64,000 bases of DNA from Candidatus Hydrogenedens sp. (GTDB taxonomy: Bacteria; Hydrogenedentota; Hydrogenedentia; Hydrogenedentales; Hydrogenedentaceae). The notes beneath the pieces were generated by a model, which had not been told where the DNA came from, ran no database searches, and worked only from the letters and a program-made list of their open reading frames with translations. Both the position numbers and the translations under genes were made by a program. Position 1 is the first letter of the stretch; each line of letters opens with the position of its first letter. The stretch is from NCBI GenBank assembly GCA_049968235.1, contig JBMFRC010000015.1, positions 1 to 64,000 of the forward strand, in the 5' to 3' direction. This document shows positions 1-64,000 of the stretch, piece by piece.

Positions 1-35
1 ATGCGAAACAAACATTAGAGAGAGAGGTAGAGGAA

Positions 36-743
36 TTGAAAGAGAAATTAAAAAACGCTCCCAAAATGGAAAACATGAGAAGTTTAGAGAAACAATTATC
101 AGCAGCAAACACCGAAAATAAGAAATTAGAACAGAAAATACAAGAATTGATGCAGTTGAGGTCAGTAGTTTCTTTAGATGATATAAATCAGATGCGGGAA
201 ATTATTAAGAAGACATTTGAATCTATTGATAAAATAGAAGAGACCATTCGAACTGGAATATCCGAGCAGGAAAAAGTGATTCATGCTACTTCAACTATAC
301 TAAAACGGAAAAGGAAGCCAAATTTGGGAGAAATACTTCTTGCGGCTGGAATTATAGATGAACATCAGTTAGAAGAAGCATTGAAGATTCAAAAACAAAC
401 ACCGATGAAACACTTAGGTGATATTTTAGTCGAATTAGGTTTTGTTTCAGAATATGCAGTGGCACAATCTTTAGCGTGTCAGTGTGATGTTCCTTTCTCC
501 ATACTTACAGAAAAGGATATATCTTCTGAAGCAATAAATGCAGTTCCTCCACGGATTATGCGACAACATAATTGTATTCCAATGAGGGTTACAGAACGAA
601 CACTTACGGTGGCTCTTACCAATCCGATAGACCTTGTTGCTATAGAAGATTTGGAGCATGCTTCTGGAAAAAGGGTTGAAGTTGTGGTTTCCACTCCCAC
701 CGATATTAAGAATCTATTAGAAAAATTGGTTCCTGTTAGTTAA
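36..743 (+). CDS. GspE-N/MshEN-domain protein (putative c-di-GMP receptor) with an N-terminal coiled coil. The reading frame is open to the window edge, so it may be truncated at the 5' end.
   Basis: Two tandem 24-residue motifs, NLGEILLAAGIIDEHQLEEALKIQ and HLGDILVELGFVSEYAVAQSLACQ, are separated by a 5-residue spacer (KQTPM). This fits the MshEN consensus RLGxxLLxxGLIxxxxLxxxLxxQ, with N in place of R in copy 1. No ATPase domain follows. The frame has no stop back to nt 3. Confidence 0.6.
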   Translation: MKEKLKNAPKMENMRSLEKQLSAANTENKKLEQKIQELMQLRSVVSLDDINQMREIIKKTFESIDKIEETIRTGISEQEKVIHATSTILKRKRKPNLGEILLAAGIIDEHQLEEALKIQKQTPMKHLGDILVELGFVSEYAVAQSLACQCDVPFSILTEKDISSEAINAVPPRIMRQHNCIPMRVTERTLTVALTNPIDLVAIEDLEHASGKRVEVVVSTPTDIKNLLEKLVPVS

Positions 744-1924
744 TTGTTATTTAATATCCATTCTTCGTTAAACCATGCATGACGGATAGTTGAACCTTTT
801 ATACTTTCTTCGCGGCATGAATATGTACAGTGAATTAGTCCATCCCGTGTTTGTATTACGGAAGGATAAGAAAAAGAACCTTTATCCGGTTCTGCTGCTT
901 CTATAGACTTTTTCCATTTCCATGTTTGTCCTTCATCATCGGACAGATAAACACTTAATCTATGTCGTCCATTAATTGTATCATTGCATACCAAAACCCA
1001 TTTCCCATTTTTAAGAGAAATGCATTCGACACTTGACCCTGGGTTAGGTATATCGAGGACAGAAACATCGGACCATGTCATTCCCATATCACGGGAGTAA
1101 GCAGTTCGAACTCGTTTAGGAAGTCCATTGTCTCGCATAAATGCAACGATTGTTCCATCCTTTTTCTTTATGAAACTTGGCTGAATGTTTGAAATATTTT
1201 TTATTTCCTTATCTAAAATAGGATTGCTAAAAAACCAATGTTCTCCCCAATCCTCTGTAAATCCAGCCAGAGAGCAATTAAAAACATCTGAATATAAGCC
1301 CAACATAATTCTGTTATCGGTAACCATGATAGGATGAATACGAGTCATCCATCCTAATCGTTGTTGAAGTTTTGTTTGTGCAGATTTTTTGGCAGATTCT
1401 ATTTCCTCTTTTAATTTGGGTTCAATTGCAGATAAAGCATCAATAGCAGGTTGCCCTCTTTCAATAACTTCTAAAAATTTCTGTTCCAGATTTAAGGGGC
1501 GAGCATGAATAACATCCTGCCATTTCCACTGTGGGGGACCATCTTTCTCATAATCATTAGAAATACGATATTTGAGCAAAGAGCCTCCCCATTGATTATC
1601 CTGCACGGTTATCCAAAATAACCATAGAACTCCTCTGGGGTCAATAAAAAGAACCGGGTTGCAATCTGGAAGGTCTGGAGTATCTGCCATAACAAATGGG
1701 TCACACCATTGATTATTGCCCACTCTTTTGCGTGCTCCCTGAAGCATCACATCATCGCTGGTTCGTTCACCAGAACCGTGAAACCATACCGCTAAAAGAT
1801 TCCCTTCAGGAGTTTCTACAATACTCGACCCGTGATTATGTTTGTCATTGGGTGGAAAAATATTTTCCTTGACAAATACAGGCTGGGATATGACAGAACA
1901 TATAGTAAGAATTAAACAGAACAT
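740..1924 (-). CDS. BNR/Asp-box repeat glycoside hydrolase, sialidase (GH33)-like, secreted.
   Basis: Asp-box motifs SDDEGQTW and SRDMGMTW are present, plus a partial TEDWGEHW. The N-terminus is a hydrophobic signal peptide. Confidence 0.5.
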   Translation of the reverse strand: MFCLILTICSVISQPVFVKENIFPPNDKHNHGSSIVETPEGNLLAVWFHGSGERTSDDVMLQGARKRVGNNQWCDPFVMADTPDLPDCNPVLFIDPRGVLWLFWITVQDNQWGGSLLKYRISNDYEKDGPPQWKWQDVIHARPLNLEQKFLEVIERGQPAIDALSAIEPKLKEEIESAKKSAQTKLQQRLGWMTRIHPIMVTDNRIMLGLYSDVFNCSLAGFTEDWGEHWFFSNPILDKEIKNISNIQPSFIKKKDGTIVAFMRDNGLPKRVRTAYSRDMGMTWSDVSVLDIPNPGSSVECISLKNGKWVLVCNDTINGRHRLSVYLSDDEGQTWKWKKSIEAAEPDKGSFSYPSVIQTRDGLIHCTYSCREESIKGSTIRHAWFNEEWILNNN

Positions 1925-1944
1925 AACAGAACCTTTTTGTTACA

Positions 1945-2907
1945 TTAGATTTTAATGAATATAGATTTTATTTCAAGTATTTTAGCAACAGTATAGCATA
2001 TGAAAAGTATAACAAAAGCAGAAACAAAATGGGATAAATATATATTTTGTATTTTGTCTAATAAAAATACCGTTAATAAAAATATCAAGATAGCCTGTAA
2101 AAAATAAAGAACAAGTGGATTTTTTCCCATAGTTGTTAGAATATTTACAGTTAATTTAAGTTTCTCATTTATTATGTAGAAGATGGATAAAACGATAATG
2201 CATAAACCGGATGAAAAAATGGAATAGGAGGCACTCATTCCTTTTTGTGTAAAAGGTAGCCCCGATAATAATAGAGGTGTAGTTAAAATATAACCCAAAC
2301 CTGTTAGGAGTAATCCTATAGATAACCAATGAAATAATGTAGATGTCGTTATTTTATTTTTATCCTTTTCAAAAAGAACAGCGCAGAAAGCACCGGAGGC
2401 TAATATAAATGCCCAACTTAAGGGACCCAATGGTCCACCATCAATTGAATGAGACATAAGCCAATTTCCGTAAGGTGTGAGAGAGAATAACGCTTGATAA
2501 AGCAAAAGGTAGATAAATCCGAAAAGAAGAATAAAAAATTTATTCTTACCTATGAAGGGATATAACAATAATCCGGCAATACCTATATCTGTAAGAGCGT
2601 CCCATACGGATACATAGAAATCAAAAAAACCATATGAAAAACCTAAAAAAGTTAATATGATATATCTTTTAAGGAATTTTTTTCGCACCATTGATATAGG
2701 AGTATTTTCTATAGATTTCATAAAGGAAAGGCGATAAGAAAAACCTACAATAAAGATGAATGCGGGGGCAACGAAATCAGCAAAGGTAAATCCATAATTA
2801 TGATGCACAAGCCAATAAGGGGAATTGTTAAATTCACAAAATACATTAACAAGAATCATCCCCAATATAGCAAAACCTCTAAATTGGTCAATAAATTTCC
2901 ATCGCAT
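1945..2907 (-). CDS. DUF1624/HGSNAT-like integral membrane acyltransferase family protein.
   Basis: The N-terminus RWKFIDQFRGFAILGMILVN matches the RxxSxDxxRG signature of heparan-alpha-glucosaminide N-acetyltransferase-like proteins. About 9 hydrophobic segments are predicted. Confidence 0.45.
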   Translation of the reverse strand: MRWKFIDQFRGFAILGMILVNVFCEFNNSPYWLVHHNYGFTFADFVAPAFIFIVGFSYRLSFMKSIENTPISMVRKKFLKRYIILTFLGFSYGFFDFYVSVWDALTDIGIAGLLLYPFIGKNKFFILLFGFIYLLLYQALFSLTPYGNWLMSHSIDGGPLGPLSWAFILASGAFCAVLFEKDKNKITTSTLFHWLSIGLLLTGLGYILTTPLLLSGLPFTQKGMSASYSIFSSGLCIIVLSIFYIINEKLKLTVNILTTMGKNPLVLYFLQAILIFLLTVFLLDKIQNIYLSHFVSAFVILFICYTVAKILEIKSIFIKI

Positions 2908-3064
2908 TGAAAACTACTTTTTAATAGATAGGTTTGAATGGGTAAAGTCAGATAGTCGATGACAAATGAAATAGTGTGTATAATATATCAGAAAAAAAAG
3001 ATAATATCAAAGTCTATATTTATGGATTATTTTTCGTTTTAAGAGGAAGAATAGGAGAAAAAAT

Positions 3065-3451
3065 ATGTCTAAAAAATGTATAATAGTAAAAGATGCTCCA
3101 CCTGCTGTAGGTCCTTATTCACACGCTGTAAAAGCAGGACAATTTTTATTTGTTTCAGGGCAGGGTCCTTTTAATAGGGACGGTTCAGGGGTTGTAAAAG
3201 GAAACTTTTCGGAACAGGTAGAATATACAATGGAGAATTTGAAAATTATACTCAATGGATGTGGATGTAATTTTTCGGATATAGTCAAGATTACAGTATT
3301 TCTAACAGATATGAGTTTATTTTCAGAGTTTAATCAGGTTTATAGTAAATTTTTTGAGAAGGATTACCCTGCTCGCAGTTGTGTGCAGGTATCTCAATTG
3401 CCAGCAGGAATTCCTGTAGAAATTGAAGCCATTGCAATATGTAGAGAATGA
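3065..3451 (+). CDS. ridA: RidA/YjgF family reactive-intermediate deaminase.
   Basis: The RidA-type N-terminal segment APPAVGPYSHAVKAGQFLFVSGQ is present in a 128-aa protein. The gene overlaps the next gene by ATGA. Confidence 0.85.
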   Translation: MSKKCIIVKDAPPAVGPYSHAVKAGQFLFVSGQGPFNRDGSGVVKGNFSEQVEYTMENLKIILNGCGCNFSDIVKITVFLTDMSLFSEFNQVYSKFFEKDYPARSCVQVSQLPAGIPVEIEAIAICRE

Positions 3452-4722
3452 AAGAATTTATGATTAAGAATGGTTATTATTTAATAACTATCATCTATCT
3501 ATTTTTATTAGTGTCTTTTAATACTTTTGCATCTGAATCGATGGAGTTAAACAATCAGGGCGTGGAGGCATATAATCTCAAGGATTATGAGAAAGCGATT
3601 ATTTTGCTATCGCAAGCCATGGCATTAAATCCGGAGAGTGAAGTCATACGAAATAATTTATGTAATGCATTACAAGCACTGGCAGATGAAGAAAGCAAAA
3701 AAAATAATTTTAAGAAAGCAGTAGATTTAGTAGATAAAGCAATTAAAATAAACTCAAATAATTTTTTTGCACATCTTCAAAAGGGGGCTTTTTTATTGAA
3801 TATGGGTCAACTTGTGGATGCCATACGACATTTAGAAATGGCGGTGAAATTAAAACCCGGTTATCTTGATGCTCATGAATTATTAGGGGAGGCTTATTAT
3901 CGGGATAATGATATTTTATCTGCGAGGACGCAATGGGAGTATGTTTTACAGATGGACCCCAATCGAAAGCAATTGAAAGAGCGATATGATAAGGCTTGCC
4001 GTGAAGAAGTTGTGGAAAGTTCTTTCAACAAGACGGTTTCACAATCTCGCCATTTTAATCTGACATATCCTAAAGAAGTGACCTATCAAATTCGTTCATA
4101 TGTTCTTTCGGTATTAGAGCGGGCTTATCTCGAAATAGGAAGAAAATTAGGAGGTGTTTTCCCCTCAGGTCCTATTCAGGTTATTCTTTACGATACTCAA
4201 CAATTTAGATCTGTTGTTCAGATGGGGCAAACTGTAGGGGGTGTTTATGATGGCAAGATACGAATTCCTGTTATGAATGAAGAGGGTGAAGGCTTGTCAG
4301 ATGAAGAAATAAAACGGAGAATATATCACGAATATGTGCATGTGGTCGTTTTTGAGTTACTTAAAGATAAAGTGCCGTGGTGGGTAAATGAAGGGTTAGC
4401 AGAAACTTTCTCAAAAGAATTTTCAAATCGTGAAAAAATGATGTTAGAACAATTTATTAATAATAAGGGACTAATACCTTATAATAATCTTGAAAAAATA
4501 TCAATAAAAGACATGTTTGCGTCGGAGACGAAGATGTCTCAGGCGTATGTACAGTCTCATGCAACCATAAATATGTTATGGAGTAAATATGGACAGGGAC
4601 GATTTCTTAACTTTGTTCAAGCACTTAAACGCAGTGAACATGTGGAAGATGCGTTGCGAAATGTTTATCACCTGGATTATACAAGTTTGTCAAAGGGAGT
4701 TATACAATTTATCCAGAGATAA
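3448..4722 (+). CDS. Secreted TPR-repeat protein with a C-terminal MA-clan (gluzincin, M1-like / Peptidase_MA_2) zinc metallopeptidase motif.
   Basis: A signal peptide and TPR-like repeats are followed by HEYVH(x17)NEGLAE, which matches HExxH...NEGxA of M1-type gluzincins. Confidence 0.55.
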   Translation: MKEFMIKNGYYLITIIYLFLLVSFNTFASESMELNNQGVEAYNLKDYEKAIILLSQAMALNPESEVIRNNLCNALQALADEESKKNNFKKAVDLVDKAIKINSNNFFAHLQKGAFLLNMGQLVDAIRHLEMAVKLKPGYLDAHELLGEAYYRDNDILSARTQWEYVLQMDPNRKQLKERYDKACREEVVESSFNKTVSQSRHFNLTYPKEVTYQIRSYVLSVLERAYLEIGRKLGGVFPSGPIQVILYDTQQFRSVVQMGQTVGGVYDGKIRIPVMNEEGEGLSDEEIKRRIYHEYVHVVVFELLKDKVPWWVNEGLAETFSKEFSNREKMMLEQFINNKGLIPYNNLEKISIKDMFASETKMSQAYVQSHATINMLWSKYGQGRFLNFVQALKRSEHVEDALRNVYHLDYTSLSKGVIQFIQR

Positions 4723-4744
4723 TTTCATAAGTCAAAAAATAGGG

Positions 4745-6769
4745 TTGTATTTTTTCCTCTACTCTTTTATAGGGGTGTCCATTATAGCCTATTCCGATAA
4801 TTGTTCTGTAAAAGGTAGGGTAGTGGATAATAATAATCTTCCTGTAAAAAATGCAGAGGTTTATTGTGAACAAAATCTGATGAGTCCCTTAGTTCAGACT
4901 ATTACAGATAACGAGGGACAATTTAGTTTTTCGGGTCTAATGGAAGGTCCGACCGGTATTTTTGCTACTACGGAAGGTATGGCATGGTCAGGAATTCATA
5001 TCAATTTGCCCGCAGAAGAAAATATAACAGGTCTGGAAATTATTCTTATCCCGGCAAAATCTGTAAAAGGTAAAGTTGTTGTATTAAATGAAAAAGGAAA
5101 AGAAGAAAGTATTTCTGGGGCAGAAATAGACCGTTTTGCAATATTAGGTGTAGAGAAAGTTGCTATACCTTGTTCCAAACTTATTCCGTTTGGATATAAA
5201 AGAGTGATTTCAGATACAGAGGGAGTTTTTTTATTGGATAAAGTGCCAGTGGGCCATACAATATCTTTAAAAGTGGTTCATCCGGAATATGCAGTTACAA
5301 CAGTGGAAAATATTTCTTATGAAGCAGATGCAAAAATAACAATGTCGAAAGGTTGTGTCGTATTGGGTTCTGTATACACTATCCAGAACGATAATAAAGT
5401 AAAAGTTGCTAATTCAGATGTTACTATAAAAAATACCCAAGCCCCATACGAAAGCATATGTGTGAGAACCAATACAGAGGGAGAATTTACAATTCGGCTG
5501 AATCCGGGAGTTTACATGTGTAAAGCAGAAACAAATCAACTGTTAAGTGCGGGATGGGAAATTAAAAAGATTGCAAATTCAATCGGCGAGCATATTCAGG
5601 TGCAGGTATTTCCATCTGTTTATATTTCGGGGCAAATATTAGATGCTATTTCAGGTAAACCAGTTCCAGGGGCTAAAGTCTCTATTGAACAGGGTGGAAA
5701 AAAAGCATTATCTCTTACTACAGGAAGAACGGGGAAATTTCGGGGTAAGGTTGTTCATGGACAGGCTTATATAAAGTTTGAGGCTATTCCAGGCTATACA
5801 ATACCACAACCTTCACAATTAAGAGTTGTGGTAAGTGGAAAAGATGAAATTGTATTGCCCGGTGTATGGGTGAAAAAAGTGGATTCGTTGAAAGTTAAAC
5901 TTGTAGTCCTTCAACAAAAGGTATTAACAACAAATAGAGGAATTGTTTCTGTATTAAACCCTCAGCAATTAGGCTGGTATGCAGGGAATATTGATAATAC
6001 CTTTGAACTAAAACTATCATCAACTCCTGCGGAAGGGAAAATTGTTGGATATGCAGAGATTCCCGAAGAAAATATAGGCAATGTTTTTACGTTGGATAGT
6101 AAAGATATGGGAAAAGTCTGTGAAACAAATCTTTATACATTAGGTACAATAAAAGGTAGAGTCGTGAACAAAGAAAGAACCCCTATTTCTGATGGGATTA
6201 TTTCATGTGTATTGAAAGAAGTGGGAACAAGTCAGGAATATTTATTATGGCAGATACTTCTATCAGCAGATGGAACTTTTTATTGGAATTCTATTATTCC
6301 ATTCAAAACTCTTCTTTTTAAATTGTATGATAATAATGGTTCCTTATTATGGCAATCTTCTGAAATGCAATTTTTAGAAGGAGAGAATAAAGATATAGGT
6401 GATATTATAATAGAAAAGTCTGTGACTAGGAAAAATGTGAGTTCATTACTTCGTTCTAATTATAAAAATTTATGTGGAGGAAGTGAAATCGTAGATATGT
6501 TATTTAAAGGACCCTCTGTTCTTGTTTATGTTGATAGTGCAGAGGTTCTTTTTATGCAAGAAGTATTGGCGAATATAAGAAATATTTTCGGTAGTGGTAT
6601 AAATGTTGGGATGATACTTACCAATGAAATTGATTGTAATGATATAAGTATTCCAGTAATAACAGGGCAACGACCTTCATTAGCCACAACATATTTAATA
6701 GGTGAAGATGGTAATTTGATATGTGAAACTTTTGGTTTACCTTTAATGATACGGATGATAAAAAAGTAA
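4745..6769 (+). CDS. Secreted protein with multiple carboxypeptidase-regulatory-like (CarbopepD_reg) beta-sandwich domains and a C-terminal cysteine-less TlpA/redoxin-like fold.
   Basis: Repeated GRVVD.../GQILDA.../KGRVV modules are present. In the C-terminal segment, VLVYVDSAEVLFMQE sits where TlpA-like proteins have FWATWCPPC. The tracked ORF starts at 4589 and overlaps the upstream gene. The true start is probably TTG 4745 or GTG 4775, just before a hydrophobic stretch, but this is uncertain. Confidence 0.5.
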   Translation: MYFFLYSFIGVSIIAYSDNCSVKGRVVDNNNLPVKNAEVYCEQNLMSPLVQTITDNEGQFSFSGLMEGPTGIFATTEGMAWSGIHINLPAEENITGLEIILIPAKSVKGKVVVLNEKGKEESISGAEIDRFAILGVEKVAIPCSKLIPFGYKRVISDTEGVFLLDKVPVGHTISLKVVHPEYAVTTVENISYEADAKITMSKGCVVLGSVYTIQNDNKVKVANSDVTIKNTQAPYESICVRTNTEGEFTIRLNPGVYMCKAETNQLLSAGWEIKKIANSIGEHIQVQVFPSVYISGQILDAISGKPVPGAKVSIEQGGKKALSLTTGRTGKFRGKVVHGQAYIKFEAIPGYTIPQPSQLRVVVSGKDEIVLPGVWVKKVDSLKVKLVVLQQKVLTTNRGIVSVLNPQQLGWYAGNIDNTFELKLSSTPAEGKIVGYAEIPEENIGNVFTLDSKDMGKVCETNLYTLGTIKGRVVNKERTPISDGIISCVLKEVGTSQEYLLWQILLSADGTFYWNSIIPFKTLLFKLYDNNGSLLWQSSEMQFLEGENKDIGDIIIEKSVTRKNVSSLLRSNYKNLCGGSEIVDMLFKGPSVLVYVDSAEVLFMQEVLANIRNIFGSGINVGMILTNEIDCNDISIPVITGQRPSLATTYLIGEDGNLICETFGLPLMIRMIKK

Positions 6770-6797
6770 ACATTATGTATAAAATGGACTTACCTTT

Positions 6798-8663
6798 ATG
6801 AAAAAATGGATTTGTCTGTTTTTGTTTTTAACAGAAAGTTGTCTACTAAGTAATGTTGTATCTGCTTATGATATAAAAGGGATAGTATATCAGCCCAATG
6901 GGAAACCCGCTTCTGATGTAGATATATGGCTGGTTCATGCTATTCAAGGAACAGCAACAAAGAAGTCGGATAGAGAAGGAAACTTCATTTTTTCAAATTA
7001 TAATTTTGGAGAAGTAACTATTGTCGCGAGAGATAATAAACAACGGATAGGAGGAAGTTCTTTTGTTCTTATGCAGGATGAAAGAGAGATAAACATTTCA
7101 CTTATCGAGGGTGTAAAACAGAAATTGAAGGTTTATAATCACAATTTAAGTCCTATTTCAGGTGCTTATATTCGACGATTTTGGATAGGGGATAAATTTT
7201 GTATCCCTGCAGAAGAGTTGGCTGAGCAAGGGTATGGTTGGTTGCGGAGCAATGATGAAGGAGAAATTATTTTACCCTGTATGCCTATGAATGGGTTTAT
7301 CAAGATAGTTGTATCTCATGTGGATTATGCAGATGCCTATTTGCCATTTATTCCGGTGAATGAAAATAAAACTATGGATATAATTCTACAAAAAGGAACT
7401 TTAATACGGGGAAGAGTAGTTAAAGATGATAAAGGAATAAAAGACGCTTTGGTTATCCCTTTACAGAAAGGGGCTAATAACTTGCGTTTTATACTCCCTG
7501 TTAAAACTGATAAAGAAGGTTTATATCGCTGTCATCTTGATAGAGGAGAATATCGAATTTTTGCAACACATCCAGACTACCCCAATACAATTCCAAAAGA
7601 AATCTCTATTACAAATATTACGGAAGAAGAAATTGTGATTGACTTTACTTTTCAAAATCCGCTGTATTTACAGGGTAAAGTTTTACTATATGATGGAACT
7701 CCCTGCAAATTAGCGAAAATAACAACAATTGAGGAAAAGGGTGTAGAGGATTTTGTATTTACGAATGAAAAAGGGGAATATGTATTAAAATCAAATTCTG
7801 AAAAGTTAAAAGTAAAGATTCTACCTCCACCAGGCTATATTACAGAAGAATTGCCAGAGATTCCTGTTGATTTTAAGGGTGAAAAAAGAATCACAATGCC
7901 TCTGATTCGTGTGAAAAAATTGCCCGAGATTCAAGGGAAAATAATGTTTAATGATGGAAAAGAAGGTGACCGCGTTTTTATTTATAGCACAAATTTAGAG
8001 TTACCGTTTTATGCAATTACGGATAATGATGGAAAGTTCCAAATTTTGTTGGGTATAACTCCTGATGTAAACCCGGTTCATTTTGTGGCAGAGCATGCTT
8101 TGAGATTTGTTAAAAGTGAGTTTGTTGTGGATATGTATAAAGAAAATAAACCTTTAGATATTGTTCTAAACCCTTACGAACCTAATCAAGATAAATTTGT
8201 GAATAAAGAGCGTGAAAATCGTTTATTAACTTTAATAGATAAACCTGCACCGGATATAAAATGCCGTACATGGTTTAATTTTAAGGGTAACCAAAATCCT
8301 TTGCGTGATATGGAAGGGAAGGTCATTTTATTACTATTTTGGGGTGGATTTGACAGAACGCCATTGGGACGGAAACATATTGAAGAGATGCGTGCCTTAT
8401 TTGATTTATATAAAGGTATTTCTGATGTCCAGTTATTATCTATTCATGATGGCACTTTTGATGATGATGAAATACAAAATTATATAAAAGAATATGGGAT
8501 AGAATTTCCTGTAGGTGTAGATACGGATGATGCCAATACCTTTATCCAATATACAATAGACTTTATCCCCCAGTTTATACTTATTGATAAAAAAGGAATT
8601 ATCCGTTATTCCGATGTAGAAGGACGTGCTGTAGAACTTATTAAAGTATTAAGAAGATTATAA
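6798..8663 (+). CDS. Paralogous secreted CarbopepD_reg-domain protein with a C-terminal cysteine-less TlpA-like thioredoxin fold.
   Basis: The protein has a signal peptide (MKKWICLFLFLTESCLLSNVVSAYD). The C-terminus GKVILLLFWGGFDRTPLGRKHIEEM...EFPVGVDTD...FIPQFILIDKKGIIRY aligns with TlpA/ResA, but the CxxC is replaced by DRTP. Confidence 0.55.
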   Translation: MKKWICLFLFLTESCLLSNVVSAYDIKGIVYQPNGKPASDVDIWLVHAIQGTATKKSDREGNFIFSNYNFGEVTIVARDNKQRIGGSSFVLMQDEREINISLIEGVKQKLKVYNHNLSPISGAYIRRFWIGDKFCIPAEELAEQGYGWLRSNDEGEIILPCMPMNGFIKIVVSHVDYADAYLPFIPVNENKTMDIILQKGTLIRGRVVKDDKGIKDALVIPLQKGANNLRFILPVKTDKEGLYRCHLDRGEYRIFATHPDYPNTIPKEISITNITEEEIVIDFTFQNPLYLQGKVLLYDGTPCKLAKITTIEEKGVEDFVFTNEKGEYVLKSNSEKLKVKILPPPGYITEELPEIPVDFKGEKRITMPLIRVKKLPEIQGKIMFNDGKEGDRVFIYSTNLELPFYAITDNDGKFQILLGITPDVNPVHFVAEHALRFVKSEFVVDMYKENKPLDIVLNPYEPNQDKFVNKERENRLLTLIDKPAPDIKCRTWFNFKGNQNPLRDMEGKVILLLFWGGFDRTPLGRKHIEEMRALFDLYKGISDVQLLSIHDGTFDDDEIQNYIKEYGIEFPVGVDTDDANTFIQYTIDFIPQFILIDKKGIIRYSDVEGRAVELIKVLRRL

Positions 8664-8675
8664 TTTAGAGAGATT

Positions 8676-8942
8676 TTATAAGATGGCTTTATTTACGCGT
8701 TTCATTAATCGAGATTTTCTGCGGGCTGCCGAATTTTTATGAATGACCCCTTTGGAACATGCACGGTCTATTATTTGAATGGCTTTTTTAATTGCCATTT
8801 CTCTAAGGTTTTTATCATCGGCATTCAAACTTTGGTATGCCTTTTTAATCATGGTTTTCATGGCAGAACGAATAGAAGCATTTTTCATTCTTCTTTTTTC
8901 GTTTGTGATAATGCGTTTCTTTTGAGATTTAATGTTTGCCAT
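8676..8942 (-). CDS. rpsT: 30S ribosomal protein S20.
   Basis: MANIKSQKKRIITNEKRRMKNASIRSAMKTMIKK is a typical S20 N-terminus in an 88-aa basic protein. Confidence 0.9.
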   Translation of the reverse strand: MANIKSQKKRIITNEKRRMKNASIRSAMKTMIKKAYQSLNADDKNLREMAIKKAIQIIDRACSKGVIHKNSAARRKSRLMKRVNKAIL

Positions 8943-9104
8943 CGGTAAAAATAAAACTCCTTTTCGCTGTTATATTTCTTACATTTTGAGTAAATATTAT
9001 AACAAAAAAAGAAAATTTATTTCAAAGAACGAAGACAATTGTAAATGTGATATTATTAGTCAAAATTAGATATTTGAACTTTTGACCAATACTAAAGAAA
9101 TTTT

Positions 9105-10022
9105 ATGAATTATATATATAAATTTTTAATATTAATCATTTGCTATTCAGGTTTTGCTCCTGTTTTAGATATTTTCCCATCCAATAGGAAGAATAATTTT
9201 CTATATTTACATATAAGACAATCCATAATACTTTGGTCATGGCTATTTCTCATCGTATTGTTTATTGGTGTTTTTGCCTTATTATTGTCCTTTCTTGTAG
9301 TTTATTTCCCAGATTTTTATCAGAATTGGGATATTGAATTATGGTTTATTAGTATTACGCGGAAAATATTATTGTGCTGGCTTATTTTTTTTATATTTGG
9401 TTTTGGAAGTGCTCTATTAAGTTCTGTTCATTTATTGCCTTTTATTGCTTCATGGATGAAAAATAAATGGCTTTTGCTATTCTCAAAATTTGTAAATACT
9501 CTATTAATAATCATTGTGTCTTTTATAGGCGTAATAAATATATATGCTTATTTTTTGTTGTATCCGCGTGAGAATGTTCCAAAGGTTTATGTTCTATATG
9601 ACAATCTTGATTACCTGCCACAGTGTATCTTTAATATAGGTTTTTTCCGAATAATTACAACAGGTTGTCATATTTATGGAAGAGGAGGTGTAGCATTGAG
9701 AGTTGTGGATAAAGAGAGTTTTGCGGAATCACTTAAAAATGCAGAAATTATCTTTGTCGCCTCGCATGGATGGGAGGAAGGAATGTTGTCACATGAAGGA
9801 ATCATTAAGCCTGAGGATATTCAAAAAATGGAAATAAATAAACATTTAAAATTTATATATCTATCTGCATGTAAAAGTGGTGCTCAACGGGAGGCATGGG
9901 AAAGAGTTTTAAGCCCTGCAAAGGTATTAACTTATAAAAGGATGACCGCAACATTTGAACATGCATGGTGGTTCTGGAAGAATGCCCCAAGGGTAATTCG
10001 GGGAGAATATAAAGAGGAGTAG
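9105..10022 (+). CDS. Membrane protein (4 predicted TM helices) with a C-terminal caspase/clan-CD-like His-Cys dyad module.
   Basis: The C-terminal ~110 aa contain IIFVASHGWEEG (His221) and KFIYLSACKSG (Cys256). Each catalytic residue follows a hydrophobic block, and the two are 35 aa apart, as in caspases (SHGEEG ... QACRG) and CHAT domains. Confidence 0.35.
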   Translation: MNYIYKFLILIICYSGFAPVLDIFPSNRKNNFLYLHIRQSIILWSWLFLIVLFIGVFALLLSFLVVYFPDFYQNWDIELWFISITRKILLCWLIFFIFGFGSALLSSVHLLPFIASWMKNKWLLLFSKFVNTLLIIIVSFIGVINIYAYFLLYPRENVPKVYVLYDNLDYLPQCIFNIGFFRIITTGCHIYGRGGVALRVVDKESFAESLKNAEIIFVASHGWEEGMLSHEGIIKPEDIQKMEINKHLKFIYLSACKSGAQREAWERVLSPAKVLTYKRMTATFEHAWWFWKNAPRVIRGEYKEE

Positions 10023-10023
10023 A

Positions 10024-10674
10024 TTATGAGTTCGGTAAGTGTAATTTAGAAATTAATTTTAAGTATTGTTCTTCTGATAACACACAGGGTTTACAAATCA
10101 AGTGAGTTAGAAATAATATTTTAGCGGAATGCTCTACTCGTTCAAGATAAGAATATGCTTGATTTAAATCTTTTCCTACCGTAATTACTCCATGTGATTT
10201 TAGAATGAGGGCGTTATGATTGCGTATCCATGGTTTTATGATTTCTGCACCTTCTTTACTTCCCGGTGTCGCATAATCTGTGGTTGGAACTTCACCTAAT
10301 GTCATTATGAGTTCTGGTAAAATGGGTGTACACATGGATATATCTACAATAGATAAGGCTATACTGTATGCAGGGTGAGCATGGACTACTGCATGAACAT
10401 CTTCCCGTTCATCATAAGCGGATAGATGTGTATAAAATTCGGAAGAAACAGACCCTTTCCCCTCTAAAATTTCACATTTATTGTTGGTAAGGATTATTTG
10501 TTTGGGATGTAAATCTCCTTTGGTTACATTACTGGGGGTGCATAGAAATAAATTCTTGGCTATTCGAATACTTATATTTCCATCGGTAGAAGAAATGTAC
10601 CCATTTTGATACATTTTTTTTCCTATTTCGCAAATGAGTTTTTTATGTTTATCGTATTTATTGAGTTTGGACAT
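10024..10674 (-). CDS. Class II aldolase/adducin family protein, of the L-fuculose-phosphate aldolase / MtnB dehydratase / ribulose-5-P 4-epimerase type.
   Basis: STDGNISIR and HAHPAY-type zinc-binding His motifs are present in a 216-aa protein. Confidence 0.7.
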   Translation of the reverse strand: MSKLNKYDKHKKLICEIGKKMYQNGYISSTDGNISIRIAKNLFLCTPSNVTKGDLHPKQIILTNNKCEILEGKGSVSSEFYTHLSAYDEREDVHAVVHAHPAYSIALSIVDISMCTPILPELIMTLGEVPTTDYATPGSKEGAEIIKPWIRNHNALILKSHGVITVGKDLNQAYSYLERVEHSAKILFLTHLICKPCVLSEEQYLKLISKLHLPNS

Positions 10675-10676
10675 GA

Positions 10677-10970
10677 TTAATCTCGATTTTTAGTGGGCAA
10701 TTTATAAATAAAAGTCCAAATAATAAGACAAATTGCAAAAGTTAAAAATAAATGTATTGAAAGGACAATAATTAATTCAACAGTTATTTTTCCCTTAAAT
10801 AAACTTAAATAACATTCCCACAAAGGAACTGAACGCACCTTTTGACCATTTACCGTAATTTCTAATAAAGAAAAAGGCAGGGTAATAATTAGAAGCAAAA
10901 GATAGTTGAACCAAAACCAATGTAAAGACAGAATGTTTAAAATAATATGAAGAAAAGAAGGCTTATTCAC
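10677..10970 (-). CDS. Small hypothetical membrane protein (2 TM).
   Basis: The ORF is tightly packed between ilvE and the aldolase gene. It overlaps ilvE by 8 nt and sits 2 nt from the aldolase. Two hydrophobic helices are predicted. Confidence 0.35.
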   Translation of the reverse strand: MNKPSFLHIILNILSLHWFWFNYLLLLIITLPFSLLEITVNGQKVRSVPLWECYLSLFKGKITVELIIVLSIHLFLTFAICLIIWTFIYKLPTKNRD

Positions 10971-11898
10971 AGGGAACTACTGTGCACCAATTTGAATATT
11001 TTTCATTTTCACCCTGAACAATCTGAAAATATATTTCCTGTAATTTTTTCGTAATAGGACCGGGTTGTCCATTTCCTATAATTCTACGGTCCACGGAACG
11101 CACGGGTGCGACCTGAGCCCCTGTTCCACAGAAGAAAATCTCATCAGCAACATAAAGTTCCGTTCGGGCAATCGGTCTTTCGATTATATTGAGACCCAGT
11201 TCTTTTTTTACCAGTTCAATTACAGTGTTTCGTGTAATTCCCACAAGAATGCTTTCAGAACGGGGAGGAGTTATCAACTCTCCTTGATGCACCAGGAAAA
11301 TATTCATGGCACTTCCCTCGACAACCATTCCATTTTCGTTCAAAAAGATAGCCTCACTAAAACCGGCTTGTTTGGCTTCAGATGAGGCTAATGCAGAATT
11401 AATATAACTTCCTGTTGCTTTAACACGACTTGGGATAGCATTATCTGTTAAACGACGCCATGAAGATACACAAACATCTAAACCGGAGGTTATATCACAA
11501 TAATCTCCTAATTTAATTACATAACAACACAATTTGCTTTCTATACCTTTTAATAGCGGACCTAATGACAATTCACTTTTATAAATGATAGGTCGTATGT
11601 AAACCCCTTCCTTGAAACCACTTTTTTTTACAAGTTCTATACAAATCTTTTCAATGTCTTCAGGTGTTTCTGGGATTTCCATACAAAGAATGCTACAATT
11701 CCTTACGAGACGGTCCACATGTTCCTTCAAACGGAAAATAAGAATTGCCTTTTTCTTTTCAGAGTAATAACCACGGATTCCTTCAAATAAACCAGTTCCG
11801 TAATTAAATGCATGTGTCATTATGCTTATTTTTGCATCTTCTATAGGGACATAAGTTCCTTCAAAGTATGCAAATTTTCCAGGAAACATTTGTGCCAT
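10963..11898 (-). CDS. ilvE: Branched-chain amino acid aminotransferase.
   Basis: MAQMFPGKFAYFEGTYVPIEDAKISIMTHAFNYGTGLFEGIRGY is a fold-type IV PLP BCAT signature. The protein is 311 aa. Confidence 0.85.
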   Translation of the reverse strand: MAQMFPGKFAYFEGTYVPIEDAKISIMTHAFNYGTGLFEGIRGYYSEKKKAILIFRLKEHVDRLVRNCSILCMEIPETPEDIEKICIELVKKSGFKEGVYIRPIIYKSELSLGPLLKGIESKLCCYVIKLGDYCDITSGLDVCVSSWRRLTDNAIPSRVKATGSYINSALASSEAKQAGFSEAIFLNENGMVVEGSAMNIFLVHQGELITPPRSESILVGITRNTVIELVKKELGLNIIERPIARTELYVADEIFFCGTGAQVAPVRSVDRRIIGNGQPGPITKKLQEIYFQIVQGENEKYSNWCTVVPCE

Positions 11899-11955
11899 TG
11901 GACATACTCCTTAAAATAAAAAGAACTCAGTTCATTTTAATACAAACTGAGTTCT

Positions 11956-12510
11956 TTACTCAAAAAGATAGTTTGAAGTTATTTTTATATTTTGTAGGAG
12001 TTGAGCAACTGGGTCAGGTGTTATATCTGTATTTTCAACGATTACACGATTTGAAGAGATACGCCACACAGGTTGATGGGCATTTTCATAATATATATCG
12101 TTTATTCTTCTTAATAATTCTTTAGATTCAGTCAAATCGGATTCTATTAAGTCTCTCATAGATAGCAAGCCAATTACTTGCTTATTCTCATCTACCATGA
12201 TGAGATGTCGCACACCATTCATAAACATCAACATTTTTGCTATTTTTATGTCTTCGTTTTCGTCCACATATATAAGTCGTGTATTCATTATTTCTTTTAT
12301 GTATACTGTTTTTGGGTCTAAATTCTTATATACGACTTTTCGGACAATGTCTTTTTCAGAAATTATCCCGATTATGTTCCCTTCATCATTAGATACCATG
12401 GTGGCACTTATGTTGTGGTCACAAAAAAACTTTACAGCGTCTTGTACTGTTTTATTCTGGTTGATGGGCAAATGTGCCCTGAGTTTAATATTATCTTTTA
12501 ATGGTGCCAT
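11956..12510 (-). CDS. CBS-domain pair protein.
   Basis: Two CBS motifs are present in 184 aa, for example IIGIISEKDIVRKV and VIGLLSMRDLIES. Confidence 0.6.
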   Translation of the reverse strand: MAPLKDNIKLRAHLPINQNKTVQDAVKFFCDHNISATMVSNDEGNIIGIISEKDIVRKVVYKNLDPKTVYIKEIMNTRLIYVDENEDIKIAKMLMFMNGVRHLIMVDENKQVIGLLSMRDLIESDLTESKELLRRINDIYYENAHQPVWRISSNRVIVENTDITPDPVAQLLQNIKITSNYLFE

Positions 12511-12634
12511 TGTTTTACCCTTTCTCGTTTTATTTCATGTTTCTAATTTGGTAAACAAATATAATTATTGATATATTCCTAATATCACAATTAAAGTAAA
12601 ATTAAAAAATTATCTATTTGTAAGGAGGATAGAT

Positions 12635-14188
12635 ATGGCAAAGGTAGTAACAGCAGATGAAGTAGTGAGGCTTATTCCTGATGGTTCCGCAGTATTGATT
12701 GTTCCCATGCCTTCGGAAGAGGTGTACCCTGCGTTTGCTCGTGTATATCAGGAGACTGGACATCCCAAAGACTTAACCGTAATATGGGCAGCGGGATTAG
12801 GTCCTTTAAGTGAAGAACCAAAGGGGATGAATCATTTTGCAGTGCCAGGTATGGTAAAAAGGATTATTGCTGGACATTGCGGTTTAAACCATAAGATTAT
12901 GAAATTTATAGCAAGTAATCAGGTTGAAGCCTATAATATTCCTCAGGGGACGATGTGTGAGTTATATCGTGAGATGGCAGGAGGGAGACCGGGACTTCTG
13001 ACTAGCGTAGGATTAGGGACATTTGTTGACCCAAGATATGGCGGAGGAAAAGTTAACGAAAGAACAAAATCATGCGAGGACCTGTCGGAGATAGTTACTA
13101 TTGGTGGAAAGGAGTATATACTATATCATTCGCTTCCGTGTAATGTTGGAATTATCCGCGGGACAACAGCAGACCCAAGTGGAAATATTACAGTTGAGAA
13201 AGAGGCATTGATAATGGAAATATTAGAAGGAGCAATGGCAGTAAAAAATAACGGTGGCTTTGTTATTGCTCAAGTAGAAAGAATAAGTGATGAACCTGCC
13301 AGACCCTGTGATGTGCGTGTGCCGGGTATTTTTGTGGATTATATTGTAGTAGCCCAATCTCCAGAAGCACATCCTCAAACTCTTTTCGTCCAGTATGACC
13401 CCTCTTTTTGTGGACATGTTCGGGCAAATCTTGAAGATGAATTGGAACCGATGCCATTAAATTTTGAAAAAGTAATTGCACGAAGAGCATTTATGGAACT
13501 AAAACCATGTATGGTAATAAATTTAGGTTTTGGAATTCCTATGGGTGTCGCTAAAGTGGCATTTGAAGAGGGGGTGTTTAATAAGCTTACCATGACTACA
13601 GAAATAGGTGTTATTGGCGGCGTTCCTGAAGCAGGTAAGAATTTTGGTCCTGCCAAAAATCCTCAAGCATTTCTTTCTCAATCTGCAATGTTTGATTTTT
13701 ATGATGGTGGTGGGTTAGATATGACCTGTGTAGGTATGGCTCAGGTGGATGCACAGGGAAATATCAATGTTAGCAAAGTAGGACCTTTTGCAATAGGTCC
13801 GGGAGGTTTTATTAACTTAACACAATCTGCCAAAAAGTTGGTTTTCTGTGGCGAGTTTACCGCAATAGGAAGTAAAGTGGAGGTTAGTGATGGGAAAATA
13901 AATATCATAAGTGAAGGGAAAGTAAAGAAGTTTATACAAAAAGTAGAACAAGTAACTTTTAGTGGAAAGTTTGCCATAGAAAATCATCGAGATGTTACTT
14001 ATGTAACAGAAAGATGTGTCTTTAAACTTATTCCCGAAGGGCTTATGCTAACAGAAATTGCACCCGGAGTTGATTTGGAAAAGAATATTTTAAGTCAAAT
14101 GGAATTTAAGCCTATTATTCCGAATGAGATAAAAACAATGGATACAAAATTGTTTCTTCCTGAACCAATGAAAATAAAATTTGAATAG
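12635..14188 (+). CDS. Acyl-CoA:acetate/propionate CoA-transferase (fused alpha/beta family I CoA-transferase, Pct-like).
   Basis: The protein is 517 aa. An AAGGAGG Shine-Dalgarno sequence lies 7 nt upstream. The N-terminus VTADEVVRLIPDGSAVLIV resembles propionate CoA-transferases. TEIG is a candidate active-site Glu region. Confidence 0.6.
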   Translation: MAKVVTADEVVRLIPDGSAVLIVPMPSEEVYPAFARVYQETGHPKDLTVIWAAGLGPLSEEPKGMNHFAVPGMVKRIIAGHCGLNHKIMKFIASNQVEAYNIPQGTMCELYREMAGGRPGLLTSVGLGTFVDPRYGGGKVNERTKSCEDLSEIVTIGGKEYILYHSLPCNVGIIRGTTADPSGNITVEKEALIMEILEGAMAVKNNGGFVIAQVERISDEPARPCDVRVPGIFVDYIVVAQSPEAHPQTLFVQYDPSFCGHVRANLEDELEPMPLNFEKVIARRAFMELKPCMVINLGFGIPMGVAKVAFEEGVFNKLTMTTEIGVIGGVPEAGKNFGPAKNPQAFLSQSAMFDFYDGGGLDMTCVGMAQVDAQGNINVSKVGPFAIGPGGFINLTQSAKKLVFCGEFTAIGSKVEVSDGKINIISEGKVKKFIQKVEQVTFSGKFAIENHRDVTYVTERCVFKLIPEGLMLTEIAPGVDLEKNILSQMEFKPIIPNEIKTMDTKLFLPEPMKIKFE

Positions 14189-14211
14189 ATTTTACAAAAA
14201 AGGTTGAAAAT

Positions 14212-15060
14212 ATGATTAAAGAAGATTGGTTTAAAATAGATGAAGAGAAATTTTATCGTCGAACTTGGTTTTCAGAAATTACTCCAACGATAGCCAATAT
14301 TGTATTAATCCATGGTTATGGGGAACATTGTTCGAGATATGATTATGTCGCAGAACAAATGAACAAACAGGGGATAAATGTATTCTCTTTTGACCAACGA
14401 GGGTTTGGACATTCTCCAGGTAAAAGAGCATGGATAAATCGTTTTGAAGATTTACTTTCAGATTTAGATGTATTTCTTAAGGCAATTGCAAAGGAAATAG
14501 AAGAACTTCCTGTATTTTTTATGGGTCATAGTATGGGAGGAATGGTGCTTGCTCGTTATATGCAAACAAGACAAAATCTTCCAGTAAAAGGTCTTATTTT
14601 TTCAAGTCCTTTCCTTGCTATAAATGATGATGTTCCAGAATTTTTGTTAAAACTATCTGGAATATTAGCAAAGTATTTACCCTGGCTACCTGTATCAAAA
14701 GTAGATAATTCAGGATTGGCTAAAGATATTGAAGTAGTAAAAAAAGCTGATGAAGACCCATTATGCTATCATGGAAGTGTTAAAGCACATACGGGATATG
14801 TGTTTTATCAGGTAATTAAAGAAATTCATAATAATTTTCATTTAATTCATCAGCCTGTAATTATAATACACGGGAAAAAGGATAGAGTGGTCCCATATTT
14901 AGGTAGTGTTGCTTTGTATGAAGGTATTTCTTCGACAGATAAAGTGATTCATTTGTTTGAAGAGGGCTATCATGAAATATGGAATGATTATGAGAAAGAT
15001 GAGATGATAGCAAAAGTTTATGGTTGGGTTATGGAACGGGCACAAAATACGAATAAGTAA
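14212..15060 (+). CDS. Alpha/beta hydrolase, lysophospholipase / monoacylglycerol lipase-like.
   Basis: The HGYGEHCSRY...FDQRGFGHSPG hydrolase_4 pattern is present, with a GHSMGG nucleophile elbow. Confidence 0.75.
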   Translation: MIKEDWFKIDEEKFYRRTWFSEITPTIANIVLIHGYGEHCSRYDYVAEQMNKQGINVFSFDQRGFGHSPGKRAWINRFEDLLSDLDVFLKAIAKEIEELPVFFMGHSMGGMVLARYMQTRQNLPVKGLIFSSPFLAINDDVPEFLLKLSGILAKYLPWLPVSKVDNSGLAKDIEVVKKADEDPLCYHGSVKAHTGYVFYQVIKEIHNNFHLIHQPVIIIHGKKDRVVPYLGSVALYEGISSTDKVIHLFEEGYHEIWNDYEKDEMIAKVYGWVMERAQNTNK

Positions 15061-15144
15061 AAGTTGTGGTATTTTATAAACTTTCTTAAATGTTTTAAAA
15101 TAATAGAAAGATTATTCTTAAACAAACAAAGAGAAGCATATTTT

Positions 15145-15894
15145 ATGGTAAATAGAAAAAGTACACAATCAGCAGACCCACGCGAAATAATGCAGTGGAC
15201 TCGTAGATATGCACAAAGCAGAACGATATATTTCCTGGTGCAATGGTGTTTAATCGTTTTTGTTATCTGCATAATTGGGTTGGTTGCCAGTTTAACACAG
15301 CAGGCATATATAGCAGGTAACAAATCATTATTTTATATTTCAGTCGTTTTTCTTGCTATCACTTTCTTTTTTTTCATATGGATTTCTGTATCTCGTTGGA
15401 CAGCGGAGGTTATATGGCAAATTACATTATGGTTTTATGGAAGAGAAGGATTTGTATCTCCGGAAGATAACGCTCATTCTAAACAATTACCTCGATGGGT
15501 AATTGCTATAATTGGTTTGATGTTGGTTTATCATATTTTGGGTGCATTACTTATTTCATTCCGATATCTTCATCTCCAATATTTACAGCCTTTTTCTGCA
15601 ATTATTTTAGTTCCTGTTTTGTGTGTTCTTATTTATTATCAAGGATTAGGTTTTTGGGCATGGTTCTGGCCTGTATTGTATGGATTACATGCTATATTAT
15701 TGGTAGCAGGAGTTCCTATAAGTTTCCCTTCTCCATGGTATTTATTAAATATTATGGTTCCTATTTTTGGATATGGATTAATTGCTATCCTTGTTGGACA
15801 TATTTATAGTCGTTATGCCTTGTGGAAATTAAAAACAGTAACACGACAGGGACTTGAAATAGATAATGATGACACAATCTCAGAAGAGAAATAA
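15145..15894 (+). CDS. Hypothetical polytopic membrane protein.
   Basis: About 6 hydrophobic helices are predicted. The tracked ORF begins at TTG 15064. The first ATG (MVNRKST) is at 15145. No family was recognised. Confidence 0.35.
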   Translation: MVNRKSTQSADPREIMQWTRRYAQSRTIYFLVQWCLIVFVICIIGLVASLTQQAYIAGNKSLFYISVVFLAITFFFFIWISVSRWTAEVIWQITLWFYGREGFVSPEDNAHSKQLPRWVIAIIGLMLVYHILGALLISFRYLHLQYLQPFSAIILVPVLCVLIYYQGLGFWAWFWPVLYGLHAILLVAGVPISFPSPWYLLNIMVPIFGYGLIAILVGHIYSRYALWKLKTVTRQGLEIDNDDTISEEK

Positions 15895-15924
15895 TATATT
15901 TTAGAACAAAGGTTTGCTATAAAA

Positions 15925-16230
15925 ATGACGGAACTTGACCGACTCATACATGAACCTGCACGTTTAAGGATTTTAACAATTCTTGCAGGGGTAGAGGCGG
16001 CTGATTTTAATTTTTTATTAAACACATTAGGTTTGACTAAAGGGAATCTTTCTTCACATATGGACCGACTTGAAAAAGCAGGATATGTGAAAGTTGAAAA
16101 ATCATTTAACGGACGCGTTCCTCATACCGAGTTTCAAATTACACCTCAAGGGAAAGAAGCATTAGAGGAATACTGGAGACAGTTAGATAGTATTAGGAAT
16201 TTAAATACAAAATCTGAAGATAAAGATTAA
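15925..16230 (+). CDS. Winged-helix transcriptional regulator, ArsR-like.
   Basis: The HEPARLRILTIL recognition-helix region and the GYVKVEK...FQITPQGKEALEEY wing are present in a 101-aa protein. Confidence 0.5.
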   Translation: MTELDRLIHEPARLRILTILAGVEAADFNFLLNTLGLTKGNLSSHMDRLEKAGYVKVEKSFNGRVPHTEFQITPQGKEALEEYWRQLDSIRNLNTKSEDKD

Positions 16231-16253
16231 TTCAAACTTTTATGTATTCATTC

Positions 16254-17306
16254 TCAATGAATTATTTTGACCAGATTTTCCAGTAGAATAGCACACTGTT
16301 CTTTTGTCCCAATTGTAATTCGTAGTGCATTCTCTAATCGTCTCATAGGAAAGTAGCGAACAAATATATTTTTCTCTTTTAATTTTAAATATATATCTTT
16401 AGCAGAGGGGGTTCCATTCCAAATAGCAAGTAAAAAGTTAGATTGTGAATTGGGAACGATAAAACCAAGTTTTTGTAATTCTTTTTGCAGAAAACTCCGT
16501 GTCGTTTTAATAGTTTCAATATGGTTTGTTACTTGATTGTAATTTTCTAATGCCCTTATACCTATTTTTTGGGTTAGGACATTTATATTATATGAGTCTT
16601 TTACTTTGAACATATCGGATATAAGTTCAGGGTTTCCTACTGCAAAACCCAAACGAACCCCTGCGAGGCTAAATGATTTAGAGAAAGTTCTGCCTACAAT
16701 TACATTGGGGTAGTTTTTTACCCAGGAAATGTAACTAAAATCACAAAAATCTACATACGCTTCATCAATAAATATTACTTGTTCTTGATTCCTGCAGATA
16801 TCTTTCATTACTTCAGGAGGAGTCGGAACTCCACTGGGAGCATTGGGATGCGTGATTAATAGTAGTTTCGAGGAATTCCATGTGAAAGGCGGAGTTATAT
16901 TAAAGTTTTCATCCAAATCGTGATATTGGAATTTACACCCATGCAAATCTGCAAGGACTTCATATAACGAATATGTAGGATAGGTGGCGGATATTGTTTC
17001 ATGATAATCAACAAAGGTTCGTATTAGTATCGAAAGAATTTCATCCATACCGTTTCCTGCAATGACCCATTCTGCACCAGGAATATCGTATATACATGCA
17101 ATTTTTTGACGAAGTTCAAGTGCAAGGGGGTCTGGATATTTCCGTAATTGTTCTGAAGAAATTTCTTTTAATGCTTGTAAGATCTCAATAGGAGGGGTAA
17201 ATGGATTTTCATTTGTATTTAATTTTATAACATCGGAATTTTTGGGTTGTTCGCCTGGTGTGTAGCCCTCTATCTTGTTTAATCTCTGAATACAATATCT
17301 ACTCAT
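16254..17306 (-). CDS. hisC: Histidinol-phosphate aminotransferase.
   Basis: The IKLNTNENPFTPP motif is present. The protein is a class II aminotransferase of the expected size. It overlaps hisD by 8 nt. Confidence 0.85.
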   Translation of the reverse strand: MSRYCIQRLNKIEGYTPGEQPKNSDVIKLNTNENPFTPPIEILQALKEISSEQLRKYPDPLALELRQKIACIYDIPGAEWVIAGNGMDEILSILIRTFVDYHETISATYPTYSLYEVLADLHGCKFQYHDLDENFNITPPFTWNSSKLLLITHPNAPSGVPTPPEVMKDICRNQEQVIFIDEAYVDFCDFSYISWVKNYPNVIVGRTFSKSFSLAGVRLGFAVGNPELISDMFKVKDSYNINVLTQKIGIRALENYNQVTNHIETIKTTRSFLQKELQKLGFIVPNSQSNFLLAIWNGTPSAKDIYLKLKEKNIFVRYFPMRRLENALRITIGTKEQCAILLENLVKIIH

Positions 17307-18639
17307 AACGGGTATCCCTTCGGTTTCCTGTGCGAATTTCTACGGAAAACGCATGAGCGGTTAATCCTTCAATTTCTGCGAAAGATATAATATCATTTGC
17401 TTGACTTAATAATCGGCTTTGTGAATAAAAAATGTAATTTGAAACTTTTCGAAAGTCTTCTACTGTTAATGGAGAACTGAAACGGGCTCTTCTACCAGTA
17501 GGTAGAATATGATTGGGACCTGCAATATAATCTCCTACTGCCACCGGGGTCATACTACCAAGCATAATAGCCCCTGCATTTTTTACTCTGTCCTCAATTT
17601 TGCGGGGGAATTCTGTTTGGATATTTAAATGTTCCGGTGCAAAGTAATTGGTTATTTCAATAACTTCGTCCCAATCTCTGGCTATAATATATGTTCCATA
17701 ATTATTTAATGATTTTTCAATAATATCTTTTCTTTTAAGGGTTTCTAAACATTGATATAATTTTTTGTCGACTTCAAAGATAATATCTTTATCGGATTGG
17801 GTGGTAATTAAGACGGAACATGCATTCTCATCATGTTCTGCTTGAGCAAGTAATTCAGAAATTACAAAATCAGGATTTGCATTTTTATCTGCAATAACGA
17901 GGACTTCCGAAGGTCCTGCTTCACAGTCTATATCAACAATTTCTCTTACCATGGCTTTCGCTGTAGCCACATATATATTTCCGGGACCGGTAATTTTATC
18001 TACAGCAGGAATATATTCTGTCCCATAAGCAAGCCCTGCAATGGATTGTGCACCCCCTATGCGGAATATTCGTGTTACCCCTGCTAAATGTGCTGTTGCT
18101 AAAACTACGGGATGTATTGTTCCGTTGTAGGAGGGGGGGGAGACCATTATGATTTCTTTTACACCGGCTACTTGTGCTGGAATTACATTCATTAATACGG
18201 ATGATGGATAAAATGCTTTTCCACCCGGAACATATACACCTACTTTTTCAATAGGTGTGATTTTTTGTCCAATAATGGTTCCGTCTTCAAGGGTTTCTTC
18301 CCATGAATTTCTTAGGTTTTTTGAATGAAAATAACGAATATTTTCCGCGGAAGTCTCTATAATTCTTAATATTTCGGGGTCTAAGGCATTAAAACTTTTT
18401 ATAATTTCCTGTTTTGGAATTTCAAATTCTTCGGGAGTAAGAGAAACGCCGTCGAATCGTGATGTAAATTCTGAAATAGCACTATCACCGTTTTTCTTTA
18501 CGGTATTAACAATCCATTGTACCGTTTTTATAACTGAATTGGTACTGTCCTGCGAGACTTTTTCTGATGAATAGCGAAAATTAATCCACTGTTTAAGTTT
18601 ATTTAAGTCGGAATCGTTTTTAATTTCAAATGTTCTCAT
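17299..18639 (-). CDS. hisD: Histidinol dehydrogenase.
   Basis: The protein is 446 aa and carries conserved HisD blocks, for example RIGGAQSIAGLAYGTE and EHLNIQ. Confidence 0.85.
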   Translation of the reverse strand: MRTFEIKNDSDLNKLKQWINFRYSSEKVSQDSTNSVIKTVQWIVNTVKKNGDSAISEFTSRFDGVSLTPEEFEIPKQEIIKSFNALDPEILRIIETSAENIRYFHSKNLRNSWEETLEDGTIIGQKITPIEKVGVYVPGGKAFYPSSVLMNVIPAQVAGVKEIIMVSPPSYNGTIHPVVLATAHLAGVTRIFRIGGAQSIAGLAYGTEYIPAVDKITGPGNIYVATAKAMVREIVDIDCEAGPSEVLVIADKNANPDFVISELLAQAEHDENACSVLITTQSDKDIIFEVDKKLYQCLETLKRKDIIEKSLNNYGTYIIARDWDEVIEITNYFAPEHLNIQTEFPRKIEDRVKNAGAIMLGSMTPVAVGDYIAGPNHILPTGRRARFSSPLTVEDFRKVSNYIFYSQSRLLSQANDIISFAEIEGLTAHAFSVEIRTGNRRDTRYE

Positions 18640-18644
18640 TATAT

Positions 18645-19904
18645 TTACTCCTCATGAATACGCTGTATATCAGCACCAAGACTGGCAAGTCGTTCCTCAA
18701 TTCTTTCATATCCTCTATCTAAATGATAAACACGGGATATAATGGTTTCTCCTTCTTTAGCCATAAGGCCTGCAATAACAAGAGCAGCGCTGGCTCTCAA
18801 ATCAGAAGCCATAACCGGTGCACCATAAAGTTGTTTTACTCCCCGTATAATCGCAGTATTTCCTTCCAAACTAATATCTGCACCCATTCGTATTAGTTCC
18901 GCTGTATGAAGAAACCTATTTTCAAAAACGGTTTCTTTTATAATGCTTGTCCCTTCTACACAAGTAAGAAGAGCCATTGTTTGTGCCTGTAAATCCGTGG
19001 GGAAGCCGGGGTAGGGGAGAGTAGTTATATTTATTGCCTTTAGAGGCTTAACGGGAGATTTAACACGGATAGAATGTGTTCCTAATTGAATATCTGCTCC
19101 CATTTCATTTAGTTTTGTAATAAATGTATGGAGGTGCTCTGGAATTACATTATTTACCTGGACATCGCCATTTGTAGCCAAACCCGCAATAAGAAAGGTT
19201 CCTGCTTCAATTCGGTCAGGAATGACATGATGTTCTGCACCATTTAAGGATTTTGTTCCCTTTATTGTAATAACTTCAGTTCCTGCTCCTTCTATTTTGG
19301 CACCGAGTTTATTGAGGAAATTGGCTAAATCTACTATTTCAGGTTCCTGTGCTGGATTAAATAAACGGGTAATTCCTTTTGCACGAGTTGCAGACATCAT
19401 AAGGTTTTCGGTAGCACCGACACTTGGGAAATCTAAATAGATATCAGCACCTTTTAGTTTTCCCTCTGCAATAACATAACCTTCTTCCAATCGTATAGAT
19501 GCCCCTAATTGTTCTAATCCCTTCAAATGTATATCAACGGGACGAGTTCCAATAGCACAACCTCCGGGTAAGGAAACTCGGGCTTTTCCATATCGGGCTA
19601 ATAAAGGACCTAATATGAAAAAAGAAGCACGCATTTTGCGGACAAGGTCATAAGGTGCTACTGGCGAAATCTTATCAGGGACGGATATTGTCATGTATCG
19701 TCCTGTGAACTCTATCTGGACGCCCATCTGGGTTAATAATTTATCCATCGTAAATACATCGTGCAGGCAGGGAACATTATGAAGAGTACAGGGTGATTCT
19801 GCAAGAATTGATGCTGCCATTAATGGTAATACAGCATTCTTTGCACCATGGATCTGAATTTTGCCTCGTAGTGGATTATTACCGTGAATGATTATTTTAT
19901 CCAT
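18645..19904 (-). CDS. murA: UDP-N-acetylglucosamine 1-carboxyvinyltransferase.
   Basis: The N-terminus MDKIIIHGNNPLRGKIQIHGAKNAVLPLMAASIL is diagnostic of MurA. The protein is 419 aa. Confidence 0.9.
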   Translation of the reverse strand: MDKIIIHGNNPLRGKIQIHGAKNAVLPLMAASILAESPCTLHNVPCLHDVFTMDKLLTQMGVQIEFTGRYMTISVPDKISPVAPYDLVRKMRASFFILGPLLARYGKARVSLPGGCAIGTRPVDIHLKGLEQLGASIRLEEGYVIAEGKLKGADIYLDFPSVGATENLMMSATRAKGITRLFNPAQEPEIVDLANFLNKLGAKIEGAGTEVITIKGTKSLNGAEHHVIPDRIEAGTFLIAGLATNGDVQVNNVIPEHLHTFITKLNEMGADIQLGTHSIRVKSPVKPLKAINITTLPYPGFPTDLQAQTMALLTCVEGTSIIKETVFENRFLHTAELIRMGADISLEGNTAIIRGVKQLYGAPVMASDLRASAALVIAGLMAKEGETIISRVYHLDRGYERIEERLASLGADIQRIHEE

Positions 19905-20015
19905 AGTATTAAAATATTCTTAAAAGTTATAAAAGGAAAAATTTTCAATCTCTATTTTACTAAAATCATTAGCCCTTTTATAATAAATGATAATCGAATA
20001 AAAAATGATAACTTC

Positions 20016-20507
20016 TTAATTAGAGGTAGGTGTTTCAGAAGGGGCTTTTTCTCCTTCAGGGGATTGAGTATTATTTGGAGGAGTTACAGTTGTTTCTATA
20101 GGTGGCGTATTCGCTTTATTGTTATCCACAGTTACGGGAGTTGATGTATTGGGAGTTTTATTATCAAATAAAGCATCTAACTCTTTATTTTGTTGAGTGG
20201 ATATTTCGTTTGTAACTAATTCAGGAGCGGGACCCTTGCCGACTTTTCCCGATATTGTTGAAAGCAGTATAGCAAGAACCATAAAAATACCGGCACTAAT
20301 ATATGTTAGTTTTTGCGGTAAAGTTCGTGCCAATTTGGGGCCAAAAACAGATTCAGAGCCGGGGCTTAATCCAAATGCTCCAGCGAAACCTGCTCCTTTA
20401 CCTTTTTGAAGTAGTACAATAGTGATTAGTGCAACACAACAAGGTAAGTATATAAGTACCAGTAATACCCACCAGAGTGTTGTTAACGAAAAGATAGTTT
20501 CTAACAT
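20016..20507 (-). CDS. secG: Preprotein translocase subunit SecG with an extended Pro/Thr-rich C-terminal tail.
   Basis: The N-terminal TM helix and the LLQKGKGAGFAGAFG motif are present, and there is a second TM. At 163 aa the protein is about 60 aa longer than a typical SecG. Confidence 0.75.
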   Translation of the reverse strand: MLETIFSLTTLWWVLLVLIYLPCCVALITIVLLQKGKGAGFAGAFGLSPGSESVFGPKLARTLPQKLTYISAGIFMVLAILLSTISGKVGKGPAPELVTNEISTQQNKELDALFDNKTPNTSTPVTVDNNKANTPPIETTVTPPNNTQSPEGEKAPSETPTSN

Positions 20508-20540
20508 AGGCTTGTTAAAATATCCTTTTAGGTTTAAAAT

Positions 20541-21296
20541 TTATATACATGCCTTTATTATTTGTGCAAAACTGTCTGCTTTTAAAGAAGCCCCACCTAC
20601 AAGAAATCCATTAACATCAGGTTGGGATATAAGTTCTTTTGCATTTTCAGGTTTTACACTTCCACCATATTGAATGGCAATATTTTCTGCTGTTGGTTTT
20701 CCGAATTCCCGTTCTATAAGTGAGCGTATAAATGCATGGGCTTCCTGTGCTTGTTCTTTTGTAGCATTTTTACCTGTTCCAATAGCCCACACAGGTTCAT
20801 AAGCAATTACAATATTCTTTAACTGGTCTGAAGTCAAATCGCGAAGCCCCTCAATAATTTGTCTTCTTAATACCGATTCAGTCTGATTTTCCTCTCTTTC
20901 TTCAAGGGTTTCCCCAACGCAGAACATAATTTTTAGCCCGGTTTCTACCACATATTTTAATTTCTGATTAAGCAAAGAATCTGTTTCATTAAAATATTGT
21001 CTCCTTTCACTATGACCAATGATAGTCCATTGGCATCCGACATCCAGTAACATCTGTGGGGCTATTTCACCTGTGTAAGCACCGGATTCTTTTAAGTAAC
21101 AATTTTGTCCACCTAATTGTATATTGGTTCCTTTTATAATCTCCGCTACAGGGTAAAGGCTTGTAAAGGGAGGACAAACGATTATATCAACTTGATTTAT
21201 ATTTTCAACTAAAATTTTTAAGTTTTTTACCAGTTCTATGGCTTCATTTACCTTTTTATTCATCTTCCAGTTACCCGCAATAACAGGCTTAATCAT
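20541..21296 (-). CDS. tpiA: Triosephosphate isomerase.
   Basis: The AGNWKMN motif and the IIGHSERR catalytic region are present. tpiA next to secG is classic synteny. Confidence 0.9.
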   Translation of the reverse strand: MIKPVIAGNWKMNKKVNEAIELVKNLKILVENINQVDIIVCPPFTSLYPVAEIIKGTNIQLGGQNCYLKESGAYTGEIAPQMLLDVGCQWTIIGHSERRQYFNETDSLLNQKLKYVVETGLKIMFCVGETLEEREENQTESVLRRQIIEGLRDLTSDQLKNIVIAYEPVWAIGTGKNATKEQAQEAHAFIRSLIEREFGKPTAENIAIQYGGSVKPENAKELISQPDVNGFLVGGASLKADSFAQIIKACI

Positions 21297-21409
21297 GTAG
21301 CAAATTCCTTATAATTTAACTTTTTAGTTTAAACAAAAATAACTTTATCTAAATTTTATCTCGGGAATGGATATATAGAATATCACAAAATAATGTTATA
21401 TATCAAAAC

Positions 21410-24400
21410 CTATTTAGCAGATAAGGTTCTCTGTTTTGAAGATGTTAAGATTTTAATAGAAGAAAAACATTTCATAAGTATATTGGATATATCTTCTGTG
21501 TAGGTGTAGAACAGTGGAACGACTACAAGCGTTAAGATTGTTCCTAAAATTAATCCTCCTACGAGGGCTTTTCCTAAACCTGAAAACATAACTGCACCTC
21601 CTGTTTTTGCGGTAGCTAATGGAACAAGTCCAAGAATAGTGGTTAATGCGGTCATCATCACCGGTCGGAGTCGGTCTTTACTTGCTTCAATGATTATATC
21701 TGTTAATTCTTTATTTTCTTTCTTCCGCAGGAAGTTAATATGGTCAACAATTACGATACCATTATTGACAATGACACCTACCATAAGGACGCAACCGATA
21801 AGAGTAATCATATCCCAATATGAATTTGTGAAGTAGAGTGTCCATGATGACCCGACAAGTGAAAGAGGAACGGTCGTTAAAATGACAAGAGGGAGAAGAA
21901 TGGATTCAAAAGTAGCACACATCACGATGTAAATTAATACGATAGCCATACTCATCGTTATTGCAAAATTAGTTAGATTCGTCTGTATTTCTTCTAACTC
22001 AATACCATAATTAAGGTTATATCCATCAGGTAATTCAAGACGAGATATGATTTCTGTTAAGTCTTTTTTTATACGGGTTAAGTCTTCTGTGTTCGCTTTT
22101 GCCCGAAAGTTAATAACATTCCTCCCATTATATCTTTTGACTACATCTGGTCCTGGTTTCCGTTCATAAGTTACTACTTGATGTAAAGGAATTAATCCTC
22201 CTTTACTGGAAATAACCATTAAATTATCTAAATTAGATTTAGTTTTTCTATCTTCCTCCTTATATTGAAGCCATACAGGTATTTCGCGTGTTCCCTCTTT
22301 TAAGTAGGGAAGTTGGGCTCCTCTCAATGCGGTATCAATGGTTTGGGCTATTGTAAAGGGATTAACTCCCTGTTCGTCTATTTGCCATTCGTTCATAGAT
22401 ACACGCATCTCCTGTTTTTTTTGTTCAACATCCATTGTTATATCTGTAAAGATGGGATTCTCTTGCAGTATGGATTTTATCCTTTGTGCTTGTTCATAAA
22501 GAATAGTATTATCTTTGCCTGTTAACCGTAAGGTTACTTCTCGTGATGTTCCAGATTCACCGGTATCTGCAATAGAGAATTCTAATTTTCCACCAGGAAT
22601 TTGAGAAGGTAAAGTATTTTTTACAATAGTCAAAGCCTCTTCTGTAGTACAAGGAGGATTTTCGCCAATTTCACCATCATCTTCTGTGTATAAATAAACA
22701 TGAATTTCTCCTCCATTATCTCCATGAAAAAGAAGAATATTTTTTATAGCAATGGCATCTCTAAGGGATTCCAATTTTTGTGAAAGTTGGTCAAATAAAT
22801 CTCTTACGCGGTTTGACTCAAAATTCTGGTCGAGAGTTACTTTTATATCTACTTCGCGTGTGTCTAATTTAATCAGGTCTTTCATACCTACGGATTTTAC
22901 AGGAATTAAATATGAGACTATTAAGAAGATAGATAAGCCAATAAGGAAAGATAATCTGTTTTTGAGAGACCATCTCAAACAAAGTTCTAATAAAAAGTAA
23001 ATTTTCTCTAATATTTTGAAACTTCCCGCTTTATCCCGGACAAAAATTAATATTTTACTTAGTGATATGAATATTTTGTTCTGCGAAATAATTTTATTTG
23101 AGGGGAATCCAAAATTTAATATCAGTGGAACAATAGTAAGAGCAATGACTAAACTTCCCAATAAAGCAACAATTAAAGGACCGCCTAATTGTTGCATAAA
23201 AATTGACATTCGTCCCGCTTCCAGATAATACATAGGCAGAAATACAACAATGGTTGTTAGTGTTGATGCCGAAATGGCTACTCCTACTTCAGATGCCCCC
23301 CGAGTAGAACTTGTCGTTTTATCATAACCTAACTGCTGATAACGGATGATATTTTCAACAACAACAATAGCATTGTCTACTAACATACCTACTGAAATAA
23401 TAAGGGATGCCATTGTTATTATATTGAGGGACATATCTGCAAAATACATAAAAATGATACCAATCATTAAAGAAGAGGGTATAGCAAAAGCAACAATAGT
23501 GGTAGGAATTATGCGATGTAAAAACAATAAAAGGACAATAAAAGCCATTATTCCACCATAAATCCCCTCTCCGAAAAGATTATTAAGTGCACGATTTATT
23601 AAGTCCGATTGGTCAAAAAATATTTTTGTTGAACTTCCGGAAAATGCATCTTCGGTTAGAATGTTATCCAGTTCTCTTTTAATACGGTCACAAACTGCTA
23701 CTGCATTCGCTTCCGATTCTTTTATCACTAATAGGACAACACCTCCTTTGCCATCCAGAGCTACCCGTTGAGACTTTTCACGAGAGCCAAATTGGACTGT
23801 AGCAATATCTTTCAATCGCATTCCATCTCTATTGATTACAAGATTTTCGATTTCTGAGAGGTTTCGGTACTCACCTGATAAACGAGCAAAGTATTTTCTA
23901 TTATTTTGAGTTACAGAACCGAGGGATATGTTTATAGATGAGGAACGAAGTGTATTAAGGAGAGAAACTATAGGGATGTTAAGGCTATTCAGTCGGTCTT
24001 GAGAAACCTCAATAAGTACTTCTTTTTCAGGAATGGGTGAGATTATTTGTATATCTGCAACTCCATCTAACCTTCTAAGACGGGGAATGAGAGATGTCCT
24101 GACCAGATACACATAATTTTCTTCATCGCCCGATTTAAAAAGACCAACTGCAAAGACAGGAATAGAACCTGAACTAAATCGTTGTATAATGATTCGTTGA
24201 ACTTCTTCCGGTAAAGTCATCTTTAATCGTTCTATACGGTCACGCACTTCTGCTGTTGCAAAAGTCATATCAGTATCAAGATTAAACCACATATTCACAG
24301 TACAACCATTGGAAGAACTGGTAGTTGCGATACTTCTTAACCCGGGGATAGTTCGAAATTCACCTTCTACGGGGATGGCTATTTGCTGTTCGACCTGTTC

Positions 24401-24574
24401 CGGCGAACCTCCGGGATATGGGATAAAACAACCTATGAAAGGACGGTCTACTTTAGGAAGGAATTTTAAAGGAATACGATACCACGAGATAACCCCTAAT
24501 ACCAGGATTGATATAGAAATCATAATCATAGTAATAGGTCGGTTAATGGCTAATTTGGGTAACGACCAATTCAT
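21410..24574 (-). CDS. RND efflux permease (HAE1/AcrB-MdtC family).
   Basis: The protein is 1054 aa with 12-TM architecture and two large periplasmic loops. The start codon directly abuts the stop codon of the upstream RND gene. Confidence 0.85.
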   Translation of the reverse strand: MNWSLPKLAINRPITMIMISISILVLGVISWYRIPLKFLPKVDRPFIGCFIPYPGGSPEQVEQQIAIPVEGEFRTIPGLRSIATTSSSNGCTVNMWFNLDTDMTFATAEVRDRIERLKMTLPEEVQRIIIQRFSSGSIPVFAVGLFKSGDEENYVYLVRTSLIPRLRRLDGVADIQIISPIPEKEVLIEVSQDRLNSLNIPIVSLLNTLRSSSINISLGSVTQNNRKYFARLSGEYRNLSEIENLVINRDGMRLKDIATVQFGSREKSQRVALDGKGGVVLLVIKESEANAVAVCDRIKRELDNILTEDAFSGSSTKIFFDQSDLINRALNNLFGEGIYGGIMAFIVLLLFLHRIIPTTIVAFAIPSSLMIGIIFMYFADMSLNIITMASLIISVGMLVDNAIVVVENIIRYQQLGYDKTTSSTRGASEVGVAISASTLTTIVVFLPMYYLEAGRMSIFMQQLGGPLIVALLGSLVIALTIVPLILNFGFPSNKIISQNKIFISLSKILIFVRDKAGSFKILEKIYFLLELCLRWSLKNRLSFLIGLSIFLIVSYLIPVKSVGMKDLIKLDTREVDIKVTLDQNFESNRVRDLFDQLSQKLESLRDAIAIKNILLFHGDNGGEIHVYLYTEDDGEIGENPPCTTEEALTIVKNTLPSQIPGGKLEFSIADTGESGTSREVTLRLTGKDNTILYEQAQRIKSILQENPIFTDITMDVEQKKQEMRVSMNEWQIDEQGVNPFTIAQTIDTALRGAQLPYLKEGTREIPVWLQYKEEDRKTKSNLDNLMVISSKGGLIPLHQVVTYERKPGPDVVKRYNGRNVINFRAKANTEDLTRIKKDLTEIISRLELPDGYNLNYGIELEEIQTNLTNFAITMSMAIVLIYIVMCATFESILLPLVILTTVPLSLVGSSWTLYFTNSYWDMITLIGCVLMVGVIVNNGIVIVDHINFLRKKENKELTDIIIEASKDRLRPVMMTALTTILGLVPLATAKTGGAVMFSGLGKALVGGLILGTILTLVVVPLFYTYTEDISNILMKCFSSIKILTSSKQRTLSAK

Positions 24575-27500
24575 TTATTTTCTTCCCCTGTGGAACATAC
24601 TCGAAAACATATAATTTGCCATAGGGATTATCCAGAGTGTTAGAAGAGTACTCGAAGAAAGTCCTGCCATAACAGTTAATGCCAGAGGTTGTCTTAATTC
24701 AGAACCTTCACCATGTGATAATAACATGGGCAGTAAACCGAGAACCGTTGTTAATGTTGTCATCAATATAGGTCTGAGACGAACCACCGCTGCCTGTACG
24801 ATAGCATCATGTGTAGAAAGCCCTCTTGAAACAAGTTGGTTGGTATAGTCAATTAGAACAATAGCATTGTTTACTACTATTCCTGCAAGAACTATAGAAC
24901 CTAAAAAAACCATTACATTTAAATTTGTATTTGTCCAGAATAGCACCAAGACAACACCAATAAAGGCAAGTGGAACAGAAAACATAATCAAGATAGGCAA
25001 CCAGATAGATTCAAATTGACATGCCATAACTACATAAACAAGAAAAACAGCTAACAATAATGCGAAACGTAAACTTTGATAGGAAGTTGATAGTTCACGA
25101 TTTTGACCACCAAGTGTAATAAAGAATTCGCGTGGTTTTTCTACTTCTCGTAATGATTCTAAAACTTCATTAGATACACTGGCTAAATCCCTTCCCTCAA
25201 TATTTGCTGTAATCAGGGCGACTCTTTTTTGCCCTATTCTTCGAATATCACTGGGTCCTGTATCCTCTATAATTCGGGCTACATCACAAAGACGAATGGG
25301 TGTTGTTCCTTCTACTATGGATAACTGCTTTAAGTCTTCTATGCTTTGTAAATAGGTTTGGTCTGTACGTACACGAATATCTATCTTGTCTCCTCCCCGA
25401 TTGAATTTGGTGGCAATTTCCCCTTGGATTTCTCTTCTTAATTTATTTGCTACTTCCATTGGAGTTAGCCCTTTTTCAGCAAGAAGTTCTCTATCCAACT
25501 GAATAAGTAGTTCAGGATACCCCGACTGTATAGAAATATCAGCATCTTTTATCCCCTTTATAACTTTTACTTTTTGAAGACATTTTCCGCCAACACTTTT
25601 TAATATGTTCAAATCATCACCAAAAATTTGGACTTCTAAATCGTTTTTCATTGTAAAGAGTGTAGGTAACGAAAAAACTATAGATTCCTCTGGAAGGGGT
25701 ACTATAGAAGAACGAATTTCATCAATAATTTTGTCTTGTATCCTTGCTGTTTGATTTCGATTTTTCAACAAAACAGTAAATGATGCTTTGTTTTCATTTT
25801 TCCCTTTACTTTCCGATTTGGAACTTTCAGTTCCCACCTGTAATGTAACTCGTTCAACTAAGGGATGCTCTTTAAGTACTTTTTCGATTCTTGATGCTTT
25901 TTGTAAAGTCTGTTCTAATTTAGTTCCTGCACGCGTTTCAAAAAGAATATTAAATTCCCCCTGTTTCATTGCAGGGATAACTTCCTGTCCAAGGGTGGGT
26001 AGTATCTTTAATGTGTAAATAAAAAGGACTACAGCAAGAAGTATGAAAATAGGTGAAAATTTCAAACTATAAGAAAGTGAAATTCTATAAAAATATTGAA
26101 AACTTTCAAATCCGATATGAAAGATTTGGAGGGGTATATAAAGTGTCCAATGGATAACTTTCTTCAAAATAAAAAACAGTATAAGTATGATGACAAAAAT
26201 AGGGAGAGAGAAAAGAATTGAGAAGAAGATGATGGGATAAAGAATAAAATTTAATATCAACCATGAAGTAAGTTTTAACAAAAGATTAAAAGGAAAGAAA
26301 ACAATTCTAATTATATCTTTGATTGTAGATTGTGAAAGTCTAAATTTGAATATATCAAGAAAATGTTTTTTAGATTTTCTAAAATGTCTTTTTATTATGA
26401 AGATTAAAGCATATAAAAACGAAGATATTGTCTTTTTCTGCTTTACATTTTTATAAAATAGAAATGTACGCACAGGATGGAAAATATATTGAGTATTTTC
26501 GGATATAAAGTGTGTTTTTGATACAACCAGTGGATTAAAGAATAAAGCAACAAACAATGAAGCAAGGAGTGAAAAGGTAACAGTTAATGCAAGGTCCCCA
26601 AAAATTTGTCCTGCTATCCCTTCTACAAAAGCCACCGGGAAAAATACCGCTACAGTCGTTAGTGTTGAAGCGATTACAGCAGAACTTACTTCTGATGTCC
26701 CGCGAATGGCAGAATCGACGACAGAATCTCCCTCTTCTCTACATCGAGCAATGCTTTCTAATACTACGATAGAATTATCCACTAACATACCGATACCTAA
26801 TGCAAGTCCTCCCAATGACATAATATTAAGAGAAATATCTCTCATGAACATGGGTATAAAAACGGTAATAATAGAAATAGGAATGGCAAAACCTATTGTA
26901 AGAGTACTTCGTAATTCACGAAGGAAAAGATAGAGAATGAGTAATGCTAATATACCTCCATTAATAGCAGAATTTTGAACTTCCTGTATAGAACTGATAA
27001 TAAACTGTGACTGGTCGCTAATGATATGAATTTTTGCATCAGCGGGGAGTGAACTAAGCAAATTCTTTTTCTTAAACAATTCTTTCCGTGATTTTGGGTC
27101 CTCAAGAGTATGTTGGCCATCAGCATCTTTAGCAACAGGTTGAAGTCCAAAGGACATCTGCTCATCTATTAATTCAGATAAACTTTTCTTCCTTTCAATT
27201 CCTAACAAATCTTTTATAAGATTACAAACTGTAACTGTATTTGAATCCCCTTCTTTGTAAATCTCTATTTCTATAGCATCTTCACCATTAATTCGGATAA
27301 TTGTATCTCTTTCTTTATTTCCCCACCGGACAGTAGCAACATCTTTTAATTTAATAGGAACTGATTTTTTCTGCACATTAGATATACTTTGAGAAGAAGT
27401 TGATAACGATTTTATGGGTAAATTGGATATCGGATTGGAATCCAGAGTAGGTATGCCAATAGATGAGGAAATAATTACATTTTTAATATCTTCAATATCC

Positions 27501-28255
27501 TTAAATTCTTTAAGGGTCCGCACAATATATTCCGTTTTCCCTTCAACTAATTTTCCCCCCGCAACATTAATATTCTGACTTGCCAGACTTTGAGTAATAT
27601 CATCTAATGACAATCCTAATGATTTAAGCATTTTGCTATCTACCAGAATTTGTATCTCTTCTTCCTGCCCTCCTTTTACTACAACCTGTGCAATCCCTGT
27701 TTCTGCCTCCAAATCACTTTTGAGTTTTCTTTGGACAGATTCGCGAAGTGTTGTTAAATATTCATTTTTTTCCTCTGAATCTAAATTATTTGGCGGAGTA
27801 ATTCCTACACGAATTACAGGGTCTAAATTTGGATTAAATCTTAGAATAACAGGTTTTTTAGTTACCTCTTTGGGTGGTTCAAATAAGTCCAATCGGTCAC
27901 GCACATCTTGTTGGGCAACATTCATATCTGTGTTCCAGAGGAATTCCAGAGTTATTTCAGAAAGTCCGACAGATGAAACACTACTAATTTCAACAAGTCC
28001 ACTAACAATACTTAACATTTCTTCAAGAGGACGAGTAACCAACTTTTCTACATCTTCGGGTGCTGCTCCCTCAAATTCTGTTTGTATGGTCAGAGAAGGA
28101 TATGAGATTTCAGGCATCAGATTAATAGGGAGTTTTTGATAAGAACGCCAACCGAAAACAATAATAGTAGTGAATATCATTAATGTTGTTACGGGACGGT
28201 ATATGGGAAAAGATATTAAGGACGATGTCGTTTGTTTTATTGGTTGTTCGCTCAC
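24575..28255 (-). CDS. RND efflux permease (AcrB/MdtB-like) with an atypical ~150-aa hydrophobic insertion between TM6 and TM7.
   Basis: The protein is 1226 aa and carries RND TM2-6 and TM8-12 blocks. There are extra hydrophobic segments after TM6 (...IVFFPFNLLLKLTSWLILNFILYPIIFFSILFSLPIFVIILILFFILKKV...). Confidence 0.8.
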   Translation of the reverse strand: MSEQPIKQTTSSLISFPIYRPVTTLMIFTTIIVFGWRSYQKLPINLMPEISYPSLTIQTEFEGAAPEDVEKLVTRPLEEMLSIVSGLVEISSVSSVGLSEITLEFLWNTDMNVAQQDVRDRLDLFEPPKEVTKKPVILRFNPNLDPVIRVGITPPNNLDSEEKNEYLTTLRESVQRKLKSDLEAETGIAQVVVKGGQEEEIQILVDSKMLKSLGLSLDDITQSLASQNINVAGGKLVEGKTEYIVRTLKEFKDIEDIKNVIISSSIGIPTLDSNPISNLPIKSLSTSSQSISNVQKKSVPIKLKDVATVRWGNKERDTIIRINGEDAIEIEIYKEGDSNTVTVCNLIKDLLGIERKKSLSELIDEQMSFGLQPVAKDADGQHTLEDPKSRKELFKKKNLLSSLPADAKIHIISDQSQFIISSIQEVQNSAINGGILALLILYLFLRELRSTLTIGFAIPISIITVFIPMFMRDISLNIMSLGGLALGIGMLVDNSIVVLESIARCREEGDSVVDSAIRGTSEVSSAVIASTLTTVAVFFPVAFVEGIAGQIFGDLALTVTFSLLASLFVALFFNPLVVSKTHFISENTQYIFHPVRTFLFYKNVKQKKTISSFLYALIFIIKRHFRKSKKHFLDIFKFRLSQSTIKDIIRIVFFPFNLLLKLTSWLILNFILYPIIFFSILFSLPIFVIILILFFILKKVIHWTLYIPLQIFHIGFESFQYFYRISLSYSLKFSPIFILLAVVLFIYTLKILPTLGQEVIPAMKQGEFNILFETRAGTKLEQTLQKASRIEKVLKEHPLVERVTLQVGTESSKSESKGKNENKASFTVLLKNRNQTARIQDKIIDEIRSSIVPLPEESIVFSLPTLFTMKNDLEVQIFGDDLNILKSVGGKCLQKVKVIKGIKDADISIQSGYPELLIQLDRELLAEKGLTPMEVANKLRREIQGEIATKFNRGGDKIDIRVRTDQTYLQSIEDLKQLSIVEGTTPIRLCDVARIIEDTGPSDIRRIGQKRVALITANIEGRDLASVSNEVLESLREVEKPREFFITLGGQNRELSTSYQSLRFALLLAVFLVYVVMACQFESIWLPILIMFSVPLAFIGVVLVLFWTNTNLNVMVFLGSIVLAGIVVNNAIVLIDYTNQLVSRGLSTHDAIVQAAVVRLRPILMTTLTTVLGLLPMLLSHGEGSELRQPLALTVMAGLSSSTLLTLWIIPMANYMFSSMFHRGRK

Positions 28256-28324
28256 GATTTCTCCCTACGGCTTTATTTAATGGATTTTACTTTTCTGAAA
28301 GGTAGAAATTTACATATAAGAAAT

Positions 28325-29500
28325 TCATGTATTTGATGTATTATTATCCGAATTCAGTATTTTTTCTAGTGATGTTACTTCAACAATAGAACCCGGCTTT
28401 AAATTCATTTGCCCTAAGGTAATTACAAGAGTATGTTCATCAATACCTTTTAATACTTCATAATAAGAACTATCTTCAAGACCGACCTGAATTTCTACTT
28501 TCTGTGCAGTAAATTGTATTGATTTGTTTTTAATTTCATTATAATCAAGTTTCTTTATATCTTCCGTATCTTTTGTTTGTGCCGTAAAAATATACTTTTT
28601 CCCACTTTCTTCTAAAACAGCATCTTTGGGTATAACAATTACCTGGGGGTGCACTTCCATGACCAGTTTTACTCTTGCAAATGCAGAATCTTTAATGCAG
28701 GTATTTTTGTCATTTTCAAGAAACTGCAGAGTCGTTTTTATTGTCCCGGATGAAGGGTCGATCGTAGGACTAATTCGGAATACAGTTGCGATAAAGTTTT
28801 CGGAAGGACAGGAATCAACTATAACTTCTGCTTTTTGATTTATATACACTCTGGAAATTTCGCGTTCAGGAATGTTTATTGGTAATACATAAGAATCCGG
28901 GTCCACAATAGAGAATACAGGCATGCCTGTACTTACCAGAACACCTTTCTGTATATTTTTTCGTGTGATTATTCCACTGATAGGTGCAGTTATGGTTTGA
29001 TTTTTTAATTGTAATTGTTGAATTTTAAGGGTGGCTTCCGCAGCGTCTAATGCAAAACGTGCATTATCTCTTTCTACTTTTGAACCAATACCTTCTTTCA
29101 AACTGTTTTCTGCAATTATAAGCGCAGATTTACATTTTTCAATATTTACCCTCGTTTGTAAAATTTGAGTTTCAACTTCTGATGTATCCAGTTTCGCTAA
29201 AATTTGTCCCTCTTTTGCATAATCTCCTTCTTCAACAAATATCTCTTCACAAATTCCCATCCCTTTAGATATTACATCTACTTTTTTTTCCGCCGTAATT
29301 CTTGTAGTAGTTTCAAAATATTTACTTATATCCTTTTTACTAGGGAATACTGCTTCAACGGGAGATGCCATTGGTTTGGTTGTATTTATTTGTGCATCAT
29401 CGTTCGCATCCACTTTTTTATTCAGTGAACAACTATGAATAAATAGCGTTCCTATAACTATTACGAACAATATCCCGAAATTATACAATCTTGTTTTCAT
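28325..29500 (-). CDS. RND efflux periplasmic adaptor (membrane fusion protein, HlyD/AcrA family).
   Basis: The protein has a lipoprotein-type N-terminus (LFIHSC) and coiled-coil, lipoyl and beta-barrel segments. It is 391 aa and lies directly upstream of the two RND permeases. Confidence 0.75.
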   Translation of the reverse strand: MKTRLYNFGILFVIVIGTLFIHSCSLNKKVDANDDAQINTTKPMASPVEAVFPSKKDISKYFETTTRITAEKKVDVISKGMGICEEIFVEEGDYAKEGQILAKLDTSEVETQILQTRVNIEKCKSALIIAENSLKEGIGSKVERDNARFALDAAEATLKIQQLQLKNQTITAPISGIITRKNIQKGVLVSTGMPVFSIVDPDSYVLPINIPEREISRVYINQKAEVIVDSCPSENFIATVFRISPTIDPSSGTIKTTLQFLENDKNTCIKDSAFARVKLVMEVHPQVIVIPKDAVLEESGKKYIFTAQTKDTEDIKKLDYNEIKNKSIQFTAQKVEIQVGLEDSSYYEVLKGIDEHTLVITLGQMNLKPGSIVEVTSLEKILNSDNNTSNT

Positions 29501-29658
29501 AATAACTTTCTATTTCATTTATATTATAAAAGAATCTTTTAGTTAACAAAAAGTTAAAGTACATTTATATTATATTACTAATTTGACCAATTTTTATTAC
29601 ATTTTGTAACACTTTTTTGCAATTATTTTTGAAAATTCAATTTTACAAAAATAAAAAC

Positions 29659-29687
29659 TTGTAAATAATTTCTTGACAATTTATAAT
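29659..29687 (+). promoter_or_regulatory. Putative sigma70-type promoter for the PKD lipoprotein gene.
   Basis: A TTGTAA hexamer (29659-29664) is followed by a 17-nt spacer and then TATAAT (29682-29687). This lies in the 228-bp AT-rich divergent intergenic region. Confidence 0.3.
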
Positions 29688-29776
29688 AAAAGTGGCATTA
29701 TTATAAAGTGATATAATTCATGTTATAATTGTATACTATTGTTGTGAACAATAAGAGCACAACTGGAGAAATTTAT

Positions 29777-32700
29777 ATGAGAAAATCTGTATATTTTTTG
29801 TGTTTTCAAAGCATCCTATTTTTCACAATATTGTTGACAATTACAGGTTGTCCTCGAGAAGAAGTGGGAGGTTATTTAATTGTAGAACCGACATCGGTGG
29901 ATTTGGGTTCTAATGATGATAGTGCAGACATTCTGGTATGGAAAAATACAACGACCAGTTCTATAGGTCCAATTGTTGTTGAATCCCAAATTCCGTGGAT
30001 TTCTGTGGAAGGTTGTGCTACTGTTAATGATGAATGTTATAGTTTGGGACCTTTGGATAAAAAACGCATACGGATAAGAATAGACAGGGAAAAAACAGAC
30101 CTCGGACCTAATTCAGGAAATATAATCGTTCGGGCTACGAATGCTCCTTCAACAACGGTCCTGATAACTTTAATTGATTTAATAAAAGTGGATTTTGATG
30201 CTTCGAGTAAATTTACGACAGTAAACGAGGCAATTAGATTTTTTAATCAAAGTGCAGTTCAATCAGGGACTATACGAAAAGTAACATGGGATTTTGGAGA
30301 TGGTCAAACCTCTAATGATTATAATCCAACATATTTCTATCAGAAACCCGGTAATTATACAGTTACCTTGACTGTAGAGACTGATAAAGGTATTGAGAAA
30401 AGAGTAAAAGAGAATTTTATAAATGTAATTAGTGGTAACCTTACTGTTGATTTTTCTGCAAGTTCTCAGATAGTTCTATTGGGCGAGGAAGTTCAGTTAA
30501 TAGATAGAAGTCGTTCCGAAAAAGAAAATATTATTAATCGTTTCTGGGATTTCGGAGATGGAAAAACCAGTAATGAAGTAAATCCAAGGCATAAATATGA
30601 AAATCCTGGAATTTATTCCGTTACTTTAACTGTATATACAGAGAATCAAAATAAATCATTAACTAAAGAAGGGTATATAACTGTTCAAGAAGGTGTGCCT
30701 CCTAAAGCAAAATTCTCTGTTAGTCAAATCAAACCATTTATATATATTCCGGTTCAATTTTCTGATTTATCGGAAGCAGGAAGTTCGCCTATTACTGACT
30801 GGTTATGGGATTTTGGCGATGGAAACACTTCAACAGAACAAAATCCGCAATATGCGTTCACAAGGATTGGGAATCAGCAAATAAAATTAACAGTTAAGAA
30901 CAAGTTCGGTATTAGTTCCTTTTCACTGCCTGTAGAAGTTATTTATCTACCTCCTACCGCAGAATTTTCTGCTGAACCACTTGTTTTGTATGAAGGAGAA
31001 TCGGTTTTCTTTGCTGATTTATCCATAAAGGGGACAGAACGAATCATTCGCTGGTTGTGGAATTTTGGAGATGGTGGTACCGAGACCATAGAATATCAAC
31101 CCTATTCTCATGAGAATGGGAATACAAGATATGCCTATGCACAACCCGGTATTTATTCCGTATCTCTAACGGTAAATACAAGCACAACTTCAAATAATGA
31201 AAGTAGTATTACAAAAAGTTCTTATATTACAGTTCACAAACCACCTGTGCCCCAATTAAGTGTTTCTACAAGAAGCCCTGTAATACAGAAAGAAGTGCTT
31301 TTCCTCAATCGAACAGCAATAGGAACAGAGACAGAGTTGACTTTTGAATGGAATTTTGGCGATGGGTCTCCTGTCAAAACTATGAACACTACGGATTCTG
31401 TTTCACATATTTATTCAGAAGCCGGAGTTTATGATGTTACATTAAAGGTAAAAACGCCATTAAAAACATTCGAAAGTGAACCTGTTAAAGTTTATGTAGA
31501 TGCTCCACCTATTCCAGATTTTGAGTATACCCCCAAACGGATAACAGTAGAAGATTTAGTACAGTTTACGGATTTGTCTAACTCTGAAGGAACTCGACCT
31601 ATAATAGGTTGGGTATGGTCATTTGGCGATGGTTCTGGTGTATCAACCATGCAAAACCCAACACATCGCTTTGAAAGTCCCGGAAAATATAAAGTAGAGT
31701 TGTATTTAGTATTTACCCATTCCAAGAGTGGAGAGCAACTTAAAACATCTGCAGTTTCAAAAACATTGACCATCGGTTCTGCAATTCCTCCAACAGCCGG
31801 ATTTAAAATTGAAAGTCCTTGTGCCATTGTAGGAAGTGAAGTAAAGTTTTACGACCAATCAAAAACGGGAACAGCACCCATTGTCAGTTGGGAATGGGAT
31901 TTTGGTGATGGTGAAACTTCAAATGACCCATCACCAATACATGTATATTCTACTCCAGGAACTTATACCGTAAAATTAAAAGTTCAAACAGAAGGGGGAC
32001 TTGAATCAGAAGTCGTAAAACAAGATTGCATAGACGTAAGTAATTATGCAAGTCCTTTAGATATATTTGTAAGAGAACGCGACTCTGAATATACATGGAC
32101 AACGCCGGTAGAATATCCTGTAAATTATACCTCAGGTTCAGTTTCTATACGATTAGCGACCGCATATATAACGCGAATGACATCACAAGCCTGGCGCGAG
32201 GCAGATGATTTGTATAGTGGAAGAATATGGAAACATAATTTGGCCATTATTGTTCCAGAACGAAAACGAAATAATACCGCCTTATTATTCATTGATGGAG
32301 GTAACATCAATAGTAATCCACCTAATGAATCAGAAAGACTGTTCTTTGGTGAACTTGCCGCTTTATCCGGCTCTGTAATTGTTCATATAGACAATGTTCC
32401 TAACCAGCCTATTGTATTTATCGATGACTACGATGCAGAAAGGAATGTTATTCTTAAGTCGCGTACAGAGGATGACATTATTGCTTATAGTTATGACAAG
32501 TATATGAATGAATATAAGAATGGTAACGACGATTATCATTGGCCATTATTACTGGCAATGGCAAAATCTGCTGTCCGTGCTATGGATACAACCCAATTTA
32601 TATTGGAAGATAATGCACCATCGGAATTTATTATATCAGGAGGTTCGAAACGCGGATGGACTACATGGTTAACAGGATTAACAGACTGTCGTATAAAAGC

Positions 32701-34540
32701 AATAGCTCCACTTGTTATAGATGTCCTGAATATGGACAAGCAAATGGAACATCATAAAAATGTCTACGGTTATTGGGCACCTTCTATTTATGCCTATGCA
32801 CAGATGAAAGTTTTTGACAGACTTATTCCTGACGGCGGAAATCTGTTACCTGAAGCAGAGGCTCTTCTAAAACTTATAGACCCGTATGAGTATTTGGAAA
32901 GAATGCAGAATATTCCCAAGTTTATTTTAAATTCATCCTGCGATGAATTCTTTGTACCCGATTCTTCTTTATGGTATTTCAAGGATTTGTTGGGAGAGAA
33001 ATATCTAAATTATGTTCCTAATGTCTCTCATGGACTTGGGAATGAATTTAGTTTTGAGACAGATGCGGTGCAAAATTTGTTCGCATGGTTTTTAGCAAAA
33101 ACTCAAAATATTCAATTACCCACTTTCACATGGCAGAAGGTTACAAATGGAAATGCAAATACATTACAGGTGGTTGTAAATAGCCAGTTTACATCTTTAA
33201 TAAAAGAAGTAAAACTATGGCAATGCAATAATCCATATGCAAGAGATTTTAGAAAATACAAGATTGATAGCATTGGAGTTCAGTATCAAAGTGAAATATT
33301 ACAACCTGTAACCCCGGGCGTTTATCAAGCAACGGTAAATACCCCTTCACAGGGCTATACGGCGTATTTTATTCAGTTAACATTTAATAATCCAGCAAGA
33401 TTTCAAATGGCGGTTCCGGGGCTAACAGTTCCTTCATTAGTCTATACAACTTCTATTTATATCACTCCGGAAACTTATCCTGAATACACCTCGGAGAGAT
33501 ACACAAATTACAAATATCCATATTTAGTTCTTCGTGGTTCTCCTTACGAAATGGGTAGAGACTATGGAGATTTAATGAGAAATGAAATCATAAACCATGC
33601 TAATTATGTGTTGAGCAATTTAGGGAGATTTGGTGTTACTCAGACAAATCTTGATAACGCGTGGAGTATTCAACAAGGAAATCTTGATGAGAGAATACAA
33701 CAAGAATTGCAGGGTATTTCAGATAGCACAGGAATTAATTATGACGCATTAGGGAAACTGCAATTGGTTGAATGCCTGAGTCCGTATTCGACCACAAAAT
33801 CTTCGGGGTCTTTATTATGGTCAACGGCTACCAATATGCCTTCATTCTTCGATTACGCCCCATTAATTCAAACTTATTCATTAAATAGACAGTTGTATAA
33901 TGGTGGACAACAAACCTACCCGGTGGTTATATTTTATATACCTGAACATGGATTTCCCCATGTGTTATTCACTTTCGCCGGAATGGTTGTTAGTAGAGCA
34001 GGAGTTAATGTGGCAGGATTAACATATGGAGATATACCTGTATCTGGTGAAAGTGTCGTGCTGAATGAGAATATGCTAACTGCATTTCGTAGTGCAATGT
34101 ATGATGTCAATAGACTAAATTCACTTATAGAATGGACGGATATGTCTTCGTTAGGTAGATTGCACTCCTATTTATTAGGAGATGGAAGATACGAATTAAG
34201 AGGTGCAAAATATCTGGTCAAATCATCATCAAGGTTGTTAGTAAGAGATAATGATACAAATGATGATTATCGACCTAATATCTTACCAAATATTGTTTAT
34301 GATGCTGATACGGCAACGAGGGCAAATAATATTTATACATTAATCCGAGATAACTATGGACAATTAGTTATATCTGGGCTATATACCTTATCACAAAGGG
34401 GAGCCGTTGCTAATTCAAACTTGATGAATCTTGTAATTGATGCTACCGCTTTGAAGGGATATATTGCTGTTGCGAATGGGACACAAGGCGCCTCTACACA
34501 AACATTTGAAATCTATGATTTTCAATCTATTTTACCGTAA
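29777..34540 (+). CDS. Giant lipoprotein. It has an N-terminal Ig-like region, seven PKD domains, a central domain of uncertain family and a C-terminal peptidase-C45 (acyl-CoA:6-APA acyltransferase-like) Ntn-hydrolase-like domain.
   Basis: The tracked ORF starts at 29729. The lipoprotein signal MRKSVYFLCFQSILFFTILLTITGC begins at 29777. Seven W(D/N/S)FGDG PKD motifs are present. The C-terminal segment YLVLRGSPYEMGRDYGDLM...ECLSPYS parallels the N-terminus of C45/AAT proteins and a Cys-Thr/Ser nucleophile site. Confidence 0.6.
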   Translation: MRKSVYFLCFQSILFFTILLTITGCPREEVGGYLIVEPTSVDLGSNDDSADILVWKNTTTSSIGPIVVESQIPWISVEGCATVNDECYSLGPLDKKRIRIRIDREKTDLGPNSGNIIVRATNAPSTTVLITLIDLIKVDFDASSKFTTVNEAIRFFNQSAVQSGTIRKVTWDFGDGQTSNDYNPTYFYQKPGNYTVTLTVETDKGIEKRVKENFINVISGNLTVDFSASSQIVLLGEEVQLIDRSRSEKENIINRFWDFGDGKTSNEVNPRHKYENPGIYSVTLTVYTENQNKSLTKEGYITVQEGVPPKAKFSVSQIKPFIYIPVQFSDLSEAGSSPITDWLWDFGDGNTSTEQNPQYAFTRIGNQQIKLTVKNKFGISSFSLPVEVIYLPPTAEFSAEPLVLYEGESVFFADLSIKGTERIIRWLWNFGDGGTETIEYQPYSHENGNTRYAYAQPGIYSVSLTVNTSTTSNNESSITKSSYITVHKPPVPQLSVSTRSPVIQKEVLFLNRTAIGTETELTFEWNFGDGSPVKTMNTTDSVSHIYSEAGVYDVTLKVKTPLKTFESEPVKVYVDAPPIPDFEYTPKRITVEDLVQFTDLSNSEGTRPIIGWVWSFGDGSGVSTMQNPTHRFESPGKYKVELYLVFTHSKSGEQLKTSAVSKTLTIGSAIPPTAGFKIESPCAIVGSEVKFYDQSKTGTAPIVSWEWDFGDGETSNDPSPIHVYSTPGTYTVKLKVQTEGGLESEVVKQDCIDVSNYASPLDIFVRERDSEYTWTTPVEYPVNYTSGSVSIRLATAYITRMTSQAWREADDLYSGRIWKHNLAIIVPERKRNNTALLFIDGGNINSNPPNESERLFFGELAALSGSVIVHIDNVPNQPIVFIDDYDAERNVILKSRTEDDIIAYSYDKYMNEYKNGNDDYHWPLLLAMAKSAVRAMDTTQFILEDNAPSEFIISGGSKRGWTTWLTGLTDCRIKAIAPLVIDVLNMDKQMEHHKNVYGYWAPSIYAYAQMKVFDRLIPDGGNLLPEAEALLKLIDPYEYLERMQNIPKFILNSSCDEFFVPDSSLWYFKDLLGEKYLNYVPNVSHGLGNEFSFETDAVQNLFAWFLAKTQNIQLPTFTWQKVTNGNANTLQVVVNSQFTSLIKEVKLWQCNNPYARDFRKYKIDSIGVQYQSEILQPVTPGVYQATVNTPSQGYTAYFIQLTFNNPARFQMAVPGLTVPSLVYTTSIYITPETYPEYTSERYTNYKYPYLVLRGSPYEMGRDYGDLMRNEIINHANYVLSNLGRFGVTQTNLDNAWSIQQGNLDERIQQELQGISDSTGINYDALGKLQLVECLSPYSTTKSSGSLLWSTATNMPSFFDYAPLIQTYSLNRQLYNGGQQTYPVVIFYIPEHGFPHVLFTFAGMVVSRAGVNVAGLTYGDIPVSGESVVLNENMLTAFRSAMYDVNRLNSLIEWTDMSSLGRLHSYLLGDGRYELRGAKYLVKSSSRLLVRDNDTNDDYRPNILPNIVYDADTATRANNIYTLIRDNYGQLVISGLYTLSQRGAVANSNLMNLVIDATALKGYIAVANGTQGASTQTFEIYDFQSILP

Positions 34541-34599
34541 GTAAAAAGTTTTGTATAGGGTTACTAAAACTAACGGGCATAATAAGTGGAGTAGTATAA

Positions 34600-35598
34600 A
34601 TGACAGAATTAGTTAAATGTATTTCCCGTGGAAATAATGTTCTTGAAAAACTGAGTGAATTAAGAGGGAAAACTTTAGTCGTTTCAATGGATATCCCATG
34701 GAAAGGTGTTCAAAAATATATTTCATGGGAACCTACAGAGATTATCTGGGCACAGGAGATGGGATTAAATATTATTGAAAATCTGGAAAAGAAACTGGCT
34801 GATTTTGATTGGGTAGTCGGAATAGGTGGAGGCGTAAGTTGTGACCTCGCAAAGTATATTGCATGGAAGAGAAACATCCCATTAGTATTAGTTCCAACCA
34901 TAGTTTCTGTAGATGCCCCATTTACACCATCCATTGCAATAAGAGAAGATAATGTAGTCCGTTATATCGGAAACATTATCCCAAATCATATATTTGTAGA
35001 TTATCGAATAATTCAAGATGCTCCCCCTCATCTAAATAGGGCAGGAGTTGCAGACTTATTAAGTATTCATACTGCATTGTGGGATTGGAAGTGTTCCGCA
35101 GAGAATAACAACGAAAAATATGACGCCCAAATCGCCCATGAAGCAGAGGAATGTCTAATAGAAATAGATAAGATGGCAGAGGAAATATATAATGTTACCC
35201 CTCAAGGAATAGATACAATTGTGAATTTATATTGTAAAGAGGTAGAATTGTGCAATACATTTGGAAATGCACGACCCGAAGAAGGTTCCGAACATATTGT
35301 TGCCTATCATGTAGAGTATTTAACCAAAAGACAATTTCTACATGGAGATTTGGTAGGTATGGGTATTTTTTGTATGAGCAGATTACAGGAAAATAAAGTC
35401 GAATGGATAACGAATTTATTGAAAAGATGTGGTGTTAAATTTCAAGTTGATGGTTTATCAAAAGATGAAATATTACAAACTTTATTAGGGTTAAAAAAAT
35501 TTAAAGATGATACAGGATTATTTTATAGTGTAATTGATGTAAAAACGATTACAAATGAATTTGCAAACAATATATTAAATGAACTTAACTTAATATAA
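34600..35598 (+). CDS. sn-glycerol-1-phosphate dehydrogenase (AraM/EgsA)-like protein of the dehydroquinate-synthase-like / iron-ADH superfamily.
   Basis: VVGIGGGVSCDLAKYIAWKRNIPLVLVPTIVSVDAPFTPS matches the G1PDH motifs GGGxxxDxAKY and IPxxxVPTxxSxD. The protein is 332 aa. Confidence 0.5.
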   Translation: MTELVKCISRGNNVLEKLSELRGKTLVVSMDIPWKGVQKYISWEPTEIIWAQEMGLNIIENLEKKLADFDWVVGIGGGVSCDLAKYIAWKRNIPLVLVPTIVSVDAPFTPSIAIREDNVVRYIGNIIPNHIFVDYRIIQDAPPHLNRAGVADLLSIHTALWDWKCSAENNNEKYDAQIAHEAEECLIEIDKMAEEIYNVTPQGIDTIVNLYCKEVELCNTFGNARPEEGSEHIVAYHVEYLTKRQFLHGDLVGMGIFCMSRLQENKVEWITNLLKRCGVKFQVDGLSKDEILQTLLGLKKFKDDTGLFYSVIDVKTITNEFANNILNELNLI

Positions 35599-35613
35599 AA
35601 GAAGGAAAGGGAT

Positions 35614-38037
35614 ATGGAAAAGATGATAGTAATAATTATGATTTCATTGATTTTGTTACTCGGAATATCAATGAAAACCTTGGCAGATGCGAAAACTTTT
35701 ATAGAAGGAAAGCCTATCTGGTTAAAAGAACGAACAAAGGTGATGAATGATTTTGCAGGATTTCGAGCTATTTTCAGCGTGGATAATACAGAGAATGTTC
35801 TATTACGTTGTGCTGGACATGATTTTTACAGAGTTTATATCAATGGTACATTTGTGCTCTACGGTCCTGCAAGAGGACCACATGGTTTCCATCGCGTAGA
35901 TGAAATAAATATATCGAATCATTTACAAAAAGGAGAAAATATTCTTGCCATAGAAGCAATTGTATATAATGTAAATGGATATGGTATTACCAACCAGCCG
36001 GGGTTTATTCAAGCAGAGGTTATACAGGGAAAGAAGGTTTTATGTGCAACAGGCTCAGAAAAACATCCCTTTATGGGTTTCGATTTAAATTATAAGTTCA
36101 AAAAGGTAGAGCGTTATAGTTTCCAGAGAGGTTTCTCAGAAGCCTATCGTCTAACCCCACAATCATTGGATTGGATAATGAAAAAGGAAAATGCCCCTAC
36201 TCCTTATGAAATAGAAATTTTAGAAAACAAAGCACTTATTTCTCGAGGTGTTCCCATGCCCACATTTGAAAAAATATTACCTGAAAAAGTGATTATTGAA
36301 GGTAAAGTGAATTTACAAAAACCTATAGAAAAACCATGGATTAATAAGAGTGTTGAACCAAGAGCAGATTTTCTCGGGTATCCCTTTGACCAACTTGAAT
36401 ATTCCCCTCCGAAAGATTTTCAAAAAATGACTATTGAAAAGGGAGAACGAAAAGAACAATCAGTAAATTTTCCACTTTCCATCAATGCAGAAACTTATAA
36501 TATATTTGATTTTGGAAGAAGTATGACAGGCTTTGTCTGTTTGAAAATAAAGGTAGATGAACCCACAAAGGTATTTATCACTTTCGATGAAATGTTAAGA
36601 AATGAAACTGTGGACTGGAAACGATTGGGTTGCCATAATGTTATAGCATTACATTTATCCGAGAAGGGAGAATATAATTTTGAATCTATTGAGCCTTATA
36701 CATTTAGATACATGCAAATTTCTAATACAAATACATCGAGTACAATTATATCAACAGGTATAAAACTTTATGAAAATCCAGAAGCCAAAAAAGCAAAGTT
36801 TCTATGTTCTGATGAACGATTGAACCGAATTTTTGAAGCAGGTAGAGCCACGTTTGCTCAAAATGCCGTAGATATTTTTATGGATTGCCCTCACAGAGAA
36901 AGAGCGGGTTGGTTATGTGATTCATTCTTTACATCACGGGCAGGTCTCGTTTTGACGGGTAATACAACAGTAGAAAAAAATTTCTTTGAAAACTTTATGC
37001 TCCCTCCTAAATTCGAGTTCTTGCCGGATGGAATGTTACCTATGTGTTATCCTTCGGACCATAATAATGGACAATTTATCCCCAATTGGGCTATGTGGTT
37101 TGTTATTCAACTCGGCGAATATGCAAAAAGAAGCAACGATTGGGATCTGGTAAATGCTCTTAAACCTAAAGTGTTAGCATTGGTTAAATTTTTTGACGCC
37201 TACAAAAATTCTGATGGACTATTAGAAAAATTGCCCAGTTGGGTTTTCATTGAGTGGTCAAAAGCCAATGATTTTGTTCAGGATGTGAATTATCCATCGA
37301 ATATGTTATTTGCAGGTGTCCTTGATACTGTGGCTGAATTATATAAACTGCCCGAATATAAACAAGAGGCAGAAAAAATTAGAGATACCATACGCAAACA
37401 ATCTTTTGATGGAACTTTCTTTGTAGATAATGCAGTTCGTAAAGATGGAAAATTAGAAGTTACTCGTAATCGCACTGAAGTATGCCAGTATTTCGCCTTC
37501 TTCTTTAAAGTCGCAACGAGAGAAACTCATCCCGATTTGTGGAATATATTAAGAAATGATTTCGGACCACATCGGAAAGAGAATAACAAATACCCCGAAA
37601 TTCATCTGGCGAATTCATTTATAGGAAATGTTCTCCGTGCTGAATTATTAACATTGAGTGGAGAAGGTGATAAGGTCCTTGACGAATCCGTAGGCTATCT
37701 GGATTACATGGCTCAAAGAACTGGAACTTTGTGGGAAAATGTTGATGATGGAGCCAGTCTAAATCATGGTTTCGCTTCCCATGTTGTATATATTTATGAC
37801 AGGGTAGCGATGGGTATTAGCGAATATAACCCTGTTAATAAAAAGGTAAAAATTGTATTCCGTCCATTATCATTAAAATACTGTGAAGGAGAAATTCCTG
37901 TAGCCAATAATCAAAGTATAAAAATTAAGTGGCAACAGGATGATAACACAATAAGATATCTCATAAGTGTGCCAGATGATTATTCCATTGAAATAGAAAA
38001 CCTAACAGGTAAAAATTTGGTTAAAGAAACGAATTAA
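35614..38037 (+). CDS. GH78 alpha-L-rhamnosidase-like glycoside hydrolase, secreted.
   Basis: The protein has a signal peptide and the N-terminal rhamnosidase-domain pattern FYRVYINGTFVLYGPARGP. The six-hairpin catalytic-domain motif FMDCPHRERAGWLCD aligns with the GH78 DCPxREkxGWxGD block. Confidence 0.6.
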   Translation: MEKMIVIIMISLILLLGISMKTLADAKTFIEGKPIWLKERTKVMNDFAGFRAIFSVDNTENVLLRCAGHDFYRVYINGTFVLYGPARGPHGFHRVDEINISNHLQKGENILAIEAIVYNVNGYGITNQPGFIQAEVIQGKKVLCATGSEKHPFMGFDLNYKFKKVERYSFQRGFSEAYRLTPQSLDWIMKKENAPTPYEIEILENKALISRGVPMPTFEKILPEKVIIEGKVNLQKPIEKPWINKSVEPRADFLGYPFDQLEYSPPKDFQKMTIEKGERKEQSVNFPLSINAETYNIFDFGRSMTGFVCLKIKVDEPTKVFITFDEMLRNETVDWKRLGCHNVIALHLSEKGEYNFESIEPYTFRYMQISNTNTSSTIISTGIKLYENPEAKKAKFLCSDERLNRIFEAGRATFAQNAVDIFMDCPHRERAGWLCDSFFTSRAGLVLTGNTTVEKNFFENFMLPPKFEFLPDGMLPMCYPSDHNNGQFIPNWAMWFVIQLGEYAKRSNDWDLVNALKPKVLALVKFFDAYKNSDGLLEKLPSWVFIEWSKANDFVQDVNYPSNMLFAGVLDTVAELYKLPEYKQEAEKIRDTIRKQSFDGTFFVDNAVRKDGKLEVTRNRTEVCQYFAFFFKVATRETHPDLWNILRNDFGPHRKENNKYPEIHLANSFIGNVLRAELLTLSGEGDKVLDESVGYLDYMAQRTGTLWENVDDGASLNHGFASHVVYIYDRVAMGISEYNPVNKKVKIVFRPLSLKYCEGEIPVANNQSIKIKWQQDDNTIRYLISVPDDYSIEIENLTGKNLVKETN

Positions 38038-38050
38038 TTATTCATTGTAG

Positions 38051-38962
38051 TTAACCAATAAAATATTGAAAATTCTTATCAATAAGAGGCTCTATATCTT
38101 TCTTATAGATAATCGGTTCACTCACTTCATTTTTATGTTGTTCCCAAAAAGATTTCCACTCTTCTATATTATCAATTTTTTTATTGTTTAATTCTATTTT
38201 CCACAGGTTATTTAATGCTTCTTTACTCGAATTGGCAATTCTTGGTTCTGGATGGCTAAGGTTTTCTATAAGAACAGGTGTTACAGATTTTAATCCTACA
38301 TGGGCTATTGCATAATTTGTTATGATACATACATCGATATCCGGGTCAACTAACCCACGAATAATTAAATTATAACTTTCTGTATCTTTTGCAATGGCTA
38401 AAAGTTCAATGGCTTTTCCACGTACTGTCGGTGCGGAATCAAGAATTTTATCTCTTAAAATTTTTATCGTTTTATCTTTATTTATCTTATATAAAATTTC
38501 TAAAATATGCGGTGTGATTGTAGGGGAATAAGAGGGAAGATAGTATTCTAAATAAGGGAAGATATCCATTGTTTTTTGAAGTTCTAATAATCCATTTTTA
38601 GCAGTAACACGGTCAACTTCTTCGCCCCATTGAATTCTACTAATTAGTGCTTCAACCTGTGCTCGTTGGTCTTTATTTAATCCCGTTTTTTCGGTAAGTA
38701 ATTTGTCTTTTTCTTCCCATTCCTTTTTTGCTTCATCTAAATTTATTTCACCTGTTTTATCGTTTTTTTGGATGTTAGCAATTTCGTCTTTTGTGTATTT
38801 AAATATTTTCTTCCCTACCTGTATCGTGTAAATTCCATCGGCTGATTCATCAACGATTTGCCCATCAAAAGTAATACCACTTTTTAAGGTAAAGGTATCT
38901 GGAAAAGTGAAAATACATATAAAAGACGCGAACAAAAAAGCAAAAATGAACCTTATACCCAT
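38051..38962 (-). CDS. HEAT/PBS-lyase-repeat protein with an N-terminal signal or anchor.
   Basis: HEAT-like repeats are present (for example PTVRGKAIELLAIAKD..., DPDIDVCIITNYAIAHVG, PEPRIANSSKEAL). The gene lies 33 nt downstream of the GspK-like gene on the same strand. Confidence 0.45.
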   Translation of the reverse strand: MGIRFIFAFLFASFICIFTFPDTFTLKSGITFDGQIVDESADGIYTIQVGKKIFKYTKDEIANIQKNDKTGEINLDEAKKEWEEKDKLLTEKTGLNKDQRAQVEALISRIQWGEEVDRVTAKNGLLELQKTMDIFPYLEYYLPSYSPTITPHILEILYKINKDKTIKILRDKILDSAPTVRGKAIELLAIAKDTESYNLIIRGLVDPDIDVCIITNYAIAHVGLKSVTPVLIENLSHPEPRIANSSKEALNNLWKIELNNKKIDNIEEWKSFWEQHKNEVSEPIIYKKDIEPLIDKNFQYFIG

Positions 38963-38995
38963 TTTAATCCTCCTATAAAAGATATTTATTAAAAA

Positions 38996-41326
38996 TTATT
39001 GGAAGTAGAATGCAATTTTTCTATAACTAACGACATTAGGGTCGGTAATTTCAAGAAATCTCCGTACACGCGGGTCATAATACATTGTTAAACCAATACC
39101 AACACCATTGTTCGCAGGAACAAATACTCCTAAATCTGCTGAGACTATACCACCACGAACAATCATTTTCCCGTATGTGTTGGAATTATGTCTTGTTTTA
39201 CTTCTCACGATACACCAGATAGAGTTGTTGCTATATAGAAGACCATCGAATTGGAATGGTCGCCCCGAATCGGGACGACTTAATTCATCTTTAAACCAGA
39301 TGCGCCGTAGAGTATCTTCGCTAATCCAGTTCATATCAGGATTACAATAGTGATAAGTAGCACGAGTTAAGATATCCAGTGGCAATCCTTTTTGAATTAG
39401 GTAATCACGTAGTAGTTTTACCCCGGCTTCGTTATACTTTACCGCATGTTCATCAGTTGCATCGTAAATATAAATTTTATCCGGTTGACTTGCCCGTAAG
39501 CCATAAAAACGAGGAGTATAATTGGGGTCTGCTAATGCTTTCTGTAATTCCATACGATTAAAAAGTTTTAATTCCGAGGTAGTGAAACTAAATTGTTGTC
39601 CTTTTCTTCCAGCCACAATTTGACCTGCATCTACTGAATCAGGGTCAAAATATCCCCAACGCAAAGTTTCTGTTACATTATTAATTGTCACCTTATTTGT
39701 TCTGTTTGCATTTCTGGTATCAATGCTATATTGAGTCCATAGGGGGTATTTTTCATTATTTCTTGCACTATGGTTAACACCACGAACGGTTAGGTAATCA
39801 CCAACCATAATACTTCCCCCTGCAACGAGTGCAAAGGCATTGGTAGTTCCATCTTCTGCTTTTCCAAATTCACCCGGAGCATCCGCATAGGTTACATCTC
39901 CAACAACATAAACATTTCCCCTTACCAGTAACTGTCCTTCACCTTTAATTTTACCTGCAATAACTAAATCTCCATTTACAGCAACGGTTCTTTCTATCTG
40001 TATGGGGTCTTGTTCCGTGCCGATAAGTATGAGATTACCATCATAAGTTCCTGTCGTTGATAGACTATTGATAGCAGAATTCGACGCGGTAGGTAATGGA
40101 TTATTTATATTCGCAGGTATATATACAGAACCACGAGGAACACCGTAGGCAACACCGGAAGTTATTTGTCCTGGTGGTGGGGCTTCTCCTTCTACTATTG
40201 TATTATCAAAATGAACTCTTCCATTGGCAGTATTCAAAACCACCTGGAATTCCTCATCATCAACAATTCGATTATTATTATCATCCGGAAATGGAGCCGG
40301 AAAGTTATTAGGCACGATCCCATCTGTTTGAGCTTGCTCATCCGTAGGATAATTCATATATAGGTTTGCAAATTGAACGAGGTCCCCATTAGGAGTTCTC
40401 CCTGCATTTTGTAAGTTTGTAATTATCATGTTCCCAGAAGAGTCTTGAACAATTTTACCATTGTTATTATTAATACGATATGATTTCAGAGTTGAACTTT
40501 GGAGTTCTGAAACAGAAAATGGGGTTCCATCAGGTTTATAAACACGACCTCTTGTATATAATGTACCTGCAGCACGACTATCTGCCTCTGTTGGTCTTAC
40601 TAACATAGATTCCAGAGATGCAACCTTAATACGGTCAAAAGTATTATAATTTGCAGGGTCAGTATTTCTAAACAAGTCTAAGGACTGAAATTCAGCATGA
40701 CATAGAATACAACTTATATTATTTGCAAGAACGGCAAATTCTGTATGAGGACTCGCTCTGCCCCCAATATTAACAACCTGAACCGCTGTTTTTGCAATAC
40801 CATTCCGTCTCGCAGTGGATGTTATTGTAAGGAATGAACGAGACCATTCATCATATCTTGCAATATGAACACTTTCAATTTGTGCTACTTCTTGGTTATT
40901 GTTAGGGTCCCTTAACACAATGGGTTGATTAATCAAAGCCCAACCTCTCCGGTCATATCCAGCAGGATAGGTTTCAAAAATACCGTTCCCATTTCCCGTT
41001 TCATCAATATCTTTGGTCCCATTAAAATTCAGGTCTTCATTTATTGGGATCCCTAAATTATTATCAAGATAGTACCGATAAGAAGCCCAATTTTTTGTTG
41101 TATTTCCACTTGTTTCTATATAATCGTCCCAGAGCCTTTTTAATGCTAGGTCTATACCTGCTTGCGATGCTTCCCTGAGAATAATATCATCTGCAGAAAA
41201 ATCCGTTTCTCTCTTGTTATTTACAACTATCGCGGAAATAACTCCTATAGCACCCAAAATTACAATTATAGAAATCGTGGTAAAAATTAACGCTATACCA
41301 GATTCTTTTTTTCTTACATTACGCAT
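38996..41326 (-). CDS. Large (776 aa) GspK-like minor pseudopilin or pilus-tip protein candidate.
   Basis: The N-terminus ESG|IALIFTTISIIVILGAIG is prepilin-like and lacks Glu+5, as in GspK. The gene is the third in an operon after two bona fide prepilin-type genes. The long C-terminal region is beta-rich. Confidence 0.4.
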   Translation of the reverse strand: MRNVRKKESGIALIFTTISIIVILGAIGVISAIVVNNKRETDFSADDIILREASQAGIDLALKRLWDDYIETSGNTTKNWASYRYYLDNNLGIPINEDLNFNGTKDIDETGNGNGIFETYPAGYDRRGWALINQPIVLRDPNNNQEVAQIESVHIARYDEWSRSFLTITSTARRNGIAKTAVQVVNIGGRASPHTEFAVLANNISCILCHAEFQSLDLFRNTDPANYNTFDRIKVASLESMLVRPTEADSRAAGTLYTRGRVYKPDGTPFSVSELQSSTLKSYRINNNNGKIVQDSSGNMIITNLQNAGRTPNGDLVQFANLYMNYPTDEQAQTDGIVPNNFPAPFPDDNNNRIVDDEEFQVVLNTANGRVHFDNTIVEGEAPPPGQITSGVAYGVPRGSVYIPANINNPLPTASNSAINSLSTTGTYDGNLILIGTEQDPIQIERTVAVNGDLVIAGKIKGEGQLLVRGNVYVVGDVTYADAPGEFGKAEDGTTNAFALVAGGSIMVGDYLTVRGVNHSARNNEKYPLWTQYSIDTRNANRTNKVTINNVTETLRWGYFDPDSVDAGQIVAGRKGQQFSFTTSELKLFNRMELQKALADPNYTPRFYGLRASQPDKIYIYDATDEHAVKYNEAGVKLLRDYLIQKGLPLDILTRATYHYCNPDMNWISEDTLRRIWFKDELSRPDSGRPFQFDGLLYSNNSIWCIVRSKTRHNSNTYGKMIVRGGIVSADLGVFVPANNGVGIGLTMYYDPRVRRFLEITDPNVVSYRKIAFYFQ

Positions 41327-41336
41327 ACGCTATCTC

Positions 41337-42002
41337 CTAATTTTCTAATTTAACTATCCCGCTGAGTTCGGCGCGAATTAAGGGTCCTTCTCCCGGACCC
41401 ATTCGTTTCGTTCCTTCTAAACGAATGTATAACAAAGTAGGGGTATTTTCACTATCACTTCTATCAGGTAATAATTGAAACTCTACATTACTAATACAAT
41501 TTGCACTCCCTATTACGCGTCTATTATTCCCCTGAACCATTACTAATCTTCTTGTTAATGCCCTATCTCCATTTGTATCTTCACCTGCATCTAAAATGGC
41601 ATTCGGAGGAACTCCTTCAGAAGAACGGTCTTCATTTTCATATTGAACAAGAATCTGTTGGGATGATTGGACAAATGCAGGTGTGTTGACGGGTACGGGG
41701 ACAAAAAATCGCAAGCCCCGTCCATCATTTTGGACTTGAATTGCCTCTGCCCCTGCAGGTGCTATAGGAGGAGTAACATTCGTAGTAACTTCTGTATATG
41801 CCTGTTTTACTAATTCTGAAAGTTCATTAAATGTATTTCGCAAATCAGAATCGATTTCATTTTGAGCATAAGAAAGTGATGAGGATTTTACAGAAGATTG
41901 TAACGCCAGAAAACTCAGTAAGGAAATGATACCCATCAATGCAACGGATATAGTTACTTCTATTAAAGTAAATCCAAAAATTCTTTTTTTCATATCACAC
42001 AT
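41337..42002 (-). CDS. Type IV pilin-like / T2SS pseudopilin (GspH/I/J-like) with a class III signal peptide.
   Basis: The KKRIFG|FTLIEVTISVALMGIISLL prepilin-peptidase cleavage and methylation motif is present. The real start is probably the fourth-residue Met, at 41993. Confidence 0.7.
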   Translation of the reverse strand: MCDMKKRIFGFTLIEVTISVALMGIISLLSFLALQSSVKSSSLSYAQNEIDSDLRNTFNELSELVKQAYTEVTTNVTPPIAPAGAEAIQVQNDGRGLRFFVPVPVNTPAFVQSSQQILVQYENEDRSSEGVPPNAILDAGEDTNGDRALTRRLVMVQGNNRRVIGSANCISNVEFQLLPDRSDSENTPTLLYIRLEGTKRMGPGEGPLIRAELSGIVKLEN

Positions 42003-42011
42003 AGCCTTATT

Positions 42012-42476
42012 TTATATTGAAGTTAATATCGTAGCAACTGTATCTCTTATGGGATGCCCACTGAGGGATGTCCATGTGGCAGTTACATAAACCTGAACAG
42101 GATTATTTGTCCCACCGGCGGGTTCACCATTCATATTTCTGCAGACTACATTTATTTGTAAGTCTGGTATGGGTATAGGATGTCCTTCTACTGATACCAT
42201 TGTTAACCAATCATTGGATGTTTTCCCGTTTATCCATGCATAAAAACCTTCCCAGTTGAAATTCTCATTACTTACAGAAAAGTCCTTCCTTTTTTCGCGA
42301 ATGGCTTCAATTACAGCACGACAAGCATGTAAAGCCTGTATCCGTTCCCTCTGGATTTGTAGATTGTTGTGGGAAGAAACCAATATAACTGAAGTTACTC
42401 CTACCACAAAAGCAAATATAGCCACTGCAATCATAATTTCTATTAATGTTAAGCCCTCATTTCCTTTTTTACTCAT
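42012..42476 (-). CDS. Type IV pilin-like / T2SS major-pseudopilin-like protein (GspG-like).
   Basis: The KKGNEG|LTLIEIMIAVAIFAFVVG N-terminal prepilin motif is present in a 154-aa protein. Confidence 0.7.
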   Translation of the reverse strand: MSKKGNEGLTLIEIMIAVAIFAFVVGVTSVILVSSHNNLQIQRERIQALHACRAVIEAIREKRKDFSVSNENFNWEGFYAWINGKTSNDWLTMVSVEGHPIPIPDLQINVVCRNMNGEPAGGTNNPVQVYVTATWTSLSGHPIRDTVATILTSI

Positions 42477-42660
42477 ATATCCAAATCCTGCATTTTTATT
42501 TGTCTAATACAATATATTTATCATCTTTTTAGAATTATAACATAAAAATATGGAAAATATTTCAAAAAAATGTGAAAGTCCGCATTAAATATGGAATATT
42601 TCTCGCAGAAAAAGGAGGATTCGTAGTTACTTTTTCATTAACTACTTATGTCAGTATATT

Positions 42661-43836
42661 TTATAGAGATTGTTTTAAAATCCTTGCTCCATCGGATGGT
42701 GGAGAAATAATATAAGAGCCATTTCTTCCAGTAAGAGAATTGTATTTTTCAATTAGTAGTTTGACAAAATTTTCAATATGTTTTGTTTCTACTAAATTTA
42801 TTGTGCAACCGCCAAAACCAGCCCCGGTCATTCTTGCCCCTTTACATCCCTCTATGTTTCTTGCTATTTCTGTCATTAATTCTAACTCCTGATTAGTAAC
42901 TTCGTAGTTTTTTTGCAGGCTTAAATCTGATTCATTTAGCAAATCCCCCACTTTAGAGATATTTCCATTTTTGAGTGCCTCAATACAGAAAAGAACTCGA
43001 TCATTTTCAGATAGAACATGGAAAGCCCGTTTATAAGATACAGGATGCATTATATTTTTTGTTTGGAGTAGTTCCTCAATAGTGAAATCTCTCAAATGTG
43101 TAGCGGATTTTTTATAGAATTTATTTAAAGTATCTAATGCATCATTACATTCCGCTACTCGTTCATTATATTTTGAACCTGTAAGCCCTCTTGGGCAGTT
43201 TGTATTTGCTATCACAAAAGTATATTCAAGTAAATCAATAGGAGTTAATTCGTATTTTAGTGTTCTGCAATCCAAGAACAAAGCATGTCCTTTTTTCCCA
43301 CATCTCGAAATAAATTGGTCCATGATACCTGATTTTAATCCAAGGAATTCATTTTCAACGCGTTGCCCTAACTTTGCAGACTCCACATCGTTTAAATTGA
43401 AGTTGCCCATTGCTTCAAATAACTTTAAGATAGCCATTTCAAGGGATGCGGAGCTACTAAGCCCACATGCCATAGGAACATCACCAAATATGACACCATC
43501 TATACCTGTAAGGGGAAGACCCAATTTTTTTAATTCATACGAAACCCCCATAACATAATCCATCCATGGGTCAATAGGATTACGAGATGGATAGTTTATA
43601 TCTGCAATACTTTGACGGTTGGTATTCAATGCATAAAAATTTAACAACGAATCATGTCTTTTTTTCCCAGCAATATAAGTCCCTTGTTCCAGTGCCATTG
43701 GAAGCACATAACCATGGTTGTAATCGGTGTGTTCCCCGATAATATTTACCCTACCCGGAGCCTTTACAATGACATCCGGAATCGTATTAAAAAAGTGCAA
43801 AAATTGTTTTTCTAAGTATTGCAGAATATCTCCCAT
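42661..43836 (-). CDS. galK: Galactokinase.
   Basis: The galactokinase signature GRVNIIGEHTDYNHGYVLPMAL and the GHMP kinase motif ARMTGAGFGGC are present. Confidence 0.9.
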   Translation of the reverse strand: MGDILQYLEKQFLHFFNTIPDVIVKAPGRVNIIGEHTDYNHGYVLPMALEQGTYIAGKKRHDSLLNFYALNTNRQSIADINYPSRNPIDPWMDYVMGVSYELKKLGLPLTGIDGVIFGDVPMACGLSSSASLEMAILKLFEAMGNFNLNDVESAKLGQRVENEFLGLKSGIMDQFISRCGKKGHALFLDCRTLKYELTPIDLLEYTFVIANTNCPRGLTGSKYNERVAECNDALDTLNKFYKKSATHLRDFTIEELLQTKNIMHPVSYKRAFHVLSENDRVLFCIEALKNGNISKVGDLLNESDLSLQKNYEVTNQELELMTEIARNIEGCKGARMTGAGFGGCTINLVETKHIENFVKLLIEKYNSLTGRNGSYIISPPSDGARILKQSL

Positions 43837-43876
43837 AGATAATGTACTCCTGATAGTAGATTGAGATTAGAAATAT

Positions 43877-44980
43877 TTATATGATGGCTTGTTCTGTTAC
43901 AGGGTCAAAAAAATGAATTTTTTCAATGTTTATATTTACAATAAAAGGTTCACCTATAGAGGGCTCTTTATCTAACTTCAGTTTTGCTGTAATCGTATTC
44001 ATTCCAGTATTTAAGTACAGATTCATTTCAGAGCCCATAGGTTCAACCACATCAACAATTGCTGATATTGAAATACCTTTTTGAGGGGTTTGACTTTGAT
44101 TAATTATAAAATCTTCTGGGCGAATACCTAAAATTGTTTTTTGATTAATAAAATTTTTTAGATGTTCTTGTAAATTCTCTGGGACAAGAATCTCGATATT
44201 TTTATTATCAGAAAAATATAACTTTTCGTCTTGAAATATAATACTGCCTTCAATCATATTCATAGGTGGACTTCCTATAAAACCTGCCACAAATTTATTT
44301 ACAGGCTTGTTATACAATTCCAGAGGAGTTCCTATTTGCTGAACCGTCCCATTATTCATAACAACAATACGGTCACCCATTGTCATGGCTTCAATTTGGT
44401 CATGGGTTACATAAATAATGGTGGCTTTTAATTGATGGTGTAATTTTGATATTTCTGCACGCATCTGGACGCGCATTTTAGCATCCAGATTGGAAAGAGG
44501 TTCATCAAAAAGGAAAACTTTCGGATTACGAACAATGGCTCTACCCACCGCAACTCTTTGTCTTTGTCCTCCAGAAAGAACTCTTGGTTTAGCATTTAAA
44601 TACTCAGTCAGACCTAATATCTCAGCTGCTTCTCGAACTCGTTTATCAATCTCTTGTCTGGAGACCCCTCTCAACATTAAACCAAATGCCATGTTTTTAT
44701 ACACTGTCATATGCGGATATAACGCATAATTTTGAAAAACCATAGCAATATCACGGTCTTTGGGGTGAACATTATTTACCAATTTACCATCAATTAAAAT
44801 ATTCCCAGAACTAATTTCTTCAAGACCCGCCACCATCCGTAATGTTGTCGTTTTCCCACACCCCGAAGGTCCTACAAGCACAACAAACTCTGTATCCTCT
44901 ATTGTTATTGTTACATCTTTCACTGCGATAAAACCATTGGGATAAATTTTCGTTAAATGTATTAATTCAACTTTTGCCAT
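43877..44980 (-). CDS. Sugar ABC transporter ATP-binding protein (MalK/UgpC/MsmK family) with a C-terminal TOBE domain.
   Basis: Walker [10 protein letters not shown], the signature LSGGQRQR and Walker [12 protein letters not shown] are present in a 367-aa protein. No cognate permease was found in the window. Confidence 0.85.
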
Positions 44981-45009
44981 CTTTACTTTTCCTGTTTCTA
45001 AATGTATAT

Positions 45010-45744
45010 TTATATTGTATTTTGTTTCATATCATTGATTAAACTTGTCCGAAAATCTTCGGGTATATCCATGTTATTAATAATAAGTGAATTGATAATA
45101 CATTCCAGGATGTATGTGTAATCTGAAGACACATTCTCAGATTGTTTGTTAAAATAAAAATGCTTCGGTGTATTTATTTTTATTTTCTGAGGTTCAAGAT
45201 TTTGAGTAATTACGATTCTAACTTTTTCTATAGAGATAGAACGAATACTTCGGGTCATTCCTACATTTGAATATAGTTCTTTTTTTAATATTTTTAATAG
45301 AGAACCTATGTTAGTTCCTTTACCCGGAATATAATATAAGTTTAGTTGCAAATTATCTATATATATGTCATAGTTTATTTTAAAATTGGAAGAGATAGAT
45401 GCCTTTGTCTGTATATGTTCCGATTGTAAAACAGGTTCGTCGGGGAAGGGGACAAGATTTTTTACATAAAAATTCTTAAAAGTAATAGAAAAATCCCAAA
45501 GATTTACATAAGCCTTGTCAAAGTAAAAAGTGATATTCGACGACCGTGTTAAATATTTTTCAGCGATTTTAGTAATAAGAAATGTCCGAGTATATGGGTA
45601 AAATACAGAAACACCACACAAAAGAAATAACAAACTACCTGTAAAAGTCATAGCATAAAAAACTTTTTGTTTGAAGGTAGTTTTTACTTTTTTCTTTTTA
45701 GTGGTTCTTTTCTTGTTAGATTTTTTATTTGAAGTTTCAGTCAA
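45010..45744 (-). CDS. Hypothetical protein with a Lys-rich cytoplasmic N-terminus and a single TM anchor.
   Basis: [21 protein letters not shown] is followed by a TM helix. The gene overlaps the upstream gene by 8 nt. No family was recognised. Confidence 0.4.
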
Positions 45745-46471
45745 AGGTATGAGTCCAGTTTAATACCTTTTTATGAAGGGATTTCTGTTTTTTCTTTAAA
45801 TTCTCTTTACTGTCTTTTAACTTCATAGTAAGAGGGACTTCTACAGGCACCTGTTTTGGACTCCAGGAAAAACAGAAAAGGGTGTCATAACCGTTTAATA
45901 TAAGATATATCTTTACATTTTGAAGTCCTTCTTTAGGTACAAGGATTTCATTTGCGTTGTAAGGGAAAATAAGGGTAACCTTTCGTTTAAATCTGCGAAG
46001 GGTTCCCGATGGTATTTCTTCCAGCGATTTGTCAACAACAATCTGTGTAGGATGTATCTCTGTATTTTCATTCAAGAGCATATAAATATTAAACCCCCTT
46101 AAACTAACACTATCATAAGCAATACTCATATCCTGAAAGGAAGAATCCAATACAATTTCAATTGTAACTCCATGAGTTGTTGAAGAATTCGGTGACATCC
46201 ATACCGCCTGACTTTCAGGGTTAAATATTTTTGGATAAGGACCCCGCATACATTGAATATTTGAAACAGGATTATCCGGGACAAAAGGTATTAGTTCCCC
46301 TGCCGATACTGTTTCCTCCCCCTTCTTTTTATCTGCACTTGTTTTACAACTTATTCCGGAAACAAGAAAATAACTACATAAAATTAATGTAAATACAATA
46401 CTCGTGATACAATTAAAACTTAAATAAAAACAAGTGTAATTTTCTGAATATTTTATATTTCTGTTTGGCAT
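45737..46471 (-). CDS. Hypothetical exported protein or lipoprotein candidate.
   Basis: A hydrophobic N-terminal segment is followed by Cys. The protein is 244 aa. No family was recognised. Confidence 0.4.
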   Translation of the reverse strand: MPNRNIKYSENYTCFYLSFNCITSIVFTLILCSYFLVSGISCKTSADKKKGEETVSAGELIPFVPDNPVSNIQCMRGPYPKIFNPESQAVWMSPNSSTTHGVTIEIVLDSSFQDMSIAYDSVSLRGFNIYMLLNENTEIHPTQIVVDKSLEEIPSGTLRRFKRKVTLIFPYNANEILVPKEGLQNVKIYLILNGYDTLFCFSWSPKQVPVEVPLTMKLKDSKENLKKKQKSLHKKVLNWTHTFD

Positions 46472-46532
46472 ATCTTTATGAAACTTTGTTTTACTTATAT
46501 TAACAGATTTAATGAAGAATAAAAAATATACA

Positions 46533-47273
46533 TTACTTATTTTTTAATGGTTCTTTAGTCGAAACATCTACATGAGGTTTCGGTAAATTGGATTGATTAT
46601 CTTTTTTTAAAGGCAAATCAATGGCACTTCTGCTCTCGTCTCCACCTTTACCATATTTCATTAAAACCATTTCACCCTCAGTAGTGGATAATTTCACAAT
46701 ACCCAGAGGTTTTACCTCATCATTAAGCCAGATTTCTTTTGTTGTATTATCTTCACTAATTCTGTAATGTTTTGCTTTTATTTTACCATTCTTAAACTCA
46801 ATATCTTCTTCACCAATAAGGTTTTTCTTTGAAGGTGTATCCGTATTTCCTGACATAGTTTCAACATCAATATTTTGGGGGGGATTGGCTCCTTCACGAA
46901 CTACTATTTTGTGAATTTTCTCTTTCCCATTGTTATCATAAGAAATCAGAAAACGATATACAGAAGGAAATCCTTCCATAGGGATAATTTCCGATTCTAA
47001 CCACAATGCAGAGGTATTTTCATCTATTTTTTCTATTCCCGTTAATGCTTGCCTTAATAAAATATGTGTTTTTGTGGATTTATCCGTTATTTCATAAATA
47101 GCCCAAACACCCGGTTCGGATGATAGTATCTTCCCTTTAAATAAATCCTCTATAAAACTCTGGGTATTTCCTATTTTAGGGGAGAGAATATAAAGAAGAA
47201 ATATCTGGATATATAAAAATTTAGTCCAGAAAAAATATTTTTTTGTTCTTATAAAAGAAAAATTACAAAGCAT
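46533..47273 (-). CDS. Hypothetical secreted protein.
   Basis: The protein has a signal-peptide-like N-terminus and is 246 aa. The gene lies 12 nt downstream of the GHKL ATPase gene. Confidence 0.4.
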   Translation of the reverse strand: MLCNFSFIRTKKYFFWTKFLYIQIFLLYILSPKIGNTQSFIEDLFKGKILSSEPGVWAIYEITDKSTKTHILLRQALTGIEKIDENTSALWLESEIIPMEGFPSVYRFLISYDNNGKEKIHKIVVREGANPPQNIDVETMSGNTDTPSKKNLIGEEDIEFKNGKIKAKHYRISEDNTTKEIWLNDEVKPLGIVKLSTTEGEMVLMKYGKGGDESRSAIDLPLKKDNQSNLPKPHVDVSTKEPLKNK

Positions 47274-47285
47274 ATTTTATATAAA

Positions 47286-48527
47286 CTAAATTAATAGTTT
47301 TTGGATTTCAGTTTCTTTGTCTTCGGGTAAAGAAATAATCTCATTTACTATATGAGTAACTTTATTTGAATCTGTTTGTATCAAGGTGTAAAGAAGTTTC
47401 AGAATTAATTGCTGGGTTAATTTTGGGGCGTCATTGAGTTCACGAACCATCTGGAAAAGATGAGTGGCGTATATGTCAAATATTTTTATAGAAATACTGT
47501 TTTCCGGATTAGAAATCTCCTCAGGAGTTATAGGATAAATCCCATCATCTTTCCACTCCTGAATCATCAATTGTGTTTTTTCTGCTTCCCGAAGAATAAA
47601 ATGTTCACGAAGTCTTTTTTTGCAAAATTGAGTGAGAAAACGGACATCTTCACATAACTCGTCTGTTTGAAGTAGCCCTTGCTGGTCTAATAATTTGATA
47701 TATTCTGACTTAAAATATGCAGTATAACTAAATCCACGAAAATGTAATCGAGGGAAAGGAATAAATCTTGCAAATCCATTTTCATCGCAGAATAAAAGTC
47801 CCCGTCTTCCCGATGTGTTCCACTCTACAATAGTTAAGTCTGCATTGATTGTTTTACCACTGGGAACAACTATATCGTGGTATTTATATTCATACTGGTT
47901 TTTCTGAACATTTTGCGGGTCAATAGATATTCCATCGTATATAATTTTTACATTTGGGTATTGCGTTAAATAGGGTGCAAAAATATCAGTAATTTCTTCC
48001 ATTGCAAGTGTCCCACGTACAAGGGAAATGTTATCATTGGGTAAAGCAATTCGGACATACATACCTGTCGCGTTTTCATACTCTGTAACAGGTTCCGGTT
48101 CAGACACCTCAAATACAGATAAATTCTCAATATTTCCCTTAATATAGAAACAATAACGATTATTTCCCTCACAATAAATACTTTTCCATGTTACTTTGTT
48201 TCCCAAAGAAAAAGCACGAAATCGTCCTTTACCATATTTCCCATGCAGGATTCTCTTCTCATTGGGGGTAACATATTCTCCCTTTTTCCATGAACCACCT
48301 AAATTGCTGAAAGAAATTAGGGCATCTTCAAATCGCAATCCATTGCCATCATCAATAATGTCAATATAGTCCAATCCACTTAATTCATTCTCAACAAAAC
48401 GAACCTGGACATGTTTTGCCTCTGCATCGAGAGCGTTCCAGATTAATTCGACTATGGCATTTAGCGGACGAGTTTTACCTATGGTTTCAAGATGGTCTTC
48501 TTTAACCTGAATGTGTATTGTTCGCAT
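47286..48527 (-). CDS. Standalone GHKL (Bergerat-fold, HATPase_c_3-like) ATPase.
   Basis: The N-box ELIWNALDAEA and the G1-box IDIIDDGNGL are present, followed by KYGKGRFRAFSLG. There is no HisKA, receiver, MutL or Hsp90 context. The protein is 413 aa. Confidence 0.55.
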   Translation of the reverse strand: MRTIHIQVKEDHLETIGKTRPLNAIVELIWNALDAEAKHVQVRFVENELSGLDYIDIIDDGNGLRFEDALISFSNLGGSWKKGEYVTPNEKRILHGKYGKGRFRAFSLGNKVTWKSIYCEGNNRYCFYIKGNIENLSVFEVSEPEPVTEYENATGMYVRIALPNDNISLVRGTLAMEEITDIFAPYLTQYPNVKIIYDGISIDPQNVQKNQYEYKYHDIVVPSGKTINADLTIVEWNTSGRRGLLFCDENGFARFIPFPRLHFRGFSYTAYFKSEYIKLLDQQGLLQTDELCEDVRFLTQFCKKRLREHFILREAEKTQLMIQEWKDDGIYPITPEEISNPENSISIKIFDIYATHLFQMVRELNDAPKLTQQLILKLLYTLIQTDSNKVTHIVNEIISLPEDKETEIQKLLI

Positions 48528-48601
48528 TGTTTGACCTTATTTTAAATTCCCATGTTATTTTAATAAAAATGATACTTGCAAATAAATTATTAGTCATGGG
48601 C

Positions 48602-49924
48602 TTAAGTGATTTTTCGATGGTCTATAACCCTGCATGCTTTCCCTGTGGAACGTTCCAATGTATTTGGAGGCAATAACTCTATATTAACATGAATACCTGT
48701 AATTTCATTAATTTTACGAAGGACTCGGTCTCGTAAAGATTGCATCTCGCTCATCTTATCCGAAATATACCCTGCTTGTAATTCCACTTTTACCGATATT
48801 TCATCTAATATGCCAGGTCTTGTTACTTCAATAAGATAGTGTGGAGCAATGCCCGGAACTTGAAGAATGGCTTCTTCAATTTGAGATGGAAATACATTTA
48901 CGCCTCGAATGATAAGCATATCATCTGAGCGTCCTTTTACACGGGACATCCGTTTTGTTGTTCTTCCACAGGGACATGGACTGGTATCTAAACATGCCAG
49001 GTCCCTTGTTCTATAACGGATTATTGGGAACGCTTCCTTTGTTAAACTTGTAAATACCAGTTCACCGTATTCGCCTTCTTTTACTGGTTCAAGTGTAGAA
49101 GGATTTAAACATTCTACAATGAAATGGTCCTCCTGAATATGCATACCTTTCTGCAAATAACATTCACCACTTACTCCCGGTCCGATTACCTCGCTAAGTC
49201 CATAATTATTAAAAGCCTTAATTCCCAATTGCTCTTCTATTTCTTTTCGCATATCTTCAGTCCACATTTCACCCCCAAAATGTCCATATTTTAATGATAG
49301 ATTTTTAGGGTCTATCCCTGTTTGCTTTGCATGTTCTGCGATATTTAATGCATAACTGGGTGTACATATTAACACATCAGGTTTTAAATCTTGGATAAGC
49401 AAAATTTGTCTTGCCGTGTTACCGGACGCAGCAGGAATAATGGTAGCACCAACCTTTTCTGCTCCGTAATGTAATCCAAAACCACCTGTGAAAAGTCCAT
49501 AACCAAATGATATTTGCACAAAATGTTCTTTTCGTAACCCGCCTGCCACAAGAAACCGTGCACATAGATTTGCCCATGTCTCAATGTCTTTATGTGTATA
49601 TGCCACCAATGTGGGTTTGCCTGTTGTTCCAGAAGAACCATGGATTCGTGCCAGTTCATATTTAGGAACCGCAACCAATCCTAAAGGATAATTTTGCCTT
49701 AAATCTTCTTTTACAGTAAAAGGTAATCTTCTTAAATCATCAAGAGACTTTATATCCTCAGGTTTAACTTTGTATTTGTCGAAAGAGTTTTTATAGAAAG
49801 GAACGGTATTATAAACTCTTTCCACTACTTTTTTTAACAATTCTAATTGTAACTTGTGCCGTTCTTCCGGTTTAATTGTTTCCGCAGAGTCCCAGATAGA
49901 ATTTTCGAACGGTAACGAATTCAT
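48602..49924 (-). CDS. Phenylacetate-CoA ligase family (PaaK / coenzyme F390 synthetase-like aryl-CoA ligase).
   Basis: An AMP-binding core is present ([12 protein letters not shown]). The protein is ~440 aa with the family-typical C-terminus. Confidence 0.8.
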   Translation of the reverse strand: MNSLPFENSIWDSAETIKPEERHKLQLELLKKVVERVYNTVPFYKNSFDKYKVKPEDIKSLDDLRRLPFTVKEDLRQNYPLGLVAVPKYELARIHGSSGTTGKPTLVAYTHKDIETWANLCARFLVAGGLRKEHFVQISFGYGLFTGGFGLHYGAEKVGATIIPAASGNTARQILLIQDLKPDVLICTPSYALNIAEHAKQTGIDPKNLSLKYGHFGGEMWTEDMRKEIEEQLGIKAFNNYGLSEVIGPGVSGECYLQKGMHIQEDHFIVECLNPSTLEPVKEGEYGELVFTSLTKEAFPIIRYRTRDLACLDTSPCPCGRTTKRMSRVKGRSDDMLIIRGVNVFPSQIEEAILQVPGIAPHYLIEVTRPGILDEISVKVELQAGYISDKMSEMQSLRDRVLRKINEITGIHVNIELLPPNTLERSTGKACRVIDHRKIT

Positions 49925-49940
49925 TTGTATTTACCTTATA

Positions 49941-50381
49941 TTATTGATTGGCTTTTTCATATAATTGAACACTATCCAGAACATTAATTCCTTTCCCTTG
50001 CAATGCCTTTATAGCGATGTCAGGTTGGTCAAATCGAAAAACAATAACTGCTTTGTCCCCACTGCGGAAGGTAAATGCATACATATATTCTATATTTAAA
50101 CCTTCGTTCTCAATTACTTCCAGAATTTTGGCAAGTCCGCCGGGTTTGTCTTCAACTTCAGTAGCAACTACTTCTGTTGTATTGACAATAAACCCCTCCT
50201 GTTCAAGAACTTCTTTTGCCTTCTTCCAATCTTGAATAATAAGACGGAGAATTCCAAATTGTTGAGTATCTGCAAGTGATAAGGTAACTATGTTTATATT
50301 ATTCCGGGCTAATACCTTACATGGCTCACTAATTCTGCCGGGTTTGTTTTCTAAAAACATCGAAATCTGTTGTATTTTCAT
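49941..50381 (-). CDS. ACT-domain protein, of the PaaK-associated small regulatory type.
   Basis: The protein is 146 aa with two ACT-like beta-alpha-beta-beta-alpha-beta halves. It is flanked by two PaaK-family genes. Confidence 0.6.
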   Translation of the reverse strand: MKIQQISMFLENKPGRISEPCKVLARNNINIVTLSLADTQQFGILRLIIQDWKKAKEVLEQEGFIVNTTEVVATEVEDKPGGLAKILEVIENEGLNIEYMYAFTFRSGDKAVIVFRFDQPDIAIKALQGKGINVLDSVQLYEKANQ

Positions 50382-50396
50382 ATATTACTCCCTCAT

Positions 50397-50434
50397 AGTA
50401 AGTAAGTTTATTTATTTATTTATTTATTCATTCA
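50397..50434. repeat. Compound tetranucleotide microsatellite (AGTA)2-(TTTA)5-(TTCA)2 in the intergenic region.
   Basis: Read directly from the sequence: agtaagtaagtttatttatttatttatttattcattca. It lies between the ACT gene start and the stop of the paaK-2 gene. Confidence 0.8.
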
Positions 50435-50443
50435 TTATAAAAA

Positions 50444-51775
50444 TCATATTTTTCTTAAATCCACTACGCGTTTGGCTTTACCTTCGCTTCTGGGTATTGA
50501 ATGAGGTTCAACAAGTTTCACATTTGCTCTAATATTAATTATTCTCTCAATGGATTGCATAAACTTATTCTGAAGTTTTTCCATCTCACTAATACGGTCA
50601 CTAAACATTTCTTTGGTTACTTCAATTAAAATTTCCATCTGGTCTAACCCATGTTCACGGGTTAATTTTATTTGGTAGTGAGGTGTAGACCCTTCCACGG
50701 CGAGTAATGCAGTTTCTATCTGGCTTGGGAATACATTAACACCTCGAATGATAAACATATCATCACTTCTACGCGATATTTTCTTCATTTTTCGTATCGT
50801 TCTACCACAGGGACAGGGCTTGTCATAAAAAGCTGTTATGTCACGAGTTCTATAACGAATCATAGGCATGGCTTTTTTGCTAAGGGTTGTGAACACCAAT
50901 TCTCCCTCTTCACCATCAGGGAGAGGTTCTAATGTTTCAGGGTCTATAATTTCAGGGTAGAAATGGTCTTCAAAAATATGCAATCCATTCTGGCAAATAC
51001 ACTCATTTCCAACACCCGGTCCAATAATTTCCGAAAGTCCATATATGTCGTATGCCTTTATGTTCGCTTCCCTTTCTATGTATTCCCTCATGGCTTCGCT
51101 CCAGGGTTCTGCACCAAATATCCCAATTCGTAGAGGTAATGATTTCAGGTCAATACCTAATTCCCCAGCCCTTTCGATAATGTGAACAAAATAACTCGGG
51201 GTACAACAAATGACAGTTACTTTGAAATCTTTCATAATCATGATTTGACGGTCAGTATTTCCACCTGAAATAGGGATAACGGTTGCCCCCAGAGATTCTG
51301 CACCATAATGGAAACCTAATCCACCTGTGAATAATCCATACCCATAAGCATTCTGAACAATATCACCACGGTCTACCCCGCATGCGGATAGACTACGAAC
51401 CATAACATTACACCATACCTCAATATCTTCTTTTGTGTAAGCAACAACAATTGGCTTTCCAGTGGTCCCACTGGATGCATGAAGTCGTACAATTTCATGC
51501 ATAGGACTCGCAAATAGACCAAAGGGATAGGTATCTCTTAAATCTGTTTTGACCGTGAAAGGTAAATGCTTTATATCCTTAATAGAAAGAATATGTTCCG
51601 GTTTTACTTTGTGTTCATCCATTCGTTGTCGATAAAACGGAACATTCTCGTAAACCCGTTGAACTATCTTTTGCAAACGGTGTGATTGGATTTCTTCGAG
51701 AAAATTTTGTGGTAAATAGTCCACAGAACTAATCGGATTAAATTTGCTCCCTGCATCATGCCAAAAACAACTCAT
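50444..51775 (-). CDS. Phenylacetate-CoA ligase family paralog.
   Basis: [13 protein letters not shown] and the same architecture as 48602..49924 are present. The protein is 443 aa. Confidence 0.8.
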
Positions 51776-51856
51776 ACTACATTCCTTATACTACAAAATA
51801 AAAATTTAAAACTTTTTATTTAACAAAAACATGAGATAGTATAATGAGAAGATTAA

Positions 51857-54259
51857 TTGTTAGTCAAAAACATAAAAAAAGGAAGAAAAATGAAAGTGAA
51901 GATATATCAATTATATCTACTATCTTTTTGCTTATTATTTGCATTAATGTTTTTATCAATAAGTATACACGCAGAAACAAGTCGTCGTTCTATTGCTTCT
52001 CTTTCCACTGACTTATACGAAGTTCATCTTTTCAAGAATGGAACAATTAAGGTTTTTTTTGCAAATGGGTTGGAAGTTCTATCATTAGAAAGCCCTTCTG
52101 TTGTATATGCAGATTCGGATGAAATCGTTCCATTAAAACTTTCAGGATTAAATTGGTATAAAGAACCTGTTTCTAACCCATTGGGAGATGGAATAGGTCT
52201 ATACATTCAAGGGAAAAATCTGACATGGGTAGTAGAAATATATCCGGGAAAACCTTTTTTTACAGTTAGGTATCAGTATTTAAATAATTCAAAAAAAGAA
52301 CAGAAAATAAGGTCGTTAATATCCGTCCATGGAACATTAAATCAATATAGAAATGAAGAGATAAATGAAAATTCTATAGTTTGTCTTGGAAATGGAAATA
52401 TATTTGAATCTATGATGGATTTTCCCCAATGGGTAAATGGTTTTGACTTGAAATCCCAATGGAATCTGGCTATATATGACCGTAAAAGAGAGCAATCACT
52501 ACTGGCAGGATTTTTAACCTGTGATAAAGCCTATGGACAAATTACTCTTGCCAGAAATGAGAAAAAAAAGACAGTCCAGATAAAGTCCGAAAGTGTTTTT
52601 GATGCTCCAATTCAATTATTACCAGGAAAAACAATAAATGCAGAAGTTCTCTATTTTTCCTTAGGGGAGCAAAGTCCGCATAATTGTTTAGAGCGCTATG
52701 GTCGGGCTATTGCAGTTATGAATAAATTGAGTAAAAATAATGCTTTTCTGCCTCATGGCTGGGATAGTTGGAGTACTGCCCTTCATAAAGATGTTAACGA
52801 AAATGTAATCATGGAAAATATTCAGTTTGTGGATACTTATCTTAAAAAGTATGGCTGGAATCAGATTGCTATTGACGCAGGATGGGAACGAGGTCCAGCA
52901 GATTGGGAACCACATCCTGAAAAATTTCCTCATGGTCTTAAACCTATTGTAGAAGAATTGCATAATCGGGGTATGAAAGCAGGATTGTGGATTGACCTAT
53001 TTACAATACCTGTAGATTCAAAACTGGCGAAAGAATATTCTGAATGGTTGGTTTCCCCAGATGCACGAGGTAAGTTATTGTTAGGAAAAGATAAAAAGGT
53101 TTTGGATGTTACTATCCCTGAAGCGTATAATTATGTTCGAGATACATGTAAAAAAATATCCCATGAATGGGGTTTTGATGGTATAGTAGAAGCAGATTTC
53201 GTTTATCATTTATTATTAGGGGAAAAATATAAAGATGAAAGTTTAACTAAATTACAGGTATTAAGAAAAGGGTTGGAAGCCATTCGTGAAGGGTTGGGAA
53301 ATGATAAATTTCTAATGACAATGCTTCCGATTAATGTTTCCGGCATGTATGCAGATGGGATACGGATTGGTTTTGACAATAAACCTTTATGGTCATCGCC
53401 AACTCTCTCGGGAAATTGGGGTTGTGTAGAGTCTCTAAATAATTTCGCTCGCCGATATTATTTATTCCCTCATTTGGGAGTTCCAGACCAGGGCTGCATT
53501 TTTTTAGGGCATCCAGAAACGAATAAGAGATGGAATGTCCCAGAAGATAAAAAACTAACACAATCACAAATAGTAGCGTGGATTACTGGTACTGCCTTGA
53601 CAGGTGGAGTCTTTAAAATAGGGGAGGAGTTTACAAATCTATCTCCTTATGAACTCAATGTATTGAAAAAAATAATCCCAAAATCATCGCAATCAGCCCG
53701 TCCTGTGGATTTATTTGATAATCCATACCCCCAAATATGGTCTTTACCCCTTTCTGGACCTATGTTAGATATAAACATTGTGGCAGTTTTTAATTGGGAT
53801 ACAGAGAAAAACACAAAAGTATCCGTCTTTTTGGAAAAGTTAGGATTGGATGGAAATCAACTTTATACATTATATGATTTTTGGAATGAAAATTTTGTTG
53901 GTATTATTCAAAATGCCTTTATTATAGATTTGCCTCCTACTTCTGTTTCTTTATATGGTATTCGTCCTGTAGAAAAGAATCCCATATTTGTTGCATCAAA
54001 TCACCATATTACACAGGGTGTTTTCGATATTAAAGATTTGAAATATTCTCCAATAAATAAGGAAATGACAGGAGTAATGAAAGTAATTGAGGATACAGAG
54101 TATAAATTAACATTTTTTGACCCTGAAAAGAGAAAAGTTCAAATAAATGGAATCAATTTCACCAATGTTTCCTTACAACAAAAAGAAGGTATTATTACCC
54201 TTCAGTTTATTACTCCAAAGGATGTAAATGAGTTAAAATGGAGTATGATGTTTGATTAA
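51857..54259 (+). CDS. Secreted clan GH-D (GH27/GH36-like) alpha-galactosidase-family glycoside hydrolase.
   Basis: The protein has a signal peptide. The melibiase-type block LPHGWDSWSTALHKDVNENVIMENIQFVDTYLKKYGWNQIAIDAGWE corresponds to GWNSWN...IDDGW. Confidence 0.55.
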   Translation: MLVKNIKKGRKMKVKIYQLYLLSFCLLFALMFLSISIHAETSRRSIASLSTDLYEVHLFKNGTIKVFFANGLEVLSLESPSVVYADSDEIVPLKLSGLNWYKEPVSNPLGDGIGLYIQGKNLTWVVEIYPGKPFFTVRYQYLNNSKKEQKIRSLISVHGTLNQYRNEEINENSIVCLGNGNIFESMMDFPQWVNGFDLKSQWNLAIYDRKREQSLLAGFLTCDKAYGQITLARNEKKKTVQIKSESVFDAPIQLLPGKTINAEVLYFSLGEQSPHNCLERYGRAIAVMNKLSKNNAFLPHGWDSWSTALHKDVNENVIMENIQFVDTYLKKYGWNQIAIDAGWERGPADWEPHPEKFPHGLKPIVEELHNRGMKAGLWIDLFTIPVDSKLAKEYSEWLVSPDARGKLLLGKDKKVLDVTIPEAYNYVRDTCKKISHEWGFDGIVEADFVYHLLLGEKYKDESLTKLQVLRKGLEAIREGLGNDKFLMTMLPINVSGMYADGIRIGFDNKPLWSSPTLSGNWGCVESLNNFARRYYLFPHLGVPDQGCIFLGHPETNKRWNVPEDKKLTQSQIVAWITGTALTGGVFKIGEEFTNLSPYELNVLKKIIPKSSQSARPVDLFDNPYPQIWSLPLSGPMLDINIVAVFNWDTEKNTKVSVFLEKLGLDGNQLYTLYDFWNENFVGIIQNAFIIDLPPTSVSLYGIRPVEKNPIFVASNHHITQGVFDIKDLKYSPINKEMTGVMKVIEDTEYKLTFFDPEKRKVQINGINFTNVSLQQKEGIITLQFITPKDVNELKWSMMFD

Positions 54260-54282
54260 CCATTAAAAGAGGGTATTGCATT

Positions 54283-54924
54283 ATGTTTCATAAGGCTCAA
54301 AATTGGGTTGAAAAGAAAATAAATGAATATTGTCAAAAGTCACAAGAATGTGTAGATTTAGGTATGAAAGTACTTACGGGCTGTATCGATGTAGATGATT
54401 GTGATAAATGGAAAGAAACCACATCGGCGGTTCATAGAGCAGAAAGCAAAGCAGATGATTTGCGACGAGAAATAGAATATTTCATATTTGAACGCTCTCT
54501 ATTTCCAGAATCAAGAGGAGATATTCTGGCTCTACTTGAAATTCTTGACCGGATACCTAATCAGGTTCAGCAAACGGTTAAGATGATTGTAGAACAACAA
54601 ATTCACATACCTAAAATGATAAAAAACGAAGTTATTTCTATATCTACTATTACACAAAAATGCGTAAAAATTACAGTGCAAGGGGTTGAAATGCTATTCT
54701 CAGATTTTCGTGAAGTCCTTGAGATTTTAGGACAAATTGACGCTCTTGAAAGTGAAGTAGATAAGATTCAATCGGATGCCATTACAAAAGTATTTCAATC
54801 GGATATTGAACCATTTAGAAAACTTCTTTTGCGAGATTTAATAAATTCCATAAGCGAAGTAACAAATCATGCTGAAAAAGCGGGAGACTTCATGAGAATT
54901 ATAATAGTCAAAAGGATGATGTAA
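54283..54924 (+). CDS. DUF47 / PhoU-like phosphate transport regulator (TIGR00153 family).
   Basis: The protein is a 213-aa helical protein. The gene is overlapped by 1 nt with a PiT transporter gene, which is the usual gene pair. Confidence 0.6.
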   Translation: MFHKAQNWVEKKINEYCQKSQECVDLGMKVLTGCIDVDDCDKWKETTSAVHRAESKADDLRREIEYFIFERSLFPESRGDILALLEILDRIPNQVQQTVKMIVEQQIHIPKMIKNEVISISTITQKCVKITVQGVEMLFSDFREVLEILGQIDALESEVDKIQSDAITKVFQSDIEPFRKLLLRDLINSISEVTNHAEKAGDFMRIIIVKRMM

Positions 54925-55865
54925 TGGGAATATTATTGGTAGTTGTAACATCAGCCCTATTAGGTTTGACTTTAGGAGGAAATGACGCTGGAAATGTATT
55001 TGGAACAGCGGTAGCAACACGATTTGTTCGTTTCAGGACAGCGGGTTTATTAACTTTTTTCTTTGTTATAGCAGGTGCTGTTTTACAGGGTAGCAAGGGA
55101 ATTGATACATTAAGTGGAATTACAACACAAAGTTTAAATACATCCATATTGGTAGGATTGGTGGTAAGTGGGGTAGGGCTTATCCTTACCTTACTGGGAC
55201 AGCCAATAAGTCTTTCTCAATCTGTCGTGGGTGGACTTATTGGGCTGGGTTTAACACAAAACGATGTTCAATGGAAAATGTTATGGAAAGTTTTAATTTG
55301 TTGGGCTTTTACACCTATCGGAGCAGGATTAATAGCGATTATTTGTTATAAAATAATGCTTACTTTCTTTTCTCATATCAAGGTGGGAATACTTACAAGA
55401 GAGACATTAATAAGAAGAGGATTAATTATATCTGGAATTATCGGTGCTTATGCATTGGGGGCAAATAATGTGGCAAATACAGTAGGAATGTTTGCAGGAA
55501 CGATAAAAGGAGTTTCGAATACAGAACTGGCATTATTAGGCGGTTTCTTTATTGGGACTGGTGTTTTACTTTTTAGCAAACCTGTAATGATGAATATCGG
55601 AAAAGGAATAGTACTTTTAGATGGATTTTCAGCCTTGGTTGTGGTTCTATCTTCAGGAATTACAGTATATATTTTTTCATTGGTCGGAGTTCCTGTAAGC
55701 ACAACACAGGCGGTTGTCGGTGCTATTATTGGAATTGGTATCCACCATGGAGTTCATACATTAAAATTAAAAATCATAAGGGACATTTTATTAAGTTGGT
55801 TGATTGCGCCAATAGCCAGCCTCATTTTTACATCAGCAGGTTATGCTATTTTTCTAAACAAATAA
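54924..55865 (+). CDS. Inorganic phosphate transporter, PiT family.
   Basis: The duplicated GGNDAGNVFGTAV and GANNVANTVG signature motifs are present. The protein has about 10 TM helices. Confidence 0.85.
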   Translation: MGILLVVVTSALLGLTLGGNDAGNVFGTAVATRFVRFRTAGLLTFFFVIAGAVLQGSKGIDTLSGITTQSLNTSILVGLVVSGVGLILTLLGQPISLSQSVVGGLIGLGLTQNDVQWKMLWKVLICWAFTPIGAGLIAIICYKIMLTFFSHIKVGILTRETLIRRGLIISGIIGAYALGANNVANTVGMFAGTIKGVSNTELALLGGFFIGTGVLLFSKPVMMNIGKGIVLLDGFSALVVVLSSGITVYIFSLVGVPVSTTQAVVGAIIGIGIHHGVHTLKLKIIRDILLSWLIAPIASLIFTSAGYAIFLNK

Positions 55866-55936
55866 ATTTTAATAAAATTTTGTGAAAAAGATAAATTTAA
55901 ATGCTATAATAGGATAAGAAATAAGGAAGTATCGTT

Positions 55937-56122
55937 ATGGATACAATAAACATAAACCCGCAAGTAGGGTTGAAAACAGCCCAAATAAGTATGGAATATT
56001 ACGCAAAAGTCCTGAATATGCGGAAAAGTGTTATGCAACAACAAGGAGATATGGCTATAAAATTAATACAATCCGCAGTACTTCCTCCGACACAGGGACA
56101 GAATCTAGATGTGAAAGTCTAA
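55937..56122 (+). CDS. YjfB-like small protein (putative motility protein family).
   Basis: The 61-aa protein ends ...VLPPTQGQNLDVKV, which resembles Bacillus YjfB-family C-termini (...GxxIDIKA). The N-terminus is Met/Gln-rich. Confidence 0.35.
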   Translation: MDTININPQVGLKTAQISMEYYAKVLNMRKSVMQQQGDMAIKLIQSAVLPPTQGQNLDVKV

Positions 56123-56137
56123 TCCCGTAGCATTTTT

Positions 56138-59100
56138 TTACCATCGAATATCTATAACAACCTTTTCATTTTCAAGAACTGTAATAGATTGTCTTAATAA
56201 AACCGTTATTAAATTTGTTTTATATAATTCATCTTGCTGAATTATCCCTATTTTTTCAGTAATGGGTATAGAATTATCCCCCTTGATTATGGACATATTC
56301 ATTTGATTAAATCTCAACTTTTCAGCAGGTAAACTGATTCTTGAGATTTCTAATTTCCCATAATGGGGTATGATGGTTACAGTTGTTTTACGAGGGCCAC
56401 TATTAAACTCAAATATCCCCCATGAGGTACCTGTGGAAAAGAAGAATGAAGAAGGGTTCTCTTTTACACGGGGAGTTATTTTAATTTTTCCCTTGTCAAA
56501 ATTAAAACCAGAACCGGCAATAAGCATTGAATAGGCAGACATTGCACGAGCATAATGCCCTCCGCATTCAATTTCGCTCCATGGGTTCTTACGATTTCCC
56601 TGATAGCGAGAACGAGCTCCACTAACTATTTCCACAGCTTTATCCCAGTCTCCTTCAAAAATACTAAGTCCAGCAACTTCGTATTCCATTCCTGTCCATA
56701 TCTCATCACAGTAAAGAATGGGGGATTCAGGTCTTCCACCTTTAGGCCAGGTGCACATTAATAGTCCGGGTTCATCATCTTCAGCAAAACGACGTGGTGA
56801 TTGAACATGGTCATAAAAATTTTTCCGCCAGTTATTTTTGTATATAGAATTAAGTGTAGTTTTGATATATGGTTCGGGGAATAAATACCCAAGCCCTAAA
56901 ATGTGAGACCACCATTGCCCTAATAATTGGTCTGAATGACACCCCGGTCCATAACAATTCATTTGATTATAAACCTCCGAACCAACATCAGGAGCATCAA
57001 ATGCATTGATGAAATACTCTTCATTCCAGCAGGTTTCAATGTATTTTTTCCTACCCGATTCATACCTTTTCTGACATTCTAAAATTAGATTTGGGTCAGG
57101 AGAACCTAATTCTTTTAACATTATTTCCATCGCCTTTAATGTGGCAAGATATAAAGTGCCAATAAATGTATTGGAACCATATAAATGTGTATCATAAGTA
57201 TTCGGTTGTTCGCCCCGAATAATCCCTTCTCCTGTCGGGTCATGTTTTTCTAAAATGTGTTGGAACACTTTAATTGCATTGTGCCAGATAGGTTCCAGCC
57301 ATTTTTTATCCGGAGAAAGTTTATATTCACGATATAGTTTCAGAAGGGTTCCTAACTCACCATCTAAAGCATGATGAAAAGGTCCTCCAATCTCATTTTT
57401 CAATTGAGGTTCTGACGGTGGAACTATAAAACGATGTGGAATGTAAAATTCTGTCTTATCCATCATATAGAACAACTCCTGGTAGCGTATTCTTTGTTCT
57501 AATATGGGGAATAAAAACGGAAGAGTTTGTGCATAATTATATACATGAGTGCAATTCATAGGACAGCAGTTATCTGTCCCTTCAAAACCACCAACAGTAC
57601 CATCTTCTAAATATATATAAATAGGTGTGTGAAGTGTGGCAATATTAGCAGAGATGGCTTCTAACATAACAGGTGGAAGTGTGGATGAGAAGAAATCTTT
57701 GTGAAACTGAGATGTCTGACTTAATAAATAGGGAAAATTATCTATACAATAATTTGTTACTTCCATTGCGTTCTTAAAATAATTATTGTAGTAATTCCCT
57801 AACCGATAGTCATATCGTAAAGGAGGAAGCGTCCAATAATACTGATTTCCACGAGTGCGATTGGGAAAATACCATGCTAGGATAAAAGTAATATCTTCTT
57901 TTTCGCCCGGTGATAGGTCAAATGGGTATGCAATTGTTCCATTCCATGTATATCCAGGATTGCTGGGTTCCATACTTTCGGGTTGTGGCAATATCCCGTT
58001 TTTTGAAAAATACTGCCAGAAATAATTGAAATCGCTCCATTGAGGACATGTTTGAGGTTCATTTTTCCCAAATGTTTTCAGAGAAAAAACCATATTTCCC
58101 CATAAAGGATGTTGAGAGTCAAGTCCCTTCTCGTAAATATATGGAACATTTGTGGTTAATGCAATCAAAGATGCAATCCAACGTCTCTTATATTCAGGAG
58201 CAATCCAATCCGTTATCTTCCCATTACACCATACGACAGAGCCTTTACCTATTTTTTTTCTGATAATTAGTGGAATACCTGTATCTGTTTTTAAGAATAC
58301 CTCACTTTGTTTGGTAGAGATATTCGGTGTTGTTTTATAAATCTTATTTGTAACCAGTATAGCATCTTTCAAATTGGGAAATAGTCCACCTAATTTTACA
58401 TTATACTTGCTATTTATCCAATTCCCTTTTATAGAAGCCATAGGTAGCCACTTTTGTAATGTCTTATATGAATTCTTATCTATAGGGTAGTCATTCGTAA
58501 AAACTATCTCATCTATTAAAATATGTCCCCATCCATCGGAGGCATTATCTACGATTTCTATATGTGCTTTTTTACCTATATATTCTGCAACATTCCATAT
58601 AACTTTCTTTAATGTTTCAGAGTTTGAGCCAGTAGATGATAATATTTTTTCCCCTTCAATAATGAGTGCTATATATGTGTTATCGGGTTTATTTCCTCCA
58701 CCGATACGAAAATGAATAAAAGAATGTTGAATAGTAAATTCTTTAGATATTGCAGTCCCGGTTTTTTTATCATCACCATTGTAGGAGTTTACAAAGTATT
58801 TTCCTTCATAGCCCAAGATATCTGTTTGCATAGGAAATTTATCATTGGCAGGTTTATCTCCGAAAGCATCACCTGTGATTGTCCATAAGTTATATGTGCC
58901 AGATTCAAAGTTATCAAATACATGCTCTTTTTTATGGCTCTTTTTGGCTCTATTTATTGCTACTAACCAATCAAAAATAGAATTTGTATCCCCACTAACA
59001 ATTAAATGAGCTCCATTTTGTATTTTTTTATTAAGTTTCTCTATGTTATCCGATGATAATACTTTTTCAGAGGGTCCTAACCAATAAACACAAGTATCAC

Positions 59101-59968
59101 CTTGTTTTTCTTCATTATCAGGATTAATATTATCTTGATAATTTATATTAATACCTCTCAAAAATCGTAATGGTTGTGCACAGTCATATAAATTGGTAAA
59201 AAACTGGATATTCTCTTTAAATTCTTCTTTTCCGGTTGAAGTAATACCCATATCAATAGATACTGTATCTATTTCTTTTTTTATTGTATTGATGTTATAT
59301 CCCAATTCAGGATGATAAATGGCATGAACTTGTTTGCCATCTTTTGTATAGGAGGAACTTAATAATTCTCCATAACCATCCCAACCTACAATATTAGGAA
59401 TAGTTCCTGCTAAAGAACCTCGAATATTTTTTGTTCCATAATTTTTTAATGTAAAAGTAAAAAAAACTACAGGGAGGGATGAATTTTTTTCATCTAAAGG
59501 GATAAAAGGTGAGAAACACTCCATCGACAGGTCCAGATCTGGAGAAAAGTCTCCAAAAATAAGTTTCGCAAATGGAAACTCTCCTATAAAATCTATTTTA
59601 TTTACCCCCTCACCAGGTAAACTTGGATTTAATTGTAAAATATAGGCTTTGGATTGTTCCCCATCTTCTGTATAAATGGAGAAAAAAGCATCGGAAACAT
59701 TAGCATTGGAATTAAAATTATTCGTAATCTCCCATGGGCTTAATTTCCCATTACCACGAATGTATATTTGTCCTCCACCAAATCCACCTAAAGGAAATGC
59801 AATTTCTTTTAAATTTTCATCTTTATAGACCTTATTGATAATGTACCTATTGCTCGAATTATTGTTTTGATTATCGCAGTATACATAGTTCTGAATAAAA
59901 AAAATTACAAATAGACATAACATTAGGAACACATTCTTCCCCCAACACATACTCATATCCTTTCCCAA
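56138..59968 (-). CDS. GH116 family glycoside hydrolase (GBA2-type beta-glucosidase / glucosylceramidase) with a ~700-aa N-terminal extension, secreted.
   Basis: Blocks IIRGEQPNTYDTHLYGSNTFIGTLYLATLKAMEIM, HSDQLLGQWWSHILGLG and DEIWTGMEYEVAGLSIFEG align with GBA2 blocks GGYADQTYDGW...GGLWLAAV, MSDQCAGQWF...GLG and DEVWVGVVYGLAATMIQEG. A signal peptide is present. Confidence 0.65.
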   Translation of the reverse strand: MGKDMSMCWGKNVFLMLCLFVIFFIQNYVYCDNQNNNSSNRYIINKVYKDENLKEIAFPLGGFGGGQIYIRGNGKLSPWEITNNFNSNANVSDAFFSIYTEDGEQSKAYILQLNPSLPGEGVNKIDFIGEFPFAKLIFGDFSPDLDLSMECFSPFIPLDEKNSSLPVVFFTFTLKNYGTKNIRGSLAGTIPNIVGWDGYGELLSSSYTKDGKQVHAIYHPELGYNINTIKKEIDTVSIDMGITSTGKEEFKENIQFFTNLYDCAQPLRFLRGININYQDNINPDNEEKQGDTCVYWLGPSEKVLSSDNIEKLNKKIQNGAHLIVSGDTNSIFDWLVAINRAKKSHKKEHVFDNFESGTYNLWTITGDAFGDKPANDKFPMQTDILGYEGKYFVNSYNGDDKKTGTAISKEFTIQHSFIHFRIGGGNKPDNTYIALIIEGEKILSSTGSNSETLKKVIWNVAEYIGKKAHIEIVDNASDGWGHILIDEIVFTNDYPIDKNSYKTLQKWLPMASIKGNWINSKYNVKLGGLFPNLKDAILVTNKIYKTTPNISTKQSEVFLKTDTGIPLIIRKKIGKGSVVWCNGKITDWIAPEYKRRWIASLIALTTNVPYIYEKGLDSQHPLWGNMVFSLKTFGKNEPQTCPQWSDFNYFWQYFSKNGILPQPESMEPSNPGYTWNGTIAYPFDLSPGEKEDITFILAWYFPNRTRGNQYYWTLPPLRYDYRLGNYYNNYFKNAMEVTNYCIDNFPYLLSQTSQFHKDFFSSTLPPVMLEAISANIATLHTPIYIYLEDGTVGGFEGTDNCCPMNCTHVYNYAQTLPFLFPILEQRIRYQELFYMMDKTEFYIPHRFIVPPSEPQLKNEIGGPFHHALDGELGTLLKLYREYKLSPDKKWLEPIWHNAIKVFQHILEKHDPTGEGIIRGEQPNTYDTHLYGSNTFIGTLYLATLKAMEIMLKELGSPDPNLILECQKRYESGRKKYIETCWNEEYFINAFDAPDVGSEVYNQMNCYGPGCHSDQLLGQWWSHILGLGYLFPEPYIKTTLNSIYKNNWRKNFYDHVQSPRRFAEDDEPGLLMCTWPKGGRPESPILYCDEIWTGMEYEVAGLSIFEGDWDKAVEIVSGARSRYQGNRKNPWSEIECGGHYARAMSAYSMLIAGSGFNFDKGKIKITPRVKENPSSFFFSTGTSWGIFEFNSGPRKTTVTIIPHYGKLEISRISLPAEKLRFNQMNMSIIKGDNSIPITEKIGIIQQDELYKTNLITVLLRQSITVLENEKVVIDIRW

Positions 59969-60019
59969 ATGTTTGTAAAAATGTATTATAAAATTACATA
60001 AATTTTATTGGCGAATAAT

Positions 60020-60259
60020 TTATTTTTGTTCTTCTGCTTTTGCTTTTTCTACAAGGTCTTCTAATACTTGAAGAAGCACATCCGTTTCTACGCCGTAAGC
60101 CATACATACTTGCTCTATTGTTTCAAAACGGCTAATTCCGCAATGGGCACATCCTCCAAGATGAAATGCAGCAAAAACTTCTGCAACTCGTGGATGAACT
60201 GCCATTGCCTCTGCTACGGGCATATCTGGATAAAAATTTTTGTTTTCTTTTTCAGACAT
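60020..60259 (-). CDS. DUF1858-type small redox-disulfide protein (hybrid-cluster-protein-associated family).
   Basis: The protein is 79 aa with GGCAHCG (a CxxC motif) in the conserved position. Confidence 0.5.
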   Translation of the reverse strand: MSEKENKNFYPDMPVAEAMAVHPRVAEVFAAFHLGGCAHCGISRFETIEQVCMAYGVETDVLLQVLEDLVEKAKAEEQK

Positions 60260-60371
60260 TTATATTCCTTTCTTAACATATTTATTGTTATTCTAAATAA
60301 AAAGAATAATACAATAATTCAGTTAAAAACAACATATTAAAAAGGTATATTATTTCAATAAAAGAAAGGTA

Positions 60372-60707
60372 GTGTTTGTGGAGCGGATAAAAATTGCTAC
60401 TATTGATGAATTGGATAAGAAAAAACAAATTTTTAAAAAATTTCTCGGTAAAAATTATTTGATAAGAAAAAAAGATAATAGTTATGTAGTTTTTGAATAT
60501 ATGTGCCGACATCAAGGGGCAGACCTTTCTTTAGGGAAAGAAGAAAATGGAGTAGTAACCTGTCCAAGACATCAATGGAAGTATAAAATAGACTCTGGCG
60601 AAAATATAAAAGGGGATGGGAGACCCATAAAACAATGTCCTATCGAAATTAAAGGGAGGGATATTTTTATAATTTTAAGTTTATGTAATCAAAAGGAGGA
60701 ATATTAA
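60372..60707 (+). CDS. Small Rieske [2Fe-2S] domain protein.
   Basis: CRHQG...(17 aa)...CPRHQW gives the CxH...CxxH Rieske ligands. The protein is 111 aa and uses a GTG start. Confidence 0.65.
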   Translation: MFVERIKIATIDELDKKKQIFKKFLGKNYLIRKKDNSYVVFEYMCRHQGADLSLGKEENGVVTCPRHQWKYKIDSGENIKGDGRPIKQCPIEIKGRDIFIILSLCNQKEEY

Positions 60708-61439
60708 TCCAATTTCAATGATGAAATGGCAAAAAAATGCCATAAGATTATTTTCTTTTTTTTGAGACCAGATACATGCCACGACTGAAAAAATAAACAT
60801 CCCTAATATTTCCAGCATCGGTTTAAAAATGTGGTATATAGTCTCTGTAATGGTTACGAAAAACCAGCCAGAACCTTTAGATAATTGCCGGCATGCCCTT
60901 AAAAGAAGGTGTCGGTTCAGAAATTCCCAACCAGGTAACCAGGAAATAACCCAAAAGAATCGCTGAAGAAAGAATTGTATTTTTTGACTTAAAGGAATTA
61001 CTCCTGCCCCTGGATAAAACATTCGTAATGTAGGGGAAAGAATTACAAAAATTAATGAAAGAAGGCAGAGAAAACAAAAGAATAAAAATAAAAGATAATC
61101 TTGTTTTTGCCAGTATTTTAAAGAAAACCATTTAAAATCAATAAACCTGTTGAACAATATAAACGGTAAAATCAACCAGAAAATAAACTTATATAAATCA
61201 AAACCATCAAATATCGTAATGTAAGTAGAATGTTTTAATATAGGGAATTTTAATAGCACATCTGATAAACTGAAATTTAATACTCCCCATGAAAAGATAA
61301 ATGTTGTATCAAAGGTTATTAGTAAATCAATAAATAGAACAGAAATCGAGTAGATAATTATAAAAATTGGCAGTAAAGAAGATGTTTCGCTATATGTGTC
61401 AATATTATCTTTTTTTATATCTTCATTAATTGTTGTCAT
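60681..61439 (-). CDS. Hypothetical polytopic membrane protein, possibly a CPBP-type intramembrane protease.
   Basis: About 6 TM helices are predicted. GWEFLNRHLL and AFFCHFIIE loosely resemble CPBP motifs 1 and 2. The 3' end overlaps the Rieske gene by 27 nt. Confidence 0.3.
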   Translation of the reverse strand: MTTINEDIKKDNIDTYSETSSLLPIFIIIYSISVLFIDLLITFDTTFIFSWGVLNFSLSDVLLKFPILKHSTYITIFDGFDLYKFIFWLILPFILFNRFIDFKWFSLKYWQKQDYLLFLFFCFLCLLSLIFVILSPTLRMFYPGAGVIPLSQKIQFFLQRFFWVISWLPGWEFLNRHLLLRACRQLSKGSGWFFVTITETIYHIFKPMLEILGMFIFSVVACIWSQKKENNLMAFFCHFIIEIGLIFLLLIT

Positions 61440-62104
61440 TTGTTATCTTTATTTAATTTTTTGTAAAAATTACAATGTTTATTAATTATACAAAAGTTAC
61501 ATTTCGGATTGCGTGCAAGACAAATGTTTCTACCATGAAAAACAAGTAAATGAGAAAATAATGTCCATTTTTTTTCAGGTAAAATTTGCATCAAATCTTG
61601 TTCTATTTTTTGGGGATTATCAGAAGAAGTTAATCCTAATCTTCGGGTTAATCTTCCACAATGAGTGTCAACAATAATTCCTGGCGTATTGAAACATTCA
61701 CCAAGGATGACATTGGCGGTTTTTCTACCTACCCCTTGTAGTTTTAGTAAGTCATTCATTGTATTTGGAACTTTTCCGTCATATTTTTCAATTAATAGTT
61801 TACAAGTATTAATGATATGTTGTGCCTTGTTTTTGTAAAACCCTACAGGTCGGATTCGATTTTCTAATTGTTTTTGTCCAAGATTGATAAAGTCATGAGG
61901 GGATTTTAATTTCTGAAATAAAGACATACATACTTTATTTACCCGTTCATCTGTGCATTGTGAAGCAAGAATCGTCATAATAAGTAATTCAAAAGGGGAA
62001 TGATAATTCAAAGTACAGTGAGCATCAGGATAAAGTTGAAGTAGTTTGTCGTATATCTTTTTTGCCTTTTCTTTATTTCTTTTTATGACTTCATTTTGAA
62101 CCAA
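61436..62104 (-). CDS. nth: Endonuclease III.
   Basis: The HhH-GPD motif LQGVGRKTANVIL and the C-terminal 4Fe-4S cluster loop CLARNPKCNFCIINKHC are present. Confidence 0.9.
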   Translation of the reverse strand: MVQNEVIKRNKEKAKKIYDKLLQLYPDAHCTLNYHSPFELLIMTILASQCTDERVNKVCMSLFQKLKSPHDFINLGQKQLENRIRPVGFYKNKAQHIINTCKLLIEKYDGKVPNTMNDLLKLQGVGRKTANVILGECFNTPGIIVDTHCGRLTRRLGLTSSDNPQKIEQDLMQILPEKKWTLFSHLLVFHGRNICLARNPKCNFCIINKHCNFYKKLNKDNK

Positions 62105-63792
62105 TCTTTAAAATCCTCAACATTTTTGCAATTTAAAATTTCATCAGGTTTTAAAATCCCTTTTCGTGCTATATAAATACCGTATTTTATGTCTTCTATC
62201 CCTTCTATGTTATGTGCATCTACAGAAAGGGTATATTTTATATTGTATTGTTTAAATTTGTAAATGTTTCTCCAATCAATGTCTAATCTCTGAGGGTTTG
62301 CATTAATCTCAATGGAAACATTACGAACCGAACAGGCTTTTAATAGGGTATCAATTTCCAGAGGATATCCATTTCGTGAGAGAAGAAGTCTCCCACTTAT
62401 ATGTCCTAATACATCCAGATAAGGATTTTCGATGGCTTTTAATAAACGCTGAGTAGCATAGGTTTTATCCATATCCAATTTTGTGTGTATAGAGCCAATA
62501 ACTACATCAAAAGAATCCAGTATCTCATCCGGGTAATCCAGAGTACCATCCGATTTAATATCACACTCAATTCCTTTTAAGATTTGAAATGGTTTGTATA
62601 TCTTATTCAAACTTTCTATTTCATCATGTTGTTTTTTTATATCATCGATTGATAAGCCATTCGCATAGCCTGCGGATTGGCTATGGTCACAAATGACGAT
62701 GTAATGAAATCCTTTATGGATACAATACTCTGCAAGTTCAGCAATTGAATTGTATCCGTCACTGTATATTGTATGGCAATGAACAACTCCCTGTATATCT
62801 TCTGGTTGAATGAGATTATCTGCATTCTCATAAACGAAATCCATGTTGTCATAGACATTTCTTAATTCTGGTGATAAATGAGTAAATCCAATCGATTTAA
62901 AAAACTTTTCTTCTGTATTAGATTTGATTAGAACCCCATTACGATTAAACAAACCCTGTCGAGAAAAAGAGAGATTATTTCGGTTACAATGTTGGATTAA
63001 TAAATCAATAAACTCTTTTGAGCCTGTATTAAAAACGAATCGAGTTCCAAAGTCTTCTTTATCCGCAAAATCGATTAAAACCGGAATGTCAAAACAATCT
63101 AATCGGATAAAAGGCTCTATATTATCTTCTTTTTTTTCAGGAAAAACTGTCAGTAAATTTCGTTTTAATGTCTCTGTATTCTCTGTGAGCAATAAAAGAT
63201 TTATGTTTCGCACTGTTTCCTCATATCTTCTCAAACTTCCAGAAATATATATATTCTCCCTATTTAATATGGTTTCTAATTTCTCGATTATTTTCTCTGC
63301 TATATTAAATCCATGGGATAATAAAAATTGCCCTTTCCACTGGTTTAACAAATCAATACTTTTAATAATTTTGTTTTCTATTTTCTTATTAAACCCTGGA
63401 AGTGTGGAGACCTTACCTTCCAGACATGCTTTGTATAGTTCTTCGAGATTTGTTATATGAAGATTGTCAAACAAACTGCGTATTCGTTTGGCTCCAAGAG
63501 ATTGAACAGAAAAAAGTTCAAGCAAAGATGAAGGGTATTTACTTTTGACTTTTTCCAATGCAGGCACAGGTTCATCGTGATACCATGCTAAAATTTTTTT
63601 TTCTATGGCTTCACCAATTCCCTCTAAGTGTCGTAAAGTTCCCGATTTTATAAGAGTGTCAATAGGTTCTTGAATATGCTCCAATATTTCTGCAGATTTT
63701 AAATAAGAACGAATTTTAAATGGATTTTCTCCCTCTAATTCAAGATACTGAGCCAGTTCCTTCAATGAGCGTATGATTCCATCTTTATTCAT
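62083..63792 (-). CDS. polX: DNA polymerase/3'-5' exonuclease PolX (Pol beta-like nucleotidyltransferase plus PHP domain).
   Basis: The N-terminus has HhH and Pol-beta fingers (GIGEAIEKKI). The C-terminal PHP motifs are VHCHTIYSDG and ICDHSQ. The protein is 569 aa. Confidence 0.8.
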   Translation of the reverse strand: MNKDGIIRSLKELAQYLELEGENPFKIRSYLKSAEILEHIQEPIDTLIKSGTLRHLEGIGEAIEKKILAWYHDEPVPALEKVKSKYPSSLLELFSVQSLGAKRIRSLFDNLHITNLEELYKACLEGKVSTLPGFNKKIENKIIKSIDLLNQWKGQFLLSHGFNIAEKIIEKLETILNRENIYISGSLRRYEETVRNINLLLLTENTETLKRNLLTVFPEKKEDNIEPFIRLDCFDIPVLIDFADKEDFGTRFVFNTGSKEFIDLLIQHCNRNNLSFSRQGLFNRNGVLIKSNTEEKFFKSIGFTHLSPELRNVYDNMDFVYENADNLIQPEDIQGVVHCHTIYSDGYNSIAELAEYCIHKGFHYIVICDHSQSAGYANGLSIDDIKKQHDEIESLNKIYKPFQILKGIECDIKSDGTLDYPDEILDSFDVVIGSIHTKLDMDKTYATQRLLKAIENPYLDVLGHISGRLLLSRNGYPLEIDTLLKACSVRNVSIEINANPQRLDIDWRNIYKFKQYNIKYTLSVDAHNIEGIEDIKYGIYIARKGILKPDEILNCKNVEDFKDWFKMKS

Positions 63793-63797
63793 AATAG

Positions 63798-64000
63798 TTA
63801 TTTAGTAGTGTCAATTCCGAGAGCGATTTTTAATACTTCATTTATATGGGATACCCAATAAATTTTTATTTTCTTCTGTATTGATTTTGGAACTTCTTCC
63901 AGGTCATTTTTATTTTTTTCAGGGAGGATGATTTTTTTTATACCTGCTCTTGTTCCTGCCAACACTTTTTCTTTTATCCCTCCAACGGCTAAAACGCTTC
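63798..64000 (-). CDS. lon: ATP-dependent Lon protease, C-terminal fragment (the gene continues past the window end).
   Basis: Manual reverse-strand translation gives ...SVLAVGGIKEKVLAGTRAGIKKIILPEKNKNDLEEVPKSIQKKIKIYWVSHINEVLKIALGIDTTK*. This matches the Lon C-terminus GGIKEKVLAAHRAGIK...LP..N..DLEEIP...V.H..EVL..AL. Confidence 0.85.
   Translation of the reverse strand, partial: SVLAVGGIKEKVLAGTRAGIKKIILPEKNKNDLEEVPKSIQKKIKIYWVSHINEVLKIALGIDTTK

Follow-up and report, generated by a model that had tools for sequence, protein, structure and literature searches.

Background

Pfam family PF10142 (PhoPQ_related) corresponds to MEROPS peptidase family S82, whose characterised member, AprA of Dictyostelium, has DPPIV-like protease activity (PMC11878206; PMC8326840), and serine-peptidase activity in S82 has been reported for this protein only (PMC8326840). 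S82 (PqaA/AprA-type) hydrolases as a whole are barely characterised. The C45 family of Ntn hydrolases includes IAT/AAT of Penicillium chrysogenum. IAT is a free peroxisomal heterodimer, and replacement of its nucleophile Cys by Ser blocks processing. Literature searches brought up no account of S82-C45 fusions or of a PKD+S82+C45 family.

The present analysis concerns one gene in a 64,000-nucleotide stretch of DNA (the window) from Candidatus Hydrogenedens sp. (an uncultured member of the phylum Hydrogenedentota). We read its product, with a probability of about 65%, as a surface lipoprotein S82 hydrolase that carries a PKD stalk and a C45 pseudoenzyme domain (Table 1).

Table 1. Features of the lipoprotein gene and its neighbours (positions in the window)
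Feature	Position	Strand	Basis or remark
Divergent RND efflux operon, MFP and two AcrB-like genes	21410..29500	-	Pfam HlyD_D23, ACR_tran x2
Whole gene, 1587-aa lipoprotein	29777..34540	+	ORF list, translation; ATG start, stop included
Signal peptide and lipobox, LLTITG/C25	29777..29851	+	read from sequence
N-terminal domain, residues 26-139	29852..30193	+	without family assignment
Seven-PKD array, residues ~140-760	30194..32056	+	PF18911, PF00801, motif scan
S82/PhoPQ_related alpha/beta-hydrolase module including C-terminal beta-sandwich, residues 771-1243	32087..33505	+	PF10142
Catalytic triad S957, D1056, H1085	32645-32647, 32942-32944, 33029-33031	+	conservation, AF2 model
C45-like Ntn-fold domain, residues 1244-1587, catalytically degenerate	33506..34537	+	
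Cys1333 in ECLSPYS, not the nucleophile position	33773..33775	+	end of helix H553-565 (model)
Ser1342 in K-S-SGSLLW, canonical Ntn nucleophile column	33800..33802	+	spacing, strand start
Degenerate R-N-x-D-W motif, Y1367-S-L-N1370-R1371	33875..33889	+	hmmalign column table
Asn1411 in G-V-N-V-A-G, oxyanion-hole Asn column, one retained canonical active-site residue	34007..34009	+	
Fe-ADH_2/G1PDH-like gene, downstream, co-oriented	34600..35598	+	PF13685

Gene model and N-terminal region

The ATG at 29777 is preceded by GGAGAAATTTAT, with a GGAG ribosome-binding site 8 nt upstream. The first-pass annotation had given an open reading frame of 29777-34540 with a product of 1603 aa; the frame is real and ends at 34540, but a length of 1603 aa is obtained only by counting from an upstream TTG at 29729 and does not match the start at 29777, from which the product has 1587 aa. 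Two orthologues (P0122 and L005, 84-85% identity) are collinear with the 1587-aa protein over its full length.

The N-terminus consists of MRKSVYFLCFQSILFFTILLTITG followed by C25, and I-T-G-C25 fits the signal peptidase II lipobox pattern [LVI][ASTVI][GAS]C. An L-x-G-C lipobox was kept in every inspected N-terminus of the homologues with the PKD+S82+C45-like architecture, and S82-only proteins have an AxA-type signal in its place. Residues 26-139 gave no Pfam match at E<=10 and contain a '...LLVSP..LDFG' motif conserved among the homologues. In the following region, seven PKD stretches were found each by PF18911 (E=6.7e-100) and by PF00801 (E=8.6e-73), and the W[DNS]FGDG motif occurs exactly seven times (residues 171, 257, 344, 428, 525, 614 and 707; nt 30287-31895). 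The lipobox anchor and the seven PKD domains are thus as first annotated.

The S82 hydrolase domain

The central domain, previously called only possibly PhoPQ-type, is assigned unambiguously by PF10142 (residues 788-1159, 321.1 bits against a gathering score of 20.3, E=9.4e-96), with an alignment that spans profile positions 19-367 of 367. Its SGGSKRGWTTW is the nucleophile-elbow motif of the PF10142 domain. A single-sequence search of the PDB with this region gave no meaningful match. The 818-aa segment of the S82 and C45-like domains was modelled with AF2 (pLDDT 93.7 with a 60-sequence alignment), and Ser957, Asp1056 and His1085 follow strands E181-187, E279-284 and E306-311 of the model, which are the canonical positions in alpha/beta-hydrolases. 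The three residues and the GGSKRGW elbow are at least 90% conserved (60 sequences). The module therefore has the alpha/beta-hydrolase fold with the conserved Ser-Asp-His triad that belongs to S82.

The long PKD array and the lipid anchor, taken with the clear degeneracy of one of the two enzyme-derived domains (see below), would also suit a surface protein with a structural role only, either an adhesin or S-layer-like, with two non-catalytic head domains. The conservation of the triad and elbow argues against such a protein, as do the dN values against the 85% orthologue (C45-like domain, 0.112; PKD region, 0.087; S82 domain, 0.069), according to which no part of the protein evolves more slowly than the S82 domain, and we regard this reading as very improbable.

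The C-terminal C45-like domain

At the profile level, the C-terminal 344 aa show homology to the Ntn hydrolases of family C45. NCBIfam NF040521 (C45_proenzyme) matched with E=4e-9 to 1.6e-10 (36.3-40.9 bits, below the cutoff of 85), and a profile of the clade searched against the PDB had IAT of P. chrysogenum (2x1c/2x1d) as its sole match (E=3e-8); a single-sequence PDB search with the C-terminal 371 aa gave no meaningful match. Pfam PF03417, the family named in the first-pass annotation, did not match the 1587-aa lipoprotein even at E<=10, and more distant S82-C45 fusion relatives exceed its threshold. The segments YLVLRGSPYEMGRDYG and ECLSPYS, on which the C45 proposal had been based, both lie in this domain, and YLVLRGSPYEMGRDYG aligns with residues 4-18 of IAT, ILCQGTPFEIGYEHG. 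The domain shares with C45 a homologous Ntn fold (alpha-beta-beta-alpha) and a pro-region at its N-terminus. Judged by a pTM of 0.88 for the 818-aa segment, the domain is likely packed rigidly against the S82 module.

Intact domains follow the pattern C-[ST]...R-x-x-D-[WYF]...N. In the closest subclade the nucleophile column was misplaced by hmmalign because of a 5-residue insertion, and the column was set by the +6 spacing to a conserved Trp and by the start of the strand in the model. By this placement Ser1342 stands at the same +6 distance from the Trp as the Cys in GC-SLFAAW of intact domains, and it opens strand E572-579. P0001 has Cys in the column, P0003 has Ser, and Ala occurs in both P0122 and P0002; most of the clade carries Gly or Ala, and 28 of the 29 PKD+S82+C45 proteins have one of Gly, Ala, Ser and Thr there. 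The Ala/Gly occupancy across the clade means that there is no selection for a nucleophile there. The canonical R/N/D/W are replaced by Y/S/N/R in the lipoprotein (hmmalign), on strand E594-601, which in the model forms a hairpin with the nucleophile strand, and the Arg and Asp are missing from the whole clade. In the 21-sequence alignment of the dead clade Asn1411 (as N178) does not vary, and its column is N in nearly all of 140 tabulated domains.

Self-cleavage before Cys1333, between E and CLSPYS, to give an active autoproteolytic C45 amidohydrolase or acyltransferase had been proposed. The C45 homology is real, and a Cys about 80 residues into the domain is placed roughly as Cys103 of IAT. 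Relative to the nucleophile column of all intact homologues, Cys1333 nevertheless comes 9 residues too early. It lies in a helix and does not open the central beta-strand, and P0122, the 84% orthologue, has Trp in its place, with Leu in P0001, P0002 and P0003; R-N-x-D-W has Tyr and Asn for its Arg and Asp. We consider this proposal extremely improbable. A non-canonical Ser-Ntn enzyme, with Ser1342 as nucleophile after cleavage between K1341 and S1342 and without the Arg/Asp pair, is very improbable as well: within a small subclade the column is Ser in the lipoprotein and Cys in P0001, but the Ala of P0122 and P0002 and the Gly/Ala of most of the clade, the loss of Arg and Asp in all members, and the effect of the Cys-to-Ser replacement in IAT speak against it. 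Since the predicted cleavage site has no conserved nucleophile, the enzymatic part of the original C45 assignment fails, and the fold and homology part, on the evidence of NF040521 and the clade profile, stands. The domain is predicted, from its residues, to be probably uncleaved, without autoproteolysis into alpha and beta chains.

None of Cys, Arg and Asp is present in 28 of the 29 PKD+S82+C45 proteins, and the catalytic set is intact in 29 of 38 S82-only fusions and in 59 of 73 other matched proteins without a detected S82 domain. P0138 is the single PKD+S82 member with an intact set, so that the ancestor of the PKD+S82+C45 architecture was active. Despite the loss of catalytic residues, the C45-like domain is under purifying selection: 16 columns are invariant in 21 C45-like sequences of 34% mean identity, and dN/dS against the 85% orthologue is about 0.05, a rough value because dS is near saturation (1.3-2.0). 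The C-terminal ...Q-x-L-L-P-COOH tail is strictly conserved, and it could be part of the S82/C45-like interface or a new sorting signal.

Gene neighbourhood

The G1PDH-like and GH78 neighbours of the first-pass annotation were both found downstream: an Fe-ADH_2 gene that matches G1PDH best among the NCBIfam models (at 131 bits, under its cutoff of 413), and a GH78-like gene. No terminator-like site was found in the 59-nt gap between the lipoprotein gene and the Fe-ADH_2 gene, and the two are probably co-transcribed. In the upstream intergenic region, promoter-like matches were not above the shuffled expectation. The RND efflux operon on the upstream side was not part of the first-pass annotation. 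The Fe-ADH_2 neighbour recurs in L002 and L012, and the divergent RND arrangement in L002 and L011. The neighbourhood was considered as a functional clue and rejected, as GH78 is kept only in close relatives and Fe-ADH_2 and RND are each found in three lineages and missing from others.

The S82 domain might be a carbohydrate or acetyl esterase and not a peptidase, its partners being the glycan-utilisation genes nearby; we judge an esterase of this kind rather unlikely. CE7 esterases and S9 peptidases are both structural neighbours of the S82 module.

Proposed function

In the preferred reading, the S82 hydrolase with a C45 pseudoenzyme domain, the precursor would be processed by signal peptidase II and then lipidated at Cys25, and the lipoprotein is most likely located at the cell surface. 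The N-terminal domain and the seven PKD domains would form a long stalk, which may keep the two-domain C-terminal head off the membrane. The triad Ser957-Asp1056-His1085 would be the only intact catalytic centre of the head, and the S82 domain is expected to cut, through the usual acyl-enzyme mechanism, a peptide (amide) or ester substrate outside the cell. The C45-like domain is proposed to descend from an active C45 Ntn acyltransferase or amidase that was fused to S82 before the clade arose, and to have lost in the clade its nucleophile Cys together with the R-N-x-D-W Arg and Asp; because of this loss it probably neither self-cleaves nor catalyses. Its role is probably non-catalytic, and the proenzyme-like domain likely aids S82 by substrate binding or positioning, or by structural support.

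As a tentative extension, on balance doubtful, S82 and C45 may form an undescribed, recurrent two-enzyme cassette, with the modules in either order and C45 often duplicated, for a single class of extracellular amide or peptide substrate. The Ntn partner in the Hydrogenedentota lipoprotein clade would then have become a permanently uncleaved, proenzyme-like pseudoenzyme, built in to bind substrate for the S82 site or to gate it.

The lipoprotein should not be named a surface C45 amidase or acyltransferase, because its catalytic engine is an S82 (PqaA/AprA-type) hydrolase. The family offers a lead on the substrates of bacterial S82 enzymes and a natural Ntn-hydrolase pseudoenzyme, conserved clade-wide while active ancestors and sisters persist; P0138 and P0011 compared with the lipoprotein give a clean comparison for the role of an uncleaved, non-catalytic Ntn fold. 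The interest is a specialist one, and no long-standing question is settled.

Comparison with known systems

The fusion, at first described as unusual, is not isolated, since proteins that join S82 to C45 recur across dozens of clusters at 50% identity. A word-indexed search with the C-terminal domain alone found one relative; more were found with the S82 and C-terminal regions as the query and by an exhaustive search of representatives. In the metagenomic S82-C45(-C45) fusions (among them P0011, P0008, P0088 and P0126) the same S82 module is followed by one or more homologous C45 domains, and P0195 and P0234 have the reversed order. The C45-like domain of the lipoprotein matches the second C45 copy of the fusions (phmmer, E~1e-40 to 1e-46). 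The fusions, often with two tandem C45 domains, keep C-S...R-[ND]-x-D-W in both copies, and have an SPI-type signal peptide and no PKD stalk, whereas the lipoprotein has one dead copy.

With PqaA and Dictyostelium AprA (PF10142, S82) the lipoprotein shares a full-length match at 321 bits and the conserved Ser-Asp-His triad. Typical bacterial PF10142 members are secreted single-module proteins of about 455 aa, whereas here the module is flanked by a PKD stalk on one side and a pseudo-Ntn domain on the other.

IAT/AAT of P. chrysogenum (MEROPS C45, PF03417; PDB 2X1C, 2X1D, 2X1E) has only 10-12% identity to the C45-like domain; the column of IAT Cys103 is Ser1342 in the lipoprotein, and the equivalent of D121 is Asn1370. 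Unlike IAT, the C45-like domain is fused to S82 and a PKD stalk, lipid-anchored and probably unprocessed. Uncleaved precursors of acid ceramidase and NAAA (PDB 5U84, 6DXW) are engineered Cys-to-Ala forms of active lysosomal enzymes, whereas the nucleophile loss in the lipoprotein clade is natural and clade-wide.

Gene structure and S82 module

The gene product is a predicted lipid-anchored, PKD-stalked serine hydrolase of family S82 (PhoPQ_related alpha/beta-hydrolases; PF10142), fused to an Ntn domain of family C45 (penicillin-acyltransferase type; PF03417) that is now probably a conserved pseudoenzyme. The gene is one long open reading frame (ORF) on the forward strand, with the stop end at 34540. 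The mechanical ORF start is the TTG at 29729 (1603 aa); the ATG at 29777 has GGAGAAATTTAT directly 5' and begins a typical signal peptide, MRKSVYFLCFQSILFFTILLTITG followed by C25. Thus, the lipoprotein was taken to be 1587 aa, and its residues were numbered from this ATG; the first-pass annotation had combined the ATG coordinate with the length that belongs to the TTG. A lipobox was present in every PKD-clade N-terminus inspected. The PKD array and PhoPQ-related domain described previously were confirmed, with seven W[DNS]FGDG motifs (residues 171-707), seven PKD stretches by Pfam (PF18911, E=6.7e-100; PF00801, E=8.6e-73) and a PF10142 match at residues 788-1159 (321 bits, E=9.4e-96).

The S82 module is intact and is a predicted hydrolase. 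Ser957 (GGS957KRGW), Asp1056 and His1085 were at least 90% conserved in a 60-sequence alignment and, in the AF2 model of residues 770-1587 (60-sequence alignment; pLDDT 93.7, pTM 0.88), come after strands E181-187, E279-284 and E306-311, respectively, at the positions of the canonical nucleophile elbow, acid and base. A sequence search of the PDB found no solved S82-family structure.

The nearest relatives were from MAGs of Candidatus Hydrogenedentota: locus L005 (85% identity), locus L006 and protein P0002 (62-63%), and P0122, a collinear orthologue of 1589 aa (84% end to end). Note that the orthologue in GCA_017880035.1 (L002) is annotated as two overlapping genes, probably by a frameshift or assembly error dividing one gene of ~1600 aa, and that the call for P0003 (797 aa) takes in just part of a 1593-codon stop-free reading frame of L006. 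A gene fragment with 75% identity (L007; CAZZMK010000306.1) lies on a 7.6-kb contig that was assigned to an 'uncultured Nitrospirales' bin; the other close relatives are all Hydrogenedentota, and the label is probably a binning error, not horizontal transfer.

Homology of the C-terminal domain

The lipoprotein gave no PF03417 match even at E<=10 in the Pfam search, and a PDB search with the single C-terminal-domain sequence was empty. NCBIfam C45_proenzyme matched this domain over the first half of the profile only (E=4e-9 to 1.6e-10), and the score of 36-41 bits did not reach the cutoff of 85. When S82 and the C-terminal domain were used as the query, many proteins were obtained with ~96-100% query coverage, several of which had a precomputed PF03417 beside PF10142; PF03417 was above the gathering score in P0011 (58 bits), P0088 (37.7) and P0008 (30), and the C45-like domain of the lipoprotein paired with the second of the two tandem C45 domains of proteins of this type (E~1e-40 to 1e-46). 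A profile built solely from 21 clade members (PKD+S82+C45-like lipoproteins) matched a sole family in the whole PDB, the Penicillium chrysogenum acyl-CoA:isopenicillin N acyltransferase (IAT; 2x1c, 2x1d, 2x1e; E=3e-8), with YLVLRGSPYEMGRDYG aligned with IAT residues 4-18. In a Foldseek search of the PDB, the AF2 model matched IAT best, both as the precursor and in its mature form (E=1.5e-14, TMt 0.69-0.72). Thus, the relatives, the clade profile and the structure prediction establish genuine C45 homology of the C-terminal domain, and the Ntn fold proposed in the first-pass annotation was right. The pTM over the 818-residue two-domain segment suggests that the mutual orientation of the two domains is confidently fixed in the model.

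Loss of the Ntn active site

The canonical active-site columns were tabulated over 140 aligned C45 domains from the search matches, and a domain was regarded as intact when Cys, Arg and Asp were all present. Intact domains have C-[ST] ... R-x-x-D-[WYF] ... N, of which we take the Arg/Asp pair to be Arg18/Asp21 of choloylglycine hydrolases and Asp121 of IAT. The nucleophile column was assigned to IAT residue 103, because 2x1c (precursor) and 2x1d (mature) differed there alone (Ala and Cys, respectively) in the clade-profile alignment. In the lipoprotein it holds Ser1342 (K-S-SGSLLW), which has the +6 spacing to the conserved Trp of the Cys in GC-SLFAAW and lies at the start of model strand E572-579. 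The canonical Arg and Asp are replaced by Tyr1367 and Asn1370, and the oxyanion-type Asn1411 is the sole canonical active-site residue retained. Among the relatives, P0122 and P0002 have Ala in the nucleophile column, P0003 has Ser and P0001 has Cys; most of the remainder have Gly or Ala. These residues mark the domain as catalytically degenerate. The autoproteolytic enzyme formerly proposed fails for lack of a conserved nucleophile and of the Arg/Asp pair. Cys1333 (ECLSPYS) was rejected as the nucleophile: it is 9 residues upstream of the nucleophile column, at the end of model helix H553-565, and P0001, P0002 and P0003 have Leu at this position, P0122 Trp.

Intact domains numbered 1 of 29 in proteins with the PKD+S82 architecture, 29 of 38 in S82 fusions without PKD, and 59 of 73 in the other matched proteins, with no S82 detected. 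Since the single PKD+S82 exception, P0138, is intact, this architecture is older than the active-site loss.

The degenerate domain is kept by selection. In the comparison with L005 (Nei-Gojobori), the C45-like domain had a dN of 0.112, S82 had 0.069 and the PKD array had 0.087; with dS at ~1.3-2.0, dN/dS was about 0.05, a rough ratio as dS is near saturation. Across the 21 clade members (mean identity, 34%), 16 columns were invariant, including GDGR, N-x-x-N and the extreme C-terminus. The end, [DN]-[LMF]-Q-x-[LIF]-[LM]-P-COOH, occurs in essentially all clade members, including P0138 (seen in P0004-P0020 and P0122-P0180), and would be either part of the structure or a sorting signal not recognised so far.

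Spread of the fusion

The exhaustive search gave 279 representatives at E<=1e-3. By domain mapping, 7 x PKD + S82 + C45-like proteins (~1550-1650 aa) formed at least 10 clusters at 50% identity; 4 x PKD versions, S82-C45-C45, S82-C45 and, in two proteins (P0195, P0234), the reversed C45-S82 order were also found. The S82-C45 link thus recurs and is robust in evolution, an argument for functional coupling of both folds; a literature search found no paper describing such fusions. The P0008/P0011-type tandem-C45 relatives are non-PKD. Tandem, apparently intact C45 pairs follow S82 in P0008, P0011, P0012, P0014, P0016, P0018, P0022-P0024, P0126 and P0129, and some fusion relatives run on into TSP3 or SprB repeat regions. 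Close to homologue P0015 (L009/L010) lies a gene for another Ntn hydrolase, of the penicillin-amidase family (PF01804), with Inositol_P and DJ-1/PfpI genes upstream and a DUF3748/PD40 gene downstream, an arrangement partly common to the P0009 and P0010 loci.

Genomic neighbourhood

Gene order in L002 is that of the window (divergent RND efflux operon, PKD-S82 gene, Fe-ADH_2, GH78-like, HEAT). In three lineages (window, L002, and L012, where the lipoprotein homologue has 37% identity), the Fe-ADH_2 gene comes directly 3' of the lipoprotein gene and has the same orientation; no terminator-like site was found in the 59-nt gap in the window, and this gene may be an operon partner. Its best NCBIfam match was NAD(P)-dependent glycerol-1-phosphate dehydrogenase (G1PDH; 131 bits, cutoff 413). 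The RND operon recurs divergently upstream in L002 and L011 (P0013 locus, 35% identity); no outer-membrane factor gene was seen adjoining it. The Pfam profile matched its 1226-aa AcrB in 4 stretches. Different neighbours flank the homologous gene in other lineages. Of the glycan neighbourhood proposed earlier, the genes are present in the window (a GH78-like gene and those in the table), and the linkage of the GH78-like gene is conserved among close relatives only. The L002 HEAT_2 gene has the same relative position as the window HEAT-repeat gene.

Coordinates of the features discussed (strand in the window in parentheses)
Feature	Window	Other loci	Product
Lipoprotein gene	29777-34540 (+)	L002 6926-8047, 8001-11708	L002: 373-aa PKD protein, 1235-aa P0002
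C-terminal tail	34517-34537 (+)		last 7 codons
Fe-ADH_2 gene	34600-35598 (+)	L002 11800-12804; L012 12007-13002	331-334 aa
Divergent RND efflux operon	21410-29500 (-)	L002 1-6666; L011 1-7434	MFP, two tandem AcrB-like (1226 and 1054 aa)
HEAT-repeat gene	38051-38962 (-)		303 aa
Adjoining ORF	38996-41326 (-)		776 aa; no Pfam or meaningful NCBIfam match
Carbohydrate-related genes	42661-44980, 51857-54259, 56138-59968		galactokinase, MalK-type ABC ATPase, melibiase/GH36-like (800 aa), GH116-like (1276 aa)
Penicillin-amidase-family gene		L009/L010 1650-4922	1090 aa

Interpretation

At the cell surface, the protein would most likely use Ser957 to hydrolyse an extracellular substrate (a peptide, amide or ester), and the probably uncleaved Ntn-like domain would most likely be its rigid partner in binding or support. 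The main use of these results is a corrected annotation and a case of an Ntn pseudoenzyme that arose in nature. PF10142 corresponds to MEROPS family S82, reported to be barely characterised (PMC11878206); for the member that has been studied, AprA of Dictyostelium, DPPIV-like protease activity is reported (PMC8326840). Stand-alone bacterial S82 proteins (~455 aa, with SPI-type signals) stop after the beta-sandwich, whereas in the lipoprotein the C45-like domain comes next.

What the first reader, a model, noticed from the sequence alone, without database searches (positions are those of the whole stretch)
38051..42476. Orphan pseudopilin operon ending in a 776-aa GspK-like giant and a HEAT-repeat protein
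Two genes with canonical G|FTLIE and G|LTLIE prepilin leaders are followed by a 776-aa protein. Its N-terminus (G|IALIF..., no Glu+5) mimics the GspK-type minor pseudopilin, but it is more than twice GspK size and is rich in predicted beta structure. A signal-anchored HEAT-repeat protein follows. No secretin, ATPase, platform protein or prepilin peptidase is nearby. This looks like a cassette for the tip or cap of a pseudopilus or type IV filament with a novel large terminal subunit. The 776-aa protein also contains a single CILCH (CxxCH) motif.
Basis: partly seen in the sequence, partly recalled or inferred. Interest (0 to 1): 0.6.

Follow-up and report, generated by a model that had tools for sequence, protein, structure and literature searches.

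The report
Pilus-tip gene cassette with ComZ-like pilin
This is a four-gene cassette from a Hydrogenedentes bacterium that most likely builds the tip of a type IV pilus or pseudopilus; its giant subunit is a relative of the known Thermus tip pilin ComZ, but it carries an invariant heme-type CxxCH motif that ComZ lacks.

Summary
Four tightly spaced minus-strand genes (42476-38051) encode two Glu5 prepilins, a 776-aa protein with a G|IALIF N-terminus lacking Glu5, and an exported HEAT-repeat protein.

The tip-complex reading is supported, but the large terminal subunit is not a new kind.
- Profile comparison with ComZ gives 96% probability over the pilin domain.

The cassette therefore resembles an I-J-K/PilV-W-X priming module with a ComZ-type or cyanobacterial PilX-type solenoid cap. 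The fold of the first pilin was not established.

The gene order is conserved across the Hydrogenedentes clade, with the HEAT gene downstream in 51 of 52 loci. No secretin, ATPase, platform or peptidase gene appears in the window or in about 94 related loci.

The family also occurs in Planctomycetota and in Meiothermus and Calidithermus, where it is annotated as PilX family.

The new element is the CxxCH motif. C206, C209 and H210 are invariant in 105 sequences down to 26% identity. They lie in an insertion absent from ComZ. Heme binding is inferred, not shown.

The parts
42477..42660 (-). AT-rich intergenic region upstream of the first pilin gene, with promoter-like hexamers (TTCACA / CATATT at 42576..42547, and a TATAAT within 'tgttataat') and an AGGA ribosome-binding site
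   Evidence: These are consensus matches only. No Rfam family reaches threshold anywhere in the window.
42012..42476 (-). Minor prepilin 1 (154 aa): G|LTLIE class III signal with Glu5. Its size and position suggest the GspI/PilV role, but the fold was not established.
   Evidence: Pfam N_methyl E 1.8e-6. Weak NCBIfam hits to ComGE and GspI cover the N-terminal helix only. hhalign to E. coli GspI and to the Thermus 186-aa pilin also covers only the N-terminal helix. Present upstream of the cassette in 32 of 34 clade loci.
41337..42002 (-). Minor prepilin 2 (221 aa as ORF, probably 218 aa from Met4 at 41993): G|FTLIE with Glu5 and a GspJ/PilW-like fold. It carries an invariant acidic loop, NED...N.ILD.GED.N.D..L.R, that looks like a Ca-binding site.
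38996..41326 (-). 776-aa terminal (PilX/GspK-class) pilin of the ComZ type: pilin domain (about residues 1-195), a family-specific CxxCH insert (about 203-249), and a beta-solenoid with accessory subdomains (about 250-760). The last strand (761-775) probably returns to the pilin sheet.
41222..41299 (-). Codons for G10-V35: class III-type signal junction and hydrophobic alpha1N (G|IALIFTTISIIVILGAIGVISAIVV), with no Glu at +5
   Evidence: G10 and A12 are invariant in 55 homologues, and none has Glu at +5. Four of 14 diverse relatives hit Pfam PilX_N (best E 3.7e-7).
40697..40711 (-). CILCH (C206-x-x-C209-H210): family-invariant CxxCH motif and candidate covalent heme c attachment site
   Evidence: Invariant in A1 (55 of 55) and A2 (105 of 105, down to 26% identity). 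Exactly one CxxCH sits at this position in all but one of the full-length distant representatives. Absent from six Thermus ComZ orthologues. Falls in an insertion relative to ComZ.
38051..38962 (-). Exported HEAT-repeat protein (303 aa): Sec-type signal, small N-terminal beta domain (mature start at the invariant Asp-Thr), charged helix, HEAT repeats. It is a fixed fourth gene of the cassette and a candidate periplasmic assembly factor or chaperone.
   Evidence: Pfam HEAT_2 E 3.2e-7. Weak N-terminal hits to the PTPDL and Lepto_7_Nterm families. An identical protein is named 'HEAT repeat domain-containing protein [Candidatus Hydrogenedens sp.]'. Immediately downstream of the large gene in 51 of 52 clade loci, although identity falls to 25-35%.

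Best explanation
The locus is a self-contained operon for the priming and tip complex of a type IV filament, either a type IV pilus or a T2SS-like pseudopilus. The motor, platform, secretin and prepilin peptidase must be encoded elsewhere in the genome.

The two small Glu5 prepilins would form the base. One is GspJ/PilW-like. The other is presumed to be GspI/PilV-like.

The 776-aa protein is the distal, Glu5-less PilX/GspK-class subunit. Like Thermus ComZ and cyanobacterial PilX, it carries a bulky triangular beta-solenoid of the ice-binding-protein type grafted onto the pilin fold. It can therefore only sit at the filament tip, where it would cap or plug the filament and present a binding surface.

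Relative to ComZ it has an extra segment of about 45 residues at the junction between the pilin domain and the solenoid. This segment holds the invariant CxxCH, which most plausibly binds one heme c covalently in the periplasm before assembly.

The exported HEAT-repeat protein that always follows is inferred to be a dedicated periplasmic partner, either a chaperone or assembly factor or an extra tip component.

Shown here: gene content, folds, remote homology to ComZ, synteny, motif invariance, and absence of nearby machinery genes.
Inferred: tip location, processing by a prepilin peptidase, heme attachment, the role of the HEAT protein, and the biological function (adhesion, DNA uptake or redox sensing).
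For: - ORFs and leader sequences.
- 776-aa model of good confidence (pLDDT 85.3).
- Foldseek top hit and only significant hit is ComZ (E 1.5e-5, prob 1.0).
- Sequence-level link to ComZ: PDB profile hit E 0.0041; hhalign Prob 96%, E 3.8e-9 over 195 columns.
- The Thermus comZ locus has the same order of small pilin, J-like pilin, then ComZ.
- Synteny: pilin-pilin-large-HEAT in the window, L001, L003 and most of 79 metagenomic loci. HEAT downstream in 51 of 52, each pilin in 32 of 34.
- Distant relatives in other phyla are also flanked by Glu5 pilins, in either order.
- Four of 14 diverse relatives hit Pfam PilX_N. Meiothermus and Calidithermus members are annotated PilX family.
- CxxCH is invariant in 105 of 105 sequences, absent from ComZ, and lies in an insertion.
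- c-type cytochrome candidates occur in related Hydrogenedentes contigs: a protein with 13 CxxCH motifs in L050 and others in L028, L032 and L039. At least some relatives in this clade probably mature cytochromes c.
Against: - No machinery gene (secretin, GspE/PilB, GspF/PilC, PilD) lies in 64 kb or in any related locus. The filament type, T4P or T2SS, is therefore undetermined, and the rest of the genome could not be searched.
- The window protein itself does not reach any Pfam or NCBIfam pilin model.
- The fold of the first pilin was not determined. Only its N-terminal helix aligns to GspI.
The insertion point of the solenoid and the environment of the CxxCH could not be inspected.
- For heme: there is no cytochrome-c fold or HMM hit. 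The CxxCH-region profile gives only non-significant PDB hits, a mixture of cytochromes c and a TFIIE zinc ribbon (E at least 0.09).
- No distal His or Met is conserved across the family.
- No Ccm homologue was found in the sampled loci.
Confidence: 0.78

Rival explanations
1. The cassette is the GspI-J-K tip of a type II secretion pseudopilus that pushes exoproteins, such as the many glycoside hydrolases of this organism, through a secretin. It would not be the tip of a surface-exposed pilus.
For: The nearest solved folds of the middle pilin are T2SS GspJ proteins (XcpW, EpsJ, GspJ). The pilin domain of the large protein resembles GspK/XcpX. The gene order matches gspI-J-K. Related contigs encode DUF1559/SBP_bac_10 pseudopilin-like proteins typical of Planctomycetes-like lineages. 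Flanking genes in the window are glycosidases and sugar-utilisation genes.
Against: The best structural and profile match is to ComZ, a type IV competence-pilus protein. The same solenoid architecture in cyanobacteria belongs to T4P PilX. The GspK alpha-helical insertion domain is absent. No gspC-O genes are nearby. Flanking genes differ between genomes, so the neighbouring glycosidases are not linked to the cassette.
Confidence: 0.2
2. The cassette is the DNA-receptor tip of a competence pilus, functionally equivalent to ComZ-PilA2 of Thermus thermophilus.
For: ComZ is the closest characterised relative by fold and by profile. The gene order resembles the Thermus competence pilin locus. ComZ binds DNA and is proposed to sit at the tip (PMC6561018).
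Against: Homology is detectable only over the pilin domain. The family has a CxxCH insert, about 200 extra residues and a dedicated HEAT partner, all absent from the Thermus comZ locus. One Meiothermus-like contig (L090) carries both a CxxCH-less ComZ-like set and a CxxCH-family set, which suggests different jobs. No other competence genes are nearby.
Confidence: 0.15
3. The 776-aa protein is not a filament subunit. It would be a signal-anchored periplasmic or surface beta-helix protein, for example a carbohydrate-active enzyme, an adhesin or a monoheme redox protein, that merely sits next to pilin genes.
For: No pilin HMM reaches threshold on the window protein. Beta-solenoids are common in polysaccharide lyases and adhesins. 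There is no Glu5. ComZ itself is not predicted to be a PilD substrate by PilFind.
Confidence: 0.07

Closest known systems
ComZ of Thermus thermophilus (PDB 6QVI; Salleh et al. 2019, PMC6561018)
   Different: ComZ is 552-585 aa in the six Thermus orthologues examined and has no CxxCH or CxxC. The protein here is 776 aa, has a CxxCH-bearing insert of about 45 residues at the domain junction, and has extra helical subdomains at about residues 520-700. There is no HEAT gene in the Thermus locus, and the Thermus locus also encodes GspH/FimT-like pilins and the major pilin PilA4. Sequence similarity in the solenoid is not detectable.
Cyanobacterial PilX proteins (PilX1-3, HpsA/PilX-EPS; bioRxiv 10.64898/2026.02.12.705559)
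   Same: They are terminal Glu5-less minor pilins with a bulky ice-binding-like beta-solenoid inserted between the penultimate and last strand. They co-occur with dedicated PilV-type partners and are proposed to plug the tip in organisms that lack PilY1.
   Different: That paper does not mention a heme motif or a HEAT partner. No NCBIfam model other than weak MinC matches hits the 776-aa protein at E up to 1. The phylum is different.
GspK / XcpX of the T2SS GspI-J-K tip complex (PDB 3CI0, 5VTM)
   Different: GspK is 327 aa and has an alpha-helical insertion domain between strands 3 and 4. Here the insertion is a beta-solenoid. No gsp machinery genes are adjacent.
TfcP of Myxococcus xanthus (PMC8833165)
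   Same: It is a single-CxxCH cytochrome c encoded in a minor-pilin/PilY1 cluster and is needed for the tip complex. This gives a precedent for heme proteins in pilus-tip biogenesis.
   Different: TfcP is a separate small soluble periplasmic cytochrome with a classical cytochrome c fold and a distal Cys. It is not incorporated into the pilus. Here the motif is built into the tip pilin, with no cytochrome fold and no conserved distal ligand.

Membership tests
PilX/GspK-class terminal minor (pseudo)pilin | Class III-type N-terminus: a charged leader, Gly at -1, and a hydrophobic alpha1N of about 20 residues | tested here: met
   MRNVRKKESG|IALIFTTISIIVILGAIGVISAIVV. G10 is invariant in 55 of 55 homologues and present in 103 of 105.
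PilX/GspK-class terminal minor (pseudo)pilin | No Glu at position +5 | tested here: met
   Phe at +5 in the window protein. No Glu at this column in the 55 close homologues, and none among the eight commonest residues (95 of 105 sequences) in the diverse alignment.
PilX/GspK-class terminal minor (pseudo)pilin | Pilin fold: a long N-terminal helix packed on an antiparallel beta-sheet | tested here: met
PilX/GspK-class terminal minor (pseudo)pilin | Match to a curated family model (Pfam PilX_N, T2SSK; NCBIfam gspK) | tested here: not met
   The window protein has no such hit at E up to 1. Four of 14 diverse relatives do hit PilX_N (best E 3.7e-7), and NCBI names Meiothermus and Calidithermus members PilX family.
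PilX/GspK-class terminal minor (pseudo)pilin | Cleavage by a prepilin peptidase and incorporation at the filament tip | not testable with these tools
   Needs N-terminal sequencing or mass spectrometry, plus localisation experiments.
ComZ-type solenoid tip pilin | GspK-like pilin domain combined with a large triangular beta-solenoid of the ice-binding-protein fold | tested here: met
ComZ-type solenoid tip pilin | Detectable sequence homology to ComZ | tested here: met
   HMM against PDB: E 0.0041. hhalign of A2 against six Thermus ComZ sequences: Prob 96%, E 3.8e-9. The match covers only the pilin domain and the start of the solenoid.
ComZ-type solenoid tip pilin | [quoted passage not shown] | tested here: inconclusive
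   The order of secondary structure elements is compatible: sheet 136-191, then the solenoid, then a final 15-residue strand at 761-775. Coordinates could not be inspected.
ComZ-type solenoid tip pilin | DNA binding and a role in natural transformation | not tested
T2SS GspI-GspJ-GspK tip complex | GspJ-fold partner encoded immediately upstream of the K-like gene | tested here: met
T2SS GspI-GspJ-GspK tip complex | GspI-fold first subunit | tested here: inconclusive
   Only the N-terminal helix aligns to E. coli GspI or to the Thermus 186-aa pilin. No structure was predicted for this protein.
T2SS GspI-GspJ-GspK tip complex | Embedded in a gspC-O operon with secretin, ATPase, platform and peptidase genes | tested here: not met
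   None is found in the 64-kb window or in about 94 related loci by tblastn with E. coli GspD/E/F/O.
c-type cytochrome | CxxCH motif in an exported polypeptide | tested here: met
   CILCH at 206-210, invariant in 105 of 105 sequences. Export is inferred from the pilin-type N-terminus.
c-type cytochrome | Cytochrome c fold or family model, and a conserved distal axial ligand | tested here: not met
   No cytochrome Pfam or NCBIfam hit. The motif-region profile gives only non-significant PDB hits. No conserved His or Met other than H210. Five-coordinate or unusually ligated hemes remain possible.
c-type cytochrome | Covalently bound heme | not testable with these tools
   Needs heme staining, pyridine hemochrome or mass spectrometry.

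The most novel reading that the evidence does not exclude
The family is a widespread, previously undescribed class of heme-bearing pilus-tip pilins. A ComZ/PilX-type solenoid cap would carry one covalently bound heme c at the junction between the pilin domain and the solenoid. In Hydrogenedentes it would be matured or escorted by a dedicated periplasmic HEAT-repeat protein. The heme would give a type IV filament a redox-active, gas-sensing or ligand-sensing tip, or a heme-dependent folding checkpoint comparable to TfcP acting on PilY1.
Probability: 0.4. Interest if true: 0.75.

Novelty: new variant of a known kind. Interest (0 to 1): 0.5.

Why it matters
It extends the ComZ/PilX type of solenoid tip pilin from Thermus and cyanobacteria to Hydrogenedentota, Planctomycetota and Meiothermus/Calidithermus. 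A profile search found 879 clusters (50% identity) at E up to 1e-3. Bulky solenoid caps may therefore be a common alternative to PilY1.

The family-invariant CxxCH gives a concrete, cheap hypothesis to test: a heme covalently attached to a pilus-tip subunit. If that holds, it would connect type IV filaments with redox chemistry in a way different from Geobacter nanowires and from TfcP.

Cultured relatives exist (Meiothermus sp. CFH 77666 WP_243455223.1 and Calidithermus chliarophilus WP_245587654.1), so the test does not depend on the uncultured host.

The strictly conserved HEAT partner is a new candidate accessory factor for tip-complex assembly.

Tried and rejected
- Pfam and NCBIfam on the 776-aa protein gave only sub-threshold MinC_C beta-helix matches. 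MinC was rejected because the match is a generic beta-helix repeat of about 40 residues.
- The close-homologue profile (A1) against PDB sequences gave no hit. Only the broad profile (A2) found ComZ.
- The afdb50 fold library was unavailable.
- The search for related loci with the broad alignments A2 and A3 failed for lack of a conserved 7-10-residue stretch.
- A profile of the CxxCH region alone gave only non-significant hits, a mixture of cytochromes c and the TFIIE zinc ribbon. It neither supports nor excludes heme.
- No conserved distal His or Met was found.
- hhalign of the first pilin against GspI and the Thermus 186-aa pilin matched only the N-terminal helix.
- tblastn with E. coli CcmB/C/E/F/G/H found nothing in the sampled loci.
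- Rfam found no riboswitch or other RNA family in the window. A c-di-GMP riboswitch upstream of the operon was therefore rejected.
- Literature searches for Hydrogenedentes with pseudopilin or pili, for 'Verru_Chthon cassette', and for pilin with heme motif and solenoid found nothing relevant.
- Weak NCBIfam matches of the pilins to Verru_Chthon cassette proteins C and D cover only the N-terminal helix and fall far below the cutoffs. Membership was rejected.
- Model coordinates are not exposed, so 3D contacts around the CxxCH could not be measured.

Full report
**Observation**

Window 38051-42476 holds four minus-strand ORFs separated by 9, 10 and 33 nt.
- 154 aa (MSKKGNEG|LTLIE).
- 221 aa (..RIFG|FTLIE). 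Orthologues are 212-218 aa, so translation probably starts at Met4.
- 776 aa (..KKESG|IALIF, with no Glu at +5).
- 303 aa.

Both small proteins pass Pfam N_methyl, and the last passes HEAT_2. The 776-aa protein matches no Pfam or NCBIfam family apart from sub-threshold MinC-type beta-helix repeats. CILCH is at residues 206-210.

An AT-rich 184-nt spacer with promoter-like hexamers precedes the first gene. The operon converges on a rhamnosidase-like gene. The factual part of the finding is therefore confirmed.

**Source organism and conservation**

Homologues of the 776-aa protein are full-length proteins at 49-93% identity from Candidatus Hydrogenedentes/Hydrogenedentota MAGs, all labelled hypothetical. 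A protein identical to the HEAT protein is recorded from Candidatus Hydrogenedens sp..

A profile search of 1.84 billion cluster representatives found 879 clusters at E up to 1e-3 and 231 at E up to 1e-30. Named members include:
- Planctomycetota MAGs.
- Meiothermus sp. CFH 77666 and Calidithermus chliarophilus, where NCBI calls them 'pilus assembly PilX family / PilX N-terminal domain-containing protein'.

Four of 14 diverse members hit Pfam PilX_N. The window protein does not.

**What the 776-aa protein is**

An AlphaFold2 model built on 55 homologues is confident (pLDDT 85.3, pTM 0.74). It has a long N-terminal helix (2-75), a four-stranded sheet (136-191), a large beta-rich body, and a final long strand (761-775).

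- Foldseek against the PDB gives ComZ of Thermus thermophilus (6QVI) as the only significant hit (E 1.5e-5, probability 1.0).
- The ComZ paper describes exactly this combination. ComZ has a GspK-like pilin domain with an ice-binding-type triangular solenoid inserted between the penultimate and last strands. The authors argue that this shape fits only at the pilus tip (PMC6561018).
- A 2026 preprint reports the same architecture for all cyanobacterial PilX proteins, including HpsA. It proposes that the solenoid replaces PilY1 as a tip plug.

At the sequence level, a broad family profile finds ComZ as the best PDB hit (E 0.0041). hhalign against six Thermus ComZ orthologues gives 96% probability (E 3.8e-9) over residues 7-274.

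Gly10 is invariant. Glu does not occur at +5 in any of the 55 close homologues, nor among the eight commonest residues at that column (95 of 105 sequences) in the diverse alignment.

The protein is therefore a PilX/GspK-class terminal pilin of the ComZ type.

**The partner genes**

The 154-aa pilin aligns to GspI and to the Thermus 186-aa pilin only in the N-terminal helix. Its I/V-type role is inferred from size and position.

The order small pilin, J-like pilin, K-like cap matches both gspI-J-K in E. coli and the Thermus comZ locus.

Both the middle pilin and the cap carry conserved acidic 'NED...' loops that resemble Ca-binding sites. ComZ has a DxDxDG motif at the corresponding place.

**Synteny**

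In L001 and L003, which are megabase-scale Hydrogenedentes contigs, the four genes recur in the same order between unrelated flanking genes.

A metagenome scan gave 79 more loci. Within the clade at 39% identity or more:
- The HEAT gene lies immediately downstream in 51 of 52 loci with enough sequence.
- Each pilin lies upstream in 32 of 34 loci.
- HEAT and pilin identities fall to 25-35% while the order is kept.

More distant family members are also flanked by two or three Glu5 pilins, before or after the large gene.
- One is followed by an ankyrin-repeat protein (L007).
- One sits next to a canonical N_methyl/T2SSJ/PilX_N set (L009).
- One contig has both a CxxCH-less ComZ-like set and a CxxCH-family set (L090).

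tblastn with E. coli GspD, GspE, GspF and GspO found nothing in the window or in any of these loci. Pfam annotation of the window found no machinery either. The only related item is a 235-aa MshEN-domain protein at 36-743. The cassette is thus a free-standing minor-pilin module that depends on machinery encoded elsewhere. Whether that machinery is T4P-type or T2SS-type cannot be decided here.

**The CxxCH motif**

In the diverse alignment (105 sequences, down to 26% identity) only eight columns are invariant. Three of them are C206, C209 and H210. All but one of the full-length distant representatives have exactly one CxxCH at the equivalent position.

The six Thermus ComZ proteins have no CxxC at all. 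In the profile alignment the motif and the following 40 or so residues form an insertion relative to ComZ, at the junction between the pilin domain and the solenoid.

For an exported protein, an invariant CxxCH with no other invariant Cys or His is most simply read as a covalent heme c site. That is inference from general cytochrome c knowledge, as summarised in PMC8833165.

Evidence on the heme reading:
- Against: no cytochrome fold or model matches.
- Against: a profile of the motif region gives only non-significant hits.
- Against: no distal His or Met is conserved.
- Against: no Ccm gene was seen in the sampled DNA.
- In favour of feasibility: related Hydrogenedentes contigs encode clear c-type cytochrome candidates, including a protein with 13 CxxCH motifs 4 kb from the cassette in L050.

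The only precedent I found linking heme to pilus tips is TfcP of Myxococcus, a separate periplasmic cytochrome that stabilises PilY1. I found no report of a heme motif inside a pilin of this class.

**Mechanism proposed**

The three pilin-like proteins are inserted into the inner membrane. Their globular parts fold in the periplasm, possibly with Ca binding and heme attachment and with help from the exported HEAT protein. They then assemble, through their N-terminal helices, into a priming complex on a type IV filament machine. The Glu5-less solenoid subunit is on top.

Polymerisation of a major pilin encoded elsewhere beneath the complex would carry it outward as the tip. Tip location follows from the steric argument made for ComZ. 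It is inferred here, not shown.

What the tip binds (DNA as in ComZ, a surface or polysaccharide as proposed for cyanobacterial PilX-EPS, or a redox partner or ligand through the heme) is open.

**Verdict**

The 'novel giant subunit' is a member of the known ComZ/PilX solenoid-pilin kind. What is new is a large, multi-phylum subfamily defined by an invariant CxxCH insert and, in Hydrogenedentes, a fixed HEAT-repeat partner.

I rate it a new variant of a known kind and of moderate interest. It has a cheap decisive experiment: heme staining of a homologue from a cultured organism.

Noticed in passing
window 36-743 (+); L025 5695-6318: A 235-aa protein with a C-terminal MshEN domain, the c-di-GMP-binding N-terminal domain of MshE/GspE-type ATPases, and no ATPase domain. 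In contig L025 its 64%-identical homologue lies only about 2.8 kb downstream of the HEAT gene (3.7 kb from the large gene). It may be a regulator of the filament system.
   Followed up: partly
L050 3622-4980; L028 4408-5628; L032 4125-4913; L039 8288-8710: c-type cytochrome candidates occur near the cassette in related Hydrogenedentes contigs. L050 has a 452-aa protein with 13 CxxCH motifs 4 kb upstream. L028 has a protein with 2 CxxCH motifs directly after the HEAT gene. L032 and L039 have smaller ones.
   Followed up: partly
L090 5006-8729 and 9690-13431; L093 7763-13185: A Meiothermus-like contig carries two minor-pilin sets side by side. One has a 637-aa ComZ-like cap without CxxCH, and the other has the 696-aa CxxCH-family cap, with a response regulator gene between them. 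Another contig has two CxxCH-family genes in tandem (939 and 837 aa).
   Followed up: partly
L007 5094-6635: In one distant relative the large CxxCH protein is followed by a 506-aa ankyrin-repeat protein instead of a HEAT protein. In L005 two HEAT_2 proteins lie about 2.5 kb downstream. An alpha-solenoid repeat partner may be a recurring theme.
   Followed up: no
window 41640-41570 (residues about 120-143 of the middle pilin) and 41041-40999 (residues 96-109 of the 776-aa protein): Both proteins carry conserved acidic loops starting with NED (NEDxxxxxxPNAILDxGEDTNxD and NEDLNFNGxxDxDE) that resemble Ca-binding loops. Thermus ComZ has LDLDRDG at the corresponding position.
   Followed up: partly
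window 29729-34540 (+): A 1603-aa exported protein with seven PKD domains, a PhoPQ-activated pathogenicity-related (PF10142) hydrolase-like domain, and a C-terminal region of about 430 residues with no family match.
   Followed up: no
window 21410-29500 (-): Two tandem AcrB-type RND transporter genes (1054 and 1226 aa) lie downstream of an HlyD-type membrane-fusion protein gene. In the 1226-aa protein the ACR_tran match is split into 4 stretches, which suggests an unusually long insertion.
   Followed up: no
window 45010-48527 (-): Three consecutive genes of 244, 244 and 246 aa with no Pfam match lie directly downstream, on the minus strand, of a 413-aa HATPase_c_3 (GHKL ATPase) gene. Their function is unknown.
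   Followed up: no
window 48602-51775 (-): Two paralogous phenylacetate-CoA-ligase-like genes (AMP-binding plus AMP-binding_C_2; 440 and 443 aa) flank a 146-aa gene for an ACT-domain-pair protein.
   Followed up: no
window 51857-54259 (+) and 56138-59968 (-): Large glycoside hydrolases (an 800-aa melibiase/GH31-like protein and a 1276-aa GH116-like protein) lie near a rhamnosidase-like gene, galactokinase and a MalK-type ATPase. The region is rich in sugar-utilisation genes, but these neighbours are not conserved next to the cassette in other genomes.
   Followed up: partly

Follow-up and report, generated by a model that had tools for sequence, protein, structure and literature searches.

A short paraMORC3-like GHKL ATPase and a neighboring envelope gene set in Candidatus Hydrogenedens are probably two independent units

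E. coli MutL has no nuclease activity of its own and works with a separate nuclease; eukaryotic MORCs are believed to descend from GHKL proteins associated with restriction in prokaryotes, and to clamp or compact DNA in an ATP-dependent manner. The paraMORC3 proteins are defined by a C-terminal RecB-like RE-fold nuclease (E-D-ExK), occur sporadically and usually stand alone, although partners encoded elsewhere in the genome are allowed for such GHKL proteins (Iyer, Abhiman & Aravind 2008, PMC2292703). The authors of a survey of Shedu systems raise the speculation that misfolded proteins may be sensed by N-terminal GHKL domains (bioRxiv 10.1101/2023.08.10.552793). For the envelope, E. coli YdbH-YnbE-YdbL is described as an AsmA-like intermembrane lipid bridge (PMC11126948, PMC13464000).

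We analyzed a 64,000-nucleotide stretch of DNA (the window) from Candidatus Hydrogenedens sp. (Hydrogenedentota) that encodes a GHKL ATPase (unit A) and, on the same strand, three small proteins that we designate p246, p244a, and p244b (unit B; Table 1). A sequence-only reading of this DNA had listed the four ORFs with their spacing and the lengths of the three small proteins, followed by a MalK-type ATPase and galK, and had proposed that the ATPase and the small proteins are coupled in one ATP-driven envelope or defense module. All four ORFs are present where it placed them, and Pfam confirms the two downstream genes; the module fares differently. We assign a probability of roughly 60% to the reading that the ATPase (47286–48527) and the envelope set (45010–47273) are two independent units juxtaposed by lineage-specific synteny.

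Table 1. Positions of the motifs, units, and neighboring genes in the window.
Feature	Position	Strand	Basis or remark
N-box ELIWNALDAEA, residues 27–37; catalytic Glu27, Mg-binding Asn31	48417–48449	minus	E27, N31, D34 invariant in 38 homologs
G1 box DIIDDGNGL, residues 56–64	48336–48362	minus	D59, G61, G63 invariant in 38 homologs
G2/ATP-lid LHGKYGKGRF, residues 94–103	48219–48248	minus	H95, G96, G99, G101, R102, F103 invariant in 38 homologs
GHKL ATPase (unit A), 413 aa	47286–48527	minus	ORF call
p246 (unit B1), 246 aa	46533–47273	minus	ORF call
p244a (unit B2), 244 aa	45737–46471	minus	ORF call
p244b (unit B3), 244 aa, TTG start	45010–45744	minus	ORF call
MalK-type ABC ATPase, orphan	43877–44980	minus	Pfam ABC_tran + OB_MalK + TOBE_2; conserved synteny; context, in neither unit
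galK	42661–43836	minus	Pfam; conserved synteny; context, in neither unit
PaaK-like ligase, ACT-pair protein, PaaK-like ligase	48602–51775	minus	Pfam; conserved synteny; upstream context

The ATPase has the N, G1, and G2 motifs and the fold (AF2, Foldseek) of the GHKL (Bergerat) superfamily and matches Pfam HATPase_c_3 (E 2.4e-13); the earlier placement of its N-box and G1 box (48338–48452) was correct within 3 nt. The AF2 model (mean pLDDT 83.8) arranges the protein as a GHKL domain, an S5-type transducer, which is the second alpha/beta domain of the model (residues ~195–290), and a C-terminal helical bundle; the predicted transducer, assigned by fold, directly follows the GHKL domain, as in the GHL subgroup. 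The protein contains no hydrophobic segment (max KD19 0.76); it is soluble and cytoplasmic. Foldseek against the PDB returns TRAP1/Hsp90 N-M fragments, MORC2/3/4, MutL LN40, and MLH1 (E 1e-13 to 1e-10 over 320–420 columns). That the top Foldseek matches are chaperones (TRAP1) counts against a DNA link of the short form. The sequence-profile matches in the PDB are solely MutL, MLH1, PMS2, and MORC at the top (MutL E 3e-6, HtpG E 0.15).

Pfam and NCBIfam searches of the ATPase found no HisKA, MutL_C, HSP90, or gyrase domain; the description of a freestanding Bergerat ATPase outside the kinase, MutL, Hsp90, and gyrase contexts thus stands. A diverged sensor kinase, the outcome named in advance as contradicting the sequence-only reading, was rejected (no HisKA; HATPase_c only at E 0.18; fold neighbors that are GHL proteins, not kinases), as was a full MutL (NCBIfam TIGR00585 at 36.7 bits vs a cut-off of 180, with only residues 20–74 aligned and no MutL_C). 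Membership in the Hsp90/HtpG family was also discarded: PF00183 does not match, and the structural likeness is generic for GHL proteins. The PADLOC-DB v2 search of the ATPase gave only REase_II (E 7.8e-4, over the GHKL region); we did not assign it to a defense system, as the PADLOC and NCBIfam similarities, to BbrUII/HgiDII (type II REases) and MzaB, lie only in the GHKL region and score far under the cut-offs.

The window ATPase shares with MutL LN40, MLH1, and PMS2 the GHKL and transducer fold (Foldseek E about 5e-11), and its N-box/G1 region gives its best sequence-profile match (E 3e-6); however, that likeness in sequence is confined to ~55 residues, and the C-terminal dimerization/endonuclease domain is absent. 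Like MORC2/3/4, which give the best TM-scores (0.50–0.52), it is a nuclease-less GHKL + S5 ATPase; unlike them, it has no coiled-coil, CW, or other chromatin-reader domain, and identity is 12–16%.

More than 1000 homologs of the ATPase were found. Those compared in detail fall into short forms (n = 52, all Hydrogenedentota, with C-termini 0–19 residues from the end of the window protein) and long forms (n = 29, from loci in other phyla), which are ~240–270 aa longer (total ~650–700 aa). Over the region of residues 1–412 the long forms are 33–39% identical to the window ATPase; their extension contains D...ELK...QxxxY motifs and matches HSDR_N_2 (E 1.9e-5) and, weakly, Cas4. All 29 non-Hydrogenedentota homologs end in this RecB/Cas4-like PD-(D/E)xK nuclease. 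Library-wide, 693 clusters (50% identity) are recovered at E <= 1e-30, mostly of 650–700 aa, and the Hydrogenedentota short forms reduce in essence to a single cluster and a fragment. The window ATPase ends at residue 413, directly after the helical bundle, and an HMM of the long-form nuclease domain found no match in the six-frame translation of the window or in 50 Hydrogenedentota loci (8 kb either side). A split-off nuclease was therefore rejected: the same HMM finds none in the Hydrogenedentota loci, so p246 is not the detached domain. Because the homologs from other phyla carry the predicted nuclease and those from Hydrogenedentota do not, the window ATPase is probably a nuclease-less derivative or short form of a paraMORC3-like family, vertically fixed in Hydrogenedentota. 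An NJ tree parts the short and long groups by one split; being unrooted, that split fits either loss of the nuclease in Hydrogenedentota or its acquisition by the other group.

We place the long forms in paraMORC3 by architecture, motifs, and distribution that match the text of PMC2292703, not by sequence comparison: they share a GHKL domain with intact ATP motifs, an S5 domain, and a RecB-like nuclease with D/ExK motifs, and they are sporadic across phyla (49 plasmids carry one), mostly without conserved neighbors. In contrast, the window ATPase lacks the C-terminal nuclease by which paraMORC3 is defined; it and all 52 Hydrogenedentota orthologs stop just before that domain and are inherited with core genes. 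The long forms also resemble Shedu type 1D (bioRxiv 10.1101/2023.08.10.552793) in HATPase_c_3, an Hsp90/MORC-like middle, and a C-terminal PD-(D/E)xK nuclease, but five of them gave no Shedu/DUF4263 match (Pfam, PADLOC, E <= 0.1), and the window ATPase has no nuclease.

The neighbors of long forms include a type ISP R-M enzyme (4-nt overlap), an LlaMI REase with Dcm and Drt2, XhoI with its MTase, DarTG, and ShosA; Pfam and PADLOC scans of 84 neighbors found no family in more than two loci as a conserved partner. The sequence-only reading had noted that freestanding GHKL ATPases recur in defense and stress islands. This holds for the long-form relatives, which have a fused nuclease and are found on plasmids and sometimes beside R-M, Drt2, and toxin-antitoxin genes; for the window ATPase, soluble and nuclease-less, a defense role is unproven.

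At least 50 Hydrogenedentota species have a short ortholog (~411 aa), in most cases adjoining tRNA synthetase genes (LeuRS in 14 loci, HisRS in 4); an FG-GAP protein is also seen. Their pairwise identities (41–99%) track relatedness. Between the window and locus L002, the closely related locus used for comparison, identity is 61% for the ATPase, 71% for MalK, and 66% for GalK, as against 42% for p246, 54% for p244a, and 24–27% for p244b. The short ATPase is inherited with core genes across the sampled phylum.

From these features we propose how the ATPase would work. It would bind ATP via its intact N, G1, and G2 boxes, like MutL, MORC, and Hsp90, dimerize through its N-terminal domains, and hydrolyze ATP using the transducer domain; it may thereby serve as an ATP-gated clamp that acts, in all likelihood, on DNA or on a partner bound to DNA and that does not itself cut DNA.

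The short ATPase could instead be a defense component that acts in trans, together with a nuclease or R-M system encoded elsewhere, much as MutL and MutH cooperate in E. coli. Its long-form relatives are restriction-like and sit in defense neighborhoods, partners encoded at a distance are allowed for (PMC2292703), and nuclease-less short forms also exist outside the phylum (e.g., P0270 in locus L095). We nevertheless consider this decidedly unlikely: the ATPase is present across the sampled phylum, its neighbors (LeuRS, HisRS) are housekeeping genes, its conservation resembles that of the flanking metabolic genes and is atypical of defense genes, and no nuclease-domain match lies within 8 kb of it in the 50 loci. 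Very doubtful, too, is an Hsp90-like chaperone or protein-remodeling factor that does not act on DNA. The TRAP1/Hsp90 N-M fragments at the top of the Foldseek matches (E 2.5e-13) and the speculation about misfolded-protein sensing in the Shedu survey point that way; however, sequence profiles rank MutL, MLH1, PMS2, and MORC above HtpG, the TM-scores to Hsp90 (0.38–0.48) are no better than those to MORC3/4, no HSP90 Pfam match was found, and in the sister forms a DNA nuclease is attached.

The three small proteins are real genes, conserved in 5–7 orthologous loci, and targeting features are found at all three N-termini, as the sequence-only reading had it. Their nearly equal lengths do not reflect paralogy (hhalign probability <1% for each pair), which bears out its view that they are mutually unrelated; its remark that none belongs to a recognized family agrees with profile searches that give only faint or sub-threshold Pfam matches. 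PADLOC-DB v2 gave no match to any of the three, and the PDB sequence-profile search gave nothing below E 0.49 for p246 and p244b. Each family is tiny (22–28 clusters among 5.8 billion proteins).

The N-terminus of p246 is basic, then hydrophobic, and ends in AQS/TQS; this pattern and the mature domain are conserved in orthologs, so p246 is predicted to be exported by Sec into the periplasm; its family is tiny and lineage-specific (22 clusters), with faint Pfam matches to DUF6134/DUF3108 (E 0.03–0.09). In p244a, a hydrophobic stretch (KD19 2.13) precedes Cys42, which is invariant in 27 sequences, with G/A/S at −1 and a residue other than Leu at −3; p244a is a probable lipoprotein. Beyond Cys42 it has a Lys-rich linker, an Ig-like beta-sandwich, for which the structure model gave no specific structural neighbor, and, at the C-terminus, a long helix that closes with the invariant WTHTFD. 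The poly-Lys cytoplasmic tail reported on one protein is that of p244b (12 K/R in the first 30 residues, followed by one TM segment), which is predicted to be anchored N-in, with a periplasmic domain. The window copy matches only MDM31_MDM32 (E 0.0024); its homologs match PF05359 (DUF748) at positions ~10–190 (L090 5.7e-11, L089 3.5e-7, L008 1.3e-4, L002 6.9e-4, all below the 50-bit gathering cut-off) and AsmA (E 0.0025, also below the gathering cut-off), and the family alignment (A4) is linked to the L089 homolog at E 4e-6. These sub-threshold matches of homologs suggest that the periplasmic domain of p244b resembles the N-terminus of DUF748/AsmA-like proteins.

Unit B is a rapidly evolving set of envelope genes that is restricted to Hydrogenedens and few relatives. 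Its composition recalls YdbH-YnbE-YdbL (PMC11126948, PMC13464000), as it encodes a putative AsmA-clan protein anchored in the inner membrane together with a probable lipoprotein and a protein predicted to be periplasmic; however, the AsmA-like member has 244 aa vs 879 aa and its partners 244/246 aa vs 61/108 aa, the composition of unit B is variable, and the likeness is a gene-set analogy only. By this analogy, unit B may form a small envelope or outer-membrane assembly for lipid handling or tethering.

The two units are closely spaced: 12 nt separate the ATPase and p246 genes, 61 nt separate p246 and p244a, and p244a and p244b overlap by 8 nt; the overlap, kept in five orthologous loci, suggests translational coupling. 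Co-transcription of the ATPase and p246 genes is likely because the 12-nt gap is too short for a terminator and every syntenic locus has a similarly short gap (about 0–26 nt by ORF calls). The scans found no intergenic terminator and no convincing promoter between the genes; they are uninformative on operon boundaries because promoter-like sites were fewer than in shuffles and intergenic terminators were absent. The window contains no tRNA gene as a sign of a mobile element, and the flanks are metabolic genes.

The comparison across relatives that had been suggested as a check gives a divided answer: gene order is kept in the closest relatives, but elsewhere each unit occurs without the other. 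Adjacency of the ATPase and the trio is limited to a clade at the level of Hydrogenedens (GHKL identity of 60% or more), with the order kept in L002 and L007–L011 and partly, without p244a, in L097/L098, as GHKL identity falls from 88% to 60%. In those close relatives a 15-kb block (PaaK-ACT-PaaK-GHKL-...-MalK-GalK-pilin) is equally syntenic. Beyond these, the trio is missing beside the ATPase in more than 40 Hydrogenedentota loci. Conversely, the ATPase is missing from L089, which encodes all three small proteins, and from L090 and L087, which encode some of them; L087 and L050 belong to one MAG, with the envelope genes and the ATPase on different contigs. The composition of unit B also varies (p244a is absent in L097/L098, and the DUF748 partner in L087), and for this reason an obligate three-part machine becomes a weaker idea. 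The proposed ATP-driven envelope or defense module is therefore not a conserved unit: adjacency is clade-limited, the units are separable, and the ATPase is soluble. That the ATPase nonetheless forms one operon-encoded machine with the three exported proteins, in which cytoplasmic ATP hydrolysis drives an envelope or defense function (e.g., via the poly-Lys tail of p244b), is highly improbable and already largely refuted by distribution: the shared strand, tight spacing, retained order, and lack of a convincing promoter or terminator between the genes favor it, but the adjacency is not specific, given that a block of unrelated genes is equally syntenic, each unit is found alone, the ATPase has no membrane segment, and the domains fused to its homologs are nucleases, not envelope domains. 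Under the reading that we prefer, two independent units, a lineage-specific functional link between the ATPase and the envelope genes may still exist.

With a putative AsmA-clan protein of very small size and the partners dedicated to it, the envelope set could bear on how minimal assemblies for intermembrane lipid handling are built. For the ATPase, a tentative and rather unlikely scenario is that an ancestor of Hydrogenedentota took a paraMORC3-type ATPase engine, dropped its nuclease, and kept the engine for good as an ATP-gated DNA clamp with a housekeeping role, maybe for repair, compaction, or silencing, conceivably replacing or assisting MutL; if true, bacteria would thereby have paralleled the step by which eukaryotic MORCs arose from GHKL proteins associated with restriction. 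Should the short ATPase indeed be a restriction-type GHKL engine that was domesticated and became fixed phylum-wide, it would be a defense enzyme turned to a core role and a tractable protein for asking what GHKL + S5 does without a nuclease.

The ATPase gene and the genes for the three small proteins (p246, p244a, and p244b) are consecutive on one strand, as the sequence-only reading had described, with gaps of 12 nt between the ATPase and p246 and 61 nt between p246 and p244a and an overlap of 8 nt between p244a and p244b. A contig identical to that of the window belongs to a Candidatus Hydrogenedens MAG (GCA_049971155.1). Upstream of the ATPase are two PaaK-like ligase genes that flank an ACT-pair gene, with a divergent alpha-galactosidase gene (51857-54259) beyond them. 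Downstream of the trio are an orphan MalK-type ABC ATPase gene, that is, one without an adjacent permease or binding protein, and galK (together 42661-44980), which also match the earlier description; these genes and the alpha-galactosidase gene, 7 kb away, look like one cluster for galactoside use, interrupted by genes unrelated to it. Beyond galK are two pseudopilin-like genes (42012-42476 and 41337-42002), whose products have an N-terminal methylation motif, then a gene for a 776-aa protein without a Pfam match and a gene for a HEAT-repeat protein; this set (38051-42476) is kept downstream of galK in syntenic loci. The lowest G+C content of the region (0.27 in 45000-45500, vs 0.35-0.38 in the flanks; GC skew positive) falls on p244b, whose product is rich in Lys and which diverges fastest.

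The ATPase gene and the genes for the three small envelope proteins in the window.
Feature	Coordinates	Strand	Source
GHKL ATPase ORF, 413 aa	47286-48527	minus	ORF call
p246 ORF, 246 aa	46533-47273	minus	ORF call
p244a ORF, 244 aa	45737-46471	minus	ORF call
p244b ORF, 244 aa, TTG start	45010-45744	minus	ORF call

Adjacency of trio and ATPase is limited to loci whose ATPase has at least 60% identity to the window's, and in the same loci the whole block is syntenic, from the alpha-galactosidase through the pilin genes; HMMs for p246, p244a, and p244b gave no match in the other ~45 Hydrogenedentota loci. The small genes also occur apart from the ATPase: locus L089 encodes p246-like, p244a-like, and DUF748 proteins in the order of the window (other neighboring genes: a divergent one of 1150 aa, and some for sugar-nucleotide and glycosyltransferase proteins) and lacks the ATPase; L090 contains a p244a-like and a DUF748 gene; and L087 contains a p246 fragment and a p244a-like gene on contig 1 of a MAG that encodes its ATPase on contig 14 (L050). 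In L097/L098 (4743-8712), the ATPase is 77% identical to that in the window and synteny is kept, p244a is absent altogether, and only p246 and p244b are located between the ATPase and MalK. Thus, each unit exists without the other, and the envelope set is variable in composition, also within the genus. The sequence-only reading had joined the four genes in one ATP-driven envelope or defense module; co-transcription is plausible in this genome, because a 12-nt gap is too short for a terminator, but such a single module is not borne out, since each unit occurs without the other and adjacency is limited to syntenic close relatives. We consider the single module possible but less likely; the best reading is that two independent units are located side by side.

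All three small proteins are kept in the orthologous loci L002 and L007-L011, and profile-profile comparison (hhalign) rejected paralogy among them; they are mutually unrelated, as claimed from the sequence. The p246 protein, with a Sec-type signal and a mature domain that is conserved, gives only faint matches to DUF6134/DUF3108; its family comprises 22 clusters among 5.8 billion proteins, and that of p244a comprises 28. In p244a, a hydrophobic segment is followed by an invariant Cys42 (with G/A/S at position -1) and, after it, a linker rich in Lys; the model of p244a (pLDDT 81.9) is an Ig-like sandwich with a long C-terminal helix, for which no specific structural neighbor was found. Of the first 30 residues of the p244b protein, 12 are K/R, and the protein has a single TM segment; orthologues and more distant homologues of p244b match DUF748 over its first ~190 positions (E 5.7e-11 to 6.9e-4) and also AsmA (0.0025), in both cases below the Pfam thresholds. 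The 8-nt p244a/p244b overlap recurs in five orthologous loci, which suggests that these two genes are translationally coupled.

The ATPase matches Pfam HATPase_c_3 (residues 23-125, E 2.4e-13), and its ATP-binding residues, located in the motifs ELIWNALDAEA (residues 27-37), DIIDDGNGL (56-64), and LHGKYGKGRF (94-103), are all invariant among homologues. Pfam and NCBIfam searches found no HisKA, MutL_C, HSP90, or gyrase domain, in agreement with the sequence-only reading, and no hydrophobic segment was found. In the AlphaFold2 model, computed from 38 homologues (pLDDT 83.8, pTM 0.74), the Bergerat domain is followed by another alpha/beta domain and, at residues ~293-400, by a helical bundle at the C terminus. 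Using Foldseek against the PDB, 320-420 columns align to TRAP1/Hsp90 N-M fragments, MORC2/3/4, MutL LN40, and MLH1 (E 2.5e-13 to 1e-10), with the top TM-scores for MORC3/4 (0.50-0.52); the sequence profile matches PDB chains with E <0.05 only for MutL, MLH1, PMS2, and MORC, and these matches are confined to the N-box and G1 region. Both the fold and the profile matches are to GHL proteins; therefore, the protein is a GHKL + S5-transducer (GHL) ATPase, and a kinase is ruled out. MutL itself was also rejected (NCBIfam mutL score 36.7 bits vs a cut-off of 180).

The protein database contains more than 1000 relatives of the ATPase, of which the best 120 have lengths of ~410-440 aa and identities of at least 45%, and are labeled Hydrogenedentes wherever named. 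With one genome per GTDB species, we located 80 ATPase loci, 50 in Hydrogenedentota and 30 in other lineages. A few of the 50 are titled "Nitrospirales", yet have the synteny of the window; the MAGs for L008, L010, and others are titled 'uncultured Nitrospirales/Nitrospiraceae bacterium' and are syntenic gene for gene, so these labels are probably wrong. The 30 others (including Pseudomonas, Rubrivivax, Piscinibacter, Novispirillum, Acidobacteriota, Armatimonadota, Planctomycetota, Verrucomicrobiota, Myxococcota, and one Nitrososphaerales-labeled MAG contig) encode proteins of 650-730 aa by ORF calling that share 33-39% identity with residues 1-412 of the window ATPase. In a joint alignment, all short forms (52/52) end 0-19 residues from the end of the window protein, and 29 other-lineage forms, two of them broken, run ~240-270 residues further; a single split in a midpoint-rooted NJ tree parts short from long forms. 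In the extension, the motifs D..., ...ELK..., and Q...Y are conserved, and Pfam HSDR_N_2 is matched (E 1.9e-5), as are Cas4 models, although weakly; these features identify it as a RecB/Cas4-type PD-(D/E)xK nuclease. When 1.84 billion cluster representatives were searched exhaustively with HMMER, 693 clusters were obtained (E <=1e-30), mostly of 650-700 aa; at 50% identity, the Hydrogenedentota short forms make up essentially a single cluster and one fragment. In a few cases, genuine short forms also occur elsewhere: P0270 (409 aa; L095 5001-6230, GCA_015232855.1), outside the Hydrogenedentota clade and 33% identical to the window protein, is an independent nuclease-less form followed by a convergent amino-acid permease gene, and several further representatives of ~410-430 aa stop at the same boundary.

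The long forms agree in architecture and distribution with the published description of paraMORC3 (GHKL + S5 + C-terminal RecB-like RE-fold nuclease; wide but sporadic, and often alone, without conserved neighbors) (Iyer, Abhiman and Aravind, 2008; PMC2292703). One class in a survey of Shedu nucleases has HATPase_c_3 and an Hsp90/MORC-like middle domain (bioRxiv 10.1101/2023.08.10.552793); five long forms gave no Shedu match in Pfam or PADLOC. Examples of long forms are Salmonella WP_000818628.1 and Psychrobacter WP_015060748.1. Using tblastn, long forms were found on 49 plasmids. On Phaeobacter gallaeciensis pGal_E78 (L092 3112-10025, NC_023141.1), the long-form gene (8037-10025) overlaps the end of a type ISP restriction/modification gene (1642 aa) by 4 nt. 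The two genes may thus form one restriction unit, and toxin-antitoxin pairs (RelE/ParE and VapBC) are located close by. On Psychrobacter pP62BP1 (L094 3768-9953, NC_019274.1), the long form is in a compact defense island with Drt2, Dcm, and an LlaMI-family REase. The 84 neighbors of genomic long forms include no recurrent partner; XhoI/MTase, a type I S subunit, DarT/DarG, ShosA, and a resolvase are scattered among ordinary genes. From these neighborhoods, the earlier remark that ATPases of this kind recur in defense settings is fair for the relatives.

Within Hydrogenedentota, the behavior of the short form is that of a core gene. Outside the Hydrogenedens clade, it is located next to LeuRS (14 loci), HisRS (4 loci), or a C39-peptidase-like, GNAT-like, or FG-GAP protein, and its identity between the window and L002 (61%) is comparable to those of MalK (71%) and GalK (66%). 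In L002 (4838-7847; GCA_017880035.1), both PaaK-like genes and the ACT gene are called as fragments (206+139, 51+47, and 312+130 aa), which points to frameshifts or assembly errors in the MAG, not real gene decay. In a distant member of the phylum (L005 8001-11143), the gene for a probably exported 634-aa FG-GAP-repeat protein is downstream of the short ATPase with a 4-nt overlap, another lineage-specific tight adjacency. The defense settings of the long forms could be extended to a defense ATPase that works with an unlinked nuclease; given the core-gene-like behavior, and with no trace of the nuclease domain by HMM in the window or any Hydrogenedentota locus, this is possible but less likely. 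By analogy with other GHL modules, ATP would drive N-terminal dimerization of the short form into a clamp, for which DNA would be the most plausible substrate because of the ancestry of the ATPase; the protein would have no cutting activity of its own. An Hsp90-like chaperone, with structural matches to TRAP1/Hsp90 and no HSP90 domain, is likewise possible but less likely.

The GHKL family and its nuclease fusion have been known since 2008 (PMC2292703); new here are, first, that the nuclease is consistently lost (or absent) and the ATPase fixed across a candidate phylum and, second, the small envelope cassette. The functions of both are putative. In the best reading, the ATPase derives from a paraMORC3-like restriction ATPase-nuclease, lacks the nuclease, and is fixed in the phylum, and the trio is an envelope gene set that evolves fast, is specific to the lineage, and is built around a miniature AsmA-clan protein, similar to E. 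coli YdbH-YnbE-YdbL in gene-set composition only (PMC11126948, PMC13464000).
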